A stretch of 59,170 nt of DNA, taken from the NCBI GenBank assembly GCA_017991775.1, contig JAGOPV010000003.1, positions 1-59,170 on the forward strand, in the 5' to 3' direction. Origin of the DNA: Candidatus Levyibacteriota bacterium. GTDB lineage: Bacteria; Patescibacteriota; Microgenomatia; Levybacterales; UBA12049. The translations under genes were made by a program, and so were the position numbers. Position 1 is the first letter of the stretch. Every line of letters begins with the position of its first letter. A model generated the notes under the pieces. It saw only the letters and a program-made list of their open reading frames with translations. It was not told the DNA's origin and made no database searches. This document shows positions 1 to 59,170 of the stretch, in pieces.

Positions 1-21
1 GACCTCTGTTATAATCAGCAA

Positions 22-624
22 ATGGTAACTATCTATCTTGTAAGACATGGGAATAAAGAAGCTGTCCCATTTGATCCAGCCCTCACAAAAATAGGTCTTA
101 AACAGGCTGAGGTGACAGCAGAATATCTCAGGGCTACTCCTTTCCAGGCGATAATTGTCAGTCCCAAGACTCGCACCCAGCAAACGGCAAGAGCAATTGC
201 ACTTGCTCAATCGATGGATTTTACTGTGGACAATAGGCTGACTGAGCGAATGGAATGGGAGAATAATGAGTCCTTTGATGAATTTATCTACGAGTGGAGT
301 AAGACTGATAATGACAGGAAGTATCAGCCACTAGGAGGAGATTCGTCAAACAAAAAAGGCGAGAAAATGAAGCAAGTTATCCAAGAGTATTCAGCAAAAC
401 TCGAGGATGGGAATATTCTCTTAGTAACTCACGGCGGCTCGATTGGAGATCTATTACGACTACTATTTGGGGAGAAGGACACGCATCATGTGCTTGATCC
501 AGTGACACACGCCCCACATATTCAAATTGGAGAATGCTCGATCACTGTGATCGAAAAAAATGGAGATAACTATGAACTACTTAAAATAAATGACACTTCT
601 CACCTCTCAACTCCCCTGTCCTAA
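22..624 (+). CDS. histidine phosphatase family protein (phosphoglycerate-mutase-like)
   Basis: 200-aa ORF with the N-terminal LVRHG catalytic motif and a distal VTHGGS motif typical of the histidine phosphatase superfamily. Confidence 0.8.
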   Translation: MVTIYLVRHGNKEAVPFDPALTKIGLKQAEVTAEYLRATPFQAIIVSPKTRTQQTARAIALAQSMDFTVDNRLTERMEWENNESFDEFIYEWSKTDNDRKYQPLGGDSSNKKGEKMKQVIQEYSAKLEDGNILLVTHGGSIGDLLRLLFGEKDTHHVLDPVTHAPHIQIGECSITVIEKNGDNYELLKINDTSHLSTPLS

Positions 625-1851
625 TTCTTTCATGTCAGATGTTGACTCAAATAACACGTGCTCTTCTCCATCAGTATTGAGCATATCTTGCGTTGCGAGC
701 TCTAAATTTTCAGCTGGGATAGCTGCATCTAAGATTGCTCTTCCAGCCTCGATAGCTGTTCCAATCACTGGGAGCGCATTACCTATACGAGATGCTAGGC
801 CAAATTCTTGTTCAATCTTATCAATAAGTTGATCAAAGTCTTGATTAGGCCCGATCTCAGGCGCATCGGCATCGAAGCTAGGTGATGCTGAGAGCATTGC
901 GGCGCGCGTATTGAGTGCATTGAGAAAGTGTGTCCGGGCGAAAGCTATTTCAGGCTCTATTGGAATATCTGTTGGTCTTAGATCTTCTTGCTGCTCAAGC
1001 GCAGGCATAAATGTATTTTCATACCAATCTAATGCACAGTCTTGCATACTGAGAAAGTCACAAGCCTCTATCATCTCCGGAGCAAATGTACTTTTCTCAC
1101 CTAGAGTTAAAGCTTCAATTGCGGCAGTAAGAAATGGCACATGGTCAACTCGAGAAAACCCCGCATTCCTTAAAGCAGCATAGTCGTCATTATCATCATC
1201 TCCCAGTTCTCTCACAACAGTTATTTTCGCTTTATCTAATATATGGTGGTTAATTCGGTCTGATCCAAATCGATCGTATTGTGCTGAGGTAGCTGAACCT
1301 TCAAATTCGCCATCTGGTATAAATTCGATTGACGCATTTTGCCCGAGCGCATTATCCGTACTATAAGCATGACTGAAGTATATGCGTGATGTGCCTATGG
1401 GAACTATTTGATTGGCGTACATGTCAGAATTGTGCGCAACATATCTGATTTCTCGATCGCTAAATACTTGTCCTATTGCTTGAACTACTCTGATTGGTTC
1501 AATTTCCAGTCCATCTCGTGCCTCTTCCAAGAGAGCTTGAAGGAGTGAAATTCCCTCAGGGACATTTTCAACTGGAGCTAATCCTTCATCGGGTGGGCTT
1601 TTAGGCAGATCATCATAAAGTTCTACGCTCTGTTCATGTGTTGAAAGATCTGAATTTTCATGTACTTTGGTGAGAACTGGCTCAGATAGTCCCCTGATAA
1701 CAGCTCCTGCAATACCGCCATCAATTTTGCTTGAGACTAATGCTCCAAGAGTATTCTTAAGAACATCTCGTCTTGATTTCGGTGTGATTAATACTTCTGG
1801 TAGTTCTCTCTCCATTCTTGCAGAGTATAGATAATTTGGTTTGGATGTCAA
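607..1851 (-). CDS. hypothetical protein with twin-arginine-like N-terminal motif
   Basis: 414-aa ORF with no recognisable domain. SRRDVLK is followed by a hydrophobic stretch near the N-terminus. The start is ambiguous: TTG at 1851 or ATG at 1815 (MERELPE). More G+C-rich than neighbouring genes. Confidence 0.5.
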   Translation of the reverse strand: MTSKPNYLYSARMERELPEVLITPKSRRDVLKNTLGALVSSKIDGGIAGAVIRGLSEPVLTKVHENSDLSTHEQSVELYDDLPKSPPDEGLAPVENVPEGISLLQALLEEARDGLEIEPIRVVQAIGQVFSDREIRYVAHNSDMYANQIVPIGTSRIYFSHAYSTDNALGQNASIEFIPDGEFEGSATSAQYDRFGSDRINHHILDKAKITVVRELGDDDNDDYAALRNAGFSRVDHVPFLTAAIEALTLGEKSTFAPEMIEACDFLSMQDCALDWYENTFMPALEQQEDLRPTDIPIEPEIAFARTHFLNALNTRAAMLSASPSFDADAPEIGPNQDFDQLIDKIEQEFGLASRIGNALPVIGTAIEAGRAILDAAIPAENLELATQDMLNTDGEEHVLFESTSDMKELGQGS

Positions 1852-1859
1852 TATGAAAT

Positions 1860-1891
1860 GAGGCGGAGGGTTCTGATGGACCGACCGCCTC
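1860..1891 (-). terminator. GC-rich hairpin downstream of the 164-aa ORF
   Basis: GAGGCGG...CCGCCTC 7-bp stem, followed on the minus strand by ATTTCATATT. Lies between the two orphan ORFs. Confidence 0.45.
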
Positions 1892-1909
1892 TGAAATTGC
1901 AGGAGGTAG

Positions 1910-2404
1910 TTACCTTCTGCGTTGGTGTAGAATTTTGCTGTCTAGTTCAGACTCGCCTAGTAAGGCAAATTGAGCGCTGAACTGGATTCGAAAATTTTGG
2001 ATGTGTTGCCATGCCCGATCAGTTCTCAGGCCGTGCATGCTGGCGAATACGTGTTGATCAAAGATGAGAAGGTGAATTGGATCAACTCCTCTTCTGACCA
2101 AATACGAGCCATAGCCTTTCATTCCATTCATGTTGAACCAGTTCGCTTTAAGCGACCTGTCACCACCGAGTGGATAATCAGGGAACAGTTTGGCGAGGAA
2201 TGCATCTCGAGACTTGAAGACTGCTTCAGCAGCAATCACCCGCTGCTCCTTGATCATTTGGGCTGCGTATGCTCTTGTACTTTCCTCAAGGTGCGGCACG
2301 ATTTTTTGTGCCAGTACCAATGCAACCGCTCCAGACATGAGTGAGACAAGTTCTTCTAGCGAAATTGGGCCTCTCGATGTCTGAATGAGAATTGGACCTT
2401 CCAT
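1910..2404 (-). CDS. hypothetical protein
   Basis: 164-aa ORF preceded on the minus strand by AAGGAG 7 nt from the ATG and by a TTGACT-17-TATAAT promoter. No recognisable domain. Confidence 0.55.
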   Translation of the reverse strand: MEGPILIQTSRGPISLEELVSLMSGAVALVLAQKIVPHLEESTRAYAAQMIKEQRVIAAEAVFKSRDAFLAKLFPDYPLGGDRSLKANWFNMNGMKGYGSYLVRRGVDPIHLLIFDQHVFASMHGLRTDRAWQHIQNFRIQFSAQFALLGESELDSKILHQRRR

Positions 2405-2447
2405 GACAGTCTCCTTTTTTATCCGGTAACTTCAAAAGAACTAAAAG

Positions 2448-2476
2448 ATTATATTGATAGAGGCTGTGGAAGTCAA
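2448..2476 (-). promoter_or_regulatory. near-consensus sigma-70-type promoter (TTGACT-17 nt-TATAAT)
   Basis: Reverse complement of 2471-2476 is TTGACT. Reverse complement of 2448-2453 is TATAAT. The spacer is 17 nt. Confidence 0.6.
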
Positions 2477-2502
2477 GCTATAGGACTAAATGTATGTAAT
2501 AC

Positions 2503-3681
2503 CTATACGATTTTTACATTACCTGAGAGGCTTTTGAATATCTTGAGAGCAATAAATAGACAAGCTATCATCAGAACACTTGCTCCAAGGAATGGCAGCA
2601 TGATGCTGATACTTGCAAGACCCCCTGCGATTATTGGACCGATGATCTGACCTATGCTCATATATGAGGCATTAATACCCTGCATCTCACCCTGCTCACT
2701 ATCGTCAACCTCTTCAGACAAAATAGTCTGAGTGATCGGTTGAACAAATGAATTCACAAGCCCAAGCGCGATGCTCGCTATGACAAATACCAAAATACTC
2801 TTTGCCAAGAACATCACGATAAAGATAGCTGCCACCCAAGCAAGTGAGTAAAGAAGAGTCTTTTTGATCTTTAGGAATTTCAGTGCTTGTTGCAAAAGCA
2901 CGAGTTGGGAGATGAGTCCTAGTGCTCCAAAGAGAGTGAAGAGTAACGATATTTGATTGGGACTCATATTAAGTACTTTGACTGTTGAAGATTGGAAACC
3001 AAAAATAAACATCGAGAAAGCCATGAAGTAAAAGAGCGTCATTATAAGCGTTAAGCCAACAGTTCTGTTGGTAAGCGCATGCCAAAGTTTGGAAAAATCA
3101 AAGAGTTTGGTCTTACTGACTTGACCAATATTTTTGTTAGTCTCAGGGAGGAATATCCACGTGATAATGACTGCAAGAAGAGAAATTGCTGCTGCAATAA
3201 GGAATGGAAGTGCTGGACTAATACCTACAGTAAAGGCAGAGATAGCAGGGCCAAAAATAAATCCAAATCCAAATGAAGCTCCTATGATGCCAAAGCCCTT
3301 TGCTCGGTCTTTTGGCTCGGTGGTATCGGTTATGACAGCTGAAGCCACAGGGATATTGCCTGCAGTGATGCCATCAAGCGCTCGTCCTAAGAATAGAAAG
3401 ATCGCATTTGGTGCAAAGGCGAGCATCACAAATGAAAGCGCAGTACCTGCGATAGATGTGATAAGGAGTGGCTTGCGACCAAATCTGTCCGAGAGACGAC
3501 CGATAATCGGTGTTGAGAAGAACTGACAGAGCGAAAAGAGTGCAAAGAGAAGGCCATTCTGAAAATCTGTCAGTCCAAATCTCATCGAGTATGAGTAAAG
3601 AATTGGAATGATAATGCCATATCCAAGTGCGTTGACGACTGCGATCAAAGCGATGATCATGAGATTGCGATTTTTAAGCAT
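2503..3681 (-). CDS. MFS transporter
   Basis: 392 aa with about 12 hydrophobic segments. GRLSDRFGRKP is the loop 2-3 signature of major facilitator (drug:H+ antiporter-like) proteins. Confidence 0.85.
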   Translation of the reverse strand: MLKNRNLMIIALIAVVNALGYGIIIPILYSYSMRFGLTDFQNGLLFALFSLCQFFSTPIIGRLSDRFGRKPLLITSIAGTALSFVMLAFAPNAIFLFLGRALDGITAGNIPVASAVITDTTEPKDRAKGFGIIGASFGFGFIFGPAISAFTVGISPALPFLIAAAISLLAVIITWIFLPETNKNIGQVSKTKLFDFSKLWHALTNRTVGLTLIMTLFYFMAFSMFIFGFQSSTVKVLNMSPNQISLLFTLFGALGLISQLVLLQQALKFLKIKKTLLYSLAWVAAIFIVMFLAKSILVFVIASIALGLVNSFVQPITQTILSEEVDDSEQGEMQGINASYMSIGQIIGPIIAGGLASISIMLPFLGASVLMIACLFIALKIFKSLSGNVKIV

Positions 3682-3728
3682 TTAGTTAGTATAGCTAACA
3701 TAAATTCGTACGTAAAGTCCCTCTTTGC

Positions 3729-3734
3729 TATAAT
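3729..3734 (+). promoter_or_regulatory. extended -10 box (TGCTATAAT) upstream of the Clp_N gene
   Basis: TTTGCTATAAT. The same TGCTATAAT box (within slightly different flanks) recurs at 4711-4719, 33396-33404 and 42274-42282. Confidence 0.55.
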
Positions 3735-3740
3735 CTGCGT

Positions 3741-3782
3741 GTTCTTTTAAAAGAACTCTTCTCTGTTCGAGAAGAGCTTTTT
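3741..3782 (+). promoter_or_regulatory. 5' UTR hairpins including a terminator-like stem plus U-run (candidate attenuator)
   Basis: GTTCTTTTAAAAGAAC palindrome at 3741-3756. It is followed directly by CTCTTCTC-tgttc-GAGAAGAG and CTTTTT at 3756-3782. No plus-strand gene lies upstream to terminate. Confidence 0.4.
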
Positions 3783-3806
3783 CGATTACAAGAAAGTGAG
3801 TGGGAA

Positions 3807-4616
3807 ATGACCGCCAGTGTAATGACGCTTTCAGAGTCAGGCCATCAGACTCTTGCTTTGGCTAAGGAGGAAGCAGCCCTCCTACACCATGGTTACATCG
3901 GCACCGAGCATCTCCTTCTGGGATTGGTACGGGCCGAGGGTACAACTGCGGCTCAAGTCTTAGCGAATATGGGAATACAACTCCAGAAGGTTCGTTCGGC
4001 TGTTGAATTCATCGTTGGAAAGGGTGAGGGAAACTCCCAAGATGAGCCAGCACTGACTGTACGCTCAAAGCGGGCTCTTGAGTTGGCGATGCAGGAAGCT
4101 AGACAGCTCGATAGTCCATGTGTTCATTCAGAGCACATCCTTCTGGGACTTTTTCGGGAAGGTGAAGGAATTGGTGTCGGCGTTCTCGAATCACTCGGAG
4201 TGAGACTTGAAAAGATTCGTCCACAGTTAATGAGAGCATTGGCCTCTGGCCTGATGCTTTCAGAGAACGAACTCCAAGAGATCGAGGGGGTTGTGGCCAA
4301 TCTGACTCTCTTCGAGCAGTTGCTCGGACTTAACGTGCCGGCAACTTGTGTCTCTATACTCAATGCCCATCTTACTTGGGAGCCTGAGAAGCTCACGATT
4401 GCGGGTACACAGCCTGAGATCTTTGAAATTTTTCAGTCTATGTTTCGAAGGGCAGTGCAGCCCTTTCGGGACGCGAACGATGTTTGTCTCGGTTTTGTTT
4501 CGTTGCATGCAGTGGCAACGAATAAAATCAACCTGGAGCATGGGAAGGTCTGCCCGTTCTGTTCGACGATGATCAACGCTATAAAGCAAGCTCATTTGTC
4601 TCTTCAGACATCCTGA
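3807..4616 (+). CDS. Clp N-terminal (Clp R) repeat domain protein with uncharacterised C-terminal half
   Basis: Two Clp_N repeats (GYIGTEHLLLGLVR and HSEHILLGLFREGEGIGVGVLESLGV) in residues 1-145. The remaining ~120 aa are unassigned and contain CPFC. Confidence 0.8.
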   Translation: MTASVMTLSESGHQTLALAKEEAALLHHGYIGTEHLLLGLVRAEGTTAAQVLANMGIQLQKVRSAVEFIVGKGEGNSQDEPALTVRSKRALELAMQEARQLDSPCVHSEHILLGLFREGEGIGVGVLESLGVRLEKIRPQLMRALASGLMLSENELQEIEGVVANLTLFEQLLGLNVPATCVSILNAHLTWEPEKLTIAGTQPEIFEIFQSMFRRAVQPFRDANDVCLGFVSLHAVATNKINLEHGKVCPFCSTMINAIKQAHLSLQTS

Positions 4617-4653
4617 CAATCTGGTCCATAGAATGGACCATCAATCATTTCAT

Positions 4654-4691
4654 GCGGGGCGTAGTCCTTAGGACTATTCCCCGCTTTTTTT
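4654..4691 (+). terminator. intrinsic terminator, copy A of a ~50-bp direct repeat
   Basis: GCGGGGCGTAGTCCTTAGGACTATTCCCCGC plus T7. The inner stem is GTAGTCC/GGACTA(t) and the outer stem is GCGGGG/CCCCGC. Confidence 0.8.
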
Positions 4692-4786
4692 GTGCAAAAA
4701 ATTATCACTTTGCTATAATCCTTTCCAGAACATTGAAATTTTTGAATATCCACTTTGGGTATTCAGCATTAGCAGAGGAGTCAGTC

Positions 4787-5134
4787 ATGGAAGCAGTGGT
4801 TGCCGGGAATAAGCATCTTCTGATCGTCAGTAGTGACGATTGGGTTACTATCGTAGCCATTCGTGCACTTCTCGGATTTTCGCTTGGTGATTTTGTTTTA
4901 GGAATCCAAACTAATGACCCAAGCATTGTTCGAAGAGGAGTCTACGTTGGGATTCACTGGGTCAATACTGATGAGAAAGCTTTCGCAGCAGCAGCCATAA
5001 TCCCAATTGATGGCGAAAGCGATAGCTTTTTTTGTGGAATCAAGGATTTTGCAGCAATTGCAGATTCAGATCTAGCACCCAGCGAGCTTGAATTTGCTGA
5101 GCATATTCGAGCCATCTTGCCCGCAAGGGATTAA
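4787..5134 (+). CDS. hypothetical protein (116 aa)
   Basis: The ORF-track entry 4652..5134 begins inside terminator copy A. The internal ATG at 4787 is preceded by GAGGAG 7 nt upstream and by a TGCTATAAT promoter at 4711-4719. No recognisable domain. Confidence 0.45.
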   Translation: MEAVVAGNKHLLIVSSDDWVTIVAIRALLGFSLGDFVLGIQTNDPSIVRRGVYVGIHWVNTDEKAFAAAAIIPIDGESDSFFCGIKDFAAIADSDLAPSELEFAEHIRAILPARD

Positions 5135-5145
5135 AACTTTCTTTC

Positions 5146-5183
5146 GCGGGGCGTAGTCCATAGGACTATTCCCCGCTTTTTTT
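5146..5183 (+). terminator. intrinsic terminator, copy B of the direct repeat
   Basis: GCGGGGCGTAGTCCATAGGACTATTCCCCGC plus T7. It differs from copy A by a single substitution (T>A) at the apex of the hairpin. The shared flank TTTTTTTGTGCAAAAA continues the repeat. Confidence 0.8.
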
Positions 5184-5222
5184 GTGCAAAAATAATTCGC
5201 TAGTTTGATCTATTTGATCATA

Positions 5223-5252
5223 TTGACACTGTACGATCGTACAGTCTATAGT
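5223..5252 (+). promoter_or_regulatory. promoter of the LexA-like gene (TTGACA-18 nt-TATAGT)
   Basis: TTGACA at 5223-5228 and TATAGT at 5247-5252. The spacer is filled by operator box A. Confidence 0.6.
5229..5244 (+). promoter_or_regulatory. SOS-box-like operator A (CTGTACGATCGTACAG)
   Basis: Perfect 16-bp palindrome, or 18 bp as ACTGTACGATCGTACAGT. It fits the CTGT-N8-ACAG LexA-box pattern. Confidence 0.65.
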
Positions 5253-5254
5253 TA

Positions 5255-5270
5255 CTGTACCAACGTACAG
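5255..5270 (+). promoter_or_regulatory. SOS-box-like operator B (CTGTACCAACGTACAG)
   Basis: Same CTGTAC/GTACAG arms as box A. Located just downstream of the -10 box, over the expected transcription start. Confidence 0.6.
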
Positions 5271-5316
5271 CAAGCAGATAGCAAATGGCAGGCGGGCAGT
5301 ACGACAAAATAATATT

Positions 5317-5886
5317 ATGAATTTAGATCTAGCAATACAAAAATTACGAAAGTTCTACAAGATCCAGAAGAGACTCCCGTCATATCAGGAGATTTGTACG
5401 ATATTTAACTACTCTTCCAAAAATGCAGCTGTCTATTTAGTCCAAAAACTTATAGAAGCAGATATCGTGGAGAAGGATGAAAAGGGTAAAATCCTTCCCA
5501 AAAAATTATTCCATATCCCCCATCTGGGTATCATTAAGGCAGGATATCCAGCTCAGGCTGATGTACAGTTGGGGGATAGCATCGATTTTTATGAATATCT
5601 TTTGGATATGCCTGGTGAAGTATTTTCACTCACTGTGCATGGAGATTCTATGCAGGATGCAGGGATACATGAAGGAGATATTGTGATTGTAGCCAAAGAT
5701 GAATCAGCTCGTAGTGGGGATGTGGTGGCAGCCATCGTTGATAATGAGTGGACTGTGAAGTATTTTCAGAAGCAGAATAATCAAGTAGCTCTCATCCCCG
5801 CTAATAAGAACTACCCGATTATTCGTCCTCAGGAAAGTCTCATCATCGGCGGCATCGTTACTAGCGTTATAAGGAAATACCGATAA
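5317..5886 (+). CDS. LexA-like S24-family autoproteolytic repressor (paralog)
   Basis: 189 aa. N-terminal winged-helix-like region, IKAG/YP Ala-Gly site, GDSM catalytic Ser and TVKYF Lys, as in the LexA/S24 peptidase family. Confidence 0.8.
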   Translation: MNLDLAIQKLRKFYKIQKRLPSYQEICTIFNYSSKNAAVYLVQKLIEADIVEKDEKGKILPKKLFHIPHLGIIKAGYPAQADVQLGDSIDFYEYLLDMPGEVFSLTVHGDSMQDAGIHEGDIVIVAKDESARSGDVVAAIVDNEWTVKYFQKQNNQVALIPANKNYPIIRPQESLIIGGIVTSVIRKYR

Positions 5887-6479
5887 ATGCATGAGCGAGT
5901 TAGCATTATTACTGTCTATGATCATCTCAAAAGTACTACACTCCCCTCGCGGGTCAAATGGAATGGAAGAGTTTGCTAAGTTTCATAGCTTGGTCTCCCT
6001 CACGCTCGCAAGGATGGTAGTGCTCTCAACCATATCTTTAGTGTCTTTGCTGGTTATCTGCACCTTTGTCTAGACCTCAAATCCAAAGCTCTCATCTGGA
6101 CACTTGAAGAAACGGCGGTCAGCAGCTGACTTGTCGTGCTGAACTCATTTCAGCATCTCTACCTCGATTAGATCCTGAAAATAATTCAGGATGACCCTCT
6201 GAACTATGTAGACAATATTTGATCAGCATGGTGAATAGCCGGTTGGAGATGTACGACGAATGGGTTTGAGGGCAGGCTATCTTGAGGATAGTGTACGCCT
6301 GCCCTCACATCTTATTCCGAAAGAACTACGTTAGGATAATTTGCAAAATTACTAAATGAGCGCCTTGGAAGTCATACACTTCGTAATGGATTCTTACTCC
6401 ATAGCGCTGATCTTACTACTACCACCACATATGGTTGGATGGCAGATAGGTATGAGAGACGAAAGTTAGTGTAATTGTT

Positions 6480-6728
6480 CTAGCGAGTAAGCATTTTGCC
6501 GACCCCTATTACAACGATTGCTCCAATTACAGCTACAAAAAGACTGTAGAAATTAAAGCCAGTAACTCCACTTGCACCAAATGTATTCATGATAAATCCG
6601 CCCAAGAATGCGCCGATGATTCCAAATATAATGTTCATAAGAGCGCCTTGTTCAGCATCTGTCTTCATAACAATTGATGCGATCCATCCAGCTAAAGCTC
6701 CGAAAATAATCCAAATAATAATATTCAT
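6480..6728 (-). CDS. GlsB/YeaQ/YmgE family stress-response membrane protein
   Basis: 82 aa. GALAGWIA...FGIIGAFLGGF glycine-zipper helices typical of the transglycosylase-associated protein family. Confidence 0.8.
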   Translation of the reverse strand: MNIIIWIIFGALAGWIASIVMKTDAEQGALMNIIFGIIGAFLGGFIMNTFGASGVTGFNFYSLFVAVIGAIVVIGVGKMLTR

Positions 6729-6848
6729 ATAAAGTTCACCCCCCTTCGCTAAAGCATCGAAGGGGCATGCCCTCCTGACTTTCTAAACTCAAGTATAAGC
6801 TGAGTGAATAAGAGGAGAATAATGAACGTGTAAGACTGGAGTAAGAGC

Positions 6849-7298
6849 CTATGAAAGAGAAGAAATCCATCTAACAGCTGAGAGAATAGTGCAGATCAGA
6901 GCTACGACAGAGATACATTGCCAAAAAATTTGATGCAAGAACCAGACTGCTTCACCTGGCGCATGTTTATTGATCCAAAATTGTTCAGGCTCATTACCAC
7001 CTCGAGGATGGAATTGCTGTAAGAACCAATATAGTGTCTCACCACCACTTCGAATGAGCCAGAAAGCTGAGGCTATAAGCAGAAAGAGTAAGAAATCTTG
7101 GAGAAAAAGACAGGTCAATGAGGCGAGAATCCAAAATGGTCCGATAATGATGTGATCTGCCCAGACGAAAGATCCAAAAGGCTCGCACATTTTCCAAGGC
7201 TGCGCGAGAATGCTACTTTTACTTTTGCAGGAAAAATACGCTTTTGCTGATGAAAGAACAGAGAAAAGAAAAATGACGATAAGAATTATATTTGCCAT
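6849..7298 (-). CDS. hypothetical membrane protein
   Basis: 149 aa with about 4 hydrophobic segments. No recognisable motif. Confidence 0.5.
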   Translation of the reverse strand: MANIILIVIFLFSVLSSAKAYFSCKSKSSILAQPWKMCEPFGSFVWADHIIIGPFWILASLTCLFLQDFLLFLLIASAFWLIRSGGETLYWFLQQFHPRGGNEPEQFWINKHAPGEAVWFLHQIFWQCISVVALICTILSAVRWISSLS

Positions 7299-7307
7299 AG
7301 GAGTGAG

Positions 7308-8150
7308 TTATTGATTAGCTGATTGGGTTGTTACCTGGCCGTGATTATTGCAGATATAGCGGATCTCATCAACCACCTCGCGTGTTTTCTCTTTTGTAAG
7401 AGCTAGGATTGAGAGCAGATCTTTATTTTGATTGATGTCTCGACATAGTACGACATGATTGGCAAGAAGGCGTGCTTTCTGGTCAGCGGAGAGAGACATG
7501 AGGATAGTTATCGGATAGAGATTGGAAGTCTCGATGAGTTCTCTTAGACTTCCCTTATCTGGATAATTCCAGCTAATAATTTTTAGACCAACACAGCCAG
7601 CATAAGCGTTAGCGTCAATTGTCGTCTTGGTATTGGTCACTACCCAAACTTCATCAAATTTATACTTATCTTTCAGGTCATCAAATCTTGCCTTTACATA
7701 AAGTGCGACTTTAATGTCTGAGCGAGTCCCAGGGTTATTATGAAACTTTGCTTCGATAAGTATTTTCTTTGAGTCCTTTTCAAGGATGACATCAGTCTCA
7801 TGTGATACACACCTCCCATTTAAAATTTGTCTTGTTTGAGCGCTATAGCCATTCTCTTCAAAGATTTTTGCGACAAAGTCTTCAAATGGATATCCCGTTG
7901 GCCCTAGCAGCATAATTGATTGCTTGAGGCTATAGCGAGACTTCGTATAAGGATTAGGAGACTCAGATAGCTCTTTGGAGATCGCATTATAGATATCATG
8001 AGTGGGAATCCCGTCGTATAGTTTGGCCTCAACTGTCCGAAGTGCTCGTTGTTGAAGATCCTTGGGGACTCCTGCTCTACGGATCGAACCTAGGACTTTC
8101 TCTGGATTGTAAGGCTCCCTTGTGCCGTCAGCTTTATAAACATACGCCAT
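7308..8150 (-). CDS. ATP-cone domain fused to a PD-(D/E)xK (Mrr-like) restriction endonuclease domain
   Basis: The N-terminal ~90 aa resemble the ATP-cone (VYKADGTREPYNPEKVLGSIRRAG). The next region has FEDFVAKIFEENGY and D-x-ILEKD...LIEAKF motifs typical of the Mrr catalytic domain. Confidence 0.65.
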   Translation of the reverse strand: MAYVYKADGTREPYNPEKVLGSIRRAGVPKDLQQRALRTVEAKLYDGIPTHDIYNAISKELSESPNPYTKSRYSLKQSIMLLGPTGYPFEDFVAKIFEENGYSAQTRQILNGRCVSHETDVILEKDSKKILIEAKFHNNPGTRSDIKVALYVKARFDDLKDKYKFDEVWVVTNTKTTIDANAYAGCVGLKIISWNYPDKGSLRELIETSNLYPITILMSLSADQKARLLANHVVLCRDINQNKDLLSILALTKEKTREVVDEIRYICNNHGQVTTQSANQ

Positions 8151-8179
8151 GATACTATCGTATGGGATTTTCAGAGAAG

Positions 8180-10588
8180 TTACAACTTAAAGTTCTTCTT
8201 TTTGTATGCAGTTACATTTTCATCCGTATAGAAAACCTCATAGTCTGGATTGGTATGAAGTATTGCGGATTTGGATGCATAGTTACTTTCAAGAGAGGGA
8301 AGATTGTCGTCTGATTTATCGATGATAACAATATCAGCACTCTCCATAGCAAAAGGGACATTATAAAGGAATCTCCTATGCGACAGGTGCGAGCCAATGC
8401 TATTGGTAGTTGAGACGCTAGCAGTCACTGGGATCGAATCTAGCAGCTTATTGAGTTCATTTTTATGCTGATATTGCTTGGTAAACATATCCGTATTTGG
8501 TTCTTTAGCACCAGGCAGTGGACCATATTGGTAGGCACCGTATAGTCCAACAAATAACAAATAACATATAACAAATAGCTTTGGAATTCTTGTGAATTTT
8601 TTCAGCAGCCACGCAAGTCCAGTCGTGAGTGCGATGAAAAGAAATGGAGTAATGATGGCTGTGTATTGATAGTAAATTTGATAGAGTTCGGATTTGGCAC
8701 TTAAAATATTAATTGTAAGATCTGGTAGAGCAAAGATAAGAAAGATTGGAGCAAGCAATGGCAGATAGCCAAGAGGTTCTAAGAGTTTTTGGAAGTATAT
8801 AACTCTACTTTCTTGAGTAATGAGTTCGAATGTCTCCTTTGGCGAAGAGATAAATTTCTTTATTAGGTCAGATGGTGAACTAGATTCATCTTTTGATGAT
8901 GAATAATATTCTAGTGCAAAGTGCTGCATGCCTCCAGCAGCATGTGGGATGATGTACCAAATAAGTGAAATGGCTATGAAGAGTGAAATGAGAAATGTTC
9001 CAGTCCCAACCTTCCATTGCCTTTGAACTACCGCAATATAGATCCCCATAAGTCCTGTTACGGCCCAGACTTGTTCTTTGCAAAGACCTGCAAGAACAGC
9101 AAAGATAACGAAGTGTCCATAGCGTTTCTTGAAGATAAAATACATTGCACCAAGCACAAATGTCGTTGCAAGCGTTACAGCATGGAAATCATAGATGATG
9201 CTTCTCTGTACGCTTGGATTGAGAAGGTAAAGAGCGCTTATGATGAGCGATAATGTCTTGTCTTTAAGAAAGTGAGTCGCAATAGCGTACACGAAAAATG
9301 CTCCTGCCCCTACAATCACAACTTGCAAGAGTAAAAGCAGCCGAGGATCTTCCCAGATGAGATAAAGTGGTGCAAATGCAACAAGAATAACATCAGCATG
9401 GAATGCAAGTCGCGAGACAGTCTCCATCCCATTGGGATTTATGAACTCGAAAATTCTTCCATGTGAGCTATTCCAGACAGTCTGTGCCATATTGCCCAAA
9501 TCAAACCTGCCTGTATAGAAATTTTCAAATCGTAAAAAACTCACAACGCTGAAGTACCATGAGAACATCACGTAAGAGAGCGACAAAATCATTACGTGTG
9601 CGTGGTCCATTGAATATTGGATTATGTAATTAAATTTGCCAGTCCGAATTTTATGAAAAGCATAGGAGATCCCAATAAAAATTACTTCACATATAATCAA
9701 TACAAGTCTACAAAATAGAGATGCAAATGCAGCAAGTGGCACCGTCATTAAGTTACCAAGAAATATTGTCAGAACTCCTTCTCTAACTCCAAGTCCACTT
9801 GGTGTGATAACAGAAACAAATCCCACCAGGAGACTAAGCATAAAAAACCCAATAAATTGCCACATCAAATTGGGGTCAAGATACGTCAGCGATGTGATCA
9901 CGAAGAAGTATCCAAGTCCTAGGAAGATGAATGACGAAAAAATATAGAGAATTGATTGGAGCGTGTCAAATGGTCTAAAACTTGGGAAAATATGTTCTAA
10001 GACTGTCTTAATTTTACCATCTTTAATTCTGATAACTGATCTGTTGTAGCAGTATATTATTAGACCAATTGACGCCAGGAGTAGCGCGCCAATAGTTAAG
10101 GGTAGCTGAAGTTGATTGAGGTGAAGATAATATCTTGAAACGAATGGTATAGCTAAAATGGAGAGAAATACTCCAGCTATAATTACGATCTCTGTCTCCC
10201 AAAGTATAAAAGTGCCAACATCTTTTTTAGATATCCCCTTTTTACCGTACTGCGTAGCCACGCCGAGTGCAGCCCAGATATTGCCTGGAATATATCTGCG
10301 AAGTTGTGTAAATGACCAAAGAAAAAGTGACTCTCGTGGGTCAAGTGGATGCCCTGCGAAGCGAATTATTTTATACCAGACAAAACTCCTGAAGAAGTAG
10401 TAAATGATAAAGCAAAGCATCCCTGGGATTAGTAGCGAAAGATTGATTGATTGAAGCTGCTCTGCAATGTTGGTACCATGGGAAAGAAATGTCCTTCCTA
10501 GAAAGAAGAGGGCAATAAGTGAAATGGGCCAACCAAGTGCAAATTTAATGACTGAAAAGGCTCTATCCTTTAATCTAGCTTCTGCCAT
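8180..10588 (-). CDS. polytopic membrane protein: flippase-like (UPF0104/LPG-synthase TM) N-terminal region fused to DUF2079
   Basis: 802 aa with more than 20 hydrophobic segments. The central FDLGNMAQTVWNSSHGRIFEF motif resembles DUF2079. Confidence 0.6.
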   Translation of the reverse strand: MAEARLKDRAFSVIKFALGWPISLIALFFLGRTFLSHGTNIAEQLQSINLSLLIPGMLCFIIYYFFRSFVWYKIIRFAGHPLDPRESLFLWSFTQLRRYIPGNIWAALGVATQYGKKGISKKDVGTFILWETEIVIIAGVFLSILAIPFVSRYYLHLNQLQLPLTIGALLLASIGLIIYCYNRSVIRIKDGKIKTVLEHIFPSFRPFDTLQSILYIFSSFIFLGLGYFFVITSLTYLDPNLMWQFIGFFMLSLLVGFVSVITPSGLGVREGVLTIFLGNLMTVPLAAFASLFCRLVLIICEVIFIGISYAFHKIRTGKFNYIIQYSMDHAHVMILSLSYVMFSWYFSVVSFLRFENFYTGRFDLGNMAQTVWNSSHGRIFEFINPNGMETVSRLAFHADVILVAFAPLYLIWEDPRLLLLLQVVIVGAGAFFVYAIATHFLKDKTLSLIISALYLLNPSVQRSIIYDFHAVTLATTFVLGAMYFIFKKRYGHFVIFAVLAGLCKEQVWAVTGLMGIYIAVVQRQWKVGTGTFLISLFIAISLIWYIIPHAAGGMQHFALEYYSSSKDESSSPSDLIKKFISSPKETFELITQESRVIYFQKLLEPLGYLPLLAPIFLIFALPDLTINILSAKSELYQIYYQYTAIITPFLFIALTTGLAWLLKKFTRIPKLFVICYLLFVGLYGAYQYGPLPGAKEPNTDMFTKQYQHKNELNKLLDSIPVTASVSTTNSIGSHLSHRRFLYNVPFAMESADIVIIDKSDDNLPSLESNYASKSAILHTNPDYEVFYTDENVTAYKKKNFKL

Positions 10589-10589
10589 G

Positions 10590-11192
10590 TTAGTTTGCTG
10601 ATCCGGATGCTACTGGAGTTGTAGTAGGTGCTGTGGTCGGACCTTGATAAGAAAAGGATCGATTGAGAATTTTTTCTTCACCGTTCACGACACTTTTAAC
10701 TTTGAGCTGGAAACGAATTGACCCACTTGGTGGGTTATAAAGTGCAATCGAATTACTACTATACTCTGAGAATCGTCCGCCATTGATGCTATATGCCCAG
10801 ACGACAGCACAATAATTACCTTGCTCATAATCAATTGTAATTTGAACAGGATTATCTTCAACAACCTCATTTGCTGCTGGAGAAGATATTGAGATCGGGC
10901 CTATCCCCTTCTCGCATGCAGCTGAAGTGGTCTGTGTTATAACGGAATTGGACTTTTCCGCTGGAACTGTAACAACAATTGGAGCTACATCCTTTGTATC
11001 TTTAGAATCGTCTTTTTTTGAGTTGAGGTTATTTACGTTGAGAATTATAACAGTAAGAAGAACAGGGACACTAAGAACAGCGGTAAAAAATTCTACATAC
11101 TGTTTTTTGTCTGGGAGTGATCTATATGAATAGCGTAAGTTCTTGGCGAATTTCTTAAAACGATTTACTGGGGCAAATTCTTGTTCAGCCAT
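10590..11192 (-). CDS. hypothetical membrane-anchored protein
   Basis: 200 aa with a single TM segment (FFTAVLSVPVLLTVIILNV) followed by a beta-rich ectodomain. Confidence 0.5.
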   Translation of the reverse strand: MAEQEFAPVNRFKKFAKNLRYSYRSLPDKKQYVEFFTAVLSVPVLLTVIILNVNNLNSKKDDSKDTKDVAPIVVTVPAEKSNSVITQTTSAACEKGIGPISISSPAANEVVEDNPVQITIDYEQGNYCAVVWAYSINGGRFSEYSSNSIALYNPPSGSIRFQLKVKSVVNGEEKILNRSFSYQGPTTAPTTTPVASGSAN

Positions 11193-11237
11193 GATTCAAT
11201 TGTAACAAATAAGATCAAAGATGCAACCTATCTGAGG

Positions 11238-12425
11238 TTATTCGTATCGCAATGCTTCAATTGGGGATAGTCTTGAGGCGCGAATCGCGGGTGCAATTCC
11301 AAAAACAACCCCAACAACTACAGAGAATGCAAATGCAAGCGCTACGGACCACCAAGTTACCTGCGAGACAAATAGCGCTGCAAGAATAAATGAAGCTCCT
11401 AACCCGAGAGCAATCCCTATCACTCCTCCGCCGAGAGATAGCATTACAGCTTCAAGCAAAAACTGTTTGAGGATGTCTTCTCTTCTTGCTCCAAGTGCCT
11501 TTCTTAAACCGATTTCTTTTGTTCGCTCTGTTACCGATACGAGCATAATATTCATCACTCCAATGCCACCGACTATTAGCGAGATCGCTGCGATACCCCC
11601 AAGTGCAACTGTGAGTATGCCTGTAATATTTGTAATTGTTGAGAGCGTCTGTTCTTGAGTCATCAGTGTAAAATCATCTTCTTCAAGTCTGGCAGACAAA
11701 ATACTCTTTGCTCTCGCAATTACCGCATTAACCTGTTCGGGTTCTTTTGCTGCAATATAGATGGTACTAACAGTTGGTGCACCAAATAACTTTCGTGCAG
11801 TACTTAAAGGAATGATGATAGTGTTATCTTGATCTTGACCAAATACAGATCCCTTAGCTGATGATATTCCTATGACTGTAAATCTACTTCCTGAAATGGA
11901 TATCTTTTTGCCGATTGGATTTTTTGTCTGAAACAAGTTCTTCACAACTGTTTGGCCTATCACAGCAACTTTTCCACCACTTGCTTCTTGAGCCTGTGTA
12001 AAGAATGAGCCTTTTTCAAGCTCAGTTTTTATAATTTCAGGATATATAGCACCAGTTCCAACAATCTGTGTATTTTTATTTGTCTTACTACTATATTTGA
12101 CCGTTGTTATTTTTGAGATGTAAGGGGTCGTCTTAGCAATATTTTTTAATCTCACTTGAAGATATTCTGCGAGTGGGAATGATAGTTTGTTGACTGCATC
12201 ACCTGGTCCTTGTTGACCGCCTACCTTACCCGGAATAACAAAAATAAGATTTGAACCGAGACCAGATATTTGATTTGTAATATATGATTGGAGACCTGTG
12301 CCGAGTGAGACAAGAACAATCACCGCAAACACACCAATTATAACACCCAATGTCGTGAGTAAACTGCGTAGTGCGTTTGCTTTTAATGATGTTGCTGCTA
12401 GTGCAAGTAGTTCTTTTAAGTTCAT
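11238..12425 (-). CDS. ABC transporter permease, FtsX/MacB family
   Basis: 395 aa. N-terminal TM segment, large periplasmic MacB_PCD-like loop and C-terminal FtsX-type 3-TM bundle (ERTKEIGLRKALGA). Confidence 0.85.
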   Translation of the reverse strand: MNLKELLALAATSLKANALRSLLTTLGVIIGVFAVIVLVSLGTGLQSYITNQISGLGSNLIFVIPGKVGGQQGPGDAVNKLSFPLAEYLQVRLKNIAKTTPYISKITTVKYSSKTNKNTQIVGTGAIYPEIIKTELEKGSFFTQAQEASGGKVAVIGQTVVKNLFQTKNPIGKKISISGSRFTVIGISSAKGSVFGQDQDNTIIIPLSTARKLFGAPTVSTIYIAAKEPEQVNAVIARAKSILSARLEEDDFTLMTQEQTLSTITNITGILTVALGGIAAISLIVGGIGVMNIMLVSVTERTKEIGLRKALGARREDILKQFLLEAVMLSLGGGVIGIALGLGASFILAALFVSQVTWWSVALAFAFSVVVGVVFGIAPAIRASRLSPIEALRYE

Positions 12426-13102
12426 TTTTGAATTTCTCCGTCACGGAGAGTTATGATCTTTTTTGCCTGAAGAGCGATGTCGTGTTCGTGAGTGATTATG
12501 ATAATAGTGTTTCCTTGTTTGTTAAGTTCATTTATTATTTTCATGACTTCATTTCCAGATGCGGTATCTAGATTTCCGGTGGGCTCGTCTGCAAGGATAA
12601 TCGCAGGTTTATTAATCAGAGCTCTTGCTATAGCTACACGCTGTTGCTGGCCACCTGAGAGTTGATTTGGCTTTTTGTGCACTTGCTCTTTCAACCCAAC
12701 ACTTTCAAGTAAGTCCATTGCTCTTTGCTCTCGTTCTTTTTTTTCAAGCCCAGCATAGATGCTCGGTAGTATGACGTTGTCGAGAACGGTTGCTCTTTTG
12801 AGAAGATTGAACGACTGAAAAACAAACCCAATCTCTCTACTTCTATTTGCGGCCATCTCATTTTCCGATAAATTTGTGACATCGACACCATTGAGCAAAT
12901 ATGTACCTGAAGTTGGCGAGTCAAGCAGGCCAATAATATTAAGCAGTGTAGATTTACCCGATCCAGATGATCCAGTGATTGCTATAAAGTCACCTTTTTT
13001 GATTGTAAGTGTAATGTTTCGGAGTACTTGAGTCGTAATATCGTCTGAGATATAGTTCTTAACAATATTCTCGAGCTGAATAACATTTTTAATGCTTGTC
13101 AT
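12422..13102 (-). CDS. ABC transporter ATP-binding protein (MacB/LolD-like)
   Basis: Walker [10 protein letters not shown], signature [15 protein letters not shown] and Walker [12 protein letters not shown]. 4-nt overlap with the permease gene. Confidence 0.9.
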
Positions 13103-13105
13103 TGG

Positions 13106-14170
13106 CTACATGCTTTTATTGCTAGGCTTAGCTTGTCGAAGTGTCACCTTTTCAGGGTCTAACGCAACTTCCTCCCCAACTTTAAGACCGCTAATCACTT
13201 CAATATCAAAATCATTTTGAAGACCAATTTTTATTTTCCGCTTTTCAAAGACCTCAGACTTTTTGACATACACGAATTCATCCTCAAACAAGCTTGATGA
13301 AGGTATCGAGAGTATTTGCTTTTCTTCTGCCACGACAATGTCTGCATCACCATTCATGCCAATTCGGTATACATCAGCTTTAGGAGGCAGGAGTACCTTG
13401 GTGCTAAAAGCAGTCCCACCCGTTGAAGTTGGGTGACTTGCGAAATCCACCGTGCTAATTGTGCCCTTTATGATCTGATCAGGAAATGCATCAAGAGTAA
13501 TTTCTACTTCTTGATTCTTTTCAATTAGTCCAACGTCAGCTTCATCTATATCAATAAGAAACTCAAGTCCGTTTGGATTAACAACAGTTAGGGAGTCTGA
13601 AGCAGTTGATGTTATACCAGCAACATCGATAGTAGAATTTGTTACAATCCCATCAATTGGCGATGAAATAACTGACTGCTCTTTTGCTAAGGATAATAAC
13701 TCGACGGAGAGCACTGCTTTTTCGAGGTCGAATTGGTTATTCTCAAGAATTCGTCGTACTGATTCGGTTGCTGCATCCTGAGGCTTAGAAACATTATTTG
13801 AATCAAGAGTACTTTCAAATGTATTACGTTGCTTTGCATAGTCTCGTAGTGAAGTCTCAAGATTTTTTTGCAGGGTTCTTTGATCAAAAGTGATAAGTAT
13901 CTGGCCCTTCTTTACAGAATCTCCATTTTTTACTCCAATGTAAGTAATTTTTGTATTAAGAGGAATAGCAAATGTTACTTCTTGTGAAGCACTTATCTTG
14001 CCATTAGCAGATACTGTCTTTGTAATATCTTTTAGGGTAGCTCTTTCTGTCGCTAGTTTTTCAGGAGGCTTTGGACGGAAGAATATGAATATAACTATAA
14101 CAAGTGCGACAAGCCCTAATGCAATAAATTTATGGCGTTTAAAAAAATGAAACAAAGGCAAGACACTCAT
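13106..14170 (-). CDS. efflux transporter periplasmic adaptor (HlyD/MacA family)
   Basis: 354 aa. N-terminal TM segment, lipoyl-like and coiled-coil hairpin segments and a beta-barrel C-terminus. First gene of the ABC operon. Confidence 0.7.
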   Translation of the reverse strand: MSVLPLFHFFKRHKFIALGLVALVIVIFIFFRPKPPEKLATERATLKDITKTVSANGKISASQEVTFAIPLNTKITYIGVKNGDSVKKGQILITFDQRTLQKNLETSLRDYAKQRNTFESTLDSNNVSKPQDAATESVRRILENNQFDLEKAVLSVELLSLAKEQSVISSPIDGIVTNSTIDVAGITSTASDSLTVVNPNGLEFLIDIDEADVGLIEKNQEVEITLDAFPDQIIKGTISTVDFASHPTSTGGTAFSTKVLLPPKADVYRIGMNGDADIVVAEEKQILSIPSSSLFEDEFVYVKKSEVFEKRKIKIGLQNDFDIEVISGLKVGEEVALDPEKVTLRQAKPSNKSM

Positions 14171-14215
14171 ATAAATAGTATGACGAGGAATGGGCTATAA
14201 AACAACTCTAAAACG

Positions 14216-15400
14216 TTACTTTACCTGAGAGATAATGTAGATATTACCGGTTTTATCATCTGAGACATATGCATATCCTTCTTGGTCAAACACTACATCA
14301 ACTGGTCTGCCTACAACAGATCCATTCTGGATAAAACCCGTTAAGAAATCTTCAGATGAAGTTAATTGGGTACCACTTACTTCTAGCTTTACAACTTTGT
14401 ATCCATCAGGAATCGATCTATTCCAGGAGCCATGGTATGCAACGAGGATATCGTTGACCCAGCTACTTGAGAAGTTAGCTGGGATAAATGCGAGTCCGAG
14501 TGGTGCTGAATGTGCGGGAATTTGAAAAGCTGGAGCAACTGTATTTGAGCAGTAAGATGAGCTCATTTTATTAAAGTTTGCATCAAAGACCTTATCTCCG
14601 TAGCAATATGGCCATCCATAGTCGCCGCCACTCTTTAGTATGTTAATTTCATCGGGTGGCAGATCATCGCCTAAAAGATCTCTTCCCATCCCTGTTGACC
14701 ATAGAGCACCATCAGTTGGATTGATCGCAAGGAAAGGAGCATTACGAACACCTTTACTAAAAACCTTTAAATTATTGCCTTCGCTGTCTGAGATAAGCAC
14801 TGTGCCACTTTGTGCATCCTTCTCTTCGCAAACATTACAAGTGGATCCGACTGAAGTATAAAGATTAGAATTTTCGTCAAAGACAATCGTTCGCTTATTG
14901 TGATTGGTGTTGCCCGGGAGTTTGAAAAGCTCTTTCTCGAAAGCTGCTTTATAGGATGAGGTGTCAAATGAGAATCGTGAGACTCTCCTGGTCTCTGCTA
15001 TATAGAGTTTGTTATTTATCATTGCAAGGCCATGAGGCTGGTCGAGTCCACTTACAACAGAGATAACTTCATCTGCGATGCCGTCACTATTTTTATCTGG
15101 TAAAGCATAGACGTTTCCAGTTCCGGAAGACGATACAAGAAGCGTACCATCTGGAGTGAAATAAAGATCTCTCGCATTTGTAATATTGTTGGCAAATAAT
15201 TTAACTGTATATCCCTCCGGGGTGGAGAGAGTAAAGGGCATATCCCCTCCCCTGGCAGTTGGCTGAGTGCCTTGATCTGCAATATCATTTTGAACGGAAA
15301 GTTTTGGAGTAGATTTGCTAAGTGGAGTGATAAGAAATTTTCCAGCAATAACAACGACAATTAAAAGCGTAATAACACCTATAACAGAAAGTTTCTTCAT
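14216..15400 (-). CDS. PQQ-dependent sugar (glucose/sorbosone) dehydrogenase-like beta-propeller
   Basis: 394 aa with an N-terminal anchor. Motifs PDGTLLVS, PHGLA and GGDYGWPYCYG are typical of the GSDH family. Confidence 0.7.
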   Translation of the reverse strand: MKKLSVIGVITLLIVVVIAGKFLITPLSKSTPKLSVQNDIADQGTQPTARGGDMPFTLSTPEGYTVKLFANNITNARDLYFTPDGTLLVSSSGTGNVYALPDKNSDGIADEVISVVSGLDQPHGLAMINNKLYIAETRRVSRFSFDTSSYKAAFEKELFKLPGNTNHNKRTIVFDENSNLYTSVGSTCNVCEEKDAQSGTVLISDSEGNNLKVFSKGVRNAPFLAINPTDGALWSTGMGRDLLGDDLPPDEINILKSGGDYGWPYCYGDKVFDANFNKMSSSYCSNTVAPAFQIPAHSAPLGLAFIPANFSSSWVNDILVAYHGSWNRSIPDGYKVVKLEVSGTQLTSSEDFLTGFIQNGSVVGRPVDVVFDQEGYAYVSDDKTGNIYIISQVK

Positions 15401-15546
15401 TCTCCACCAGTATACATACCGATAAGGACAATTTCCAGTTTCATTGATCTTAAATCGCTACTTTGGTACAATTACTGTGCCTGATTTTAATGGATCAGGA
15501 TAAGCACCCGCCTATCAAGTTATTTCTTGATAGAGTTGGTCCGTAC

Positions 15547-15620
15547 GCACCCGTAGCTCAGTGGATTAGAGCACTTCGCTTCGGACGAAGGGGTCGGGGG
15601 TTCAAGTCCCTCCGGGTGTA
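15547..15620 (+). tRNA. tRNA-Arg (anticodon TCG)
   Basis: Hand-folded cloverleaf. Acceptor GCACCCG/CGGGTGT, D arm GCTC..GAGC, anticodon arm CTTCG-CTTCGGA-CGAAG, T arm GGGGG-TTCAAGT-CCCTC. No encoded CCA. Confidence 0.9.
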
Positions 15621-15663
15621 CAGCGTAAAGCCGCTTTGCGGCCACGCAGCAAGCTGTTTTAAA

Positions 15664-15918
15664 ATGTATTTTGTGTATTTACTTGAAAGTATCACTAAGG
15701 GTAGCTGGTATATAGGCTATACTCCAGATGATGTTTACAAAAGACTTGATAAACACAATGCTGGGTTAGTTACATCTACGAAGCCTTATGTACCATGGAA
15801 AGTTATTTACTATGAAGCATACGCTTTGAGGGAAGATGCAACAGGAAGAGAAAAATTCTTGAAAAGTGGATCTGGAAGAACTTACTTAAATAAACAATTG
15901 AGAAATTATTTAAAGTAG
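15664..15918 (+). CDS. GIY-YIG nuclease family protein (UPF0213-like)
   Basis: 84 aa. FVYLL...WYIGYT, KRLDKHN and GREKFLKSGSG motifs. The ORF-track entry 15463..15918 runs through the tRNA, so the ATG at 15664 is used. Confidence 0.8.
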   Translation: MYFVYLLESITKGSWYIGYTPDDVYKRLDKHNAGLVTSTKPYVPWKVIYYEAYALREDATGREKFLKSGSGRTYLNKQLRNYLK

Positions 15919-15955
15919 AAGGTTTACCGCGTGATGAACGCAGTGAATTTTACGC

Positions 15956-16027
15956 GGGCCCGTAGCTCAATGGTAGAGCAGTACCCTCTTAAGGTATTTG
16001 TTGGAGGTTCAAATCCTCCCGGGCTCA
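15956..16027 (+). tRNA. tRNA-Lys (anticodon CTT)
   Basis: Cloverleaf. Acceptor GGGCCCG/CGGGCTC, anticodon arm GTACC-CTCTTAA-GGTAT, T arm GGAGG-TTCAAAT-CCTCC. Confidence 0.9.
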
Positions 16028-16132
16028 CCGAGTCAAACTCGGCTCCGCCAGCAGATATAGTCGGCAAGGAGCTGAGGAAGACGAAGGTGAATCGAGTTTG
16101 ACTCGATCACACCTTTCAATCACAATTAATTC

Positions 16133-16429
16133 ATGAATAAAACGTCAGACGTTTTATCTCCGCATTACTTCGTATATACCTTTGTAAGTCTAAAAGATAA
16201 TAAATTTTATGTTGGATTTACCACCAACTTAGAACAGAGATTATCTGAGCATAATAATGGAAATGTTATCGCGACAAAGAATAGACTACCACTTAAGCTA
16301 ATTCACTATGAATACTTTACAAACAGAGGAGATGCAATAGCTCGGGAAAGATTTTTGAAGAGTGGATTTGGAAGAGAGCAGATGAGACATGCCTTAAAGA
16401 GAACACTCATCACTTTTAAGGTAATTTGA
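16133..16429 (+). CDS. GIY-YIG nuclease family protein (UPF0213-like), second copy
   Basis: 98 aa. FVYTF...FYVGFT, QRLSEHNNG and ARERFLKSGFG motifs. Confidence 0.8.
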   Translation: MNKTSDVLSPHYFVYTFVSLKDNKFYVGFTTNLEQRLSEHNNGNVIATKNRLPLKLIHYEYFTNRGDAIARERFLKSGFGREQMRHALKRTLITFKVI

Positions 16430-16975
16430 TTAAGGTAATTTCTGTCTGATATCCATCAGCATGATGTCGTAACTCTGTAGAACATAGTCTGATTCATTGA
16501 TTCCCAACTCACTTAGCACCTTCTTCATCTCATTTTGAACCACACCAGCATCTTCATCTGCAATTTTCTCAAGCTCTACGAACTCTCCAAGACCAATTAC
16601 GTTATCAAGGCAAACTGTAAAGTCTCCATATTTTGTTATTTCCCTCTCTTTTTCAACTTCAATTGTGAGCTCAAAACCTAACTGAACTATCATTTCGTGC
16701 ATAGACTTTGGATCTTCGATCACAGTCTCAATTTCAATTTTATCCAGATCTTGAGATTGGGAGCGCTTAAAGGTGAGGATAGATTTGACTTCCTCACTTC
16801 TTATTCGAAGAACAGGGTCTGTCAATTTTTTAGTAGCAAAGGTGAATCCTTTTGGAAGGTATATTTTATCAACTTGGATGACGGAGGGTGAAAAGATACA
16901 GCCTTTCTTTTGGAGAAGCGATCGGAGAGAATGTGCGTCCTGAATTTTCGCTTTTATTTCAATTTCGCGCTTCAT
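16430..16975 (-). CDS. CYTH domain protein (class IV adenylate cyclase / triphosphate tunnel metalloenzyme family)
   Basis: N-terminal EIEIK (ExExK) motif. The ATG at 16975 lies 6 nt downstream of TGCTATCAT on the minus strand, so it is preferred over the TTG at 16993. Confidence 0.7.
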   Translation of the reverse strand: MKREIEIKAKIQDAHSLRSLLQKKGCIFSPSVIQVDKIYLPKGFTFATKKLTDPVLRIRSEEVKSILTFKRSQSQDLDKIEIETVIEDPKSMHEMIVQLGFELTIEVEKEREITKYGDFTVCLDNVIGLGEFVELEKIADEDAGVVQNEMKKVLSELGINESDYVLQSYDIMLMDIRQKLP

Positions 16976-16997
16976 GAGTTGATGATAGCACAAACCT

Positions 16998-17023
16998 TAA
17001 GAGTCCCAATAACGGGACTCTTA
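16998..17023 (-). terminator. 10-bp hairpin downstream of the DUF378 gene
   Basis: TAAGAGTCCC-aataac-GGGACTCTTA. Confidence 0.55.
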
Positions 17024-17046
17024 TAAGGATCAAATAAAAACTTTGA

Positions 17047-17268
17047 TTACTTTTTACCAGCGAGCTTGTTCCAAAGAAGAACGAGTCCTGAGAGACCAAC
17101 GAGCAGGTAAACAAGATTTTCAAGAGTTGGCATAGAACCGAAGATCATTGAAACGAGGTTCCATCCCATAGCTCCAGTTAAGCCACCAAGGCCAACGAGA
17201 AGCCAGTTAAGTGCTCCAACGATTACGAGCCACCATGCGAGCATGTTTAGTGTTTTCATATAATTCAC
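17047..17268 (-). CDS. DUF378 family membrane protein
   Basis: 73 aa with two TM helices and a GALNWLLVG motif. Confidence 0.7.
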   Translation of the reverse strand: MNYMKTLNMLAWWLVIVGALNWLLVGLGGLTGAMGWNLVSMIFGSMPTLENLVYLLVGLSGLVLLWNKLAGKK

Positions 17269-17341
17269 CTCCTTTCAGACGTAATGAAAAGAATGTATGT
17301 TAACACGTCTAACTTGATCGTATCTACCTATTTTGAGGCTG

Positions 17342-17980
17342 TCAAGAAGCAGGCTTACTATATCTTTGTAGATTAAATGAAGTCCTATGAGCTGGTGACA
17401 GACCGAATTGAGTGATTTGCTTGCGGTGATAAGCTGTTCCGTACCCCATATTAGTATCGAATCCATATTCAGGAAACTTACTATGTAACGTAGCCATTTC
17501 TCGATCTCGAAAAACCTTAGCTAAGATCGAAGCTGCAGCAATGGATATCGAAAGTCTGTCTCCATGCACAATTGGGATTTGTATTGATCGATCAATTCCC
17601 TCGACTGGGAACGCATCTGTAAGGAGAAAATCATATGCATGGCAAAGATCTTGTGCGCTGTTTTGAAAAGATTTTTGTGCAGCTTTTCCAATCCCAACTT
17701 CGTTGATCACACAGAGCGAGACTTCTGTAGTGCTGTAGCAAAGTGCTTCCTGCTTGATGAGATCTGCCAGAGCTTCACGCTTTTGTGCTGATAGCCTCTT
17801 AGAATCATCAATGGAATTAAGGAGTGAATTTTTAAATTTATAATGAGGACTAAAGATAACTGCAGCAGTCACAACTGGACCTGCAAAAGCTCCTCTACCG
17901 ACCTCATCAAGTCCTGCGACAGCTTGCCAGCCTTTTCCCCAGGCATCTAATTCATAGGAGAATGTTGGGAGAACTTTCAT
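17342..17980 (-). CDS. rnhB: ribonuclease HII
   Basis: GLDEVGRGAFAGPVV active-site motif and DSKRLS. 212 aa. Confidence 0.9.
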   Translation of the reverse strand: MKVLPTFSYELDAWGKGWQAVAGLDEVGRGAFAGPVVTAAVIFSPHYKFKNSLLNSIDDSKRLSAQKREALADLIKQEALCYSTTEVSLCVINEVGIGKAAQKSFQNSAQDLCHAYDFLLTDAFPVEGIDRSIQIPIVHGDRLSISIAAASILAKVFRDREMATLHSKFPEYGFDTNMGYGTAYHRKQITQFGLSPAHRTSFNLQRYSKPAS

Positions 17981-19140
17981 TCCAGAAGTGATGGCTGTGA
18001 GTCAGTTGCTTCATCAATCGACTCCACGTCAAGAATTGGAAGAGTTGGAAGTGCCTGACCAACGATGCCTTGCAGTTCGCCATACATTCCAGAAAGATTA
18101 TTACGCATTCTGTTGATCTGCATCTCTCTTTTTTTCCAGGATCTTACAGTTGAACGCTGCTCTGCTTCTAGATCACTTCGCAGCTCAATAATGCTCTCTA
18201 CTTGCGCCTCAAAGCGATGTCTGAACGCATTATCTGTGAGATATGAATAAAGCAATTCCAGCTTTTCATCTTTATTTGCAGCACCTGATTTGGCAATTGC
18301 TACTTGAAGAATGCCTCCTCTGATTGCCAGTGATAATGGTACAGCATACTCAAACGTAGTTACCCAGACATTTTCGTGAATTCCGAAAGTTGTTATGCCT
18401 TCAGGAAGAACTGTCGATACAAGTATTGAAGCGCTTGCATTTGCTTGCCTTGTGTTCTCTCGTAATTTGCTCGTCCAGGAGTTGCTCCACGCCTTTGTCT
18501 GCTTTATTTCCCACAGAATTGATCCAGCAACATTGCCATGCTTATTTTTTATCTTTTGCCAAACATCACCACCCTCAATTCCTTTGGGTACTGGTAAAAT
18601 TTCGTCGTTTGGAAATGCAGAAATTAGCTGTGCCTCGAGATCTAGCTCCATGACCTCCCCTTGCATTTGCTGGGATTTTTGATCTGCTTTTCTTTGAGCA
18701 TCCTCAAGTAGTTTTTTGGTATCATCGAGTTGTTTTTGTAGATCGCGTCTGTCCATATCAGCTTTTTCTTTTTCAGCCTTAGAAACTTCTACTTGGATTC
18801 GCTCTCTCTCTTCTATAAGCGTTTTTTTAAGTTCGATTTCTCTATTATCATCTTTAGACTTCAGCTCTGTAAATTTATCCATGAGCTCACTTAGTTGTTC
18901 TCGTAATTTCGTTGATTGCTCTCTCTGCTCGATGAGTTGCTTGTCTGCATCTTTTTGCTGATTTGCAGATTCTTCTTTTGCCTTTAGCAGTGCCTTTTCA
19001 TATGATTCTTTACGAGCTTTTTCTATGTCAGCTTCGAACTTCTCTGTCGAATCTTTCTTTACCTGTTCTTCGATTTGATGCTTAAAAGCTTCAGAAATTT
19101 CTACTTCTTTACCGCAGTGTGGACATGGGATAATATTCAT
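17977..19140 (-). CDS. DUF2130-like protein (zinc ribbon, long coiled coil, C-terminal globular domain)
   Basis: N-terminal CPHCGKEVEI, then ~170 aa of Glu/Lys-rich coiled coil and a conserved-looking C-terminal domain. 4-nt overlap with rnhB. Confidence 0.6.
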   Translation of the reverse strand: MNIIPCPHCGKEVEISEAFKHQIEEQVKKDSTEKFEADIEKARKESYEKALLKAKEESANQQKDADKQLIEQREQSTKLREQLSELMDKFTELKSKDDNREIELKKTLIEERERIQVEVSKAEKEKADMDRRDLQKQLDDTKKLLEDAQRKADQKSQQMQGEVMELDLEAQLISAFPNDEILPVPKGIEGGDVWQKIKNKHGNVAGSILWEIKQTKAWSNSWTSKLRENTRQANASASILVSTVLPEGITTFGIHENVWVTTFEYAVPLSLAIRGGILQVAIAKSGAANKDEKLELLYSYLTDNAFRHRFEAQVESIIELRSDLEAEQRSTVRSWKKREMQINRMRNNLSGMYGELQGIVGQALPTLPILDVESIDEATDSQPSLLE

Positions 19141-19190
19141 TAGGTCATCTTACTACGAGTTTGATAGCCTTGCAAATGGTTCAAAGTGGT

Positions 19191-19219
19191 TTGACAGTGT
19201 ATGTATCAATTGGTAGGAT
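19191..19219 (+). promoter_or_regulatory. promoter TTGACA-17 nt-TAGGAT, 9 nt upstream of the ATG
   Basis: TTGACA at 19191-19196 and TGGTAGGAT at 19211-19219. The start codon is at 19229. Confidence 0.55.
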
Positions 19220-19228
19220 GAAGAGTAC

Positions 19229-19630
19229 ATGAAAGGTATTATTCGCAACCTGGTTATTCATACAATAGCTCTTTTCCTGCTCCCATTTGTCGTACCTGGC
19301 GTTACTTTGGCTGGAGGCCTCGGAACATTGATTTTCGCAGGCGTCATGTTGACACTTATGATGCTTATTGTTAAGCCAATCTTAGATATAATTAGCTTCC
19401 CATTTAATGTTATGACTCTTGGTCTGTTCTCTATTTTTACCAACTCTTTAGTGCTTTATCTACTTACAGTTTTCGTAAATGGTATAATTATCAGTGGATA
19501 TAGATTCGGGGGGGCTGATATTGGTGGATTTATTATTCCAGCAATCACTTTTAATACACTTTTTGCCTTTTTGGCAGCAGCATTCGTCCTCTCGCTCATT
19601 ATTACGCTAATTAAATGGCTGATCGAATAG
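19229..19630 (+). CDS. phage-holin-4_2 / DUF360 family membrane protein
   Basis: 133 aa with four TM helices. The KPILDIISFPFNVMTLGLF region is typical of the family. Confidence 0.6.
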   Translation: MKGIIRNLVIHTIALFLLPFVVPGVTLAGGLGTLIFAGVMLTLMMLIVKPILDIISFPFNVMTLGLFSIFTNSLVLYLLTVFVNGIIISGYRFGGADIGGFIIPAITFNTLFAFLAAAFVLSLIITLIKWLIE

Positions 19631-20574
19631 ATACCTTAAAAATTGTTTGTTTGGGAGGAGGAGTTGGCACCAGCAATCTTTTGCGTGGAATCAAGCATCA
19701 TAATCCACAACTTACAGTTATCACTTCTATGGCAGATGACGGTGGCTCATCAGGTAGGCTCCGTAAGGCCTATGACATTATGCCGCCTGGCGACATAATC
19801 TACTGCATCGCCTCACTTATTCCAAATGACCAGAAGGAGCTAGAAGATCTCCTCCTTTATAGATTCCCTGGCGAGAATGAAGATGATAAGTCAATTGAAG
19901 GTCATAAACTAGGAAATTTGATTATGCTGGCTGAAATTCAGAGAACCGGCGATTTTTATAAAGCTATTCAGGTAACAAAAAAGCTTTTTGGAGTCACAGC
20001 TGATCTTTTGCCCGCAACAGATGAGCATGTCCAGCTCTGTGCTATCACGAATGATGGAAGAGAGGTTACTAGTGAAACTACCTTAGACCTTGCCCTATAT
20101 AGTGAGCCATACGGACTTAAGAATATTTTTATCAAACCAAATGCTCCTAAGGTCAATCCAAAAGTTGTGGAGGCTCTTATGCAAGCTGATGTTATTATTA
20201 GCGGGCCTGGTGATCTCTACACAAATCAACTACCTGTACTTGTGGTCCCTGAGATAAAAGAGGCAGTACTTGAGAGCAGCGCAAATAAAATCTTTATTGC
20301 AAATATAGCTAACAAGCCATTTGAAACAAAGGGATTTATGCTAAATGATTTTGTACATGCTATTTCAGATCATCTAGGAACTTTTCCATTTAATTCAATA
20401 ATTCTTAATAACAATATTTCGCTTCCGATGCCAGCACAGTATAAGTATGAATACATCCGTAAGGGAGACATTCCAAGTGACATAGCCGTTATTGAAGAGG
20501 ATGTTGTAAATGCAGCTTTTCCTATTTATCATGATCCATTTAAGCTTGCGAAAGCAGTGATCAAAGCGGTATAA
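19615..20574 (+). CDS. YvcK-like gluconeogenesis factor (UPF0052 / CofD-like)
   Basis: VCLGGGVGTSNLLRG and MADDGGSSGRLR motifs. 319 aa. Confidence 0.85.
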   Translation: MADRIDTLKIVCLGGGVGTSNLLRGIKHHNPQLTVITSMADDGGSSGRLRKAYDIMPPGDIIYCIASLIPNDQKELEDLLLYRFPGENEDDKSIEGHKLGNLIMLAEIQRTGDFYKAIQVTKKLFGVTADLLPATDEHVQLCAITNDGREVTSETTLDLALYSEPYGLKNIFIKPNAPKVNPKVVEALMQADVIISGPGDLYTNQLPVLVVPEIKEAVLESSANKIFIANIANKPFETKGFMLNDFVHAISDHLGTFPFNSIILNNNISLPMPAQYKYEYIRKGDIPSDIAVIEEDVVNAAFPIYHDPFKLAKAVIKAV

Positions 20575-20575
20575 T

Positions 20576-20800
20576 GTGGACTCTATGGGCGTGCTAGTAA
20601 TATTACAGATTATTGTTTCAATTCTACTTATAGTAGCTATTCTTCTCCAATCTCAGGGTGGAGGTCTTTCTCCAGTTTTTGGTGGTGGAGGAGAAATGTT
20701 CCGTAGTAAAAGAAATATTGAGAAGTTCCTTTTCACCGCAACTATTGTACTTGCTGCAATTCTTGGAATAATTTCAATCATACTTCTCATCCCTCGATAA
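20576..20800 (+). CDS. secG: preprotein translocase subunit SecG
   Basis: 74 aa. LLQSQGGGLSPVFGGGG glycine-rich loop between two TM helices. GTG start at 20576, with an alternative ATG at 20585. Confidence 0.7.
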   Translation: MDSMGVLVILQIIVSILLIVAILLQSQGGGLSPVFGGGGEMFRSKRNIEKFLFTATIVLAAILGIISIILLIPR

Positions 20801-20804
20801 ATTT

Positions 20805-22175
20805 ATGGCAATCATCAGAAGAAGATTACTTTTTTGGCTGATCAAGGCTTATATCAAAAAGTGGGGTAAATTTATTGCATTTTCATTCGTAGCAGGTCTT
20901 ATCATCTTTCTTTCACTCATCATATTTTTTACATATGTCTCCCATCTTTTTCCTGAGAAAAAGACTGTGGGCATGGTAGGCGCATACACAGCAGACACGC
21001 TTCCAAGTCAGATAACTTCTAAACTCTCGCGTGGACTCACAAAAGTTGAAGAGAATGGTGAGGTTAAACCTGATCTTGCCTCGTCATGGGAAATTTCTGG
21101 TAATAATAAGATCTATACTTTTCATCTCAAGAAGGGCATCTATTTTTCCAACAAAAAAGAATTCAATTCGAGTCATATACAGTATTCATTTGCAGATGTT
21201 GATATTAAGAGACCAGACAAGGATACAATTGTATTTACCTTAAAAACAAAAGATCCTTATGCGCCATTTCTCGTGACAGTCTCAAAGCCAATTTTTCCAA
21301 AAGGCATGAATGGTCTTGGCGAATTTCAAATAACAGACAGTACTCTTAACGGTGAGTACATTTCTGAGCTTTCGATCACCAATAAAAAGAATAAGAGAGA
21401 GCAAATAACGTATCTATTTTATCCAAACCATGAAGCTCTTAAGACAGCATTTCTACTAGGCGAGATGACTGAGGTTACTGGAATTAACGAGGACACATTT
21501 CAAGGTATTCCTCTCACCAATCCAAGAACAACGACTGTTACAAAAAGTACTAATTATAAACAACTCGTAACTCTCTTTTATAATACGAAAGACAAGAATA
21601 TCTCAGACAATAAGTTGCGAAAAGCACTTTCTTACGCACTCCCTGATACATTTTCACGTGGCGAGAGGGCTTATGTTCCCTACTCTCCAAACTCAATCTA
21701 TTTTAGTAAGGATTTAACTGACAAAAAGCAGGATATAGCCCACACAAGACTATTACTTGATGCGATTTATCCAGATGGTGCAAAGATACCAGAGCTCACT
21801 ATTAAAACACTAGCACGTTATCGAGACATTGCAGACGAGGTTGCTGCGATTTGGAGCAAGCAGGGTATCCCCGTTAAAGTAGAAGAGGTTGATTCAAAAC
21901 CTGATGCTTTTCAGATCTATCTTGGTGAGTTCTCAATTCCACGTGACCCTGATCAGTATGCGCTTTGGCACTCAAATGAGGAAACAAATATTACTAGATT
22001 CCAGAATTTGAGAATAGATAAACTTCTCGAGGACGGTAGGAAGACAATCTCGATAACTGAGAGAAAAAAGATCTATGCTGATTTTCAAAAATATTTCAAT
22101 GATGATGCAAACGGAGATACTCCAGCATCATTTCTTTTCTTCCCCTACTCCTATACGATCACAAGGACCGACTAG
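20805..22175 (+). CDS. ABC transporter substrate-binding protein, family 5 (peptide/nickel type), membrane-anchored
   Basis: 456 aa. N-terminal TM anchor and a KPDLASSWEISGNNKIYTFHLKKGIYFSN motif typical of SBP_bac_5. Confidence 0.7.
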   Translation: MAIIRRRLLFWLIKAYIKKWGKFIAFSFVAGLIIFLSLIIFFTYVSHLFPEKKTVGMVGAYTADTLPSQITSKLSRGLTKVEENGEVKPDLASSWEISGNNKIYTFHLKKGIYFSNKKEFNSSHIQYSFADVDIKRPDKDTIVFTLKTKDPYAPFLVTVSKPIFPKGMNGLGEFQITDSTLNGEYISELSITNKKNKREQITYLFYPNHEALKTAFLLGEMTEVTGINEDTFQGIPLTNPRTTTVTKSTNYKQLVTLFYNTKDKNISDNKLRKALSYALPDTFSRGERAYVPYSPNSIYFSKDLTDKKQDIAHTRLLLDAIYPDGAKIPELTIKTLARYRDIADEVAAIWSKQGIPVKVEEVDSKPDAFQIYLGEFSIPRDPDQYALWHSNEETNITRFQNLRIDKLLEDGRKTISITERKKIYADFQKYFNDDANGDTPASFLFFPYSYTITRTD

Positions 22176-23545
22176 CTCTTTAGTGAGGATTTGCTTCGAA
22201 GCTTTCTATGATATGTGACAGCAAATCGATGAGCTTCATCTCGAATTCTTTTTACTAAATTTAGGGCTGGAGATTTTCTTCCGAGTGAAAGTTCTCGAAA
22301 TGTATCCTCATTAGCTCCATAGAGCTTGTGACTCGCTGAATGTACTTGCGTCTGGGTATTAAAAAATGGCTGATCTTTTGCAATTATCAACGTCTCTTCT
22401 CTTTTCGCAAGACCTACCACAGGGAATGATCTGCCAGTATTTTTAAGTGCGGTCAAAACAGAAGCCACCTGCCCTTTTCCACCATCTATCAAAAGTAGCG
22501 ATGGATCTGGCCATTCACTATGTTTGAGTCGTCTCGTCAGCATCTCCTCCATCATGGCAAAATCATTCGGCTTACCGTCTAAAGAGATTTTAAATTTCCT
22601 ATATTGGGATTTGTCAATTTCCCCATGTGTAAGTACGACCATAGAGCCTGTGCTATTCGTTCCCTGGATATTGGAGATGTCATAGCATTCAATACGTGAC
22701 ACCTCCTTTATATCCAAGCCATGAGCTACGAGAGCAGTTCTCAGCAGATCCAATTCTTCTTGGCGAAGATCTGAGCGCAGATTGGGATTTGTATCGTACT
22801 CAAATGGAGCATGAACTGGCTCTGTTATGAGACGGAGTGCGTCTATCTTTTTTTGTAGAGAACTCGCTTCTTCGTATGCCTCGAGCTCGCTTGCACGAGC
22901 ACGTTCTGCTTCGAGATCTTTGATCACGTCTCTTGTTTTACCCTCAAGCATCTTAACAATGCTTTTAATCGAAGTGGCATATGCTTTCTTATTCTCAGCA
23001 CTTGAGTTAATAACTGGGCATGGGCAAAGTCCAAGATGATAGTACAGGCAACGATATGGAGGATGTCTCAGTACTGAGACAAACGGGAATATCTTTCGAA
23101 CAGTTTTAAGTACAAGCTTTACTGCACCTGCATTTGGAAAAGGTCCAAAATAAAGTGATGTATCATCAGTCATCTGTCTTGCAAACATAACCACGGGATA
23201 TTCATCTTTAACAGTAATTCTGATTAATGGATATGACTTACCATCAATGAGCTTTATATTATATTTTGGACGAAATTTCTTTATATAAAAAGCTTCAAGC
23301 AGTAGCGATTCGACTTCTGATTCAACGATGATAACTTCGATAGTCTGAACTTGATCAACTAGTAATCTAGTCTTGGGACCAAGTTGTGCGAAAGAGGTGA
23401 AGTATGAGGATACACGAGACTTAAGATTTTTGGCCTTTCCCACGTAAAGAATTTCCTTCTCCTTGTTCCGGTAAAGGTATACGCCTGGACTTTCTGGTAA
23501 AGACAAGTATGATGATCGTGGATATAGCAAGAATGACTCCTCCAA
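22172..23545 (-). CDS. uvrC: excinuclease ABC subunit C
   Basis: GIY-YIG N-terminus (PGVYLYRNKEKEILYVGKAKNLKSRVSSYF), a UvrBC-interaction segment and an endonuclease V-like C-terminus. The start is uncertain among in-frame TTG codons at 23545, 23530 and 23506. Confidence 0.9.
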   Translation of the reverse strand: MEESFLLYPRSSYLSLPESPGVYLYRNKEKEILYVGKAKNLKSRVSSYFTSFAQLGPKTRLLVDQVQTIEVIIVESEVESLLLEAFYIKKFRPKYNIKLIDGKSYPLIRITVKDEYPVVMFARQMTDDTSLYFGPFPNAGAVKLVLKTVRKIFPFVSVLRHPPYRCLYYHLGLCPCPVINSSAENKKAYATSIKSIVKMLEGKTRDVIKDLEAERARASELEAYEEASSLQKKIDALRLITEPVHAPFEYDTNPNLRSDLRQEELDLLRTALVAHGLDIKEVSRIECYDISNIQGTNSTGSMVVLTHGEIDKSQYRKFKISLDGKPNDFAMMEEMLTRRLKHSEWPDPSLLLIDGGKGQVASVLTALKNTGRSFPVVGLAKREETLIIAKDQPFFNTQTQVHSASHKLYGANEDTFRELSLGRKSPALNLVKRIRDEAHRFAVTYHRKLRSKSSLKS

Positions 23546-25286
23546 TAATTAGGATTTGCAACAGAGACAAAGCAAACGGTGTAATTAGAACGCTTTTTTG
23601 AATTATAGTGTCTTGTAGAACGAATGTAAAATCAACTTGCCTATTCGTTAGGAACGAGGTCTGACTAAAACCTACATCAATATCCTTAAATCCAAACGGT
23701 GGTATTTCAGAAAGTGAAATTTGCTGCTCACCCGGCTTCAGACCTCTTGAAATAACCTCGGCAGTCTGTGATGGGAAGAGAATCGGAGAGGTATTCTCAA
23801 CATGAATTGAGCCATTAAGTGGGAAAAATGATAAAAGTTTGTTGGGAAAATCTAAAGTTACTGAGACTTTAGGAGAGGCTGTGGGAAATGAGCTGCCTAG
23901 ACTAATATTGACGTCTTTCTTGTTCTCATCGCCTTCAAATTTATAGCCTCCAGCAGGAACAGGATACTCACTATTTCTACCTTTCCTAACGAAGGCAATA
24001 TGATCAAAGTCAAATACTGAGAAGTAATCCGTACCTCCCGTTGTATTCCCCCAGGTAGGGTCGACCATCACCCAGCGCTTTGTAGCAGAGTCATAATATT
24101 CAGGCCACGCATGAAGTATATCTTGAACCAGCGAGAGTGGTCGTTGCTTTGAATTCTCAGTGTTTGCAAAGCCATTCACTTCACGGGCTGGAATACCAGC
24201 CGCTCTTGCAAGGGTAATGAAAAGATCCGTGAATTCGAGGCAAACTGCCGAGGTTGGATCTGAGAGTGAATCAAGAGCACCCAGCCTTGGCTTGTTCTGA
24301 GTCACCCTATCAAAATCATAGGTAAGCGTTGCTACAGTGTAGGCATATATTTTCGAAGGTGTATTGTAAATCTTTGCGAGCTCTTTTATTTTGGCAGAAG
24401 ATATCTGCCAGTACTTCTGCTCTTTTGTATAGAGTTTCTTTTCTTCATCTGAGAGAGTAACTTGGGATGGGACTAACTTTACCCTCACTGTACCTTTTAC
24501 ATTAATATCCATTTTCTCTGATGGTGATAGAGTGTATTGAGCGAGCCAATTGCCATCGATGTCTGTGATCACGTTGGTGGGCTTGGGGACGATCGAGTCT
24601 ATGGCGACATCTTGATAGTTAGTATTCATTGGGAGAGCAATCTCAGTCCTGATAGGAAATACGTTTTTATTACGAAGGTGATAGACGAGGTCTAATTTGT
24701 AGATCTGATCCGTACCATATGCTATCGAGATGCCGGATTTACCGAGCTCTTCTTTTGTAAAAATAAGGATGTTGTCTGACTGTACTGGCTTAATATAGCT
24801 TGGTGTCCCAAAATTCTGAGGCACCTTCACCTCTGCTCTAAAGTCTGAATAATCCTCAGGTGACGAGATCCCGGGAATGTTGATCTCCCAAGTATTACCT
24901 TTATGATGCGCGACGTTAGTCGTATCAAAAGTTACAACAAAGACAAGTGATTTGTCTTTCCCAACAACTTTTTGATTAAAAGGTAGCTCAATTGCATTTC
25001 CCTCTTTTGTTCGTGTGATATTTGGACGAAGCTCAGTATTCGCATCTCGGGCTTTTACATTAGTAATATCGTCAAATCCGACCGTGATAGTATCTGACGA
25101 AGCATAGTAATCGCTCGTCTTATTGGTGAGTGTAACAGTGAGCACAACATTCGTCTTACCATCATCTTTTACTGTATAGACCACGTCGTATTTCCTTGAA
25201 AAATATTCTGACTCTGCATGCACATTTTGTGCAGTAGAAAGTAGAAAGAATACAGAAGCGAGTAATAGAAGGAGCATTTTCTTCAT
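23421..25286 (-). CDS. secreted transglutaminase-like domain protein with C-terminal TM anchor
   Basis: Signal peptide. Cys-His-Asp core (AVCLEFTDLF..., HAWPEYY, MVDPTW). C-terminal hydrophobic helix. Confidence 0.75.
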   Translation of the reverse strand: MKKMLLLLLASVFFLLSTAQNVHAESEYFSRKYDVVYTVKDDGKTNVVLTVTLTNKTSDYYASSDTITVGFDDITNVKARDANTELRPNITRTKEGNAIELPFNQKVVGKDKSLVFVVTFDTTNVAHHKGNTWEINIPGISSPEDYSDFRAEVKVPQNFGTPSYIKPVQSDNILIFTKEELGKSGISIAYGTDQIYKLDLVYHLRNKNVFPIRTEIALPMNTNYQDVAIDSIVPKPTNVITDIDGNWLAQYTLSPSEKMDINVKGTVRVKLVPSQVTLSDEEKKLYTKEQKYWQISSAKIKELAKIYNTPSKIYAYTVATLTYDFDRVTQNKPRLGALDSLSDPTSAVCLEFTDLFITLARAAGIPAREVNGFANTENSKQRPLSLVQDILHAWPEYYDSATKRWVMVDPTWGNTTGGTDYFSVFDFDHIAFVRKGRNSEYPVPAGGYKFEGDENKKDVNISLGSSFPTASPKVSVTLDFPNKLLSFFPLNGSIHVENTSPILFPSQTAEVISRGLKPGEQQISLSEIPPFGFKDIDVGFSQTSFLTNRQVDFTFVLQDTIIQKSVLITPFALSLLQILIIGGVILAISTIIILVFTRKSRRIPLPEQGEGNSLRGKGQKS

Positions 25287-25308
25287 ATGAGGATATTCTA
25301 CCCTAAAA

Positions 25309-25388
25309 TAGGAGATAGTTGTCAGGAATTAGGAACTAGTTAAAATTGAATTGTAACTGACTCCTAGCTCCTGATTCCTAATAACTTT
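25309..25388. repeat. heptad-phased imperfect inverted repeat (CTAG/TAG family)
   Basis: TAG/CAG trinucleotides end at 25311, 25318, 25325, 25332 and 25339. CTGA/CTAG/CTGA/CTAA/CTTT start at 25357, 25364, 25371, 25378 and 25385. The spacing is exactly 7 nt on both arms. Confidence 0.7.
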
Positions 25389-28282
25389 CAAATGATTTTG
25401 GCGAGGAAGCGTCCTGTTTCAGATACTGGGTTGGCTGCAATTTCTTTTGGAGTACCCGTGGCAACGATAGTGCCACCTTTTTCGCCACCTTCTGGTCCAA
25501 GATCGATAATGTGATCTGCATTCTTAATCATGTCTAGATTGTGCTCAATAACTATGACTGAATTACCCTGATCTACAAGTTTTCGTAGAACATTTAGTAA
25601 CTTTTCTAAATCAGCAAAGTGGAGACCTGTCGTTGGCTCGTCGAGAAGATAGAGTGCATCTCGTCCTCTCTTAGAAAGCTCTGCTGCCAACTTAACGCGC
25701 TGAGCCTCCCCACCTGAAAGTGTTGGAGCTGGTTGTCCAAGGGTCACATATGAAAGTCCAACTTCTTTAAGCATTTCTAATTTGTGTGCAAGCCCTGGCA
25801 CAAATGAGAAGAACTCAACTGCCTCAGCTACGCTCATGTCTAGAACATCTGCGATATTTTTACCTTGAAATAAGATCTCAAGTGCGTCGCTATTGTATTG
25901 CTTGCCCTGGCAAATTTCACAAGTCACATAGACATCTGGCAAGAACTGCATCTCGATCTTGATCTGACCCTCTCCCTCACAAGCTTCGCATCTTCCCCCC
26001 TTTACGTTAAATGAGAATCTACCAGGACCATATCCTCTCAATTTCGCTTCCTTAGTCTTGGCAAAGACTTCACGAATATAGTTAAAACAACCTGTATATG
26101 TCGCAGGATTACTTCTTGGCGTTCTTCCAATTGGCGACTGATCGATTGCAAAGACATTTTTGATTTTTTCAAATCCTTCCAATTTCTCAAATTCTCCTGC
26201 TTTTTGCCTGTGAAAAGTGTTGTTTTGCTGCATGAGAGCATGGTAGAGAATGTCATTAATAAGTGTGGACTTGCCACTACCAGACACTCCAGTTACCACG
26301 ATTAATTCATGGAGTGGAAAATCTACAGTGATATTTTTAAGATTATGCTCTTTGGCACCTATCAGAGATAACTTACCCGGATCTTTTTTAACAAGCATTG
26401 GATCTACTTTTCGTTCAACCTTGATGACCTTCTTTTTTGAGAGGTACTGACCAGTGACTGAAGTAGGTGACTTTTTCAATTCTTCATACGTTCCATGGGC
26501 TACGATCTCTCCGCCATATGCCCCAGCTCCTGGCCCAAAGTCATAGATGTAATCTGCTGCTGCCATAGTATCTTCATCATGTTCCACAACAAGTACAGTG
26601 TTGCCAAGGTCGCGAAGCCGCTTCAGGGTATCAATGAGTTTGGCATTGTCTCTTTGGTGAAGGCCAATGGACGGCTCATCAAGCACATAGAGTACCCCAG
26701 TGAGTCCACTTCCAATCTGTGAAGCGAGGCGAATTCGCTGTGCCTCCCCACCGGCAAGTGTTGAAGCATTTCGAGAAAGTGTAAGATACTCAAGCCCAAC
26801 ATCAACTAAAAAGCCAATACGAGTACTGATCTCACGCAGAATGAGCTTACCGATCTCTAACTCTCTTTTGTTAAATTTAACTGAAACTGTGCTGAAGAAT
26901 TCAAGCACTTTGCCAATTGGCATATCTGAGATATCTACAATGGATTTACCATCTATTGTTACTCCAAGCGCCTCTTTTTTCAGACGTGCTCCGTTACATT
27001 CTGGACAAACATCATAGCGCATGAATTTCTCAATTTGGCCCCTGACATAGTTGGAGTCTGACTCTGCGAAACGTCGTCTAAGCTCAGCTGCAATTCCTTT
27101 GAAAGCCTCACTAATAACAGTCTGACTCCCCCAACGATTTTCACCTTTTACTTTATATTCTTTCTCGCCAGTACCAAACAGTAAGAGCTCTTTCTCAGCT
27201 TCTGAGAAATCACCTAATTTTTTATCCATCTTAATGCCGTTCTCAGAGCAAAACGTCTTAAATGTTCGCGAGAACCATGTATCATTTGATCCAAGATTAA
27301 AGAAAGGAAGGATACCACCCTCATTGATTGTTAGATTTTCATTAAAAATTAGATCTTTATCCACGATAAGAACTCTTCCAATACCAGAACATTCAGGACA
27401 AGCGCCATGAGGCGTGTTGAATGAAAATATTCTAGGCTCAATTTCTGACATCGAAATATTGTCAACTGGACACGCAAATTTCTCAGAGTAGAGATGGTCT
27501 TCTAGCTCTTTAGGAAGATCTGGGATGTCGAAAGAAGCATCTTTGATAACAGCGACTATTAGCTCGCCATTCCCAAGTGAAAGCGCTTGTTCTATATCGG
27601 TTGAGAGTCTGATCCTATCTGTCTCTTTTGCAATGACAAGTGAATCGATCACGACATCAATTGTGTGCTTGTTGGTCTTGATCAAGACCATTTTGTCATC
27701 GAGCGAGTAAACATGACCATCAATTCGCACTTTGCGATATCCCCTCTTCTTTAAGGAGACAAAAAGCTCCGAATACTCCCCTTTTCTGTCTTTAACGATA
27801 GGAGCTAAAATCATGACGCGAGCGAACTTCTTGCCAGGATCATTCTGTGTCTCTTGCATGAGTAAAATGTTGTCTGTGATCTGCTCTTTAGACTGCTGGG
27901 CAATCTCACGTCCACACTGAGGACAATGAGGATGACCTACACGAGCAAAAAGAAGTCTCATGTAGTCATAGATCTCAGTCACAGTACCCACTGTTGAGCG
28001 TGGATTGTGAGAAGTGGATTTCTGATCAATTGAAATTGCAGGTGAAAGGCCTTCGATCAAATCGACATCTGGCTTTTTCATTGTTCCTAAGAATTGACGT
28101 GCGTATGAGGAAAGGCTTTCGACGTATCGTCTTTGCCCTTCTGCATAGACTGTGTCAAAAGCTAGTGAGGATTTGCCACTACCTGAAAGCCCAGTAAAAA
28201 CAACCAATTTGTTCTTTGGGATTTCGAGGTCGACATTCTTAAGATTGTGCTCACGTGCACCTTTTACAATGATCTTTTCCAT
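25388..28282 (-). CDS. uvrA: excinuclease ABC subunit A
   Basis: 964 aa. Two ABC ATPase modules ([14 protein letters not shown] and [10 protein letters not shown]) and zinc-finger Cys clusters. Confidence 0.95.
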
Positions 28283-28361
28283 AGGGGTAAGAGAGCGTCT
28301 ATTATAGGTTAATCTGAGGAGTAAATCAATTCACCTACTTCCATATACAAGTGAGTATTGC

Positions 28362-28367
28362 TAGAGT
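28362..28367 (+). promoter_or_regulatory. extended -10 box TGCTAGAGT, 6 nt upstream of the ATG
   Basis: TGcTAGAGT-agctct-ATG, consistent with a leaderless transcript. Confidence 0.45.
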
Positions 28368-28373
28368 AGCTCT

Positions 28374-28910
28374 ATGACCAAAGGCAAGATCATCAGTAGT
28401 CTACTTTCACTCATTTTTATTCTTTGTGTGAGCTATGTTGCAAAAACGTATCAGCTTCCAGAGTCTGCAACACTTGCAGTTCAAGATATCGCACCAACTG
28501 TAGCTCTACCAATGGCATCTGAATCTGCAGTTATAACAAGAATTATTGACGGAGATACAGTGCAGATCGCGACTGGTGAAAAAGTGAGGCTTATTGGCAT
28601 AGACACACCAGAGACGGTTGATCCTCGTAAGGGCGTACAATGTTTTGGCAAAAAAGCATCAGATCACACCAAGGAAATACTCTTAAATAAAGAGGTAACT
28701 CTAAAAAAAGATATTTCTAACACTGACAGATACGGAAGGCTGCTGAGATACATCTATGTTGGAGATACCTTCATTAATGAACAACTTGTGCGAGATGGAT
28801 ATGCGAAAGCATCTAGCTATCCTCCAGATATTAGGTATCAAGAAGTATTTTTAGAGGCACAGAAGTATTCACAGGAAAACAGCCTTGGACTTTGGGGAGA
28901 ATGTTATTAG
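28374..28910 (+). CDS. thermonuclease (staphylococcal nuclease-like) family protein, membrane-anchored or secreted
   Basis: IDGDTVQI...VRLIGIDTPET and DRYGRLLRYI motifs. N-terminal hydrophobic segment. Confidence 0.85.
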   Translation: MTKGKIISSLLSLIFILCVSYVAKTYQLPESATLAVQDIAPTVALPMASESAVITRIIDGDTVQIATGEKVRLIGIDTPETVDPRKGVQCFGKKASDHTKEILLNKEVTLKKDISNTDRYGRLLRYIYVGDTFINEQLVRDGYAKASSYPPDIRYQEVFLEAQKYSQENSLGLWGECY

Positions 28911-28947
28911 CGTCTAGCGTCTAGCAACTTGCGGTAGTTGCTAGGGA
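28908..28947. repeat. TAG-heptad repeat ending in a 9-bp hairpin (bidirectional terminator candidate)
   Basis: TAGCGTC TAGCGTC TAGCAAC, then CTAGCAACT-tgcggt-AGTTGCTAG at 28921-28944. Lies between convergent genes. Confidence 0.6.
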
Positions 28948-29505
28948 TTATTCGATCTTATCAAAGGTGAAGTAGCGAAGATCATGAATCTGAATATTGT
29001 AATATGTCTCAAGTATCCTTCCCGCAGCTTCAATATGCATTTCCCCATGCAGTTCAAGTCTCTTTGCTAGATCTAATAATTCCTCTTCTGTCTCTCCTTC
29101 TAGCTCTACATAAGTAGGCACACCAGGCCAAGTATCAATATCCACTCTCGCATTTTCAAACAAGAATGAATGGCGCTTCTTTTCCTGGACCCTGAATGCT
29201 ACCAATCCAAGCTTTTCGAGAAAGGCCACAGTCTTCTCTTCATCATTCACACTGATCTCAATTTCTGTAGTTGTGGAGGTCTCAATGAGGGCTCGCTCTT
29301 TGTAGGTCAGCAAAAGTTCATCCTTAGTCTTTCGTAAACGCACGATCTTTTTCTCTTTACGAAAGTCAGCAACCTTGCTATAGAAAATGATCTCACGATA
29401 GAGGTCTTCGCCGAGATCTTGCGCCTTTAGTTCATGCAGCCTTGAGATGAGAGCTTCTTTATCAATTTCGAGGAATTTAATTTCTGTCTCAGTGTTATCA
29501 CTCAT
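28948..29505 (-). CDS. CYTH domain protein (second, divergent copy)
   Basis: N-terminal TEIKF (ExK) motif, RLRK and later acidic motifs of triphosphate tunnel enzymes. 185 aa. Confidence 0.65.
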   Translation of the reverse strand: MSDNTETEIKFLEIDKEALISRLHELKAQDLGEDLYREIIFYSKVADFRKEKKIVRLRKTKDELLLTYKERALIETSTTTEIEISVNDEEKTVAFLEKLGLVAFRVQEKKRHSFLFENARVDIDTWPGVPTYVELEGETEEELLDLAKRLELHGEMHIEAAGRILETYYNIQIHDLRYFTFDKIE

Positions 29506-29534
29506 GTGTCGAGAAAGGCAAAGATGATACTAAG

Positions 29535-29606
29535 TGAGCCGGACAGGATTCGAACCTGTGACCAAGAGCTTAAAAGGCTCCTGCTCTACCGCTGAGCTAC
29601 CGGCCC
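29535..29606 (-). tRNA. tRNA-Lys (anticodon TTT)
   Basis: The reverse complement folds as follows. Acceptor GGGCCGG/CCGGCTC, D arm GCTC..GAGC, anticodon arm GGAGC-CTTTTAA-GCTCT, T arm ACAGG-TTCGAAT-CCTGT. Confidence 0.9.
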
Positions 29607-29644
29607 CAATAGCTAATGGCATTTGGCGAATAGCTAAGGTGTTA

Positions 29645-29674
29645 ATTATACCAAGGCTGAGGCAGCCTTGACAA
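29645..29674 (-). promoter_or_regulatory. tRNA-Lys(TTT) promoter (TTGTCA-18 nt-TATAAT with TGG extension)
   Basis: Reverse complement of 29669-29674 is TTGTCA. Reverse complement of 29645-29650 is TATAAT. Confidence 0.5.
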
Positions 29675-29824
29675 GGTAGCCATGAATACTGCCCTATAAT
29701 AATTGAATTCGGGTTGTGCCTCTGATATACTTCAAAAAAATAAGGTCTCATGCTAACAAAGCGTTATGATGTGGGATCTTTTTTGTACATTTACATTTGA
29801 AATTCAGATAAATGTGTCAAGTCG

Positions 29825-29903
29825 GTGGCAGCGTGTCCCAAATTTTTGAGATAGGCTGCTGCCACTTGGCATGCCAGACGTAAGTCTGTCATCTCGCAAG
29901 GAG
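29825..29903 (+). promoter_or_regulatory. conserved structured leader, copy 1
   Basis: P1 GTGGCAGC (29825-32) / GCTGCCAC (29858-65). Inner stem TGTCCCA/TGAGATA. P3 CAGAC-GTAA-GTCTG (29875-88). SD AAGGAG at 29898-29903. Confidence 0.6.
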
Positions 29904-29910
29904 TAACTTA

Positions 29911-30129
29911 ATGTCTCATATGCCACATGATCCTACAAGCATTCTGGCATCAGAGCCAGAGGCAGAACAGAGACTCGAGGCATGGTGTCTTGAGGAGGGC
30001 CTTAAAAATCCGACGATTAGTTACATCAGCAGGGCTGGGAACCAATGGCTCTATACCATTAACGAAGACAGACCCGACCAGGTATTTGATGTGGCTGTCG
30101 ATGTAACCGGTGAGGTGAAGCGCAGGTAG
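29911..30129 (+). CDS. small hypothetical protein, paralog family member 1 (72 aa)
   Basis: AAGGAG lies 8 nt upstream. Shares the W-[CL]-x-x-x-G-[LFI] core and downstream beta-like segments with the ORFs at 30148 and 30829. Confidence 0.5.
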   Translation: MSHMPHDPTSILASEPEAEQRLEAWCLEEGLKNPTISYISRAGNQWLYTINEDRPDQVFDVAVDVTGEVKRR

Positions 30130-30147
30130 CGCTCCAAAGGAACTGCC

Positions 30148-30396
30148 ATGACTGATCGCCGTCCAAGCGACATCCGCCCACGCAAATCACCACTCGATCC
30201 TCTCAATGAGGCTCAGGACAAAGTCATCGCATGGTGTAAAAGTGTAGGCTTTGAGCATGTAGAAATTACTGCATGCTACGGTCTGCAACAGAAGGGATGG
30301 GAATTCGATCTGATCGCAGATCAACAAGTTTCAAGTGCACTCCTCACACTCGAGAACAGGATCAAGGCTCCTGGTCTCAACATCAGAAAGGGTTAA
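30148..30396 (+). CDS. small hypothetical protein, paralog family member 2 (82 aa)
   Basis: AAAGGA upstream. The IAWCKSVGF core aligns with EAWCLEEGL and KNWLKSLGI. Confidence 0.5.
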   Translation: MTDRRPSDIRPRKSPLDPLNEAQDKVIAWCKSVGFEHVEITACYGLQQKGWEFDLIADQQVSSALLTLENRIKAPGLNIRKG

Positions 30397-30401
30397 GAGT
30401 A

Positions 30402-30551
30402 GTGGGACTTCTTCTTGTAGGCGTCGGCTTCGCAACTGGAGCGGTCGCAATCTTACGAGGGATGGATGAGTATCAAAAGCTCTTTGCCCTGTCAGGGAGT
30501 GGTCTGACCTGCGTTGCAGGACTCGCGATGTGCGTCGCCCAGCTCCTCTGA
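30402..30551 (+). CDS. possible 49-aa two-TM peptide
   Basis: The GTG at 30402 is in frame with ORF-track entry 30273..30551 and begins just after the preceding stop. VGLLLVGVGFATGAVAIL and LTCVAGLAMCVAQLL are hydrophobic helices. Confidence 0.3.
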   Translation: MGLLLVGVGFATGAVAILRGMDEYQKLFALSGSGLTCVAGLAMCVAQLL

Positions 30552-30560
30552 ATTTCAAAT

Positions 30561-30614
30561 CACTGACCCAAAAGGTCTTATCTCAGGCGGTCCCGCTTAG
30601 CGAGGCCGCCTTTT
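30561..30614 (+). terminator. conserved 3' module, copy 1 (mini-hairpin plus GC-rich terminator)
   Basis: GACC-caaaa-GGTC, then GGCGGTCCCGC-tta-GCGAGGCCGCC and TTTT. Confidence 0.7.
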
Positions 30615-30729
30615 ATTTTCTATAAAAACTGTTGTACTATCAATTTGAGTAGTATCACAATCTTTTGTCTGAAATTCTGATATACTATATACCTTAATAT
30701 TGTTCATTCACAATTTAAAGTTATAAGAG

Positions 30730-30801
30730 ATTGGCAACAACGTGTCTCACCTAATAACTGAGATAGGCTGCTGCCAATTGGCAAGCCAGACTTAGTGTCT
30801 G
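30730..30801 (+). promoter_or_regulatory. conserved structured leader, copy 2
   Basis: P1 ATTGGCA (30730-36) / TGCCAAT (30772-78). Inner stem TGTCTCA/TGAGATA. P3 CAGAC-ttagt-GTCTG (30787-30801). An 18-nt block TGAGATAGGCTGCTGCCA is identical to copy 1. Confidence 0.6.
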
Positions 30802-30828
30802 TGTAGTTCAATGCGAAGGGGTGTATCC

Positions 30829-31029
30829 ATGCGTGCTAGCAAGGGCGATACCAACAAGAATCGCAAGCAGCCAGTCAAGAACTGGCTCAAATCACTCGGC
30901 ATCACCGGAGCTCAGATCTTCTCTCTAGGAAGTCACGACTTCCGAATTCGCCTCAGCAATGGCGAAGTGCACAATGCTCACGTGATCAATGCCGACAATA
31001 TCGAGTGCAAATCCCTACAGAAGGGGTAG
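30829..31029 (+). CDS. small hypothetical protein, paralog family member 3 (66 aa)
   Basis: The ATG at 30829 is preceded by GAAGGGG. The ORF-track start at 30811 lies inside the leader. Confidence 0.5.
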   Translation: MRASKGDTNKNRKQPVKNWLKSLGITGAQIFSLGSHDFRIRLSNGEVHNAHVINADNIECKSLQKG

Positions 31030-31040
31030 CAATCATTTTT

Positions 31041-31095
31041 CATTGACCCGAAAGGTCATCACACAGGCGGCCCCGCATCGCGAGGCCGCCTTTTT
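31041..31095 (+). terminator. conserved 3' module, copy 2
   Basis: TGACC-cgaaa-GGTCA, then GGCGGCCCCGC-atc-GCGAGGCCGCC and TTTTT. Confidence 0.7.
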
Positions 31096-31172
31096 CATGC
31101 CAATTACCCCAGCATTAAAGAATATACATGTAAATATTTTTTCTTTATACTAATAGTAGTTTTACCTCATCC

Positions 31173-33224
31173 ATGAAACTTTTAAAACGTTTACTGCTTG
31201 CTTCCTCACTATTTCTTCTTTTATTTGTTTCATTCAATCATGTTGTTCGAGCACTTGTTAGCACATTGGTTACATTTAATTCGACATCAGATCTTACTGA
31301 TAAGTTTAACTCTGATGGATCTGTGCAATTTACTAACACATCAACTGGTGGTATTGGAAATACTGGTGCGATTAACGTCCCACTTTCAACGACTGATATT
31401 TGGACTACAAAGCAAGGGTACTCAGTTGCAGGTCAAGGAGATATCTATACTTTCAGCGCATATTTTAAGATACAAGCAAATGGTGGTTATGGTGGTCTGG
31501 GATTTTCAAACGCTGATACTAACACAGGTGACTCACAAGGACAGCCGCTCAAAGGAATAGGCATGTCTTTTCATGGCGGTGGAGGATCTTTTGTTAACAA
31601 TAGAACATACACCGATGTCTCGTGGCCCCCGGATCTAGTGCTTGGCAATTGGTATAAGATGATTTTTAAAGTTACTGCTAAAGGAAGCAACACGTATGAT
31701 CTCAATTTTCAAATTTGGAATTCTGATGCTGATGGCACTCTGAGCACCATGAAAACAGAGAAAAATCTCAATGGCATTGTGAATAGCGATCTTGGGTCTG
31801 CGAGCATTATTCATGGATTTTTTGCAGCAGCAGGATCTCGAATGGAAAAAATCGACAACTTCCTCATAGAACTTGAGGGAGGAGCTGGATTTGTTGATGA
31901 AAATCTTCCTGTTGTTCTTACAGCATCACCATCCGCGGTCATGGGCACTACAGCCACTTCAGGAGGAAACGCGACTGATGACCAAGGAGCAGCAATTACG
32001 GATAGAGGTGTCTGTTGGAACACATCATCCAGTCCAACCACATCGCACACATGTACGCATGATGGCACTGGAGAAGGAACATTTTCAAGCTCACTAACCG
32101 GTCTCTCTGGATTGACAGCATACTATGTAAGAGCTTTTGCGACTAATTCTCAAGGGACAAGCTATGGAAGCGAATACAGTTTCACTACTTCAGCTGCTCC
32201 AACATCAACCCCAACACCAGCAGTCACATCTGAAAATATCCAGAGTCAATCAAGCTCAACCTCTCAATCAAATGTCTGCAACGACCAAACACCAATTGGC
32301 TCACCAGAGCTTTTTCAAATCGACCCCGGAGAGACTTCGGCTATAGTTTACTTCACACCTGTGAGCAATATTCAAAGCTATTTCCTCACCTACTCATCAG
32401 ATCCAAAGGCACTTGAGCACGGAACAGAAATGTCTCTTTCATCAAATGGAGTTCAGAAAATTGAAGTTAGATCACTTTCAAGGAATACAACCTACTATTT
32501 CAAGGTTAGAGGACAAAATGGTTGCATGCCTGGCAACTGGTCAAATATATATTCTGCAAAAACGTCAAGTCAGTTGTCTATGGCCTCAATTGGCTCCCCA
32601 ATTATTCAGAAGGTTTTCAAAAATGAAATTAAAATCATCTCTTCTGAGTTGGAATCTAAAAAATCCAACGTGTGCTCTTATAAGGTGCAAGCAGGTGACT
32701 CTCTTTGGACAATTGCTCAAGCAAAATTTACAGAAGGTTCAAAGTTTGTAGAAATTAAAACACTTAACAACCTTTCAAGCGATTTATTGTCAACTGGACA
32801 AGAACTAAAGCTTCCTTGTGGAAATGACGAAGTTAGTGCAGATAAGGCCAAGAATGAATTGACTCAGGAGGGAACTCGGCTTGATGTTTTAGTAAAAGAT
32901 ACTTCAGGAGGTCCGCTTGAAGGCGTAACTGTTACTCTACATTCCAAAGTTCAGATATCCAAGACAAATAAAGAAGGGATTGCAAAATTCACAAATGTCG
33001 AGCCTGGAGACCATAAGGTAATTCTTGCATATAAGAACTATAACGGTGAGCAGAAGTTAAATGTCGATGGATCAAAAACGGAACAGGTACTTACGCTACA
33101 GGTGCAGATGAACAATGGCTTTTCATCTCCCCTGGTCATTGTAGTGGTGACTCTCTTAATTCTAACAATTCTCTATCTTCTCTTCATCATTTTAAAAAAA
33201 AGGAAGAAGAAAGAGCCTCGTTAA
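31173..33224 (+). CDS. large secreted, C-terminally anchored surface protein (lectin-like N-domain, Fn3-like repeats, LysM, CarboxypepD_reg-like)
   Basis: Signal peptide. Fn3-like segments (YYVRAFATNSQGTSYGSEYSFTT and TTYYFKVRGQNG). LysM (YKVQAGDSLWTIAQ...). LDVLVKDTSGGPLEGVTVTL. Terminal TM helix plus KKRKKK. Confidence 0.75.
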   Translation: MKLLKRLLLASSLFLLLFVSFNHVVRALVSTLVTFNSTSDLTDKFNSDGSVQFTNTSTGGIGNTGAINVPLSTTDIWTTKQGYSVAGQGDIYTFSAYFKIQANGGYGGLGFSNADTNTGDSQGQPLKGIGMSFHGGGGSFVNNRTYTDVSWPPDLVLGNWYKMIFKVTAKGSNTYDLNFQIWNSDADGTLSTMKTEKNLNGIVNSDLGSASIIHGFFAAAGSRMEKIDNFLIELEGGAGFVDENLPVVLTASPSAVMGTTATSGGNATDDQGAAITDRGVCWNTSSSPTTSHTCTHDGTGEGTFSSSLTGLSGLTAYYVRAFATNSQGTSYGSEYSFTTSAAPTSTPTPAVTSENIQSQSSSTSQSNVCNDQTPIGSPELFQIDPGETSAIVYFTPVSNIQSYFLTYSSDPKALEHGTEMSLSSNGVQKIEVRSLSRNTTYYFKVRGQNGCMPGNWSNIYSAKTSSQLSMASIGSPIIQKVFKNEIKIISSELESKKSNVCSYKVQAGDSLWTIAQAKFTEGSKFVEIKTLNNLSSDLLSTGQELKLPCGNDEVSADKAKNELTQEGTRLDVLVKDTSGGPLEGVTVTLHSKVQISKTNKEGIAKFTNVEPGDHKVILAYKNYNGEQKLNVDGSKTEQVLTLQVQMNNGFSSPLVIVVVTLLILTILYLLFIILKKRKKKEPR

Positions 33225-33293
33225 CTTCTCCTTTTACCCTATGGGGCAAAGCCTCAAGTCACCCACTTCATGGGTTTTACGAGTGAAATCTGC

Positions 33294-33299
33294 TATAAT
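33294..33299 (+). promoter_or_regulatory. extended -10 box (TGCTATAAT) for tRNA-Glu
   Basis: Ends 20 nt upstream of the tRNA 5' end. Confidence 0.5.
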
Positions 33300-33319
33300 T
33301 AGGATCGGAATCGATATTT

Positions 33320-33391
33320 GGCCCGTTCTTCTATCGGTTAGGAAACAGGGTTTTCATCCCTGGAAGACGAGTTCGACTCTCGTACGGGTCA
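33320..33391 (+). tRNA. tRNA-Glu (anticodon TTC)
   Basis: Acceptor GGCCCGT/ACGGGTC, anticodon arm CAGGG-TTTTCAT-CCCTG, 4-nt variable loop, T arm ACGAG-TTCGACT-CTCGT. Confidence 0.85.
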
Positions 33392-33398
33392 CATTTGC

Positions 33399-33404
33399 TA
33401 TAAT
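33399..33404 (+). promoter_or_regulatory. extended -10 box (TTTGCTATAAT) directly abutting the tRNA-Glu 3' end
   Basis: The TG extension starts 5 nt after the discriminator base. The 9-bp hairpin CATAAGAAT/ATTCTTATG (33409-33435) follows. Confidence 0.5.
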
Positions 33405-33463
33405 ACCCCATAAGAATTGAAATACTATTCTTATGAACTTTTACATCTTGTAGATCGTTTGGT

Positions 33464-33549
33464 GAGTGGCGCTTTGTTTATCGCTTGGTAAATAATGCGC
33501 CATTCATCTCATATCAGATGCGTATGGCTTTCACATCTGAGCAAAGGAG
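33464..33549 (+). promoter_or_regulatory. structured leader of the 278-aa ORF
   Basis: GAGTGGCGC/GCGCCATTC stem at 33464-33505, TCAGATG/CATCTGA stem at 33514-33540, then AAAGGAG at 33543-33549. Confidence 0.45.
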
Positions 33550-33555
33550 TTATAG

Positions 33556-34392
33556 ATGCATCGTATCCTCGAACCCGCAGGCGTTACCGATAAAGATCGG
33601 TATCAGCACACCAACACCATCAGACCAGAGTCCCTTCGAGAAGGGTTGAGAGAAGACTTGAGGGAGATTAGATCGCACTTGCAAACTTGCGACAATTTCA
33701 ATGCTTCCCAACTGACTGTCGAAGTAGGTGATCAAGGGGAGACACTTGTCTTTTCTCCATCGCCTTACGAGGATTTTCGAGGAAGAATCGAGGTGACATT
33801 CCAAAGAGATACGTCATCTCCCGAGACCAATCCAATGTTCTTTGCCGATTATCATCTCTGGGCCGGAGGTAGTAATCATGCAAGTCATCGCCATATTCTG
33901 ATCGTCAACCATCTCGTTATCAAGCCTTGGAGCGAGTGGTACAAGTTCAGATCAGGACCTTATCATGGCGGCAGCATCCTCCATCTATCTCTCGCATTCG
34001 ATCTGTCAATACCCGCTCTTTTGCATTGGGAGCAGGAAGCGCTAGAAAAAGTCGAGAGGATTGATCGAGCACTCGGCAAGCATCGACTCAAGCTCTATCC
34101 TGAGAAAATTGAGGTCTCACAAGTTCAGCCTCCTTGCGAGGACTGCGACGACTGCAAGATCACTACAGACGCTCAAGGGGGAGGTGTTGCCATCAGGCTG
34201 CCAGACTGGTTCAACACCGGAAATATCGTGGTCAGGGTCATGAACAGAGAGTCTCCATGTGTCATCTTCAAAGGAGGCACATCAAAACCAGTAATTCCTT
34301 TAACACCACGCAAACTGCTCGGAGCGGGTTTCAAGTCAGGAAGTACCCTGATAGCTGAACTCTCACCCGATGATCCCGTGTGGTTCGGCTAG
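33556..34392 (+). CDS. hypothetical protein (278 aa)
   Basis: Strong SD, long ORF. No recognisable domain. Confidence 0.55.
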   Translation: MHRILEPAGVTDKDRYQHTNTIRPESLREGLREDLREIRSHLQTCDNFNASQLTVEVGDQGETLVFSPSPYEDFRGRIEVTFQRDTSSPETNPMFFADYHLWAGGSNHASHRHILIVNHLVIKPWSEWYKFRSGPYHGGSILHLSLAFDLSIPALLHWEQEALEKVERIDRALGKHRLKLYPEKIEVSQVQPPCEDCDDCKITTDAQGGGVAIRLPDWFNTGNIVVRVMNRESPCVIFKGGTSKPVIPLTPRKLLGAGFKSGSTLIAELSPDDPVWFG

Positions 34393-34414
34393 ATCTACAA
34401 GTAAATTAACTTAA

Positions 34415-34445
34415 GGGGGGAGTCGTAAGATTCCCCCGCTTTTTT
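34415..34445. terminator. bidirectional terminator between convergent genes
   Basis: GGGGGGA-gtcgtaaga-TTCCCCC plus TTTTTT. The 3' half ATTCCCCCGCTTTTTT resembles the terminators at 4654 and 5146. Confidence 0.65.
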
Positions 34446-35142
34446 AAGCTAATAGAGAGGAAAGTTGATCCCACTGCTTTTTACGCAGAGTGAGTGAAGG
34501 ATTGGCATCGATGATTTGTTTTGCTTTTGCTAAGTACCCCCGAGCCTTTACATCATCTTTTTCTCCAAGAGCTTTCGCAAGTCTCATATATCCTCCAGAC
34601 ACCCATACATCTTTCGCATATGCATCTGACTCATCTGAATTTTCAAGTGCATTCAGTGCTTCTTCAGCTCTCAAAAGTGCACTCTCGTCCCCATTCTTAA
34701 AGAGACATACTTCCATATGCACATGCATATTTGCTTTCACAGATACCTTATTGTGATCTGCTGGAGGATTCGTCTCGATATTTTCAACTGCCTCTTTGTA
34801 TGCCTCCCCTGCTTCATCTAACTCGCCAAGGTCTTCAAGAACACATGCTAGATTGAAAAGAGGCATTGGAAGTGCTGAGGGGTCATTTGCACTTCTTACG
34901 ATCTGGACAGCTGCTGTCATCTCATGTTTGGCTAGAACTAAAAGTCTTTTACTCCCATGAAGATTTGCATAGACACGAAGAGTTATGGAGCGACAACCCA
35001 GACCTTCAGCAAAACCAAGCGCATCTCCCTCGCTATCGTATGCAAAGAGTGCCTCATCATTAAAGCTAAGTGACTCATGGAATTGTTCTTCTTCACGTGC
35101 CTTCGCTGCCTTTGCGTGGAGTTCTCGCGCGTTTGAAATCAT
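34444..35142 (-). CDS. TPR-like helical repeat protein
   Basis: 232 aa, all-helical, with repeated A-x-x-Y/A-x-x-A patterns (LGELDEAGEAYKEAVEN). TGCTACACT lies 6 nt upstream of the ATG. Confidence 0.45.
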   Translation of the reverse strand: MISNARELHAKAAKAREEEQFHESLSFNDEALFAYDSEGDALGFAEGLGCRSITLRVYANLHGSKRLLVLAKHEMTAAVQIVRSANDPSALPMPLFNLACVLEDLGELDEAGEAYKEAVENIETNPPADHNKVSVKANMHVHMEVCLFKNGDESALLRAEEALNALENSDESDAYAKDVWVSGGYMRLAKALGEKDDVKARGYLAKAKQIIDANPSLTLRKKQWDQLSSLLA

Positions 35143-35165
35143 AAGTCTAGTGTAGCATAAGAGTG

Positions 35166-35957
35166 CTAGCTTGCCCGTTGGAGTCGAGAAAGACCATTAG
35201 ATAATATTCCATGAACAATTAACTTGGTATCTAAATATCGCAGCATGAATGCGTTTTGTACAAATTCAATGATATCGCTTGTGCTAATTTTAGATTCACC
35301 AAATTGCCTATCTATAAAATCCACTGGCACTTCTTTAATTTTTGCGTCTCTCTGAAGAGCTCTGTGCAAGAGATTCATTTGAAATGAATACCCTTCAACC
35401 TTTAGCTGGTCAAGCGACATCTGCTCTAGTAGGCTCGTCTTGATTGCCCTAAATCCTGCTGTACAGTCATGAATATGATAAATACCTGCTACATAACGTG
35501 CAAAAATATTACCAAAGCGGCTATTCATTTTGCGCATAAAGCTCCAATCTGCAGGAATTGATCCATTTTCAATATATCGGGATCCAATGACAAAATCGTA
35601 TCCCTTCGCAAGAGGTGAAAGAAGTCTCTTAATGTCCTTTGGGTTGTGTGAGAAGTCGGCATCCATCTCCATAACTACATCGACCTTCAGGTTGTTCATA
35701 GCGTGATGAAATCCTCTAATATATGCATTACCGAGTCCATTCTTATTGCCACTGATCATAGAGACTCTCTTATTCTTTTTTATAATACTCTCAACGATCT
35801 TTCCCGTCCCATCTGGAGATTTATCATCGACAACTAAAACCTGCATTTTAAAAATGGTGGATTTTTCAATTTTTGCGAATTCAGATGACAATGCAGTCAA
35901 CATTCTTGTGATATTTTCTTTCTCATTATATGTTGGAAGAACTATAGCAACATTCAT
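35166..35957 (-). CDS. GT2 polyprenol-phosphate mannosyl/glycosyl-transferase (Dpm1-like)
   Basis: VAIVLPTYNEKENI, VDDKSPDGTG and DADFSH motifs. The ATG at 35957 follows GGAGGA and overlaps the upstream stop (ATGA). Confidence 0.85.
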   Translation of the reverse strand: MNVAIVLPTYNEKENITRMLTALSSEFAKIEKSTIFKMQVLVVDDKSPDGTGKIVESIIKKNKRVSMISGNKNGLGNAYIRGFHHAMNNLKVDVVMEMDADFSHNPKDIKRLLSPLAKGYDFVIGSRYIENGSIPADWSFMRKMNSRFGNIFARYVAGIYHIHDCTAGFRAIKTSLLEQMSLDQLKVEGYSFQMNLLHRALQRDAKIKEVPVDFIDRQFGESKISTSDIIEFVQNAFMLRYLDTKLIVHGILSNGLSRLQRAS

Positions 35958-38758
35958 TTTCCGTCCTCCTCTAATGAATCCTTGTATATTTTGATCCATT
36001 TCTTTGTCTCATCTAGATATGAAGTTCCCTTTTCAACTGATGGTTCGATCGCTGTGCCTTCAAAAAATTCATTCCAAGATGTTATAAGTGTATAGTCAGC
36101 TTTATTTTCAATAGCAGTTTGCCAGGTTGCTTCATAGACAGATCGAGTTCCTATTTTTTCAGGAATCACAAATCCAAGACTCTGTCGCACCTTAGTATCA
36201 TCATATTGCTTCATTACTGGCAGGAATAGTGGAGACTTCGCCTGCTCACTTCTCTCTTTTTGCGCCTCAACCTGATCTGACCAAATAGAAAGTTTCTTTT
36301 TTAACGACTGATCTCTATAACTGGTCCATGTATTAGACGGACTGTATGTAAACTGTGCGTCAAAAACTGCCATATCAGAGAAATCGTCAGCAATAATTGC
36401 AAACTCCCGTTCATCTGGTCTTTTTGAAGTGTAACTACTCACCAGATATACAGGTCCCACTTTGTCTTCAACATACTTTCGAACGGATGCCCAATATTCT
36501 TTGTACTCGAGTAAAAATGCTTCCCTATAATCTCGCGCAGTCTGAGTATCGTCATGAAAGGCAATAGTCTCTGTTGGATAATACTTGAGCATGTCTTCTC
36601 TTGATGCAATTTGAACACCCCATGCAGATGATATCTCCTCGAATGGTTTTGATGACTTTTTCGCATACATTGCGATGATCGTCTTAGTAAGATCGTCCTT
36701 ACTCTGAGTATCCCAACTTGGGAAATACCAATGACTATCATAGAGAAATATTACAGGCTTTCCGTCAATGCGTAGAAGTGCCTTATCCTTATTGTTGTCA
36801 GAAATAGAACTTACTATAATGCTCTTCATCTCCTTCTCAGACTCTTCTGTTAAGGCAAATCCAAGTGAACGTTTTCCATTTGAAAGCAAAGGTCTAAAGT
36901 TATCATAATTGAGAACGTCACCAATCTCGATCATCGGAGAATAATATAGCCCCATTTTTTGCGCGTAGTAACCAAAAGTAAGATATCTTTGCCTATCATA
37001 AAGGTGGTACGGAATGATCGCGAAATCAATTCCCACCTCTTTCATCTGCCTAATGTGTTCTACATAGTATGAATTTTTTGAAGTGTAATACCCACCTAGA
37101 GGTGTTAGCGTAGTCTTGTCCCATGCGCCATATGGAAACGACTTATAATGGCTAAAGTTATTCCACCAGACGTTATAAAAAGTCCCAATTCTCGGATTCT
37201 TAGGGAGCGGCTTTAGGTCTGTAGCATCAAGAAGTGTAATTGGCATAAACAACTTATTCTCAGCAATATATCTACCCACTGGTTCATGAATAACAAAGCC
37301 AACAATTGCTCCAAATGTTAATAACACTAGAAATGCGACTAGATACAATCTCTTAAAAAGAGTCTTAAAGATACTTCCTAACTGAGTAATTATTCTTCCA
37401 AAATCTTGAAATACCTGCTTCCATGTAATACCCAGAATAATTAACCCCATCGCATAAACTGGGAGCATAAGGATCGTAGCTATAAGTACGGGAATATTGT
37501 AAAAAGTTAAGACAGTATCAGGATAGGTATATATAGGTAGATTGAAGTGTCGACTAAGATCAAATACTAGTTGGTTGATAGAGCTACTCATTTCTTTAAG
37601 AACAACTTCTGGCAAAAGGAAGCTCAGGAAGTGAAAACCAAGAATCGTTGCTGCAATAAGAACACTATATGTGACAATTGCCTTTGTAATATGGAGAATT
37701 TTATAGGGAAAATGAATGTAAATCGTAATTGGCGTATAAATGAGTATCGTCAGAAAGACAATTAAGAGCACAAAGTACTGCTCATTTACTACTTTATTGA
37801 AGAGTAGAATTGCCATGTATATTGAGACAAGACTCCAAATCAAACTCTCTTCTTTTGTCTTGATTGAGACAATTCCACGAACACTCACTGCTAAAATTGT
37901 TAGATACATAAGTATCGTGCATATTGTCGCAATTGGGAGTGATGGAAGATGGTAAAGATATTGATAGTACTCATATAAAGGAGCAATGCTGAGGCCTTGT
38001 GGTGGACGTTGAAGATGCATAAGAAGGTTTTGATTGATGAATCCTCTTGGACTGGTCAAAAAGAATGGGACTGATACTACAAGAAGAGTAGTAAGGAAAG
38101 TTACAAGAAGAGTCACGCGAGCTCTGAGAGCTTTTATCTTATTAAAGGAATATATCGCAATGACTGGTAGAAAAAAGACAGGAAATAGCTTGATTGTGCA
38201 CGCGAGTCCAAGGAATACTCCGCCAAGTACAGTTCTAGATTTTCGAAGTGCCATTATATACAGCAGGAGAAAGTTAGCCATCCAAATATCAAACATTCCC
38301 CAAGCACTACTTACCCAAATCAAAAGTGGATTGAAGAGAATAAGTAATTCTGCTCTCTGAGCAAGTTTCTTGTCTTTCTTCTCAAGAAATTTACGTACAA
38401 TTAGTGCTGCAATAAGATCTCCAAAAATGAAAGGAATTTTAATAAGTAAGGTCTCAAAGATTGGAGGGATATTGATGTTGAAAAATGATACTAGAGCAAG
38501 TGGTGCTGAGAACATCAATAATGGCAAGGGTGGGTATGCGTACCATTGCTGTATCATTGGCTTTTCACTGTCAGGATAGATCACAGGATCATTTTTAATA
38601 ACAGTTTGATAAGGAGTTTCACCTTGAATAAAATTCTTCGCACTTTCTGTGAATACAAAACCATCCCAATCGTGAATCATTGGAGCTGCAAAAATAAATC
38701 GAATTACGAGTGCAAGAAGATATATGAAGGTTAGTCTTTTCATGGTAGATATGAACAA
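35954..38758 (-). CDS. GT-C-type polytopic glycosyltransferase (DUF2029/PMT-like) fused to a GH99-like soluble domain
   Basis: 934 aa. The N-terminal ~500 aa contain many TM helices. The C-terminal domain ends with ITSWNEFFEGTAIEPS, reminiscent of the GH99 SFNEWHEGT motif. Confidence 0.6.
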   Translation of the reverse strand: MFISTMKRLTFIYLLALVIRFIFAAPMIHDWDGFVFTESAKNFIQGETPYQTVIKNDPVIYPDSEKPMIQQWYAYPPLPLLMFSAPLALVSFFNINIPPIFETLLIKIPFIFGDLIAALIVRKFLEKKDKKLAQRAELLILFNPLLIWVSSAWGMFDIWMANFLLLYIMALRKSRTVLGGVFLGLACTIKLFPVFFLPVIAIYSFNKIKALRARVTLLVTFLTTLLVVSVPFFLTSPRGFINQNLLMHLQRPPQGLSIAPLYEYYQYLYHLPSLPIATICTILMYLTILAVSVRGIVSIKTKEESLIWSLVSIYMAILLFNKVVNEQYFVLLIVFLTILIYTPITIYIHFPYKILHITKAIVTYSVLIAATILGFHFLSFLLPEVVLKEMSSSINQLVFDLSRHFNLPIYTYPDTVLTFYNIPVLIATILMLPVYAMGLIILGITWKQVFQDFGRIITQLGSIFKTLFKRLYLVAFLVLLTFGAIVGFVIHEPVGRYIAENKLFMPITLLDATDLKPLPKNPRIGTFYNVWWNNFSHYKSFPYGAWDKTTLTPLGGYYTSKNSYYVEHIRQMKEVGIDFAIIPYHLYDRQRYLTFGYYAQKMGLYYSPMIEIGDVLNYDNFRPLLSNGKRSLGFALTEESEKEMKSIIVSSISDNNKDKALLRIDGKPVIFLYDSHWYFPSWDTQSKDDLTKTIIAMYAKKSSKPFEEISSAWGVQIASREDMLKYYPTETIAFHDDTQTARDYREAFLLEYKEYWASVRKYVEDKVGPVYLVSSYTSKRPDEREFAIIADDFSDMAVFDAQFTYSPSNTWTSYRDQSLKKKLSIWSDQVEAQKERSEQAKSPLFLPVMKQYDDTKVRQSLGFVIPEKIGTRSVYEATWQTAIENKADYTLITSWNEFFEGTAIEPSVEKGTSYLDETKKWIKIYKDSLEEDGK

Positions 38759-38764
38759 AGAGTC

Positions 38765-39316
38765 TTATCTACTTTGAAGTCTCTTGTGGAGAATTGCGTA
38801 GAGTATTCCCAAAAAGAGAATAAAGCTAAGAATTCCGATAGAAGTATTAAGCGAATTTGGATGAAATCCACCCGAAAACGGATTTGTGAAAATAGCTGCT
38901 GATTTTACTTGGACATCTGGAACTATAAAGGTTGCAAGCAAAATTTCTTTACTCTCATTGTTGTTCGTATCTGTACCCCTGATATAGAGATAATGCTTTC
39001 CAGCCTCCAATGGAGTTTTTACTTGATATGAATAATAACCTTTCTCATCTGAGAGGACTTCTCCATACACTGGTTTATTCTTAATAATAAGACTTATCTG
39101 AGTATTGCTGAGTGAGTATCCTTCAATAAGTGGCTTGTCTGTTGAAATCTTAAATACTTTTTCAGGTTCTTCAACTCTAATTCCATCGACGATAGTTCCA
39201 CCACCAATTGTTTTCGCACTAAGAATCGAGGAGAAAGCAAATGAAGACCCTGCAACTGCTAAGGAAGTAAAGACTAAGGCAAAGAAGGAGAATAGTAATT
39301 GATATAGTTTGTTCAT
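38765..39316 (-). CDS. secreted Ig-like-fold protein with C-terminal anchor (hypothetical)
   Basis: Signal peptide, beta-rich ectodomain and a terminal TM helix. Confidence 0.5.
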   Translation of the reverse strand: MNKLYQLLFSFFALVFTSLAVAGSSFAFSSILSAKTIGGGTIVDGIRVEEPEKVFKISTDKPLIEGYSLSNTQISLIIKNKPVYGEVLSDEKGYYSYQVKTPLEAGKHYLYIRGTDTNNNESKEILLATFIVPDVQVKSAAIFTNPFSGGFHPNSLNTSIGILSFILFLGILYAILHKRLQSR

Positions 39317-39518
39317 AATTGATACTTTTGTGGAACGACCTGGAATATATCATAAAGTATCTTAATATGTCAACGAAGAGAAAAGCTAAATACGCACAAA
39401 ATATAAGTTGGAAGTGCAAATTTTTAAGATCGAATTCAGGTGCGAAATTTATCCTATATTCTCAATAAATTTTTAATTGCCGACATATATTGAGCAAAGG
39501 CTACTAAGCCCCTAATGG

Positions 39519-39547
39519 TTGTTTTTAGTCGCTAGTAAGCCTATAAT
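39519..39547 (+). promoter_or_regulatory. promoter TTGTTT-17 nt-TATAAT
   Basis: -35 box at 39519-39524 and -10 box at 39542-39547. Confidence 0.55.
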
Positions 39548-39557
39548 ACACCCCAGT

Positions 39558-39577
39558 ATCAGTACACGTGTACTGAT
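39558..39577 (+). promoter_or_regulatory. perfect 20-bp palindrome at the predicted transcription start (operator or 5' hairpin)
   Basis: ATCAGTACACGTGTACTGAT. The core is CAGTAC-ACGT-GTACTG. Confidence 0.55.
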
Positions 39578-39609
39578 TTTGCTCTTGAACAAGTCAGAAG
39601 GAGAAATCA

Positions 39610-41232
39610 ATGACGCGATTAGCGTTACTATTGTTCATCGTCTCATCGATGATGTTGGGCACAGCATCACTCACCTTTGCGCAGGAGTACCCTGCCAGCA
39701 TCGGCGTTGTGAGTGACTTTGCCGATGTCATCTCGATAGAGGATGAGGCCACGTTGACCGCAGACATCACTGCGTTTGAGGCCGAAACGACCATTGAAAT
39801 AGTGGTCGTGACAGTCAAGACAACGGGATCTGAGGATATACTCGACTATGCAAAAGGCCTTGGTAACTCCTGGGGAGTTGGCAAGGTAGATCAAGACAAC
39901 GGTGTCGTGATCCTCATTGCAGTAGACGATCGCATGTTCTCGATCAAGCCGGGCTCAGGTTTGATAGAAATACTCACGGAAGATGTCATCAGTGACATCC
40001 AAGATGAGTCGATCAGACCACGCCTTAGAGAAGGAGACTACGGTCAAGGGATGATTGACGGCGTAAACGGGATAGAAGCAATACTTTCTGTCTCATCTGT
40101 CGTAAATACCCCTGCACCCGTGAGTTCCACTTCAACACCTCAGGAGAAATCCGACGGACGTTCGTACTGGAAATTTCTCATCGCAGGTATCACATTCATT
40201 GTGGTAGTTGTGATTCTTGCAGTCTTTGCCTACGAGCTTAACTTGCATCGAAAGCAAAGGACTTGGAATCTTAACAAGTTCGGAGAACTTGTTGAGAAGG
40301 CAGGCGCAGTGGCTGTGAAGAAAAAATCTGCGCAAGCAACATATACAACTATCAAGAGTCAGTGGCCAGAGTCGATCTGGAACAGATACGACTCCATGAT
40401 GCGCGAGCTCGAAAAGAGAACCTACGCATCAGCACTTCGCGAGATAGATGCCTTATCAAGAAGTATCTATCACACAGACCGAGTTCAGACTGAACTCGTA
40501 ACGTTCGAATCCATCCTGAATCAAGATCTCTCTTTTCTCAGCGATGTCTGTAACCTTCCTGAGATGATCGAGTCTGCCAAGGAGAGTTGCGCTAGGCTCT
40601 TAAAGAGTGCGCAAGTACTCCTGCAATCTGCTGAATCCATCACTGGATCACAGATGAACATGGAGGGTGTGCGTGCTAGCATTGAAGAACTGCACCAGCG
40701 TCTCCTTGAAAAGTCAGAAGAACTCGATCCCATTCAGGGGAAGACACTTGACTGGCTAGAACAGGAGAAAATCCTCGAAAAGCTGGTGAAACAAGCCAAG
40801 TATGTTCAAAACTTGGCAAGTGAAGCATCTGCCCTCAACAAAAGAGCCGAGGAGGAAGGGCCAGGACTATTGGACAAACTGTCCAGCCTCATTGAAGATA
40901 TGGAGCAGCGAGCAGAGCGCAATCCTCGACTCCAGCCCCATCTTGATGAGGCACGTTCTAATTACCTGCAAGCGTTGCATCTCCAGCAGACTCAAGGCAC
41001 GCTCATCAACTGGTTGCCGGTTTATTTGCTGCTAATGACTGCACACGATAATGCAACGTTTTCTCCTCCTTCACATTCGAGCCATAGTTATAGCGGGAGT
41101 AGTTCCAGTTATGATAGTGGCTTTAGTGGATCGTCACCTTCATTTGGAGGTGGAGGTTTTTCTGACGGCGGATCATCCGCATCCTTTGGCGGCGGCGGAT
41201 TCTCTGATGGAGGATCCTCAAGTAGCTTCTAA
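39610..41232 (+). CDS. TPM (TLP18.3/Psb32/MOLO-1) domain protein with TM segment, long helical region and Gly/Ser-rich tail
   Basis: Signal peptide. TPM-like segment (VSDFADVIS...IEIVVVTV...NGVVILIAVDDR). TM helix. A ~300-aa helical region. The tail has SFGGGGFSDGGSS twice. SD GAAGGAG. Confidence 0.8.
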   Translation: MTRLALLLFIVSSMMLGTASLTFAQEYPASIGVVSDFADVISIEDEATLTADITAFEAETTIEIVVVTVKTTGSEDILDYAKGLGNSWGVGKVDQDNGVVILIAVDDRMFSIKPGSGLIEILTEDVISDIQDESIRPRLREGDYGQGMIDGVNGIEAILSVSSVVNTPAPVSSTSTPQEKSDGRSYWKFLIAGITFIVVVVILAVFAYELNLHRKQRTWNLNKFGELVEKAGAVAVKKKSAQATYTTIKSQWPESIWNRYDSMMRELEKRTYASALREIDALSRSIYHTDRVQTELVTFESILNQDLSFLSDVCNLPEMIESAKESCARLLKSAQVLLQSAESITGSQMNMEGVRASIEELHQRLLEKSEELDPIQGKTLDWLEQEKILEKLVKQAKYVQNLASEASALNKRAEEEGPGLLDKLSSLIEDMEQRAERNPRLQPHLDEARSNYLQALHLQQTQGTLINWLPVYLLLMTAHDNATFSPPSHSSHSYSGSSSSYDSGFSGSSPSFGGGGFSDGGSSASFGGGGFSDGGSSSSF

Positions 41233-41276
41233 CACCAACACTTCGACCTCCGGCAATCAAATGCCGGGGGTCGACC

Positions 41277-42239
41277 TTATATACCTGAAAGATATTTTTC
41301 AAGCTGACTTTTATATTCTTTAAAATCTTCAATATGCATGAGGGTATCTCTCATCTCTGATGCTCCGTCAACTGTATTGATATAACACTTGGCAAATTTC
41401 TTAAGAACTGGAAAATACTTTGTATCTTCCCACGTTTTTTCATAAAGTCTTACATGCTCAAGATACATCTCAAGCTTCTCTTTCTGCGTGACTGCATCTC
41501 CAAAATGATCTTTATTGAAAATCCACGGATCTTTAAAGATCCCCCTTCCTATCATGATTCCGTCAAGCCCATACTCTGCTACTTTATCCAATCCATCTTG
41601 TCTGGAGACGATATCACCATTACCTATGATCACAGTATGCTTCTCCATTTTGTCTCTGAGTTTTACCACTTTCCCGATCTCATCCCAGTGCGCTGGCACT
41701 TCAGACATTTCTTTGGCAGTTCGGCCATGAATGGTCAGAGCTTCAAGATCTAGATTTAAAAGAAAAGAAGCCCACTCCTCTGTGATCATTTCCTTGAATC
41801 CGAGTCGAGTCTTCACACTAACTGGAAGGCCGTGCGACCCTTCTTGGGTAGCTTGTACTATTTCTTTTGCAAGTGGTGGATTATTGATGAGGCCAGAACA
41901 TGCTCCTCTGGCTGTTATCCCCTTCTCAGGACAGCCCATATTGATATCGATCCCCACAAACCCTCGCTCGTAAAGTAGCTTACCTGCTTTATAAAAATTA
42001 TCTGGGTTCGTACCCCAGATCTGTGCGATCAATGGCTGTTCGATAGATGTATGCACGAGGCGTCGTGCGACATATTCATAACCACGCGAAAAAAGACCAT
42101 CAGCGTTGGTGAACTCAGTGAAAAAGACATCTGGTGCACCACACTTCCTGATGATCTGTCGAAAAACCGTGTCTGTAACATCCTCCATAGGAGCCATCAC
42201 GAAAAATGGCTTAGGAAGTGTCGACCAAAAATTTGTCAT
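41277..42239 (-). CDS. tRNA-dihydrouridine synthase
   Basis: MAPMEDVTDTVFR, GIDINMGCP and HGRT motifs of the Dus family. Confidence 0.85.
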   Translation of the reverse strand: MTNFWSTLPKPFFVMAPMEDVTDTVFRQIIRKCGAPDVFFTEFTNADGLFSRGYEYVARRLVHTSIEQPLIAQIWGTNPDNFYKAGKLLYERGFVGIDINMGCPEKGITARGACSGLINNPPLAKEIVQATQEGSHGLPVSVKTRLGFKEMITEEWASFLLNLDLEALTIHGRTAKEMSEVPAHWDEIGKVVKLRDKMEKHTVIIGNGDIVSRQDGLDKVAEYGLDGIMIGRGIFKDPWIFNKDHFGDAVTQKEKLEMYLEHVRLYEKTWEDTKYFPVLKKFAKCYINTVDGASEMRDTLMHIEDFKEYKSQLEKYLSGI

Positions 42240-42248
42240 AAGAGCTGT

Positions 42249-42282
42249 ATTATAGCTATTTTTACCCTCATATTGCTATAAT
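42249..42282. promoter_or_regulatory. back-to-back extended -10 boxes, each 9 nt from its start codon
   Basis: Minus strand: TATAAT (reverse complement of 42249-42254) for dus. Plus strand: TGCTATAAT at 42274-42282 for the gene at 42292. Confidence 0.5.
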
Positions 42283-42291
42283 TGGGACTCC

Positions 42292-43425
42292 ATGAAACTC
42301 TTACTGCTCGTTTTAGCAGGAATACTACTTTTCCTACCCGCTCGAGCTCATGCCGCTGAAAACCCACTTAGCAGACCTAACAACAAAGTTGGGATACATA
42401 TCCTTTTCCCAACAGAACTCGCTGACGCCGCTAAGCTTGTAAATAATAATGGAGACTGGGGATATGTCATCATCCCGATTCAGTCAAATGACAAAGACAT
42501 CAAAAAATGGCAGACTTTCCTCAATGAAGCAGGTAGACTTCATCTCATCCCAATTCTCAGACTAGCAACCGAGGGTGATTACTTTAATACCAGTGTTTGG
42601 CGTAAGCCAACTGAGGTGGATGTCCTAGACTTCGCTAACTTTCTTAGCTCACTCACTTGGCCTACTAAGAATAGATATATCATCCCTTTTAATGAGGTCA
42701 ATCGTGGAGACGAATGGGGTGGATCTGCAGACCCAAAAGACTATGCGACTCTACTTTCATACGCTGTGACGGCTTTTAAATCTCGCAATCAGGACTTCTT
42801 CATCATCGGAGGTGGATTTGATAATGCTGCTCCAAATAATGGGACACAATACAGGGATCAGTACTCCTTTATGAAGGAAATGAACACTGCAGTTCCAGGA
42901 ATTTTCAATCAAATAGATGGATTCGCAAGTCACTCATATCCTAATCCTGGTTTTTCTCAACCACCAGATGTCCATACTTCCAAAAGTATCACTAGTTTTC
43001 GCTTTGAGAGAGATCTTATCGATGCACTTTCTGACAAAGACCTCCCCATCTTTATCACAGAGACTGGTTGGTCTGGGAATGAAGTAAGTGATGAAAAGAG
43101 GGCCGAGTATTATAAAACCGCATTTGAGTCAGTCTGGAATGATCCAGATATCGTAGCCGTCATGCCATTTCTTTTCAGAGCAAGCGGACAGTTCGAGCAC
43201 TTCTCATTTCTCACTTCATCAGGCAACTCTACTAAACAGTACGACGCTCTCAAAGATATCGCAAAAACGAAAGGCTCTCCAACACTGCCTAAAGTGCTTG
43301 GCGCAACAGTCGAACCTACACAAAAAATTGTTAAAAAATCATTTCCTAAAAAAGAAATCCAGGACGATAGGAAATCATTCAACCAAGTACTTGTCTCGAT
43401 CTATGAATGGGTAAACCACCTCTAG
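42292..43425 (+). CDS. secreted hypothetical protein, possible clan GH-A-like glycoside hydrolase
   Basis: Signal peptide. The FITETGW motif resembles the nucleophile strand of (beta/alpha)8 glycosidases. Weak assignment. Confidence 0.4.
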   Translation: MKLLLLVLAGILLFLPARAHAAENPLSRPNNKVGIHILFPTELADAAKLVNNNGDWGYVIIPIQSNDKDIKKWQTFLNEAGRLHLIPILRLATEGDYFNTSVWRKPTEVDVLDFANFLSSLTWPTKNRYIIPFNEVNRGDEWGGSADPKDYATLLSYAVTAFKSRNQDFFIIGGGFDNAAPNNGTQYRDQYSFMKEMNTAVPGIFNQIDGFASHSYPNPGFSQPPDVHTSKSITSFRFERDLIDALSDKDLPIFITETGWSGNEVSDEKRAEYYKTAFESVWNDPDIVAVMPFLFRASGQFEHFSFLTSSGNSTKQYDALKDIAKTKGSPTLPKVLGATVEPTQKIVKKSFPKKEIQDDRKSFNQVLVSIYEWVNHL

Positions 43426-43430
43426 CCATT

Positions 43431-43530
43431 CAGGAACTAGAAACTAGGAACTAGAAACTAGGGGCTAGGAACTAGTTCATTCATAATAGGCTTAACAACT
43501 AACTCCCAATTCCTAACAACTAACTCCTCA
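43431..43530. repeat. heptad-phased imperfect inverted repeat (six CTAG at exact 7-nt spacing)
   Basis: The 5' arm has CTAG ending at 43440, 43447, 43454, 43461, 43468 and 43475. The 3' arm has CTAA/CCAA/CTAA/CTAA/CTCA starting at 43499, 43506, 43513, 43520 and 43527. Confidence 0.75.
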
Positions 43531-43551
43531 GTCTTACGGTATAATCCACTA

Positions 43552-44244
43552 ATGATTACCATCATTCACGGCGATGATATCGCCTCATCTCGCAACTACC
43601 TCAATGACATCAAGTCCAAATTCCCTGAGGGAATCCAGATATCTCCTGAGTCACTTAATATGACAGATCTCTCGCAAAGAATTGATGGTGGTGGCTTTTT
43701 TGAAACTGAGAAAGTCATCATCATAGAGCAGCTTTATGTGAAGAGAAAAGCCAAAAAAGAATTTGAGGCTATCGTGGAGTATCTTAAAAGCAAAACACTT
43801 GAAAATGAAATCTATATTTGGGAGAACAAAGAGTTGGATAAAAAATCACTTTCCCTATTTAATCACCCAACCATCAAGACATATAAGCTCCCCCAAACAC
43901 TCTTTTTCTTCCTTGACGCTATCAAGCCTGGGGCTGGTAAGGAGCTCGTACGCATGTATCATGAAACACTCAAAACAACTGACGCTGAGATGGTCTTCTT
44001 TATGCTCATTCGCCATATTCGACTCCTTTTGGCTCTTCAAACACCATCTAGTGAAACAATCGATGAAGCCAAAAGACTCGCCCCATGGCAGCAAGGGAAA
44101 GTTGCAAGACAAGCCAAATTATTCTCAGAGTCTCAGCTTTTACAAATACATGAACAGCTTTTTACACTTGATAAAGAGCAAAAAACAGGCGAATTAAGCA
44201 TGCCACTCAATCTTGCCATTGACATTTTATTACTGCAGATCTAA
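43552..44244 (+). CDS. possible DNA polymerase III delta subunit (short form)
   Basis: 230 aa. N-terminal IIHGDD..., GGGFFETEKVIIIE and a helical C-terminus resemble HolA. Weak assignment. GGTATAAT lies 6 nt upstream of the ATG. Confidence 0.45.
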   Translation: MITIIHGDDIASSRNYLNDIKSKFPEGIQISPESLNMTDLSQRIDGGGFFETEKVIIIEQLYVKRKAKKEFEAIVEYLKSKTLENEIYIWENKELDKKSLSLFNHPTIKTYKLPQTLFFFLDAIKPGAGKELVRMYHETLKTTDAEMVFFMLIRHIRLLLALQTPSSETIDEAKRLAPWQQGKVARQAKLFSESQLLQIHEQLFTLDKEQKTGELSMPLNLAIDILLLQI

Positions 44245-44267
44245 GATAATTTTTATTCTACTCATCT

Positions 44268-46088
44268 ATGGACGAAGCAATTAAAGACATTCTCTCCTCA
44301 GCTCTCCAAGAAAAAAAGCTCAATCAAACAGCATTTGATGAAATCTCCAAATGGTTTACGGAAGAAGAATTCAAGGAATTTATTCCCGAACTAACAAAGC
44401 AGGTTCATGAAGGAAATTGGGAAGACCTTATGGATAAGTTTTACAGAGTAGTAATCTTTGGAACAGGTGGAATTCGTGGACTTATGGATGTTGGAACCAA
44501 TAGAGTCAACAACTATATGATCCGCTGGGCCTCACAGGCTTATGCCCAGTATCTTCTTAAGCACAAATCTGACATGGTAAAAAATGGGGTTGCTCTTGCA
44601 TATGATAGTCGCCATAACTCAGAAGAGTTCGTCAAACAAACTGCAAGAGTGCTAGCTGCAAATGGTATTCCGGTCCATATGTTCAATTATTATAGAGCGA
44701 CGCCAGAGCTTTCCTTCACTGTACGACACTTGGGTTGTGTTGGCGGAATTGTACTTACAGCTAGTCACAATCCACCGAAATATAATGGATATAAAGTCTA
44801 CGATGAAAATGGTATTCAAGTTCTTCCTGAGACTGGAGCACTTATTGAAGCTGAGTTCAAAACAGTAACTGAAATTAAGAAAATTGATTTTGACGAAGCT
44901 AAGGAAAAGGGTCTAATCAAATTTATTGGAGAGGATGTAGACAAGGCTTTCGCAGAAGCCGCAAAGGCAGCAGATATTTACCCGGGAAGAGATATCAAGA
45001 TAGTCTATTCTCCTATGCACGGAGTAGGATCTCAGTCAGTCTTGCCTGTTCTTAAAGAGCTTGGATTCAATGATATTGAATTAGTTGAAGAGCAAATGAG
45101 TCTTGATGGCGATTTTCCAAATGTTGATGGTCAGTTCCCAAATCCAGAATTTCCAAAAGTATATAGGCAGGCTATAGAACTTGCCAAGAAAACTGACGCG
45201 CAAATCGTTCTGCTGTCTGATCCAGACGCTGATAGACTTGGGATGGCTGTCCCAGATAAGAATGGTAATTGGACTCCACTCAATGGCAATCAGGGTGCTG
45301 TAATTATGACCTATTTTATCCTCGACACCTTATCAAAGGCCAATAAAATGCCTACCAACCCCGTTATCGTTAAAACCTCTGTTACAACGGATCTTTTCCG
45401 CGATATCGGAGAAAGTTTTGGGGTGGAAGCAATTGGTGATCTTCTAGTTGGATTTAAATTCATTGGAGATCGTATCCAAAATCTACCTGCGGATAAACAC
45501 TTCATTTTTGCAGCTGAAGAAAGCGTAGGATATCTCTATGGCACAGCCTACAGAGATAAAGGAGCTGAAACTCCAGCAGTTATTGCAGCTGAAATGGCTG
45601 CCTACTGCAAAGATAATAATACAAATCCAATGGATCTTCTTGAATCTATTTACGAAAAGTACGGTTACTATGCTGAGAGCCTCTACTACAAGGTAATTGA
45701 GGGATTTGGCGCGATTGATCAGATGAATCAAGCAATGGTAAAACTACGAGAAGATCTTCCAAAAGAAATTGCTGGTAGAAAAATTGTTAAAGTCCTGGAT
45801 CGACTTACTGGGGAACTTCGAGATGGCCAGACTGGTGATCTAATTGAGACTAGGGCGTGGGATAAGGGCGACATGATCTCATTCTTCTTTACAGACGATG
45901 AGAGGACTGTAGTCCATGCAAGACCTTCTGGAACAGAGCCAAAAATGAAATACTATACGGCTGTTAAGGGAAGGCTTCAGGAAAAATCTAAAGAGGATCT
46001 TACAAAAGAGGCTCAGGCTATAGAGCAAGATATTGCATCCAAATTTGAAGCCATCATTGCAACAATAAAGGTAGACGTATTTAAGTAA
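44268..46088 (+). CDS. phosphoglucomutase/phosphomannomutase family protein
   Basis: TASHNPPKYNGYKV phosphoserine loop and DPDADRLG metal-binding loop. 606 aa. Confidence 0.9.
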   Translation: MDEAIKDILSSALQEKKLNQTAFDEISKWFTEEEFKEFIPELTKQVHEGNWEDLMDKFYRVVIFGTGGIRGLMDVGTNRVNNYMIRWASQAYAQYLLKHKSDMVKNGVALAYDSRHNSEEFVKQTARVLAANGIPVHMFNYYRATPELSFTVRHLGCVGGIVLTASHNPPKYNGYKVYDENGIQVLPETGALIEAEFKTVTEIKKIDFDEAKEKGLIKFIGEDVDKAFAEAAKAADIYPGRDIKIVYSPMHGVGSQSVLPVLKELGFNDIELVEEQMSLDGDFPNVDGQFPNPEFPKVYRQAIELAKKTDAQIVLLSDPDADRLGMAVPDKNGNWTPLNGNQGAVIMTYFILDTLSKANKMPTNPVIVKTSVTTDLFRDIGESFGVEAIGDLLVGFKFIGDRIQNLPADKHFIFAAEESVGYLYGTAYRDKGAETPAVIAAEMAAYCKDNNTNPMDLLESIYEKYGYYAESLYYKVIEGFGAIDQMNQAMVKLREDLPKEIAGRKIVKVLDRLTGELRDGQTGDLIETRAWDKGDMISFFFTDDERTVVHARPSGTEPKMKYYTAVKGRLQEKSKEDLTKEAQAIEQDIASKFEAIIATIKVDVFK

Positions 46089-46873
46089 TGTTTGCCACTA
46101 CAGAACTACTTTCGCTTCAAGAGAAAGTCTCCCAGATTGTTAAAGACTCCTCAAAAATCATACTTGAAAAATGGCAGGACAAGACTCCCTTTACTATTAA
46201 ATCAGACAAAACTCCTGTTACTGAAATAGATACTAGAGTGGAGGATTACTTAAGACGAGAGCTCACTCCTCTTATTCCAGGCTGCGGATTTATCTTAGAG
46301 GAGGGTGAGGATGATGAGAAAAGTGATTATAACTGGGTAATTGACCCGCTCGATCAAACAAAAAATCTCATCGGTAGTCTACCACTATTTTATATTCAAG
46401 TTGCACTCACCCACTATAAGAAGCCGATTCTTGGTGTTATTTTCAACCCAGTCTCTGGACAACTTTTTTCAGGTAGTGAAGGAAACGGGGCATATGTAAA
46501 TGATGTAAAGGTTTCAATTCCTGAGAAATCTGGGAGTATTAATAACTATGTCGATGTTGATTTTGGCAGTGGAGATGATGACCATCAATGGAAACTAAAT
46601 ATTCTTAATTCATTAACTACCTCAGGAGTGAAAATACGACTTACGGGTGCAAGTTTTGCAATCTATATTCTCACAAACGCAATTCAGGGATACCTTGTCC
46701 TCAATCAAAAAACAAAAGTGGTGGATCAAATGCCAAGAATTATACTCATGAAAGAGTTTGGTCTGATAGTTGAAGAGATAGAAATTAATAATAAAAAAGT
46801 AATTGTCGCAGGAAATCCAGAGCTTTTTGACAAGATTGTTAAAGAAATTCAAAATGAACTTGGTCTAAAATAA
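46088..46873 (+). CDS. inositol monophosphatase / FBPase family protein
   Basis: WVIDPLDQTKNLI motif (a DPxDGT variant). 261 aa. Confidence 0.65.
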   Translation: MFATTELLSLQEKVSQIVKDSSKIILEKWQDKTPFTIKSDKTPVTEIDTRVEDYLRRELTPLIPGCGFILEEGEDDEKSDYNWVIDPLDQTKNLIGSLPLFYIQVALTHYKKPILGVIFNPVSGQLFSGSEGNGAYVNDVKVSIPEKSGSINNYVDVDFGSGDDDHQWKLNILNSLTTSGVKIRLTGASFAIYILTNAIQGYLVLNQKTKVVDQMPRIILMKEFGLIVEEIEINNKKVIVAGNPELFDKIVKEIQNELGLK

Positions 46874-46914
46874 GTCTCTTGTAGTAAGGTATTTCTAGTG
46901 GTATTATCATAAAA

Positions 46915-47352
46915 ATGCAGGATTATAAGCAGTTTAAAAAGGACACCTTCTCCAACGAACCATTTGTAATTAAGGTAGACAAGCCGTGGGGCCATGAAAT
47001 TATCTTTACTCCACCTCACCTCCCCTATGCTGGAAAAATCATCCATATTGATGCTGGCAAAAGACTATCCCTTCAAGTCCATGATGAGAAAGTAGAAAGC
47101 TGGATCCTCAAATGTGGCGAGGCTAAAGTGATGTGGGACACTGATGGGGGCGAACTTATCGAGACCACACTTCTCCCAGATCAAGGCTTTACTAGCATGG
47201 TGGGACAGAGACACCGACTCATTGGTGTGACTGACTGCGAGATATTTGAAGTCTCATCTCCTGAAAAAGGCGTGACCTACCGACTTGAAGATGACTACAA
47301 AAGACCCGATGAGACTGAGGAGATGAGGAAGAGTGAGCGTGCTCATGGCTAA
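46915..47352 (+). CDS. cupin-type mannose-6-phosphate isomerase-like protein
   Basis: KPWGHE...LSLQVHDEKVESW cupin motif, as in type II PMI C-terminal domains. Confidence 0.65.
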   Translation: MQDYKQFKKDTFSNEPFVIKVDKPWGHEIIFTPPHLPYAGKIIHIDAGKRLSLQVHDEKVESWILKCGEAKVMWDTDGGELIETTLLPDQGFTSMVGQRHRLIGVTDCEIFEVSSPEKGVTYRLEDDYKRPDETEEMRKSERAHG

Positions 47353-47418
47353 TGGGGAATGGCTACTTATTCTTCGAATGAAATGAGAAGTTAGTTCTCG
47401 CTTTGCTCGAACAATATT

Positions 47419-48462
47419 ATGAAAGACGTTACAGATTTAGAAGCAGTTAAAAAAATAGACCCACAAGACAGTTATCGCTCAACTGAGATGATGGTCGAGC
47501 AGCTCAAAGCTGCATGGGATCAGGTCAACGCGCTTGAGATCAATATCGATGATACAAGAGTCAAGAACATTATATTCTGTGGGATGGGAGCATCTATCTA
47601 TGGCGCACTAGTCATCAAGGCACTCTTAGGTCACGAACTCTCCTACCCGACTGAGGTCATTACTGATTATCACCTCCCTGCGTATGCAAATGAAGAATCG
47701 CTTGTCGTTCTGACATCCTACTCTGGTTCAACTGAAGAAGTCCTCTCTTGCGCAGATGAGGCACTAGCTAAAGGCGCACAAATGATCGTACTCACCAAGG
47801 GTGGTAAGCTGGCAGAATTTGCTAAGACCAATAACGTGCCCGCGTATATCTTTGATGGGGTCCTCAATCCTGCTGGCACTCCCCGACTTGGTAATGGCTA
47901 CACGATCCTAGGACTCATTGGACTTTTGAGCAAAGCTGGCATCATCACTGTTGAGGATCGCGAGATCAAAGATGCACTTACTCGACTTGAGGAGAATAAG
48001 GAAGATATCAAGAAAAAGGCGCTGGTTGATTTTGAGATATTTGAAAATAAGATCCCAATTGTGATTGGAGCAGAGCATCTTTCCGGCAACACGCAAATTC
48101 TTCGTAATCAATTTAACGAGACTAGTAAGACCTTCTCAGCACTTTATCTAGTACCTGATCTAAACCATCATCTTATGGAAGGACTACGATTTCCTAAGCA
48201 CACTCAGCTCCACTTCCTCTTTCTTAACTCTGGTAATTTCTCACCGAAGATCAAAAAACGCATGACACTTACCATGGAAGTAGTTACGCAAAATGAACAT
48301 GTATATCACGAGTTCACCACCTCTGGATCCAGTGTATATGACGATTTCCTGGAGACACTACTCTATGGCAGCTATCTCACACTTTTCTTGGCAATCCGAT
48401 ATGACCAGGATCCAGCCATCAATCCATTTGTAGATTGGTTTAAGGCAAAACTCTCCGAATAA
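47419..48462 (+). CDS. bifunctional phosphoglucose/phosphomannose isomerase (SIS domain)
   Basis: SIS motifs (IIFCGMGASIYGA and VVLTSYSGSTEE). The size and C-terminal region resemble archaeal-type PGI/PMI. Confidence 0.7.
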   Translation: MKDVTDLEAVKKIDPQDSYRSTEMMVEQLKAAWDQVNALEINIDDTRVKNIIFCGMGASIYGALVIKALLGHELSYPTEVITDYHLPAYANEESLVVLTSYSGSTEEVLSCADEALAKGAQMIVLTKGGKLAEFAKTNNVPAYIFDGVLNPAGTPRLGNGYTILGLIGLLSKAGIITVEDREIKDALTRLEENKEDIKKKALVDFEIFENKIPIVIGAEHLSGNTQILRNQFNETSKTFSALYLVPDLNHHLMEGLRFPKHTQLHFLFLNSGNFSPKIKKRMTLTMEVVTQNEHVYHEFTTSGSSVYDDFLETLLYGSYLTLFLAIRYDQDPAINPFVDWFKAKLSE

Positions 48463-48581
48463 CCTCAACTATTAGAGCCTATAGCTTGCATTCTAGATTC
48501 GATTTCAGTATACTGACCTGATACTTTTTCTCTTTCTTATCAACTGCGATTTGATTGATAAAAGTTGCACATTAATATTGC

Positions 48582-48642
48582 TAGAAGACACATGAGTGGC
48601 GAACTGAGTTTCGATACACTATCGAAATTGAGTCGGCCGCTC
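48582..48642 (+). promoter_or_regulatory. extended -10 box (TGCTAGAAG) plus nested leader hairpin
   Basis: TAGAAG at 48582-48587. The outer stem GAGTGGCG (48594-48601) pairs with CGGCCGCTC (48634-48642) with one bulge and one G-T pair. It encloses TTTCGATA-cac-TATCGAAA (48609-48627). Confidence 0.4.
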
Positions 48643-48675
48643 ACGTGAGGGGCATTACAGTCAACAGGAGTTGGA

Positions 48676-49095
48676 ATGAACGGTAGATCGATGGCGAGTA
48701 AAAGAGGGAAGCTTCAACTACCCAGAGGTTTCAAGGACGTTGTCCTTGTTCTCGTGGGGTGTGACGACTTTCAGCAGCTTGCGATCAAGATGCTCACTCT
48801 GAAGGAGATTTCCAATGCTGAGACACGAGTCTACACCTCAGCACCAAAAGGAGGGCAAAAACCGACTGAAATTATTCGTATTTGGGACCTTTCCGGCAAT
48901 GACGGAGACATCCTAAGCGCTCTTAAAGGAGCCATTCGAAGACAAGACCAGTCACACAACATCATTTTGAACAATGTTGATCTATCCGGAATTTTTTCGG
49001 GTCAACCAGGACCGTATATTCATATCTGCAATACGCATGCAGAAGCGATTTCAGTCGCTGAAGAGCACATGCGCAAGCAGGTATACGTCCACTGA
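48676..49095 (+). CDS. hypothetical protein (139 aa)
   Basis: AGGAG lies 5 nt upstream. No recognisable domain. Confidence 0.5.
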   Translation: MNGRSMASKRGKLQLPRGFKDVVLVLVGCDDFQQLAIKMLTLKEISNAETRVYTSAPKGGQKPTEIIRIWDLSGNDGDILSALKGAIRRQDQSHNIILNNVDLSGIFSGQPGPYIHICNTHAEAISVAEEHMRKQVYVH

Positions 49096-49114
49096 TTCTA
49101 GCAATCATTCATCA

Positions 49115-49143
49115 GCCTCTCTGGCCCCATCGGTCAGAGAGGC
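49115..49143 (+). terminator. intrinsic terminator
   Basis: GCCTCTCTG-11 nt-CAGAGAGGC followed by ATTTCTTT. Confidence 0.6.
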
Positions 49144-49199
49144 ATTTCTTTCCTGAGTCTTCTTGCAATTTTTAACACCCCTCCTCATAATAAAAGGTA

Positions 49200-51458
49200 A
49201 TGCCCAAAGTAACTTCCTCCATCCTGTGGTTTAAAGATATCGACAAACATGACATCCCTGTAGTTGGCGGAAAAGGAGCAAATCTAGGCGAAATGACCCA
49301 AGCCAAATTCCCTGTCCCAAATGGATTTGTCGTGACTTCATACGCATACTTTCACTTCCTCAAAGAGAACAATCTCGCAACCAAAATTAATCACCTTATA
49401 GGCACAATTGACTATAATCGACCTGAGTCTATCGATCAGGTAGCGGCCCATATCAGAAAGATGATCATCGCTGAAAAAATGAGCGAGGATCTCATACAGG
49501 AAATATTTAGAGCCTACAAAACGCTTAGTGGTCCTCTCTCGGATGCACTCGTAGCTGTCCGCTCATCTGCTACAGCTGAAGATCTTCCTGGCGCTTCCTT
49601 TGCTGGTCAACAAGAGACCTTTCTTAATGTATCTGGCGAATCAAATGTCATCCAGATGGTGAAGGAAGCGTGGGCTTCTCTTTTTAATGCTCGGGCTGTT
49701 TTTTATCGACATGAACAAAAGTTCGATCATTTCCAGATCGGTATCGCCATAGTAGTTCAGAAAATGATTCTCTCGGAGCAATCAGGCATCATGTTCACGA
49801 TCGATCCAGTTACCAATGACAAGTCTAAAGTCGTGATTGAAGCTATTTATGGACTTGGCGAGATGATCGTCCAAGGACAAGTCACGCCTGATCACTATGA
49901 AGTTGAGAAATCTTCAATGACTATCACACAAAAATCTATTGCGTATCAGAACGTTCGTTTGGACAAAGTAAAAGGACAGAACAAGGAGGTAAAAGTTTCT
50001 GAAAAGGACGGCAAAAAACAGAAGATCAACAACAATCACATCCTCGACCTCGCACTTCTTGGTAAAAAGCTCGAGAAACATTACTACTTCCCCCAAGATA
50101 TCGAATGGGCAATTGATGACTCTGGTGTCTACATCGTGCAGACTCGACCTATCACAACTATTAAAAAGGGTAAGGAAGAAAAGACAGAAGACCTCTCCTC
50201 ACTTCCACTTCTCCTCAAAGGCGCACCTGCCTCCCCTGGCATCGCATCAGGTCTAGTTAAGATCATAAAGAGCGTCGCAGATCTCTCCAAAATGGAGACT
50301 GGTGATATCATGGTTGCCTCCCAAACCAATCCTGATTTTGTCCCGGGCATGAAAAAAGCTGTCGCAATTGTAACTGACAAAGGTGGCCGCACTTCTCACG
50401 CCGCTATCGTCTCGCGAGAACTAGGCATCCCAGCGGTCGTTGGGACTGAAAAGGCTACTCAGATATTGAAAAATGGCATGGCGATCTCCGTCGATGGTGC
50501 GAAAGGCGAAGTCTACAAAGGTGGACATGCGATTATCAACTCAGCCCACAGCAATGTTTCAACAGATCACATCAAAACTTCCACGAAGGTGTATGTCAAT
50601 CTTGCTCAACCTGACCTGGCAGAGAAAGTGGCAGCTCAACATGTTGATGGGATTGGACTCCTACGCGCAGAATTTATCATGGCCAATATAGGCATACATC
50701 CCAAGAAACTCATTCATGATGGCAAGAAGCATCTTTTCATCAACACCATGGCACAAGAATTAGAACGGTTCTGTAAGGCTTTTTACCCACGTCCAGTTGT
50801 CTATAGAGCTTCCGACTTTAAGACCAATGAGTATCGTGGACTTGTAGGTGGTAAAGAGTATGAACCAATTGAACCCAACCCAATGCTAGGATACCGAGGT
50901 GCCTTCAGATACATGCATGATCCAAAGGTATTTGAACTTGAGCTTGAAGCGATCAAAATTGTTCGCAATAAAAAAGGTCTCAAAAATCTCTCCCTAATGG
51001 TGCCATTTGTACGCACAGTCAAAGAACTACGTGAAGTGAAAAAAATCATCTGCAATAGTAGCCTTTATAGATCACCTACCTTTAAGCTCTGGATGATGGT
51101 CGAGATCCCATCAAATGTCATCCTTCTAGAGCAATTTATCAAAGAAGGGCTCGATGGTGTGTCAATCGGCTCAAACGACCTGACCATGCTCATGCTAGGC
51201 ACAGATCGGGACAATAGCGAGGTCGCTTCAGAGTATGACGAGCAAAATGAAGCAGTGCTTTGGGCGCTAGAACATGTGATAAAGACATCTCACAAGCATC
51301 AGGTAACTGTATCTATCTGTGGTCAAGCTCCCTCTCTTTATCCAGAACTTGTTGAAAAACTCGTGTCATGGGGAGTGACAAGTGTTTCTGTCTCTCCAGA
51401 TGTGATCGAGACAGTTCGAAAAAATATTGCAGTAAGTGAGAGGAGACTACTGAAATAG
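49200..51458 (+). CDS. ppsA: phosphoenolpyruvate synthase (pyruvate, water dikinase)
   Basis: VGGKGANLGEM ATP-grasp start, TDKGGRTSHAAIVSRELGIPAVVG phosphohistidine motif and a PEP-utilising TIM-barrel C-terminus. Confidence 0.9.
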   Translation: MPKVTSSILWFKDIDKHDIPVVGGKGANLGEMTQAKFPVPNGFVVTSYAYFHFLKENNLATKINHLIGTIDYNRPESIDQVAAHIRKMIIAEKMSEDLIQEIFRAYKTLSGPLSDALVAVRSSATAEDLPGASFAGQQETFLNVSGESNVIQMVKEAWASLFNARAVFYRHEQKFDHFQIGIAIVVQKMILSEQSGIMFTIDPVTNDKSKVVIEAIYGLGEMIVQGQVTPDHYEVEKSSMTITQKSIAYQNVRLDKVKGQNKEVKVSEKDGKKQKINNNHILDLALLGKKLEKHYYFPQDIEWAIDDSGVYIVQTRPITTIKKGKEEKTEDLSSLPLLLKGAPASPGIASGLVKIIKSVADLSKMETGDIMVASQTNPDFVPGMKKAVAIVTDKGGRTSHAAIVSRELGIPAVVGTEKATQILKNGMAISVDGAKGEVYKGGHAIINSAHSNVSTDHIKTSTKVYVNLAQPDLAEKVAAQHVDGIGLLRAEFIMANIGIHPKKLIHDGKKHLFINTMAQELERFCKAFYPRPVVYRASDFKTNEYRGLVGGKEYEPIEPNPMLGYRGAFRYMHDPKVFELELEAIKIVRNKKGLKNLSLMVPFVRTVKELREVKKIICNSSLYRSPTFKLWMMVEIPSNVILLEQFIKEGLDGVSIGSNDLTMLMLGTDRDNSEVASEYDEQNEAVLWALEHVIKTSHKHQVTVSICGQAPSLYPELVEKLVSWGVTSVSVSPDVIETVRKNIAVSERRLLK

Positions 51459-51549
51459 GATACTGAGATATTGGGATACCATGATACTAAGAGCAATGTA
51501 TTCCTTTTTCTTAATATCTTAATCTCCAAGTATCAAAATATCTAAATCA
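51459..51549. repeat. octad-phased imperfect inverted repeat (GATAY units)
   Basis: GATAC/GATAT/GATAC/GATAC/GAGCA start at 51459, 51467, 51475, 51483 and 51491. On the 3' arm, TATC-type units end at 51518, 51526, 51534 and 51542. Confidence 0.65.
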
Positions 51550-51553
51550 ACGT

Positions 51554-52825
51554 ATGGCCACAATTAGACAAATCAAGGCAAGAGAAATCCTAGACGCACG
51601 TGGTTTCCCGACTGTTGAAGTTCTCGTCGAATTATCAGATGGCAGCATAGCAACAGCCTCAAATCCATCTGGCACTTCCAAAAGCACCTACGAAGCTTTT
51701 GAACTTCGTGACAACGATCCAAAAAGACATATGGGAATGGGTGTTCTTCAAGCAGTTGACATGATCACACGCACACTCGCACCACAATTCATAGGCATTG
51801 AGGCGACCAACCAAAAACTCCTTGACCAAACACTCATTGGGATAGATGGAACTCACACGAAAGCTAAGCTGGGAGCGAATACCACTATGCCACTGTCTAT
51901 GGCTTTTGCTAAAGCTGGAGCCAAGAGTCAGTCTACCCCACTTTTTCTCTATCTACGCAATTTTCTGGCAAAAGAGAATGTGCCACTACGAATACCTACT
52001 CCTGCAATGAATATGGTCAACGGCGGTAGGCACGCTGGGAACAACATCAACTTTCAAGAATTCTTAGTTATACCAGCGACATCTCAATCATATTCAAATT
52101 CACTTATGATGGGTGTCACTGTCTACAATAGTCTTCGTGGTCAGCTTAAAAAGGGATCACTTACGACAACAGTTGGAGATGAGGGTGGATTTGCACCAAA
52201 TTTTGAAAATAACGTCGATGCTTTTGACTTTATCTCCCAAGCTGTTTCATCGGCTGCCTTTAGACTTGGATATGACATCTTCATTGGCCTAGATGCGGCT
52301 GCAAAGAACTTCTTTCAGGATCAGGAATACAAGATTAAAGATAAAGAATCTCCTATGAACTCAAATGAACTAATCACATTTTATGAAGAAATTGTTAAAA
52401 AATATCATCTCATCTATCTTGAGGATCCACTAAGTGAAGAAGACTGGCAGGGCTGGAGCACACTTTCCACTAGGCTCACTAGTAAAGCACTCCTTGTTGG
52501 AGACGATCTCACCGCTACCAATCCATTTAGACTACAACAAGCCCTCAATAGTAAATCTATCAATGGCCTTGTCATAAAGCCCGGACAAATTGGTACCGTC
52601 CTTGAATCTCTTGCCGTTGTAGAAATGGGTCGACACGCCGGTCTCAAACTCATCGTCTCGCATAGAAATGGTGAAACCAATGATGATTTTATTGCTGATT
52701 ACTCAGTTGCAATTGGAGCTGATTATGCAAAATTCGGAGCACCAGCGCGAGGAGAATGTGTAGCAAAGTACAATAGACTTTTGGAAATAGAACAACTTCT
52801 TCTTAATTCTAGTCAAGCTGTTTGA
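51554..52825 (+). CDS. eno: enolase
   Basis: IKAREILDARGFPTVEV N-terminus and a SHRNGET active-site variant of SHRSGETED. Confidence 0.95.
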   Translation: MATIRQIKAREILDARGFPTVEVLVELSDGSIATASNPSGTSKSTYEAFELRDNDPKRHMGMGVLQAVDMITRTLAPQFIGIEATNQKLLDQTLIGIDGTHTKAKLGANTTMPLSMAFAKAGAKSQSTPLFLYLRNFLAKENVPLRIPTPAMNMVNGGRHAGNNINFQEFLVIPATSQSYSNSLMMGVTVYNSLRGQLKKGSLTTTVGDEGGFAPNFENNVDAFDFISQAVSSAAFRLGYDIFIGLDAAAKNFFQDQEYKIKDKESPMNSNELITFYEEIVKKYHLIYLEDPLSEEDWQGWSTLSTRLTSKALLVGDDLTATNPFRLQQALNSKSINGLVIKPGQIGTVLESLAVVEMGRHAGLKLIVSHRNGETNDDFIADYSVAIGADYAKFGAPARGECVAKYNRLLEIEQLLLNSSQAV

Positions 52826-53540
52826 GGTTGAGAACGATCACGAACTCTCCTTTTGGCTCTTTCTTCTTAAATACTTCAATTACTTCAGTCAACGTGCCAT
52901 GAATGATCTCTTCATATGTCTTTGTCATTTCTCGACACAAGGCGACTTGAGCATCCCCAAATGTCTCCTTCATCGCTGCAAGAGTCTTTCCTAGCCTGTG
53001 TGGTGCTTCATAAAATATCATCGTAGCACTGACACTCTCCTGAGCCTTAAGTGCGTGTTCAAAAAGGGTCTTTCTGTTGCCTTCTTTTCGAGGCGGATAT
53101 CCGTAGAATACGAACTTATCTGTTGGAAAACCAGATAATGTGAGTGCGCCAATACTTGCAGAAGCTCCAGGAACTGTCACCACTGGAATTCCCTTCTTCA
53201 CACACTCTCGAACGAGTCTGTAGCCAGGATCTGAAATCAAAGGTGTGCCAGCATCTGAGACTAACGCCACAGAAAGACCTGTCTCAAGCGCTGAGACAAT
53301 CTCTGGAATACGCTGCTCCTCATTCTCTTCATAGTATGAGAGCATGCGTTGAAACTTCTCACCATTTTGAGGAAATGCAAATTCTGGATGTCTCTTCTGT
53401 AGCTCACGAAGTAAAAAACCCGTCTTTCGAGTATCTTCACATGCGATACCATCCACTGAAAAAAGCGTCTTAATAGCTCTTATCGTGATGTCATCTAAAT
53501 TACCAATGGGAGTTGCAACGATGTATAAAGTCCCTATCAT
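52809..53540 (-). CDS. rsmI: 16S rRNA (cytidine1402-2'-O)-methyltransferase
   Basis: GTLYIVATPIGNLDDIT...CEDTRKTG motifs. TGCTATAAT lies 6 nt upstream of the ATG and abuts the lexA stop. Confidence 0.9.
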   Translation of the reverse strand: MIGTLYIVATPIGNLDDITIRAIKTLFSVDGIACEDTRKTGFLLRELQKRHPEFAFPQNGEKFQRMLSYYEENEEQRIPEIVSALETGLSVALVSDAGTPLISDPGYRLVRECVKKGIPVVTVPGASASIGALTLSGFPTDKFVFYGYPPRKEGNRKTLFEHALKAQESVSATMIFYEAPHRLGKTLAAMKETFGDAQVALCREMTKTYEEIIHGTLTEVIEVFKKKEPKGEFVIVLNLKQLD

Positions 53541-53555
53541 GGGGTGATTATAGCA

Positions 53556-54185
53556 TTAATACCGTCTGACGAGGCCAACTACTCTTCCCTGGATGCGCAA
53601 AGAGGTAGGATAGATAGGCTCCATACGAGCATTTGCAGGACGCAAAATGACTTTTCCATCTTCTTTATAGAACTTCTTAAGAGTTGCTAAATTATCATCA
53701 ACAAGAGCTACGATTATCTCGCCATTAATCGCAGTACTCACCTTCTCAATCACGACAAAATCGCCATCTAATATCCCATCTTCGATCATTGACTCACCCT
53801 TCACCTGCAAGACATAGGAGGTATTCTTACCTGATAGCATAGAGGCTGAAACCTGGAAGGTAGCATTAGGATCAGTATGTGGCTCAAGTGGAGAACCAGC
53901 AGCGATGAATCCCATCAGTGGAAGATCGATGGATGGAGAAATCTCCTTTGAAAGCGTCGGCATAAAGCTCTCGTCTTTGATCTTAAGTACTCGAGAATTG
54001 CCATCGTCTTTTTTAATATAGTCTTTATCAACGAGGTTACGAATAATAGCGTGAACAGTAGAAACGCTTTTATGTCCTGTGGCATCTGCCATCTCTCGGA
54101 GCGTTGGGGAGTAACCATTCTTAGACTGAAATTGTGCTAAAAATGTTAGTAATTCTCTTTCTTTTCTATATAATACACCTGCCAT
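53556..54185 (-). CDS. lexA: LexA repressor (canonical)
   Basis: LexA_DNA_bind-like N-terminus (GYSPTLREMADATGHKSVSTVH), the FIAAG Ala-Gly cleavage site, GESM Ser and LKKF Lys. Confidence 0.9.
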   Translation of the reverse strand: MAGVLYRKERELLTFLAQFQSKNGYSPTLREMADATGHKSVSTVHAIIRNLVDKDYIKKDDGNSRVLKIKDESFMPTLSKEISPSIDLPLMGFIAAGSPLEPHTDPNATFQVSASMLSGKNTSYVLQVKGESMIEDGILDGDFVVIEKVSTAINGEIIVALVDDNLATLKKFYKEDGKVILRPANARMEPIYPTSLRIQGRVVGLVRRY

Positions 54186-54195
54186 ACAGTTTGAG

Positions 54196-54222
54196 CAGTT
54201 TTTCTATTGGGCAGAAAAACTG
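54196..54222 (-). promoter_or_regulatory. hairpin in the lexA 5' leader
   Basis: CAGTTTTTC-9 nt-GAGAAAACTG-type stem: CAGTTTTTC at 54196-54204 pairs with GAAAAACTG at 54214-54222. Confidence 0.45.
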
Positions 54223-54229
54223 TATGTAT

Positions 54230-54255
54230 AAAATATACGTTTTTTCGTATATTTT
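54230..54255. promoter_or_regulatory. 10-6-10 inverted repeat inside the lexA promoter spacer (candidate operator)
   Basis: AAAATATACG-TTTTTT-CGTATATTTT. On the minus strand it lies between TTGACA (reverse complement of 54256-54261) and TATATT (reverse complement of 54232-54237). Confidence 0.5.
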
Positions 54256-54321
54256 TGTCAATCTCTCAATATAATGCAAACCAGATCAAGATAATTATCA
54301 GCTATTTAGAGGCATCAATGG

Positions 54322-54327
54322 TATAAT
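54322..54327 (+). promoter_or_regulatory. extended -10 box TGGTATAAT, 6 nt upstream of the uvrB ATG
   Basis: TGGTATAAT-ggcttc-ATG. Confidence 0.5.
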
Positions 54328-54333
54328 GGCTTC

Positions 54334-56334
54334 ATGAAATTTAACCTCAAATCAGATTTTAAACCTACCGGCGACCAGCCTCGAGCTATTCAGCAAATGA
54401 CTGATGGAATTAATGCTGGCAAGAAGAGCCAGGTGCTACTTGGTGTGACTGGTAGTGGTAAGACCTACTCTATCGCCAACGTCATACAAAATACCCAAAA
54501 ACCAACATTAGTTATTTCACATAACAAAACTCTTGCAGCTCAACTCTACCAAGAATTTAGAGATTTCTTTCCTGATAATGCAGTCTCCTACTTCGTATCC
54601 TACTATGACTATTATCAACCAGAGGCATACATGCCAACATCTGATACCTATATTGAGAAAGAAGCTCAGATTAACGATGAGATCGATAAGTTACGACTCT
54701 CAGCCACCACCAATCTCCTAACCCGTGATGATGTCATCGTCGTTTCATCAGTCTCCTGCATCTACAACCTTGGCTCGCCTGTTGAGTACTCAAAGTTCAT
54801 CCTATCTCTCGTGGCAGGTATGAAAGTAGCACAAAGAGATATCCTCGTCAGACTTTCAGACCTCCAGTACGCTCGTAATGATTATGAGTTCAAGAGAGGT
54901 ACCTATAGACTCCGCGGTGGCACGATCGAACTTTTACCAGCCTATATGGATACAGGCATCAGAATTGATATGAATGGGGACTATATCACTGAAATTCGTG
55001 AATTTGATCCACTGACTGGAGACACAGTCCAAGTAATGGAAAAAGCTGTCATCTACCCAGCAAAACATTATATGACTGATCCAGCTACTTATGAAAACGC
55101 ATTCAAAAGGATAACTGAAGACGCAGAAAAGCACGTCACCCACCTTAAGTCCCAGGGCAGACTTATCGAAGCTCAGCGCATCCAACAGCGAACAAAATTT
55201 GACCTTGAGATGATCAAAGAAGTCGGCTACGTCAATGGTATCGAGAACTACTCAATTTATTTCGATGGACGAAAAGCTGGAGATCCACCATATACACTCA
55301 TAGATTACTTCGATCACAAAGGTAAAGACTGGCTTCTAATCATCGACGAATCTCACATCACCCTGCCTCAAGTCAGAGGTATGTATACAGGTGATCGCTC
55401 ACGCAAAGAGACATTGATCGATTATGGCTTTAGACTCCCATCAGCTCTAGACAACAGACCGCTGAAATTCGAAGAGTTTCAGCGTCATATTCAAAAAGCT
55501 ATCTATGTCTCAGCCACCCCTGATGAGTATGAGCTATCTCTGGCAACTGAGGAGGATGGCATCGTTGAGCAACTCATCAGACCGACTGGCATCGTCGACC
55601 CTATGGTCTCAGTCAGACCAACTGAAGGTCAGATCGCAGATCTTTTGGCTGAAATTGAAAAAAGAGTTGTCAAAAAAGAACGCGTACTCGTCACAACTCT
55701 GACAAAGAGAATGTCTGAGGAGTTAACTTCCTACCTTGAAGAAAAAGGAATAAAAGTCACTTATCTTCACTCAGATATTGATACGTTAGCAAGACAAGAC
55801 ATCCTAGATCAGCTTAGACGTGGCGATGTCGATGTACTGGTCGGTATCAATCTTTTGCGAGAAGGACTAGACCTACCAGAAGTCACCCTCGTTGCGATCC
55901 TTGATGCTGATAAAGAAGGCTTTTTACGCAGTCGAAGCTCGCTTATCCAGACCATGGGACGAGCTGCGCGTAATATCGCATCTGAGGTCATCATGTATGC
56001 AGATCGTCGAACCAAATCAATGGAAGCTGCGATCGGTGAGGTCGAGAGACGTCGAGAAATTCAGTTAGAATATAACGAGAAACATGGCATTACACCTACC
56101 AATATTGAGAAAGCTATTCGAGACAGACTTACACAGGAAGTAGAAAAGAAAGACGAGAAGAAGTTATCAATAGATGTCCTTATTCAAATGGGTAAAAAGG
56201 AAGTACTTCTTCCAGATGAGAAAGAGGATCTTATCAAAAAGCTCAGGAAAGAGATGAAGGAAGCGGCAAATAAGTTAGATTTTGAGACAGCAACACTGAT
56301 TAGAGACGAGATCCGCGCAGTTGAGGGGAAATGA
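54334..56334 (+). CDS. uvrB: excinuclease ABC subunit B
   Basis: GVTGSGKT Walker A, DESH helicase motif II and a C-terminal UVR domain (FETATLIRDEI). Confidence 0.95.
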   Translation: MKFNLKSDFKPTGDQPRAIQQMTDGINAGKKSQVLLGVTGSGKTYSIANVIQNTQKPTLVISHNKTLAAQLYQEFRDFFPDNAVSYFVSYYDYYQPEAYMPTSDTYIEKEAQINDEIDKLRLSATTNLLTRDDVIVVSSVSCIYNLGSPVEYSKFILSLVAGMKVAQRDILVRLSDLQYARNDYEFKRGTYRLRGGTIELLPAYMDTGIRIDMNGDYITEIREFDPLTGDTVQVMEKAVIYPAKHYMTDPATYENAFKRITEDAEKHVTHLKSQGRLIEAQRIQQRTKFDLEMIKEVGYVNGIENYSIYFDGRKAGDPPYTLIDYFDHKGKDWLLIIDESHITLPQVRGMYTGDRSRKETLIDYGFRLPSALDNRPLKFEEFQRHIQKAIYVSATPDEYELSLATEEDGIVEQLIRPTGIVDPMVSVRPTEGQIADLLAEIEKRVVKKERVLVTTLTKRMSEELTSYLEEKGIKVTYLHSDIDTLARQDILDQLRRGDVDVLVGINLLREGLDLPEVTLVAILDADKEGFLRSRSSLIQTMGRAARNIASEVIMYADRRTKSMEAAIGEVERRREIQLEYNEKHGITPTNIEKAIRDRLTQEVEKKDEKKLSIDVLIQMGKKEVLLPDEKEDLIKKLRKEMKEAANKLDFETATLIRDEIRAVEGK

Positions 56335-56374
56335 ACAATCTCTCTTCCGTGTCTGCCAGAATGACGAGGGGGAT

Positions 56375-56959
56375 TTATTCTTTAGAGCTAAGATCATTCC
56401 ACGCTTGTCTATCAAATACTGCTCTATTTCTTCTTTGTGCCTCCTGTTCAAGCCTACCACCCCGGTGAGCATGACCAATAACTCCATCAAAAATATCGCT
56501 ATTATTGCGATCGTCAAATCGATCTTCTTCTGGATACGGCTTAATGCTGTCGGATCTTCTTGCGATATTCCCAGGACGATTCGTAGATAAGTCTTCTGGC
56601 CCATCTACATCTGCAGGATCTTGACTGTATCTAGCACGCTCGGTTGATAGATATCTGATGCCACTCAATGGTACTATCCCTCCGGCTGGCGTATTCTTCA
56701 TATCCAGCTCGACGAGGTCAAAAAAAGTATCTGATTGTCTTTGAAAATTCCTAATTGCGCCTTCTGAATTAATATCCAGCCCTATTACTGCTCCATCTTG
56801 AGGATCAAGATCTCTATATACGCTAGTCATGTCAGGTGTGTGAAATATTCCTGGTATTTCGCTGATTTCAGCTGCGGGAGCTGCTTCTCTGCTTGGCACG
56901 CGTGCCTGTTCCCCATCTAGATCGAAGACTCTTTCTTCTATATGCTCTCTTTCACTCAT
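56375..56959 (-). CDS. hypothetical protein (194 aa, acidic, low complexity)
   Basis: The ORF starts 4 nt after the pyk stop. No recognisable domain. Confidence 0.45.
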   Translation of the reverse strand: MSEREHIEERVFDLDGEQARVPSREAAPAAEISEIPGIFHTPDMTSVYRDLDPQDGAVIGLDINSEGAIRNFQRQSDTFFDLVELDMKNTPAGGIVPLSGIRYLSTERARYSQDPADVDGPEDLSTNRPGNIARRSDSIKPYPEEDRFDDRNNSDIFDGVIGHAHRGGRLEQEAQRRNRAVFDRQAWNDLSSKE

Positions 56960-56962
56960 ATC

Positions 56963-58384
56963 TTATACTCTTTCGACCAAGATCATATTGGTCGTCCCCG
57001 ATTCACCAAAGGGCATGCCAGCTGCTATCACAAAGGCTTCGCCCTTTTTAAGTGAGATGACAGAATTCTTCGTTGCAATCTCCTTAGCCTGAACAGTCAT
57101 GTCTATAAATCCTTTTGTAGGCTGGATCATGAAGGGAAAGACACCATAGGAGAAGTTAAGATGCCTAATAGTTTCAGCAACCGGTGATAGCGCAATAATG
57201 ATCTGGGAGTGACGGTGTCTGGAAATCCTCCGTGCAGCTTTTCCCTGATGAGTGAATGCGACGATAAGTCTAGCCCCGATCTGATCTGCCATATCCCCTG
57301 CTGAGAGACTGACTGCATTGCCAATAGCTTGCTCATCATCATACTTACGGACAGTGACATAAGGCACTGCATCCTCAATAATTTGAGCCATCATGGTCAC
57401 AGTCTCAACAGGAAATTTACCCATCGCACTCTCACCTGACAACATCACAGCGTCAGTTCCGTCTAAAATAGCATTGGCGACATCCGTGACTTCAGCTCGC
57501 GTTGGTAATGGATTGGAGGTCATCGACTCTAACATCTGTGTAGCAGTGATCACAGGCTTGGCTCTCTTGAGACCTAGTGTGATGAGCTTTTTTTGTAGAT
57601 GTGGTACTTCACTCATTGGTACTGCAAGACCAAGATCACCTCGGGCTACCATGATCCCATCTGCTGCAGTGATGATCTTTTCGATATTCTCAATCGCTTT
57701 TGCGGTCTCGATCTTAGCGATGAGCATGATGCTGGAGTCTTTTGGTAGCATTTTACGAACAGCTGTGACATCTTTTTCATCTTGAACAAAAGAAATGGCG
57801 AGAGCATCAACGCCATTTTCTACCATCAGTTCAACATCTTCTCGATCTTTTTTCGTGAGACCGTGATTATCAAGCGAAAGGCCTTGTGCATAAAATCCTT
57901 TAAAGGAGACCAGCGGTCCACCCACCACAACACGTGCGATAGCCTTTTCCTTACCCTCTACTTCAACGACCATACGGATCTTGCCATCATCGACAAATAT
58001 CTCAGCACCTTTCTTAAGCTGGGGAATGATGGTGGGATAATTAACAGAAAGTCTTGTAGCTGTCCCCTCGACTGCCTTGTGCCAGACCTCAACGAGACTA
58101 TTGTTGGTAAGAACTACACCCTTTTCAACTTTACCAATACGGATTTTTGGTCCAGCGAGGTCACCCATGATAGAAATAGGTCGTCCAATTTTCTTTTCAA
58201 CCATGCGCATATCTGCAATGAGTCTCTTTACTTCCTCTGCTGGCTGGTGAGATAAATTAATACGATAGACATCGACTCCCGCTCGTGCAAGATCAAAGAG
58301 GAGTTGGAAGGTATTACTGGAGGGACCGATGGTGGCTACAATCTTTACTTTCTTGTTATACATACTAGATTGTAAGAATACCAT
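56963..58384 (-). CDS. pyk: pyruvate kinase
   Basis: KIVATIGP, MVARGDLG and the typical barrel and C-domain layout. 473 aa. Confidence 0.9.
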   Translation of the reverse strand: MVFLQSSMYNKKVKIVATIGPSSNTFQLLFDLARAGVDVYRINLSHQPAEEVKRLIADMRMVEKKIGRPISIMGDLAGPKIRIGKVEKGVVLTNNSLVEVWHKAVEGTATRLSVNYPTIIPQLKKGAEIFVDDGKIRMVVEVEGKEKAIARVVVGGPLVSFKGFYAQGLSLDNHGLTKKDREDVELMVENGVDALAISFVQDEKDVTAVRKMLPKDSSIMLIAKIETAKAIENIEKIITAADGIMVARGDLGLAVPMSEVPHLQKKLITLGLKRAKPVITATQMLESMTSNPLPTRAEVTDVANAILDGTDAVMLSGESAMGKFPVETVTMMAQIIEDAVPYVTVRKYDDEQAIGNAVSLSAGDMADQIGARLIVAFTHQGKAARRISRHRHSQIIIALSPVAETIRHLNFSYGVFPFMIQPTKGFIDMTVQAKEIATKNSVISLKKGEAFVIAAGMPFGESGTTNMILVERV

Positions 58385-58406
58385 TTCTAGCTATAAGATT
58401 CAATAA

Positions 58407-58772
58407 CTATCCTATATTTTTTACCAAAGAAATTTGTGGTTGATCACTAAGCTCTACAGAAACAGCATCTAGCCGGAGTAATTTAGGAAGATTTGGATGG
58501 TGTGCTAAATATGTGAGCGCAGTTCGTCGCATAGCCTGTAATTTGAGATAACCGATGGATTCAAGAGGAGTTCCAAATGTATTATTTTGACGAGTTTTGA
58601 CTTCGATAAAGCAAAGAGTGGGAATATTCTCAGATATATCTATCCCAATGATATCTATCTCACCGCTTCGAGTTCTAAAATTTCGCTCGATTATCATATA
58701 TCCGTGGTGTTTTAAATAGTTAATGGCAAGTAACTCGCCCTTATCACCCTGATCCTTTTTAAAACGCGACAC
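58407..58772 (-). CDS. YraN family (UPF0102) endonuclease
   Basis: GDKGELLAINYLKHHGY...ERNFRTRSGEIDIIG...FIEVKTR. GTG start. Confidence 0.85.
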   Translation of the reverse strand: MSRFKKDQGDKGELLAINYLKHHGYMIIERNFRTRSGEIDIIGIDISENIPTLCFIEVKTRQNNTFGTPLESIGYLKLQAMRRTALTYLAHHPNLPKLLRLDAVSVELSDQPQISLVKNIG

Positions 58773-58792
58773 AACTAAATAATAAGTGAGAT

Positions 58793-58867
58793 GAGGAGTT
58801 AGTTACTAGGGGCTAGAAATTAGTTAAGATCTGAACTAATTCCTAGTTCCTATCTTCTAATAACTAA
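58793..58867. repeat. heptad-phased imperfect inverted repeat (TAG/CTA family)
   Basis: TAG ends at 58802, 58809, 58816 and 58823. CTAA/CTAG/CTAT/CTAA/CTAA start at 58836, 58843, 58850, 58857 and 58864. Confidence 0.7.
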
Positions 58868-59158
58868 TTATGGGCGGATCTTCTCTTTATGAAGATAGGT
58901 AAGCTTTGAACGTCGAATGCGATACTTTGAGTGCTCTTTTACTTCAACTTTTTCGATAAATGGTGAGCCAATCTGCCAGATCTTCTCAACAGCAACGCCA
59001 CCAACTTCTTTCTTAACTGTGAAAGTTTTACTGTCACCACGGCCGCGGATCTGAAGTACTGTGCCTTGAAAAATCTGAATACGAGTCTTCTCGCCTTCTT
59101 TAATTTTCTGGTGAACGCGTACAATATCGCCTGGAATGAAATCAATCGCTGTAATCAT
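58868..59158 (-). CDS. rplS: 50S ribosomal protein L19
   Basis: GDIVRVHQKIKEGEKTRIQIFQGTV...RGRGDSKTFTVKK, typical of L19. Only 12 nt of upstream sequence lie inside the window. Confidence 0.85.
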   Translation of the reverse strand: MITAIDFIPGDIVRVHQKIKEGEKTRIQIFQGTVLQIRGRGDSKTFTVKKEVGGVAVEKIWQIGSPFIEKVEVKEHSKYRIRRSKLTYLHKEKIRP

Positions 59159-59170
59159 GAAGCTATTATA

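What the first reader, a model, noticed from the sequence alone, without database searches (positions are those of the whole stretch)
29815..31095. Tandem small-gene cassettes with a shared covarying 5' leader and a shared two-hairpin 3' module: candidate undescribed system
Two adjacent units have the same architecture. Each has a ~75-nt conserved leader, strong SD sites, one to three small ORFs, and a conserved tail.

- Unit 1 spans 29825-30614 and carries 72-aa and 82-aa ORFs plus a possible 49-aa two-TM peptide.
- Unit 2 spans 30730-31095 and carries one 66-aa ORF.
- The tail is a mini-hairpin (TGACC-N5-GGTC) followed by a GC-rich terminator (GGCGG(T/C)CCCGC...GCGAGGCCGCC-T4/5).
- The three soluble ORFs look paralogous.
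- The region is G+C-rich relative to its flanks. My hand counts were 34/60 and 33/60 nt in two lines, against 19/60 in typical membrane-gene lines.

The region lies between tRNA-Lys(TTT) and a large surface-protein gene. Duplication of regulatory and coding parts together, with stem covariation maintained, argues for a selected, regulated module of unknown function. Candidate roles include a riboregulated small-protein/peptide system, a toxin-antitoxin-like system or a host-interaction system.
Basis: partly seen in the sequence, partly recalled or inferred. Interest (0 to 1): 0.75.

Follow-up and report, generated by a model that had tools for sequence, protein, structure and literature searches.

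The report
Duplicated small-gene cassettes, shared RNA shell
Two neighbouring small-protein operons in an uncultivated bacterium keep almost the same structured leader and two-hairpin terminator while their genes have diverged almost beyond recognition; the elements match no described family but occur in only a few related lineages, and their function is unknown.

Summary
Unit 1 (29822-30614) and unit 2 (30731-31095) share a 67-73 nt leader and a two-hairpin terminator. All four ORFs are genes: they persist in three lineages with dN/dS of 0.10-0.41. P1 and P2 are paralogues. P3 has the same predicted fold (one helix plus four strands) but only weak sequence similarity.

Nothing matches Rfam, Pfam, NCBIfam, PHROGs, PADLOC, PDB or BFVD. 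An exhaustive profile search of 1.84 billion proteins gave seven hits.

"Covariation" is overstated. Between the two window copies there are only wobble-compatible single changes. A distant homologue (L011) adds four compensatory pairs. It also shows a conserved alternative hairpin that competes with the base of the long leader hairpin.

The non-coding shell is 80-100% conserved between lineages, more than synonymous sites. The unit-1 coding block of the window lineage is saturated in divergence against both other lineages.

Best reading: an ancient tandem duplication of a small-protein operon whose cis-acting RNA shell is under strong selection. Toxin-antitoxin, integron, phage and DNA-operator readings have little or no support. 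Interest is moderate, because distribution is very narrow and function is unknown.

The parts
29703..29731 (+). Upstream promoter-like site TTGAAT-N17-(TG)ATATACT of unit 1. It contains TCTGATATACT, which is shared with unit 2.
   Evidence: Promoter scan. The exact 11-mer occurs only at 29721 and 30676. Conserved in L007, L003 and L010, and as TCTGGTATACT (one change) in the distant L011.
29743..29785 (+). Hairpin AGGUCUC...GGGAUCU followed by T6. It looks like a terminator or attenuator, or the end of a roughly 50-nt RNA, and lies upstream of leader 1.
   Evidence: Folds in four lineage variants with a variable loop and a kept stem. L011 has a different hairpin plus a U-run at the same place.
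29783..29813 (+). Proximal promoter-like region of unit 1: TTGTAC (-35-like, inside the shared motif TTGTACATTTACA), a 19-nt spacer, then ATAAAT. It would place +1 next to the leader hairpin.
   Evidence: The shared motif occurs only at the two units. Alignment across lineages. Hexamer assignment is by reading and is inferred.
29822..29865 (+). Leader 1 long hairpin P1: an 11-bp basal helix (segments A and B), a 1x1 internal loop, a 7-bp apical helix and a 6-nt loop.
   Evidence: Minimum-free-energy (MFE) folds, alifold, pair counts.
29866..29874 (+). Segment A' (UUGGCAUGC). It can pair with B (29858-29863) to form an alternative hairpin that excludes the base of P1.
   Evidence: the hairpin is kept in all five distinct versions. 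In L011 it is a perfect 7-bp stem with a different sequence.
29875..29888 (+). Leader 1 hairpin P2: CAGAC-GUAA-GUCUG.
   Evidence: All cells pair, and the loop varies (GUAA, GAAA, UUAGU, CUAGA, UCAUU).
29911..30129 (+). P1 gene, 72 aa. The conserved start is probably ATG 29920, giving 69 aa. It belongs to an alpha+beta small-protein family with no described relatives.
   Evidence: ORF. The first ATG is CTG in strains L003 and L005. Orthologues P0005 and P0008. dN/dS 0.27. AlphaFold2 pLDDT 83.
30148..30396 (+). P2 gene, 82 aa, paralogue of P1.
   Evidence: BLASTP against P1, E = 0.002. Orthologues P0004, P0007 and P0009. dN/dS 0.16-0.26. Identical protein in six strain contigs.
30402..30551 (+). 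49-aa peptide gene with a GTG start and two predicted transmembrane (TM) helices.
   Evidence: A same-length ORF follows or overlaps P2 in L007 (3744-3893). The same ORF begins at the cut end of L010. dN/dS 0.41. Absent from L011.
30565..30577 (+). Tail 1 mini-hairpin GACC-CAAAA-GGUC.
   Evidence: L011 has a 6-bp hairpin of different sequence (GUUGGU-CAAGU-ACCAAC) at the same position.
30586..30614 (+). Tail 1 intrinsic terminator GGCGGUCCCGC-UUA-GCGAGGCCGCC plus a T-run, with an invariant C.A mismatch.
   Evidence: The same inner stem and the same mismatch are present in L011.
30615..30730 (+). A+T-rich spacer (22.8% G+C) carrying the unit 2 promoter-like elements: TCTGATATACT at 30676-30686, then TTGTTC at 30700-30705, 16 nt, and TATAAG at 30722-30727.
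   Evidence: 94-100% identical to L007 over 30635-30809, which is more than the neighbouring genes. Five-sequence alignment, mean column identity 91%.
30731..30801 (+). Leader 2: P1 hairpin 30731-30777, segment A' 30778-30786, P2 hairpin 30787-30801.
30829..31029 (+). P3 gene, 66 aa, basic. It is a probable distant paralogue of P1 and P2.
   Evidence: Orthologues in L007 and L009/P0003 at 62-67% identity. dN/dS 0.10-0.19. AlphaFold2 pLDDT 80, helix plus four strands. hhalign P = 0.008.
31044..31095 (+). Tail 2: mini-hairpin UGACC-CGAAA-GGUCA (31044-31058) and terminator (31066-31090) plus T5.

Best explanation
The locus holds two operons descended from one ancient tandem duplication. The duplication copied a whole expression unit: promoter region, structured 5' leader, small-protein gene(s) and a two-hairpin terminator. 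The genes encode a rare alpha+beta small-protein family (one helix packed on a four-stranded sheet) with no described relatives. Unit 1 adds a 49-aa two-TM peptide.

The non-coding shell is kept by purifying selection because it acts in cis on the mRNA.
- A long hairpin (P1) begins at or within a few nucleotides of the predicted transcription start. A short hairpin (P2) follows.
- The 3' strand of the P1 base (segment B) can instead pair with a downstream copy (A') of the 5' strand (A). That gives two mutually exclusive folds.
- I infer that a common trans-acting factor reads this leader and sets mRNA stability or translation of both operons together. The factor could be a protein, an RNA, or possibly one of the basic small proteins themselves.
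- The 3' module terminates transcription and leaves a doubly hairpinned, exonuclease-resistant end.

The conserved shell has also served as homology arms. The whole unit-1 coding block of the window lineage is a deeply divergent allele set between a conserved leader and tail.

Shown: the duplication, the selection on the shell, that the ORFs are coding, the conserved base-pairing potential, and the allele divergence.
Inferred: that the structures act as RNA, the position of the transcription start, the switch, the trans factor, and any biological role of the proteins.
For: - Repeats are real and unique to the two units.
- Leaders and tails group by unit across three lineages, so the duplication predates the lineage split and there is no recent gene conversion.
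- Shell conservation exceeds neutral expectation. Leader 82-92%, tails 78-86% and spacer 94-100% identical between the window and L007. Flanking genes have dS 0.5-1.1.
- P1 plus P2: 91% of cells paired, against 28-41% when partners are slid. Four pairs have compensatory changes, reached by only 4 of 500 shuffles once L010 and L011 are included.
- The P1 apical loop varies in length (6-12 nt) and the P2 loop varies in sequence and length (4-5 nt), while the stems are kept.
- The alternative hairpin B:A' is kept in every version. In L011 it is rebuilt with a different sequence: 7 bp, -10 kcal/mol, z = -4.3.
- The tail keeps its two-hairpin plan in L011, with a wholly different mini-hairpin stem and the same C.A mismatch in the terminator.
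- Coding: ORFs are kept through saturated divergence, dN/dS is 0.10-0.41, and confident fold models agree in topology.
- Cargo divergence: unit-1 dN is 0.65-0.76 with dS saturated or near-saturated (>=2.5 or not computable) for the window against L007 and L010. L007 against L010 gives dS about 0.5. Background dN is 0.04-0.13. Identity falls just after P2 (about 29890) and recovers at the stop codon of the peptide gene (about 30555).
Against: - There are no transcript data, so the transcription start, the RNA strand and termination are all inferred.
- Folding energy does not favour the plus strand consistently. U1 leaders are 4-9 kcal/mol better on plus, but U2 leaders and all tails are equal or better on minus, because A.C or C.A mismatches become G-U pairs.
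- Most covariation rests on one divergent sequence (L011) and one lineage (L010). With the three close lineages alone it is not significant.
- The B:A' hairpin is weak (-7 kcal/mol, z about -1 to -1.7) in all but L011. It could be a side effect of A' resembling A.
- No anti-SD pairing or terminator is linked to the switch, so its output is unknown.
- Other genes in the window also carry 5' hairpins and strong terminators (4654-5192). Part of the shell may therefore be the organism's ordinary style for well-expressed small genes.
Confidence: 0.5

Rival explanations
1. Ordinary duplicated genes. The leader is just a promoter-proximal 5' UTR stabiliser and the tail just a strong terminator. There is no switch and no dedicated regulator. 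Conservation reflects general constraints on expression signals in a small genome.
For: - Another small gene in the window (4788-5134) also has a 5' UTR hairpin. It is flanked by two 98% identical terminators.
- The tRNA-Lys promoter region is also 94-100% conserved between lineages, so regulatory DNA is generally well kept here.
- No ligand-pocket-like complexity is seen in the leader.
Against: - Terminators and stabiliser hairpins normally keep structure, not sequence. Here an 18-nt leader core and the terminator stem with its C.A mismatch are invariant between ancient paralogues in the three close lineages, and the inner terminator stem and mismatch also persist in L011.
- Segments A, B and A' changed together in L011.
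Confidence: 0.2
2. DNA-level element. The P1 inverted repeat, together with the TGCCAA/TTGGCA palindrome, is an operator for a transcription factor that represses both promoters.
For: - It sits right at the predicted +1.
- Pairing potential is equally good or better on the minus strand for U2. That fits a strand-neutral DNA palindrome.
- The 3' half is invariant at the sequence level.
Against: - Half-site spacing is not fixed. The P1 apical loop is 6-12 nt and the B/A' spacer is 4-6 nt.
- Several G-U positions are kept as wobble rather than as symmetric base pairs.
- Symmetric co-change of both arms in L011 is not expected for a protein operator.
- No regulator gene is linked to the cassettes in any lineage.
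Confidence: 0.1
3. Toxin-antitoxin-like module. The 49-aa two-TM peptide is a membrane toxin. It is held in check by P1 or P2 (type V/II-like) or by an antisense RNA from the spacer (type I-like). Co-divergence of P1, P2 and the peptide reflects specificity.
For: - The peptide is short, hydrophobic and last in the operon. It overlaps P2 in L007.
- P1, P2 and the peptide diverged together as one block.
- Promoter-like sites exist on the minus strand in the spacer.
- The weak top PDB fold hit is a domain of the RnlA toxin (E = 0.16).
Against: - No hit to any toxin or antitoxin model: Pfam at E <= 10 and PADLOC.
- Unit 2 and L011 have the same shell and protein family without any peptide.
- Minus-strand promoter hits are no more than chance (5 found against 3.2 expected).
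- The peptide is under purifying selection like a normal membrane protein (dN/dS 0.41).
- Fold hits are not significant.
Confidence: 0.12
4. Mobile or recombinational gene cassettes. Leader and tail are recombination sites (integron-attC-like hairpins or similar), and the locus next to the tRNA genes is an insertion hotspot.
For: - The locus is variable. An extra cassette ("unit 0") lies upstream in L003 and L010, an extra gene in L007, the surface-protein gene is absent from L007 and L009, and the tRNA-Glu segment is inverted.
- The unit-1 cargo is swapped or hyper-diverged between conserved arms.
- G+C is anomalous.
Against: - No integrase or transposase within +/-10 kb.
- The attC core sites are absent.
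- Each cassette has its own promoter-like region.
- There are only two copies per genome, always in the same order.
- Nothing is found in 2.9 million viral contigs.
- Ordinary homologous recombination in conserved flanks is enough to explain the pattern.
Confidence: 0.08

Closest known systems
5'-terminal stem-loop mRNA stabilisers with strong intrinsic terminators (for example the E. coli ompA 5' UTR; from my own knowledge)
   Same: A hairpin at or next to the 5' end, followed by a strong SD. A GC-rich terminator sits at the 3' end. This predicts a stable, well-translated mRNA.
   Different: Here the sequence, not just the structure, is nearly invariant between ancient paralogues. There is a competing A:B / B:A' pairing. 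The 3' end has a second conserved hairpin. No decay data exist.
Orphan cis-regulatory leader motifs and riboswitch expression platforms (the Rfam 'Cis-reg' class)
   Same: A conserved structured 5' UTR shared by paralogous operons. It has mutually exclusive helices and some compensatory change.
   Different: No Rfam family matches. The fold is two simple hairpins with no multi-helix junction or obvious ligand pocket. The switch is not coupled to a terminator or to SD sequestration. Distribution is four lineages.
Type I and type V toxin-antitoxin loci (small membrane toxins such as GhoT with GhoS; from my own knowledge)
   Same: Small protein genes are followed by a gene for a peptide under 60 aa with two TM helices, translationally coupled to the gene before it.
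   Different: There is no sequence or fold match. The peptide is dispensable for the cassette type (absent in unit 2 and L011). No antisense RNA has been shown.
Polymorphic loci with conserved flanks and deeply divergent allelic blocks (for example agr or comCD specificity groups and immunity-gene arrays; from my own knowledge)
   Same: A block of adjacent small genes (P1, P2 and the peptide) is saturated in divergence between lineages whose flanks differ by 11-17%. The breakpoints fall at conserved non-coding arms.
   Different: No sensor, exporter, toxin or processing gene is linked. Both alleles have not been seen within one species.
Integron gene cassettes
   Same: Small ORFs of unknown function lie in tandem, separated by imperfect palindromes, in a variable region.
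   Different: There is no integrase and no attC core sites (RYYYAAC / GTTRRRY). The cassettes have their own promoters and terminators.

Membership tests
Any Rfam 15 family (riboswitch, leader, sRNA) | Covariance-model score at or above the family's gathering threshold | tested here: not met
   Only tRNAs pass gathering in the window. In 29600-31200 the best sub-threshold hits score 14-19 bits against thresholds of 38-70, with E = 0.6-5.5.
Intrinsic (Rho-independent) terminator | GC-rich hairpin followed directly by a U-run on the transcribed strand, downstream of a stop codon | tested here: met
   An 11-bp stem (one C.A mismatch) plus T4-5 lies 35 and 37 nt after the stop codons. It folds at about -20 kcal/mol in all copies. 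The simple scanner missed it because of the mismatch.
Riboswitch | Conserved aptamer with a multi-helix ligand-binding core supported by covariation | tested here: not met
   The consensus is two hairpins with no junction. Covariation is limited to four pairs.
Riboswitch | Expression platform in which alternative pairing controls a terminator or the SD | tested here: inconclusive
   Alternative pairing A:B vs B:A' exists. No U-run follows it, and no conserved anti-SD pairing was found.
Integron gene cassette / attC | attC inverse core sites R'' (RYYYAAC) and R' (GTTRRRY) at the ends of the palindrome | tested here: not met
   The P1 arms read TTGGCAACAAC / GCTGCTGCCAA (U2) and GGTGGCAGC / GCTGCTGCCAC (U1). 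There is no GTTRRRY.
Integron gene cassette / attC | Linked intI tyrosine recombinase; promoterless cassettes | tested here: not met
   No recombinase among called genes within +/-10 kb. Both units carry conserved promoter-like elements.
Type I toxin-antitoxin | Small hydrophobic toxin peptide (under 60 aa) | tested here: met
   49-aa ORF with two hydrophobic segments, conserved in L007 and beginning at the cut end of L010. Toxicity itself is not testable here.
Type I toxin-antitoxin | Overlapping or adjacent antisense RNA gene | tested here: inconclusive
   Minus-strand promoter-like sites at 30713..30684 and 30643..30615. The count does not exceed shuffles, and the sites overlap plus-strand elements.
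Type V toxin-antitoxin ghoST | Sequence or fold membership of the GhoT and GhoS families | tested here: not met
   No Pfam hit at E <= 10 for any of the four proteins. No GhoS among Foldseek PDB hits.
PepSY-like domain (a lead from my own recollection of the helix plus sheet pattern) | Match to Pfam PepSY models or to solved PepSY structures | tested here: not met
   No Pfam hit. Foldseek PDB best E = 0.16 and 0.48, with no PepSY among the listed hits. The profile search against PDB sequences gave nothing below E = 0.24.
Phage-derived gene (moron or anti-defence) | Relatives in phage genomes or PHROG families | tested here: not met
   PHROGs best E = 0.09. BFVD best E = 0.022, to uncharacterised proteins. 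No leader, tail, P2 or P3 relatives in IMG/VR.

The most novel reading that the evidence does not exclude
The leader is a new small RNA switch. The fold A:B against B:A', read by a protein or RNA, co-controls two operons of a fast-evolving small-protein family. The co-diverging P1/P2/peptide block of unit 1 is a specificity module, for example a self/non-self, immunity or toxin-neutralising set. Its alleles are exchanged between lineages by recombination in the conserved RNA shell.
Probability: 0.12. Interest if true: 0.7.

Novelty: new variant of a known kind. Interest (0 to 1): 0.4.

Why it matters
If the shell is a working riboregulator, this locus offers three things.
- A compact, duplicated and naturally "mutated" pair of leaders with a three-segment alternative pairing.
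- A recognisable two-hairpin 3' end.
- A protein family with a confident predicted fold and no known relatives, from an uncultivated lineage.

The sharp contrast between a near-invariant non-coding shell and a saturated coding block is a clean natural example of regulatory parts outliving their cargo. It hints at allele exchange of an interacting small-protein set.

The limits are plain. Only four lineages carry the cassette in very large collections. The organism is uncultivated, its only taxonomic label is unverified, and no function is known.

Tried and rejected
- **Known RNA families:** Rfam at gathering and at E <= 10 gave nothing.
- **Known protein families:** Pfam, PHROGs, PADLOC and NCBIfam gave nothing for the window proteins, the unit-0 protein or the L011 paralogues. 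A 13-sequence family profile against PDB sequences gave nothing. Foldseek of both models against PDB and of the P1 model against BFVD gave no hit below E = 0.02.
- **My PepSY lead:** rejected on those results.
- **Exact-pattern scans for the leader:**
  - The GTDB genome scan found one relative, L007.
  - The JGI metagenome scan found only a chance hit on a high-G+C contig, L008. It missed L009 because of a 2-nt insertion in the leader.
  - Viral contigs gave none.
- **Antisense ORF across the leader:** a peptide "SGLPIGSSLSQ" appears in U1 and U2. I rejected it as a by-product. Its starts and lengths differ, and by my reading of the L011 sequence the corresponding frame there carries a stop codon.
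- **uORF starting at ATG 29870:** rejected, because the ATG is absent from U2 and from L007 U1.
- **A' pairing with the start-codon region:** the window U1 MFE structure shows it, but it is not conserved in L007 or U2.
- **Strand assignment by folding energy:** indecisive.
- **P0010:** a 421-aa five-repeat protein on a contig with an F-box gene. I treated it as a probable false positive of the profile search.
- **Taxonomy:**
  - The MAG label "Gammaproteobacteria" could not be checked.
  - The UvrB comparison with PDB was uninformative.
  - Metagenome 3300014059 is listed as a source of a Patescibacteriota MAG in PMC11809585. That does not assign our contigs.
Full report
**What is in the window**

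Reading 29400-31500, with ORF, tRNA and repeat tools, confirms the anatomy. tRNA-Lys(UUU) lies at 29534-29606 on the minus strand. Two plus-strand units follow, and then a 683-aa LysM/fn3-like surface-protein gene at 31173-33224 (Pfam domains).

Unit 1 contains:
- a leader at 29822-29888;
- P1, 72 aa, at 29911-30129;
- P2, 82 aa, at 30148-30396;
- a 49-aa peptide with a GTG start and two hydrophobic helices, at 30402-30551;
- a tail at 30565-30614.

Unit 2 contains:
- a leader at 30731-30801;
- P3, 66 aa, at 30829-31029;
- a tail at 31044-31095.

The leader and tail repeats are each 84% identical. Their cores occur only twice in the window, far beyond chance. A covariance model finds no third copy in the window or in any related locus. 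Units 1 and 2 are 51% G+C against a window mean of 41.6%. Unit 1 is the most G+C-rich stretch of its length. The shared region is longer than reported: TCTGATATACT and TTGTWCATTYACA lie upstream of both leaders and nowhere else.

**Relatives**

The proteins are almost orphans.
- P2 found only itself among 5.8 billion clustered proteins.
- Profile searches added orthologues from two other lineages.
- An exhaustive HMMER search of 1.84 billion representatives with a P1/P2 profile gave seven hits in all.

The DNA of the relatives was recovered:
- Strain variants of the window, L001-L006, are 96-100% identical.
- L007 is a GTDB MAG labelled "uncultured Gammaproteobacteria". The label is unverified.
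- L009 and L010 are two contigs from JGI metagenome 3300014059.
- L011 is a more distant cassette.
- L012 carries a single distant protein homologue with no leader or tail.

L007 and L009+L010 have the same two-unit layout. L011 has a homologous promoter region, leader and tail around three paralogous genes. One of these is fused to a 100-aa N-terminal extension, and there is no peptide gene. No relative of the leader, tail, P2 or P3 exists in 2.9 million viral contigs. The one JGI hit to the leader pattern (L008) is a chance match.

**The ORFs are genes and form one family**

All four ORFs persist in frame and at similar length through sequence that is saturated at the DNA level. dN/dS values are:
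- 0.27 for P1 (L007 against L010);
- 0.16-0.26 for P2;
- 0.10-0.19 for P3;
- 0.41 for the peptide.

P2 is identical in six strain contigs. In strains L003 and L005 the first ATG of P1 is CTG, so ATG 29920 is probably the real start.

P1 and P2 are paralogues (BLASTP E = 0.002), and the joint profile retrieves both. P3 aligns to them in register but weakly (hhalign P = 0.008).

AlphaFold2 gives confident models despite thin alignments:
- P1: pLDDT 83, helix 15-28 plus four strands.
- P3: pLDDT 80, helix 7-23 plus four strands.

The topology is the same. With the shared shell, that makes common descent likely.

No library recognises the family:
- Pfam, PHROGs, PADLOC and NCBIfam;
- PDB sequences;
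- Foldseek against PDB and BFVD, best E = 0.16, 0.022 and 0.48.

None of the proteins shows an obvious N-terminal signal peptide by reading (no predictor was run). P2 and P3 have basic N-terminal tails.

**The leader**

All versions fold into two hairpins.
- P1 is a long hairpin: an 11-bp base, a 1x1 internal loop and a 7-bp apical helix.
- P2 is a short hairpin, CAGAC-loop-GUCUG.

Between the two window copies no pair changes on both sides. Two pairs change by wobble, and the covariation measures equal their shuffled controls.

Adding L010 and the distant L011 changes the picture:
- 91% of cells pair, against 28-41% for slid partners.
- Four P1 pairs show compensatory change.
- Only 4 of 500 shuffles reach that number.

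Loop behaviour also fits a hairpin:
- The P1 apical loop varies from 6 to 12 nt while its stem is kept.
- The P2 loop varies in sequence and between 4 and 5 nt: GUAA, GAAA, UUAGU, CUAGA, UCAUU.

It is followed by a loop and by a copy, A' (GGCAnGC), of the 5' strand A. B can therefore pair with A or with A'. This alternative hairpin exists in all five distinct versions. In L011 it is rebuilt from different nucleotides as a perfect 7-bp stem (z = -4.3). A, B and A' thus changed together.

The weaknesses are these:
- B:A' is thermodynamically weak in the close lineages.
- No terminator or SD sequestration is tied to it.
- Folding energy does not consistently favour the plus strand.

Orientation rests on context: promoter-like elements upstream, SD sites and ORFs downstream, and U-runs after the tails.

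**The tail**

The tail is a mini-hairpin followed by an 11-bp GC-rich stem and a T-run. The terminator stem, including a C.A mismatch, is invariant across paralogues in the three close lineages, and its inner part with the same mismatch recurs in L011. L011 keeps the two-hairpin plan but with a quite different mini-hairpin stem.

**Selection and history**

Leaders and tails cluster by unit, not by genome. The duplication is therefore older than the three lineages and there is no concerted evolution.

Flanking genes differ by dS 0.5-1.1 and dN 0.04-0.13. The shell is more conserved than that. Between the window and L007 the figures are:
- leader 82-92%;
- tails 78-86%;
- the A+T-rich spacer that carries the unit 2 promoter elements 94-100%.

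By contrast, the unit-1 coding block of the window lineage has dN 0.65-0.76 and saturated or near-saturated dS against both L007 and L010, which differ from each other by only dS 0.5. Identity collapses just after P2 (about 29890) and recovers at the peptide's stop codon (about 30555). Either an ancient allele set has been retained, or the block was replaced by recombination within the conserved arms. P3 is also fast-evolving (dN 0.22-0.28).

The surrounding locus is variable:
- An unrelated "unit 0" cassette (a 67-72-aa QVW-repeat protein with its own 5' hairpin and terminator) lies upstream in L003 and L010.
- L007 has an extra gene.
- The surface-protein gene is absent from L007 and L009.
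- The tRNA-Glu segment is inverted.

**Mechanism**

I commit to a cis-acting RNA shell.
- P1 sits at or next to the 5' end, followed by P2. Together they set stability or translation.
- The A:B / B:A' choice probably responds to a trans factor common to both operons.
- The tail terminates transcription and protects the 3' end.
- The arms double as recombination homology.

Only the duplication, the selection, the coding status, the pairing potential and the allele divergence are shown. The rest is inferred.

Rivals are given with their evidence in the rival-explanations section:
- ordinary expression signals;
- a DNA operator;
- a toxin-antitoxin-like module centred on the peptide;
- a mobile cassette.

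The toxin-antitoxin reading is weakened because unit 2 and L011 lack the peptide and nothing matches toxin or antitoxin models. The integron reading fails on core sites and on the integrase.

**Verdict**

This is a real module, undescribed in every library searched, with some attractive RNA features. It occurs in very few lineages of an uncultivated organism and its function is unknown. I score interest at 0.4 and rate it a new variant of a known kind: paralogous operons sharing a structured leader and terminator.

Noticed in passing
window 29703-29785: Upstream of leader 1 there is a promoter-like site (TTGAAT-N17-TGATATACT). It is followed by a hairpin (AGGUCUC...GGGAUCU) and T6. The stem is kept with a variable loop in L001, L003, L007 and L010. 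L011 has a different hairpin plus a U-run at the same place. This could be a roughly 50-nt RNA or a transcription attenuator specific to unit 1.
   Followed up: partly
window 30635-30810: The A+T-rich spacer between tail 1 and leader 2 is 94-100% identical to L007. That is more conserved than the neighbouring protein genes, and more than a single promoter seems to need. Minus-strand promoter-like hexamers overlap it.
   Followed up: partly
L003 171-374; L010 241-459: An unrelated small cassette ("unit 0") lies upstream of unit 1 in a close strain and in the JGI lineage. It encodes a 67-72-aa protein with four QVW-type repeats. It has its own 5' hairpin (CAGATC...GATCTG) and a branched terminator. 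It is absent from the window. The shared sequence begins at CCTATAATAATTGAATT (window 29693).
   Followed up: partly
window 4654-4700 and 5146-5192: Two 98% identical 47-nt terminator hairpins lie 492 nt apart. They flank a small gene (about 4788-5134, 115 aa) that has its own TATAAT, a 5' UTR hairpin and a GAGGAG SD site. This is another small gene packaged in the same style.
   Followed up: partly
L007 1839-2690 and 4458-4589: The related MAG has an extra 283-aa membrane-anchored protein gene between the CYTH gene and tRNA-Lys. It lacks the 683-aa surface-protein gene. It carries the tRNA-Glu segment inverted relative to the window. The neighbourhood is a rearrangement hotspot.
   Followed up: partly
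L011 2589-3062: In the distant cassette the first gene (157 aa, or 174 aa from an upstream ATG) fuses an N-terminal extension of about 100 aa to a P1-like domain. The domain can therefore be part of a larger protein.
   Followed up: no
L013 5001-6266 (protein P0010): A 421-aa protein made of five near-identical repeats of about 70 aa scores 45 bits against the P1/P2 profile. It lies on a contig with an F-box gene, so the contig is probably eukaryotic. It is likely a repeat-inflated false positive, but this was not resolved.
   Followed up: partly
window 25305-25341, 43441-43477, 58789-58825: Three copies of a CTAG-rich 37-nt motif (...AGGAACTAGTT) at 68-70% identity.
   Followed up: no
L007 record title; JGI sample 3300014059: The only taxonomic label available is "uncultured Gammaproteobacteria" on the MAG, and I could not verify it. 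Many window proteins lack family matches. Metagenome 3300014059, which holds L009 and L010, is cited as a source of a Patescibacteriota MAG in PMC11809585. That does not assign these contigs.
   Followed up: partly

What the first reader, a model, noticed from the sequence alone, without database searches (positions are those of the whole stretch)
29825..29910. Leader copy 1: nested hairpin with GNRA-capped second stem and competing TGGCA/TGCCA pairings
- P1 GTGGCAGC/GCTGCCAC encloses an inner stem TGTCCCA/TGAGATA.
- Downstream, CAGAC-GTAA-GTCTG precedes AAGGAG.
- Relative to copy 2, the P1 outer pair changes G-C to T-A (GTGGCA/TGCCAC versus TTGGCA/TGCCAA), a compensatory change.
- The tract TGCCA-CT-TGGCA-TGCCA contains three mutually complementary 5-mers. 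Alternative pairings are therefore possible: the first 5-mer with the P1 5' arm, or the second with either neighbour. This is characteristic of switch-like RNAs.
- Alternatively, the 10-12-bp palindromes TGGCATGCCA and TGCCAATTGGCA could be protein operators.
Basis: seen in the sequence. Interest (0 to 1): 0.65.

Follow-up and report, generated by a model that had tools for sequence, protein, structure and literature searches.

The report
New structured mRNA leader in CPR bacteria
The stretch is one copy of a previously uncatalogued folded RNA leader that sits in front of small, swappable, highly expressed orphan genes in a group of ultra-small (CPR) bacteria; relatives keep its hairpin and a competing second pairing through compensating mutations, so it is a real regulatory or stability RNA whose trigger is still unknown.

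Summary
With only the two window copies the structure had no real covariation. The claimed G-C to T-A swap depends on one of two possible registers and is broken in the sister genome.

I collected 22 homologous leaders: strain and metagenome variants, one more diverged cassette, and members from 12 of 194 genomes of the same family. In this set 17 of 18 pairs of the long hairpin (P1+P2) change on both sides, and 91% of cells stay paired against 35-50% for slid controls. G-U pairs outnumber A-C mismatches 49 to 15.

The segment right after the hairpin repeats the 5' arm. It covaries with the 3' arm (permutation p about 1e-4), so the competing pairing is real. The apical helix P2 keeps its sequence while P1 changes freely. 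All but one hit lie 30-75 nt upstream of a start codon, on the sense strand.

There is no Rfam match. The loops vary, the downstream genes are unrelated, and there is no consistent terminator or SD sequestration. It is therefore neither a typical metabolite riboswitch nor a DNA operator.

Best reading: a portable promoter-proximal 5' leader recognised by an unknown factor, acting on mRNA stability, processing or translation. Transcription start, strand of the RNA evidence and output are unproven.

The parts
29703..29731 (+). Distal sigma-70-like promoter: TTGAAT, 17-nt spacer, TATACT, with TG at 29723-29724.
   Evidence: Promoter scan, 9 of 12 matches with TG. The same TTGAAT-17-TGNTATACT is kept in G146, J1 (L072) and S (L071). 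Inferred, not mapped.
29783..29813 (+). Proximal promoter-like motif TTGTAC...ATAAAT. It would put the transcription start a few nt before P1.
   Evidence: The motif TTTTTGTWC-TTTACA recurs 29-41 nt before P1 in W1, G1, J1, S, W2, W3, G140c, G144a and G057b. Inferred only.
29824..29832 (+). Segment 1, the 5' arm of P1 (GGTGGCAGC).
   Evidence: Pairs with 29855-29863 in the minimum-free-energy fold. The columns covary in 22 homologues.
29834..29853 (+). P2 apical hairpin: TGTCCCA, loop AATTTT, TGAGATA. It carries a conserved G-U pair and a C.A mismatch, and is flanked by the G29833.G29854 mismatch.
   Evidence: The P2 sequence (U/A)GUCYC(GA)-loop-(UC)GRGAU(A/U) is kept across the family and in two genomes outside it, while P1 changes. 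The loop varies from 4 to 9 nt in length and sequence.
29855..29865 (+). Segment 2, the 3' arm of P1 (GCTGCTGCC, then AC). It is shared between P1 and the alternative helix.
29866..29873 (+). Segment 3 (TTGGCATG), a repeat of segment 1. The alternative helix is U29860-G-C-C with G29868-G-C-A, loop ACUU.
   Evidence: It forms when segment 1 is blocked. Cognate 2:3 pairing is stronger than non-cognate pairing, p about 1e-4 over 16 lineages. Loop bases vary (ACUU, AAUA, AAUU, AAUUUU).
29875..29888 (+). P3 hairpin, CAGAC-GTAA-GTCTG.
   Evidence: Invariant stem in 9 close sequences, with one A-U to G-U change in J1. Absent from the more distant members.
29898..29913 (+). SD AAGGAG and ATG of the 72-aa ORF1.
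   Evidence: P3 ends 22-32 nt before the ATG in all nine close leaders.
29911..30551 (+). Cargo of cassette 1: ORF1 (72 aa), ORF2 (82 aa, 30148-30396) and a 49-aa two-helix membrane peptide (30402-30551, GTG start).
   Evidence: Orphan family with an invariant Trp in a W-[C/L/G]-x3-G-like helix motif. Only 7 hits among 1.84 billion representatives.
30560..30614 (+). Conserved 3' module T1: a small hairpin plus a GC-rich terminator and T-run.
   Evidence: The homologous module in S has compensating changes.
30731..30801 (+). Leader copy 2: P1 30731-30741 with 30767-30777; P2 30743-30749 with 30759-30765; segment 3 30778-30785; P3 30787-30801. The ATG is at 30829.
30829..31094 (+). Cassette 2 cargo (ORF4, 66 aa, 30829-31029) and 3' module T2 (31040-31094).
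48593..48655 (+). Third, weaker member of the broader leader family in the window. Segment 1 is GTGAGTGG, segment 2 CCGCTCAC, segment 3 GTGAGGGG. The ATG of a 139-aa ORF is at 48676.
   Evidence: R3 covariance model with filters off, 22.4 bits, E = 0.001. Sequence, ORF.

Best explanation
Window 29824-29888 is one copy of an uncatalogued cis-acting RNA leader. It is transcribed as the 5' untranslated region of small-gene cassettes in a family of CPR bacteria.

Anatomy. It folds into a long imperfect hairpin.
- The basal helix P1 has 9-11 bp and evolves freely by compensating changes.
- A purine-purine mismatch separates P1 from the apical helix P2.
- P2 has 7-8 bp and keeps its sequence, with a fixed G-U pair and usually a C.A mismatch.
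- Directly after the hairpin comes a copy of the 5' arm (segment 3). It can pair with the 3' arm in place of the 5' arm.

Most likely mechanism (inferred, not shown). P2 and the adjoining mismatch are the docking site of a trans-acting factor. This is more likely a protein, such as a dsRNA-binding regulator or nuclease, than a metabolite. The P1 versus 2:3 toggle links that event to the fate of the mRNA: stability against 5'-end-dependent decay, processing, or ribosome loading on the SD 25-45 nt downstream. Together with the promoter motif just upstream and the conserved terminator module downstream, it forms a portable expression unit that is recombined in front of different orphan genes.

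Shown: the RNA-type structure, its covariation, the conserved alternative pairing, its position and orientation, and its distribution.

Inferred: the transcription start, the factor and the regulatory output.
For: 1. Structure. In 22 homologues, 17 of 18 P1/P2 pairs change on both sides. 91.3% of cells are paired against 35-50% with slid partners, and 0 of 500 shuffles reach the observed values. With only the 9 close sequences, 4 pairs change on both sides (3 of 500 shuffles).
2. RNA, and this strand. G-U pairs number 49 against 15 A-C mismatches. Minus-strand model scores are 25-38 bits against 80-99 bits on the plus strand.
3. Alternative helix.
   - The cognate segment 2 / segment 3 duplex averages -7.4 kcal/mol against -5.4 for non-cognate pairs, permutation p = 1e-4.
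   - Within-sequence shuffles give p of 0.000-0.08 in 8 of the 19 leaders tested.
   - The helix forms whenever segment 1 is blocked.
   - In S, segment 1 (GGGUAG) and segment 3 (GGAUGG) differ, yet both pair with CUAUCC through wobbles.
   - J2 inserts UU in what would be the loop.
4. Position. 19 of 20 independent hits lie 30-75 nt upstream of an SD and start codon, on the sense strand.
5. P2 is conserved in sequence across genera, and in G214 and G383 outside the family, while P1 is unrelated in sequence.
6. Expression. In three RNA-labelled runs the only part of 20 kb of the window recovered at 95% identity or more is 29715-30131, at depth 10-17. The contigs span P1 (29767-29924 and 29715-29871). 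A fourth run holds 30661-30881.
7. Portability.
   - The same leader core precedes different coding sequences in W, G146, S and a contig of run X33.
   - Six sister species have a membrane-protein gene at the same tRNA-Lys site instead.
8. There is no match to 4227 Rfam families, even at E = 10.
9. The genome encodes RNase III and RNase J, so dsRNA processing and 5'-to-3' decay are both available.
Against: - No transcription start is mapped. The RNA evidence consists of unstranded assembled contigs, which may contain DNA. Two of them start upstream of the proximal promoter, and one starts upstream of the distal -10 box.
- The distant members were found with covariance models that reward pairing and G-U. 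The covariation and G-U/A-C counts on the 22-sequence set are therefore partly circular. The independent part is the 9-sequence set plus the gene context.
- The alternative helix is weak (4-7 bp), 10-17 kcal/mol less stable than P1, and absent or unclear in about 6 of 16 lineages.
- No conserved output element was found: no terminator except in G049, and no SD or AUG sequestration shared by the copies.
- The factor is wholly hypothetical.
- P2 conservation could partly reflect recent spread of a portable module rather than recognition.
Confidence: 0.55

Rival explanations
1. Passive 5' stabiliser only. The hairpin sits at the extreme 5' end of the mRNA and simply blocks RNase J or 5'-end-dependent decay, as the ompA or aprE leader stem-loops do. 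Segment 3 and the P2 sequence conservation would be by-products of common descent of a portable promoter-leader module, and there would be no regulation.
For: - A promoter-like motif lies 29-41 nt before P1, which predicts a start within about 6 nt of P1.
- RNase J is present.
- The cassettes appear to be the most abundant transcripts of the region.
- The downstream genes are unrelated, and there is no conserved output element.
Against: - It does not explain why segment 3 covaries with segment 2.
- It does not explain why P2 keeps its sequence, G-U pair and C.A mismatch when P1 has turned over completely.
- The RNA contigs extend 50-110 nt upstream of P1.
- A conserved distal promoter would place the hairpin 85 nt into the leader.
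Confidence: 0.2
2. RNase III maturation site with refolding. The roughly 20-bp irregular P1-P2 duplex is cut by RNase III. The 5' arm is lost, and the remaining 3' arm pairs with segment 3 to give the processed mRNA a new protective 5' hairpin. This is comparable to the T7 early-mRNA R sites and the pnp leader.
For: - The duplex length and internal mismatches fit RNase III substrates.
- An rnc gene is present.
- It gives a reason for the X / X' / X layout and for the 2:3 helix forming only once segment 1 is removed.
- The cassettes carry matching 3' hairpin modules.
Against: - There is no cleavage evidence. The contig ends are uninformative.
- The 2:3 helix is missing in several members.
- RNase III recognition rules in CPR bacteria are unknown.
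Confidence: 0.12
3. Small-molecule or ion riboswitch. The hairpin with its mismatches is a minimal aptamer. Ligand binding stabilises P1, and the 2:3 helix is the expression platform.
For: - The architecture, with a P1 whose 3' strand is shared with an alternative helix, is that of riboswitches.
- The non-canonical positions are conserved: the R.G mismatch, the G-U pair and the C.A mismatch.
Against: - There are no conserved unpaired nucleotides. The P2 and P3 loops and the junction vary in sequence and length.
- The downstream genes are unrelated orphans with no metabolic theme.
- There is no consistent terminator or SD sequestration.
- There is no Rfam match.
Confidence: 0.06
4. DNA-level element. 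The inverted repeats TTGGCA/TGCCAA are operators for a dimeric DNA-binding protein, or single-stranded-DNA hairpins used as recombination sites for shuffling the cassettes (attC- or REP-like).
For: - There are perfect 10-12-bp palindromes in some copies.
- The element lies just downstream of a promoter-like motif.
- The cassettes are clearly exchanged between contexts, with a sharp left boundary at CCTATAAT.
Against: - Half-site spacing varies: 0, 2, 4 or 5 nt for the 2:3 repeat and 4-9 nt for P2.
- Segments 1 and 3 differ by transitions that keep only RNA-type wobble pairing.
- G-U exceeds A-C.
- The orientation is always sense, at a fixed distance from the SD.
- There are only 2-3 copies per genome.
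- No integrase or transposase was seen beside the cassettes among the ORFs of 20000-40000. This was not an exhaustive search.
Confidence: 0.05
5. Leader peptide. An upstream ORF (ATG 29812 to TAA 29881-29883, 23 codons) is translated across the hairpin and couples translation to the P1 versus 2:3 choice, as in classical attenuation.
For: An ATG- or GTG-initiated frame in the same register runs through the leader in W1, J1, S and J2. It ends in the P3 loop in W1 and W2 (read directly from the sequences).
Against: - There is no SD.
- G1 and X1 use a different frame that stops after 11 codons.
- Changes in J1 and S are non-synonymous or indels, while third codon positions are invariant among close copies. 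This is the opposite of coding conservation.
- Distant members have no such ORF.
Confidence: 0.02

Closest known systems
Riboswitch- or attenuator-type leaders with a shared P1 3' strand (1:2 versus 2:3 pairing)
   Same: It is a 5'-UTR element. The 3' strand of the basal helix can pair with either of two like segments, and this layout is conserved by covariation.
   Different: There are no conserved loop or junction nucleotides, no metabolic gene association, and no conserved terminator or SD-sequestering helix. The default helix is far more stable than the alternative.
Protein-dependent antiterminator hairpins (RAT sites of BglG/SacY/LicT; PyrR and TRAP leaders)
   Same: It is an imperfect hairpin with conserved internal mismatches, and its 3' side overlaps a following helix. 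Recognition by a protein is likely.
   Different: A terminator follows only in G049 (hairpin plus U5). The window copies have none. No cognate regulator was identified.
5'-terminal stabiliser stem-loops (E. coli ompA leader, B. subtilis aprE leader)
   Same: It is a stable promoter-proximal hairpin in front of strongly expressed genes, in an organism that has RNase J.
   Different: Stabilisers need no conserved sequence and no repeated segment 3. The transcription start is unknown here.
RNase III processing hairpins (phage T7 early-region R sites, E. coli pnp leader)
   Same: It is a roughly 20-bp irregular duplex in intergenic or leader positions of short, highly expressed genes, and each unit is closed by a 3' hairpin.
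   Different: No cleavage data exist. The refolding step is a conjecture.
Mobile regulatory cassettes: PeSL (promoter-early stem-loop) units of T4-type phages and minimal mobile elements of Neisseria.
   Same: Conserved promoter, stem-loop and terminator blocks flank small, unrelated, exchangeable ORFs.
   Different: Those blocks are thought to act as recombination homology and simple promoters or terminators. Here the leader also shows RNA-specific covariation and an alternative helix.

Membership tests
Any Rfam 15 family | The covariance-model score reaches the gathering threshold. | tested here: not met
   There were no matches in 29600-31200 other than noise of 14-19 bits at E of 0.6-5.5. 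At the gathering threshold only tRNAs matched in the window.
Metabolite riboswitch | Conserved unpaired nucleotides in loops or junctions that form a ligand pocket. | tested here: not met
   The P2 loop (4-9 nt), P3 loop (4-5 nt) and junction vary in sequence and length. The invariant columns lie in stems.
Metabolite riboswitch | Association with a coherent set of biosynthesis or transport genes. | tested here: not met
   The downstream genes are orphan 38-229-aa proteins, small membrane proteins and a J-domain protein. The window ORFs have no Pfam hits.
Metabolite riboswitch | An expression platform (terminator or SD sequestor) that competes with P1. | tested here: inconclusive
   A competing 2:3 helix is conserved. 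It is followed by a U-run only in G049, and weakly in G058. No SD sequestration is shared.
RAT / BglG-type antitermination | The hairpin overlaps an intrinsic terminator, and a CAT-domain regulator is present. | tested here: not met
   There is no terminator in the window leaders. The regulator was not searched for.
5'-terminal stabiliser stem-loop | The hairpin begins within a few nt of the mRNA 5' end. | tested here: inconclusive
   The promoter-like motif predicts a start between -6 and +6 relative to P1. RNA contigs extend further upstream, and a conserved distal promoter exists.
5'-terminal stabiliser stem-loop | The host has a 5'-end-dependent nuclease. | tested here: met
   RNase_J_C scores 69.5 bits in a 575-aa frame.
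RNase III processing site | An irregular duplex of about two helical turns, and an rnc gene in the host. | tested here: met
   P1 (9-11 bp), a mismatch and P2 (7-8 bp). Ribonucleas_3_3 scores 125 bits.
RNase III processing site | Cleavage within the duplex. | not testable with these tools
Dispersed repeat / attC / REP-like DNA hairpin | Many copies in either orientation relative to genes, and an associated recombinase. | tested here: not met
   There are 2-3 copies per genome, and 19 of 20 hits are sense and upstream of a start codon. No integrase or transposase was seen among the ORFs of 20000-40000; this was not exhaustive.

The most novel reading that the evidence does not exclude
The conserved P2 helix (G-U pair, C.A mismatch and adjoining purine mismatch) is the docking site of a CPR-specific RNA-binding regulator or nuclease. 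The X / X' / X layout would be a new kind of toggle. After the factor acts, for example by RNase III-type cleavage or by capture of the 5' arm, the 3' arm re-pairs with segment 3 and resets the 5' end of the message. The leader would then define a small post-transcriptional regulon of exchangeable orphan-gene cassettes in Levybacteria-type bacteria.
Probability: 0.18. Interest if true: 0.75.

Novelty: new member of a known kind. Interest (0 to 1): 0.52.

Why it matters
Almost nothing is known about gene regulation in CPR/Patescibacteria, which are uncultured or hard to grow. This gives a concrete, covariation-supported RNA element in that group.

- It has a defined conserved helix, a testable alternative pairing and a short list of target genes.
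- The target genes appear to be among the most abundant transcripts of the organism in environmental RNA data.
- It suggests that promoter, leader and terminator travel together as a portable expression unit for accessory genes.
- It offers a compact native 5' leader that could be tried for expression control in these bacteria.

It is not a new principle of regulation unless the toggle proves to work in the conjectured way.

Tried and rejected
Searches and tools that gave nothing.
- Rfam at the gathering threshold and at E up to 10: nothing.
- Pfam and PHROGs on the cassette ORFs: nothing.
- AlphaFold model of ORF4 (pLDDT 77, one helix plus four strands): no PDB fold match with E below 0.25.
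- Profile search of the protein family against 1.84 billion representatives: 7 hits. One is a eukaryote-like SUMO-repeat protein matched only over the helix, which I judged spurious.
- Exact-pattern scans. Genome contigs found only the sister genome. The first metagenome scan found nothing. The second, degenerate scan gave 32 loci, none confirmed by the covariance model. The JGI contigs that do carry the leader are evidently not in that collection.
- BLAST of the leader over 194 family genomes: only the sister species.
- Literature search for CPR structured RNAs: nothing relevant.

Ideas considered and dropped.
- A kissing interaction between the P2 and P3 loops. It gives 4 bp in W2 only.
- An anti-SD role for the P2 5' arm. 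There is no complementarity.
- Long-range pairing of segment 3 with codons 3-5. It is present in W1 and X1 only.
- Complementarity of TATCTCA in T1 with the P2 3' arm. It is not kept in S.
- A sigma-54 promoter reading of TGGCA. There is no TTGC at the correct spacing.
- Integron attC. The R'/R'' consensus and an integrase are both missing.
- Autoregulation by the encoded protein family. Distant leaders precede unrelated proteins.

Full report
**Observation.** Every feature in the finding is in the sequence.
- GTGGCAGC (29825-29832) pairs with GCTGCCAC (29858-29865).
- The inner stem is TGTCCCA/TGAGATA (29834-29840 / 29847-29853), with one G-U pair and one C.A mismatch.
- CAGAC-GTAA-GTCTG lies at 29875-29888, AAGGAG at 29898-29903 and the ATG at 29911.
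- The tract TGCCA-CT-TGGCA-TGCCA lies at 29860-29876.

Copy 1 folds well below shuffled controls (-35.9 kcal/mol, z = -3.26). Copy 2 (30731-30801) gives the same fold and shares an exact 18-mer with copy 1.

Two corrections apply. First, the repeat GCTGCTGCC permits a second P1 register, 29824-32 with 29855-63. This is the minimum-free-energy fold and the only register common to all relatives. With the seven closest sequences there is no double-sided change at all.

**Setting.** The window comes from an 813-kb, 30-contig genome. Earlier notes of this scan call it a Levybacteria (CPR) genome; I did not test that label.

The two leaders head two tandem cassettes between tRNA-Lys(UUU) and a LysM protein gene.
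- Cassette 1 carries three small ORFs (72 aa, 82 aa and a 49-aa membrane peptide).
- Cassette 2 carries one 66-aa ORF.
- Each cassette ends in the same two-hairpin terminator module.

The proteins have no Pfam or PHROG family. They form a tiny orphan family (an invariant Trp in a W-[C/L/G]-x3-G-like helix motif; 7 hits in 1.84 billion representatives), and a model of ORF4 matches no solved fold.

Six other species of the genus have a conserved membrane-protein gene at the same tRNA-Lys site. Only one sister species (G146) has the cassettes, also as two copies. Contigs from other samples join the cassette to different left flanks at the same point, CCTATAAT (window 29693). They join it to different right flanks too. 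A contig in run X33 carries the leader core in front of yet another coding start. The unit of promoter, leader, ORFs and terminator is therefore exchangeable.

**Homologues and structure.** No Rfam family matches.
- Close variants came from protein look-ups: X1/X2 (L040), J2 (L039) and J1 (L072).
- S (L071) is a more diverged cassette that carries three paralogues of the same protein family and a covarying terminator module.
- Covariance models built in three rounds then found members in 12 of 194 genomes of the family. Only two weak members were found among 401 genomes drawn evenly from the class, most of them outside the family.
- A third, weaker member lies in the window at 48593-48655.

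On nine close sequences, four pairs change on both sides (3 of 500 shuffles reach this). On 22 sequences, 17 of 18 pairs do so, with 91.3% of cells paired against 35-50% for slid partners.

P1 turns over completely. Examples are UUGGCAACAGC, GGGUAGCAGC, UAGGUGGUUUU, ACGACGGCUUU and UCCCCGGAAUC. P2 keeps its sequence, (U/A)GUCYC(GA)-loop-(UC)GRGAU(A/U), with a fixed G-U pair and usually a C.A mismatch. A purine-purine mismatch separates the two helices. G-U pairs outnumber A-C mismatches 49 to 15, and minus-strand scores are far lower. The sense strand is therefore the folded one.

One caveat applies. The distant members were selected by models that reward pairing, so these counts are partly circular. 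The nine-sequence result and the gene context are independent of that.

**The competing pairing.** Immediately after the hairpin there is a near copy of the 5' arm. It can pair with the end of the 3' arm.

| Member | Alternative 2:3 helix |
|---|---|
| W1 | UGCC-ACUU-GGCA |
| J2 | UGCCA-AUUU-UGGCA (a UU insertion falls in the loop) |
| S | CUAUCC-AUUC-GGAUGG |
| G142 | CGUCGU-UAGGU-ACGACG |
| G137 | CGCC-UAUA-GGUG |
| G140c, G144a | CUGCC-UACU-GGCAG |
| W3 | CUCAC directly followed by GUGAG (no spacer; any hairpin would be shorter) |

- In S, segments 1 and 3 differ (GGGUAG against GGAUGG), yet both pair with CUAUCC through wobbles. That is expected for RNA and not for repeated protein-binding boxes.
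- Across 16 non-redundant lineages, the cognate segment 2 / segment 3 duplexes are stronger than non-cognate ones (permutation p = 1e-4).
- Blocking segment 1 makes the helix appear in every case folded.
- The helix is weak and missing in about six lineages. P1 is 10-17 kcal/mol more stable, so any switching needs an active agent.

**Position and expression.**
- Nineteen of 20 independent hits lie 30-75 nt upstream of an SD and start codon, on the sense strand.
- A promoter-like motif (TTTTTGTWC-TTTACA) lies 29-41 nt before P1 in many members. It predicts a start within about 6 nt of the hairpin.
- A canonical distal promoter (TTGAAT-17-TGNTATACT, 29703-29731) is also conserved in the close clade.
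- In three RNA-labelled runs from different studies, the only part of 20 kb of the window present at high identity is 29715-30131, at depth 10-17. The contigs span P1.
- A fourth run holds 30661-30881.

These contigs are unstranded and may include DNA. They were also found by searching for this very stretch. They show that the leader is very probably transcribed and abundant, but they do not show where transcripts start.

**What it is not.**
- Not a typical metabolite riboswitch. The loops and junction vary, the downstream genes are unrelated orphans, and there is no shared terminator or SD-sequestering helix. Only G049 has a hairpin plus U5 after the element.
- Not a DNA operator. Half-site spacings vary (0, 2, 4 or 5 nt for the 2:3 repeat and 4-9 nt for P2), pairing is kept through wobbles, and orientation relative to genes is fixed.
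- Not a dispersed repeat or attC site. There are two or three copies per genome, always sense, and no recombinase was seen among the ORFs of 20000-40000.
- Not a conserved leader peptide. A frame from ATG 29812 to TAA 29881-29883 runs through the leader, but it has no SD, is in a different frame in G1 and X1, and evolves by non-synonymous changes and indels.
- Not autoregulated by the encoded protein family, because distant leaders precede unrelated proteins.

**Most likely mechanism.** The element is a cis-acting 5'-UTR RNA. Its conserved apical helix is probably recognised by a trans-acting factor, more likely a protein than a metabolite. Its basal helix competes with the 2:3 helix, and the outcome probably bears on mRNA stability, processing or ribosome loading. 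The genome has both RNase III and RNase J. This allows two concrete versions:
- a 5' protective hairpin;
- an RNase III cut, followed by re-pairing of the 3' arm with segment 3 to form a new protective 5' hairpin.

The second version would explain the X / X' / X layout but is conjecture. The structure, the covariation, the alternative pairing, the position and the distribution are shown. The transcription start, the factor and the output are inferred.

**Novelty and verdict.** This is an uncatalogued RNA family of a familiar kind, a structured regulatory or stabilising mRNA leader. It is confined largely to one CPR family and coupled to exchangeable orphan-gene cassettes. Its switch-like-RNA reading is partly supported: the competing pairings are real and conserved, but function is unproven. 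Its operator alternative is disfavoured. Interest is moderate. It would rise if the toggle or a CPR-specific binding factor were demonstrated.

Noticed in passing
window 30560-30614 and 31040-31094; L071 about 3290-3351: Both cassettes end in the same 55-nt module: a small hairpin followed by a GC-rich terminator and a T-run. The diverged cassette S has the homologous module with compensating changes (GGCGGCC/GGCCGCC becomes GCGGGCC/GCCCGC).
   Followed up: partly
window 29796-29808, 30547-30559, 30668-30680: There are three copies of a near-palindrome resembling TCTGAAATTCAGA. The first two form a perfect 14-nt inverted repeat (29795-29808 / 30547-30560) that brackets cassette 1. A similar GAAA(A)TTCAG motif lies upstream of the G137 and G057 leaders. 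Its function is unknown.
   Followed up: partly
window 30581-30587: TATCTCA in the spacer of terminator module T1 is the exact complement of the P2 3' arm TGAGATA. Other T modules carry TATCNCA with the same variable position as the P2 5' arm. It is not kept in cassette S, so it may be chance or common origin.
   Followed up: partly
window 29607-29700, and L065-L070: Six other species of the genus have a conserved membrane-protein gene of roughly 200 aa, with a TTGACA-17-TAGACT promoter, next to tRNA-Lys(UUU). In this genome and in G146 the cassettes occupy that site. The conserved cassette block starts at CCTATAAT (29693) and is joined to different left flanks in L071 and L072.
   Followed up: partly
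window 48593-48676: A third leader of the broader family lies here, with segments GTGAGTGG / CCGCTCAC / GTGAGGGG. It sits 20 nt before the ATG of a 139-aa ORF and is preceded by TTGCAC.
   Followed up: partly
run X33, contig laid on window 30737-30802: A 207-nt contig of an RNA-labelled run carries the leader-2 core at 94% identity. It is followed by unrelated sequence with its own SD and ATG (AGATCAATATAGGGAGTGAATGAGGACATG). This indicates a further cassette type behind the same leader.
   Followed up: no
window 33320-33392, against L037 2973-3045 and L039 about 571-643: tRNA-Glu is on the + strand here and is separated from cassette 2 by a 683-aa LysM/fn3 surface protein gene. In G146 and the JGI contig it is on the - strand directly after the terminator module. 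The region has been rearranged.
   Followed up: no
L109 1501-1575 (G049): In this genome the leader hairpin is followed at once by a 9-10-bp hairpin plus U5, whose 5' arm overlaps the last 2-5 nt of P1. It is either an attenuator or a stand-alone small RNA of about 70 nt.
   Followed up: partly
L134 and L127 (G140, G144): Orthologous leaders lie in front of a J-domain protein gene in two species. They differ by compensating changes in P1 (GGCGUC/GACGCU against GGCAUC/GAUGCU) and keep CUGCC-UACU-GGCAG.
   Followed up: partly
window 29812-29883: A 23-codon frame (MCQVGGSVSQIFEIGCCHLACQT) runs through the whole leader and stops in the P3 loop. A frame in the same register occurs in J1, S and J2, but not in G1 or X1. 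It has no SD.
   Followed up: partly
L071 2192-3282: Cassette S encodes three members of the orphan family. One is the C-terminal domain of a 157-aa protein, so the roughly 60-aa module can be fused to other sequence.
   Followed up: no
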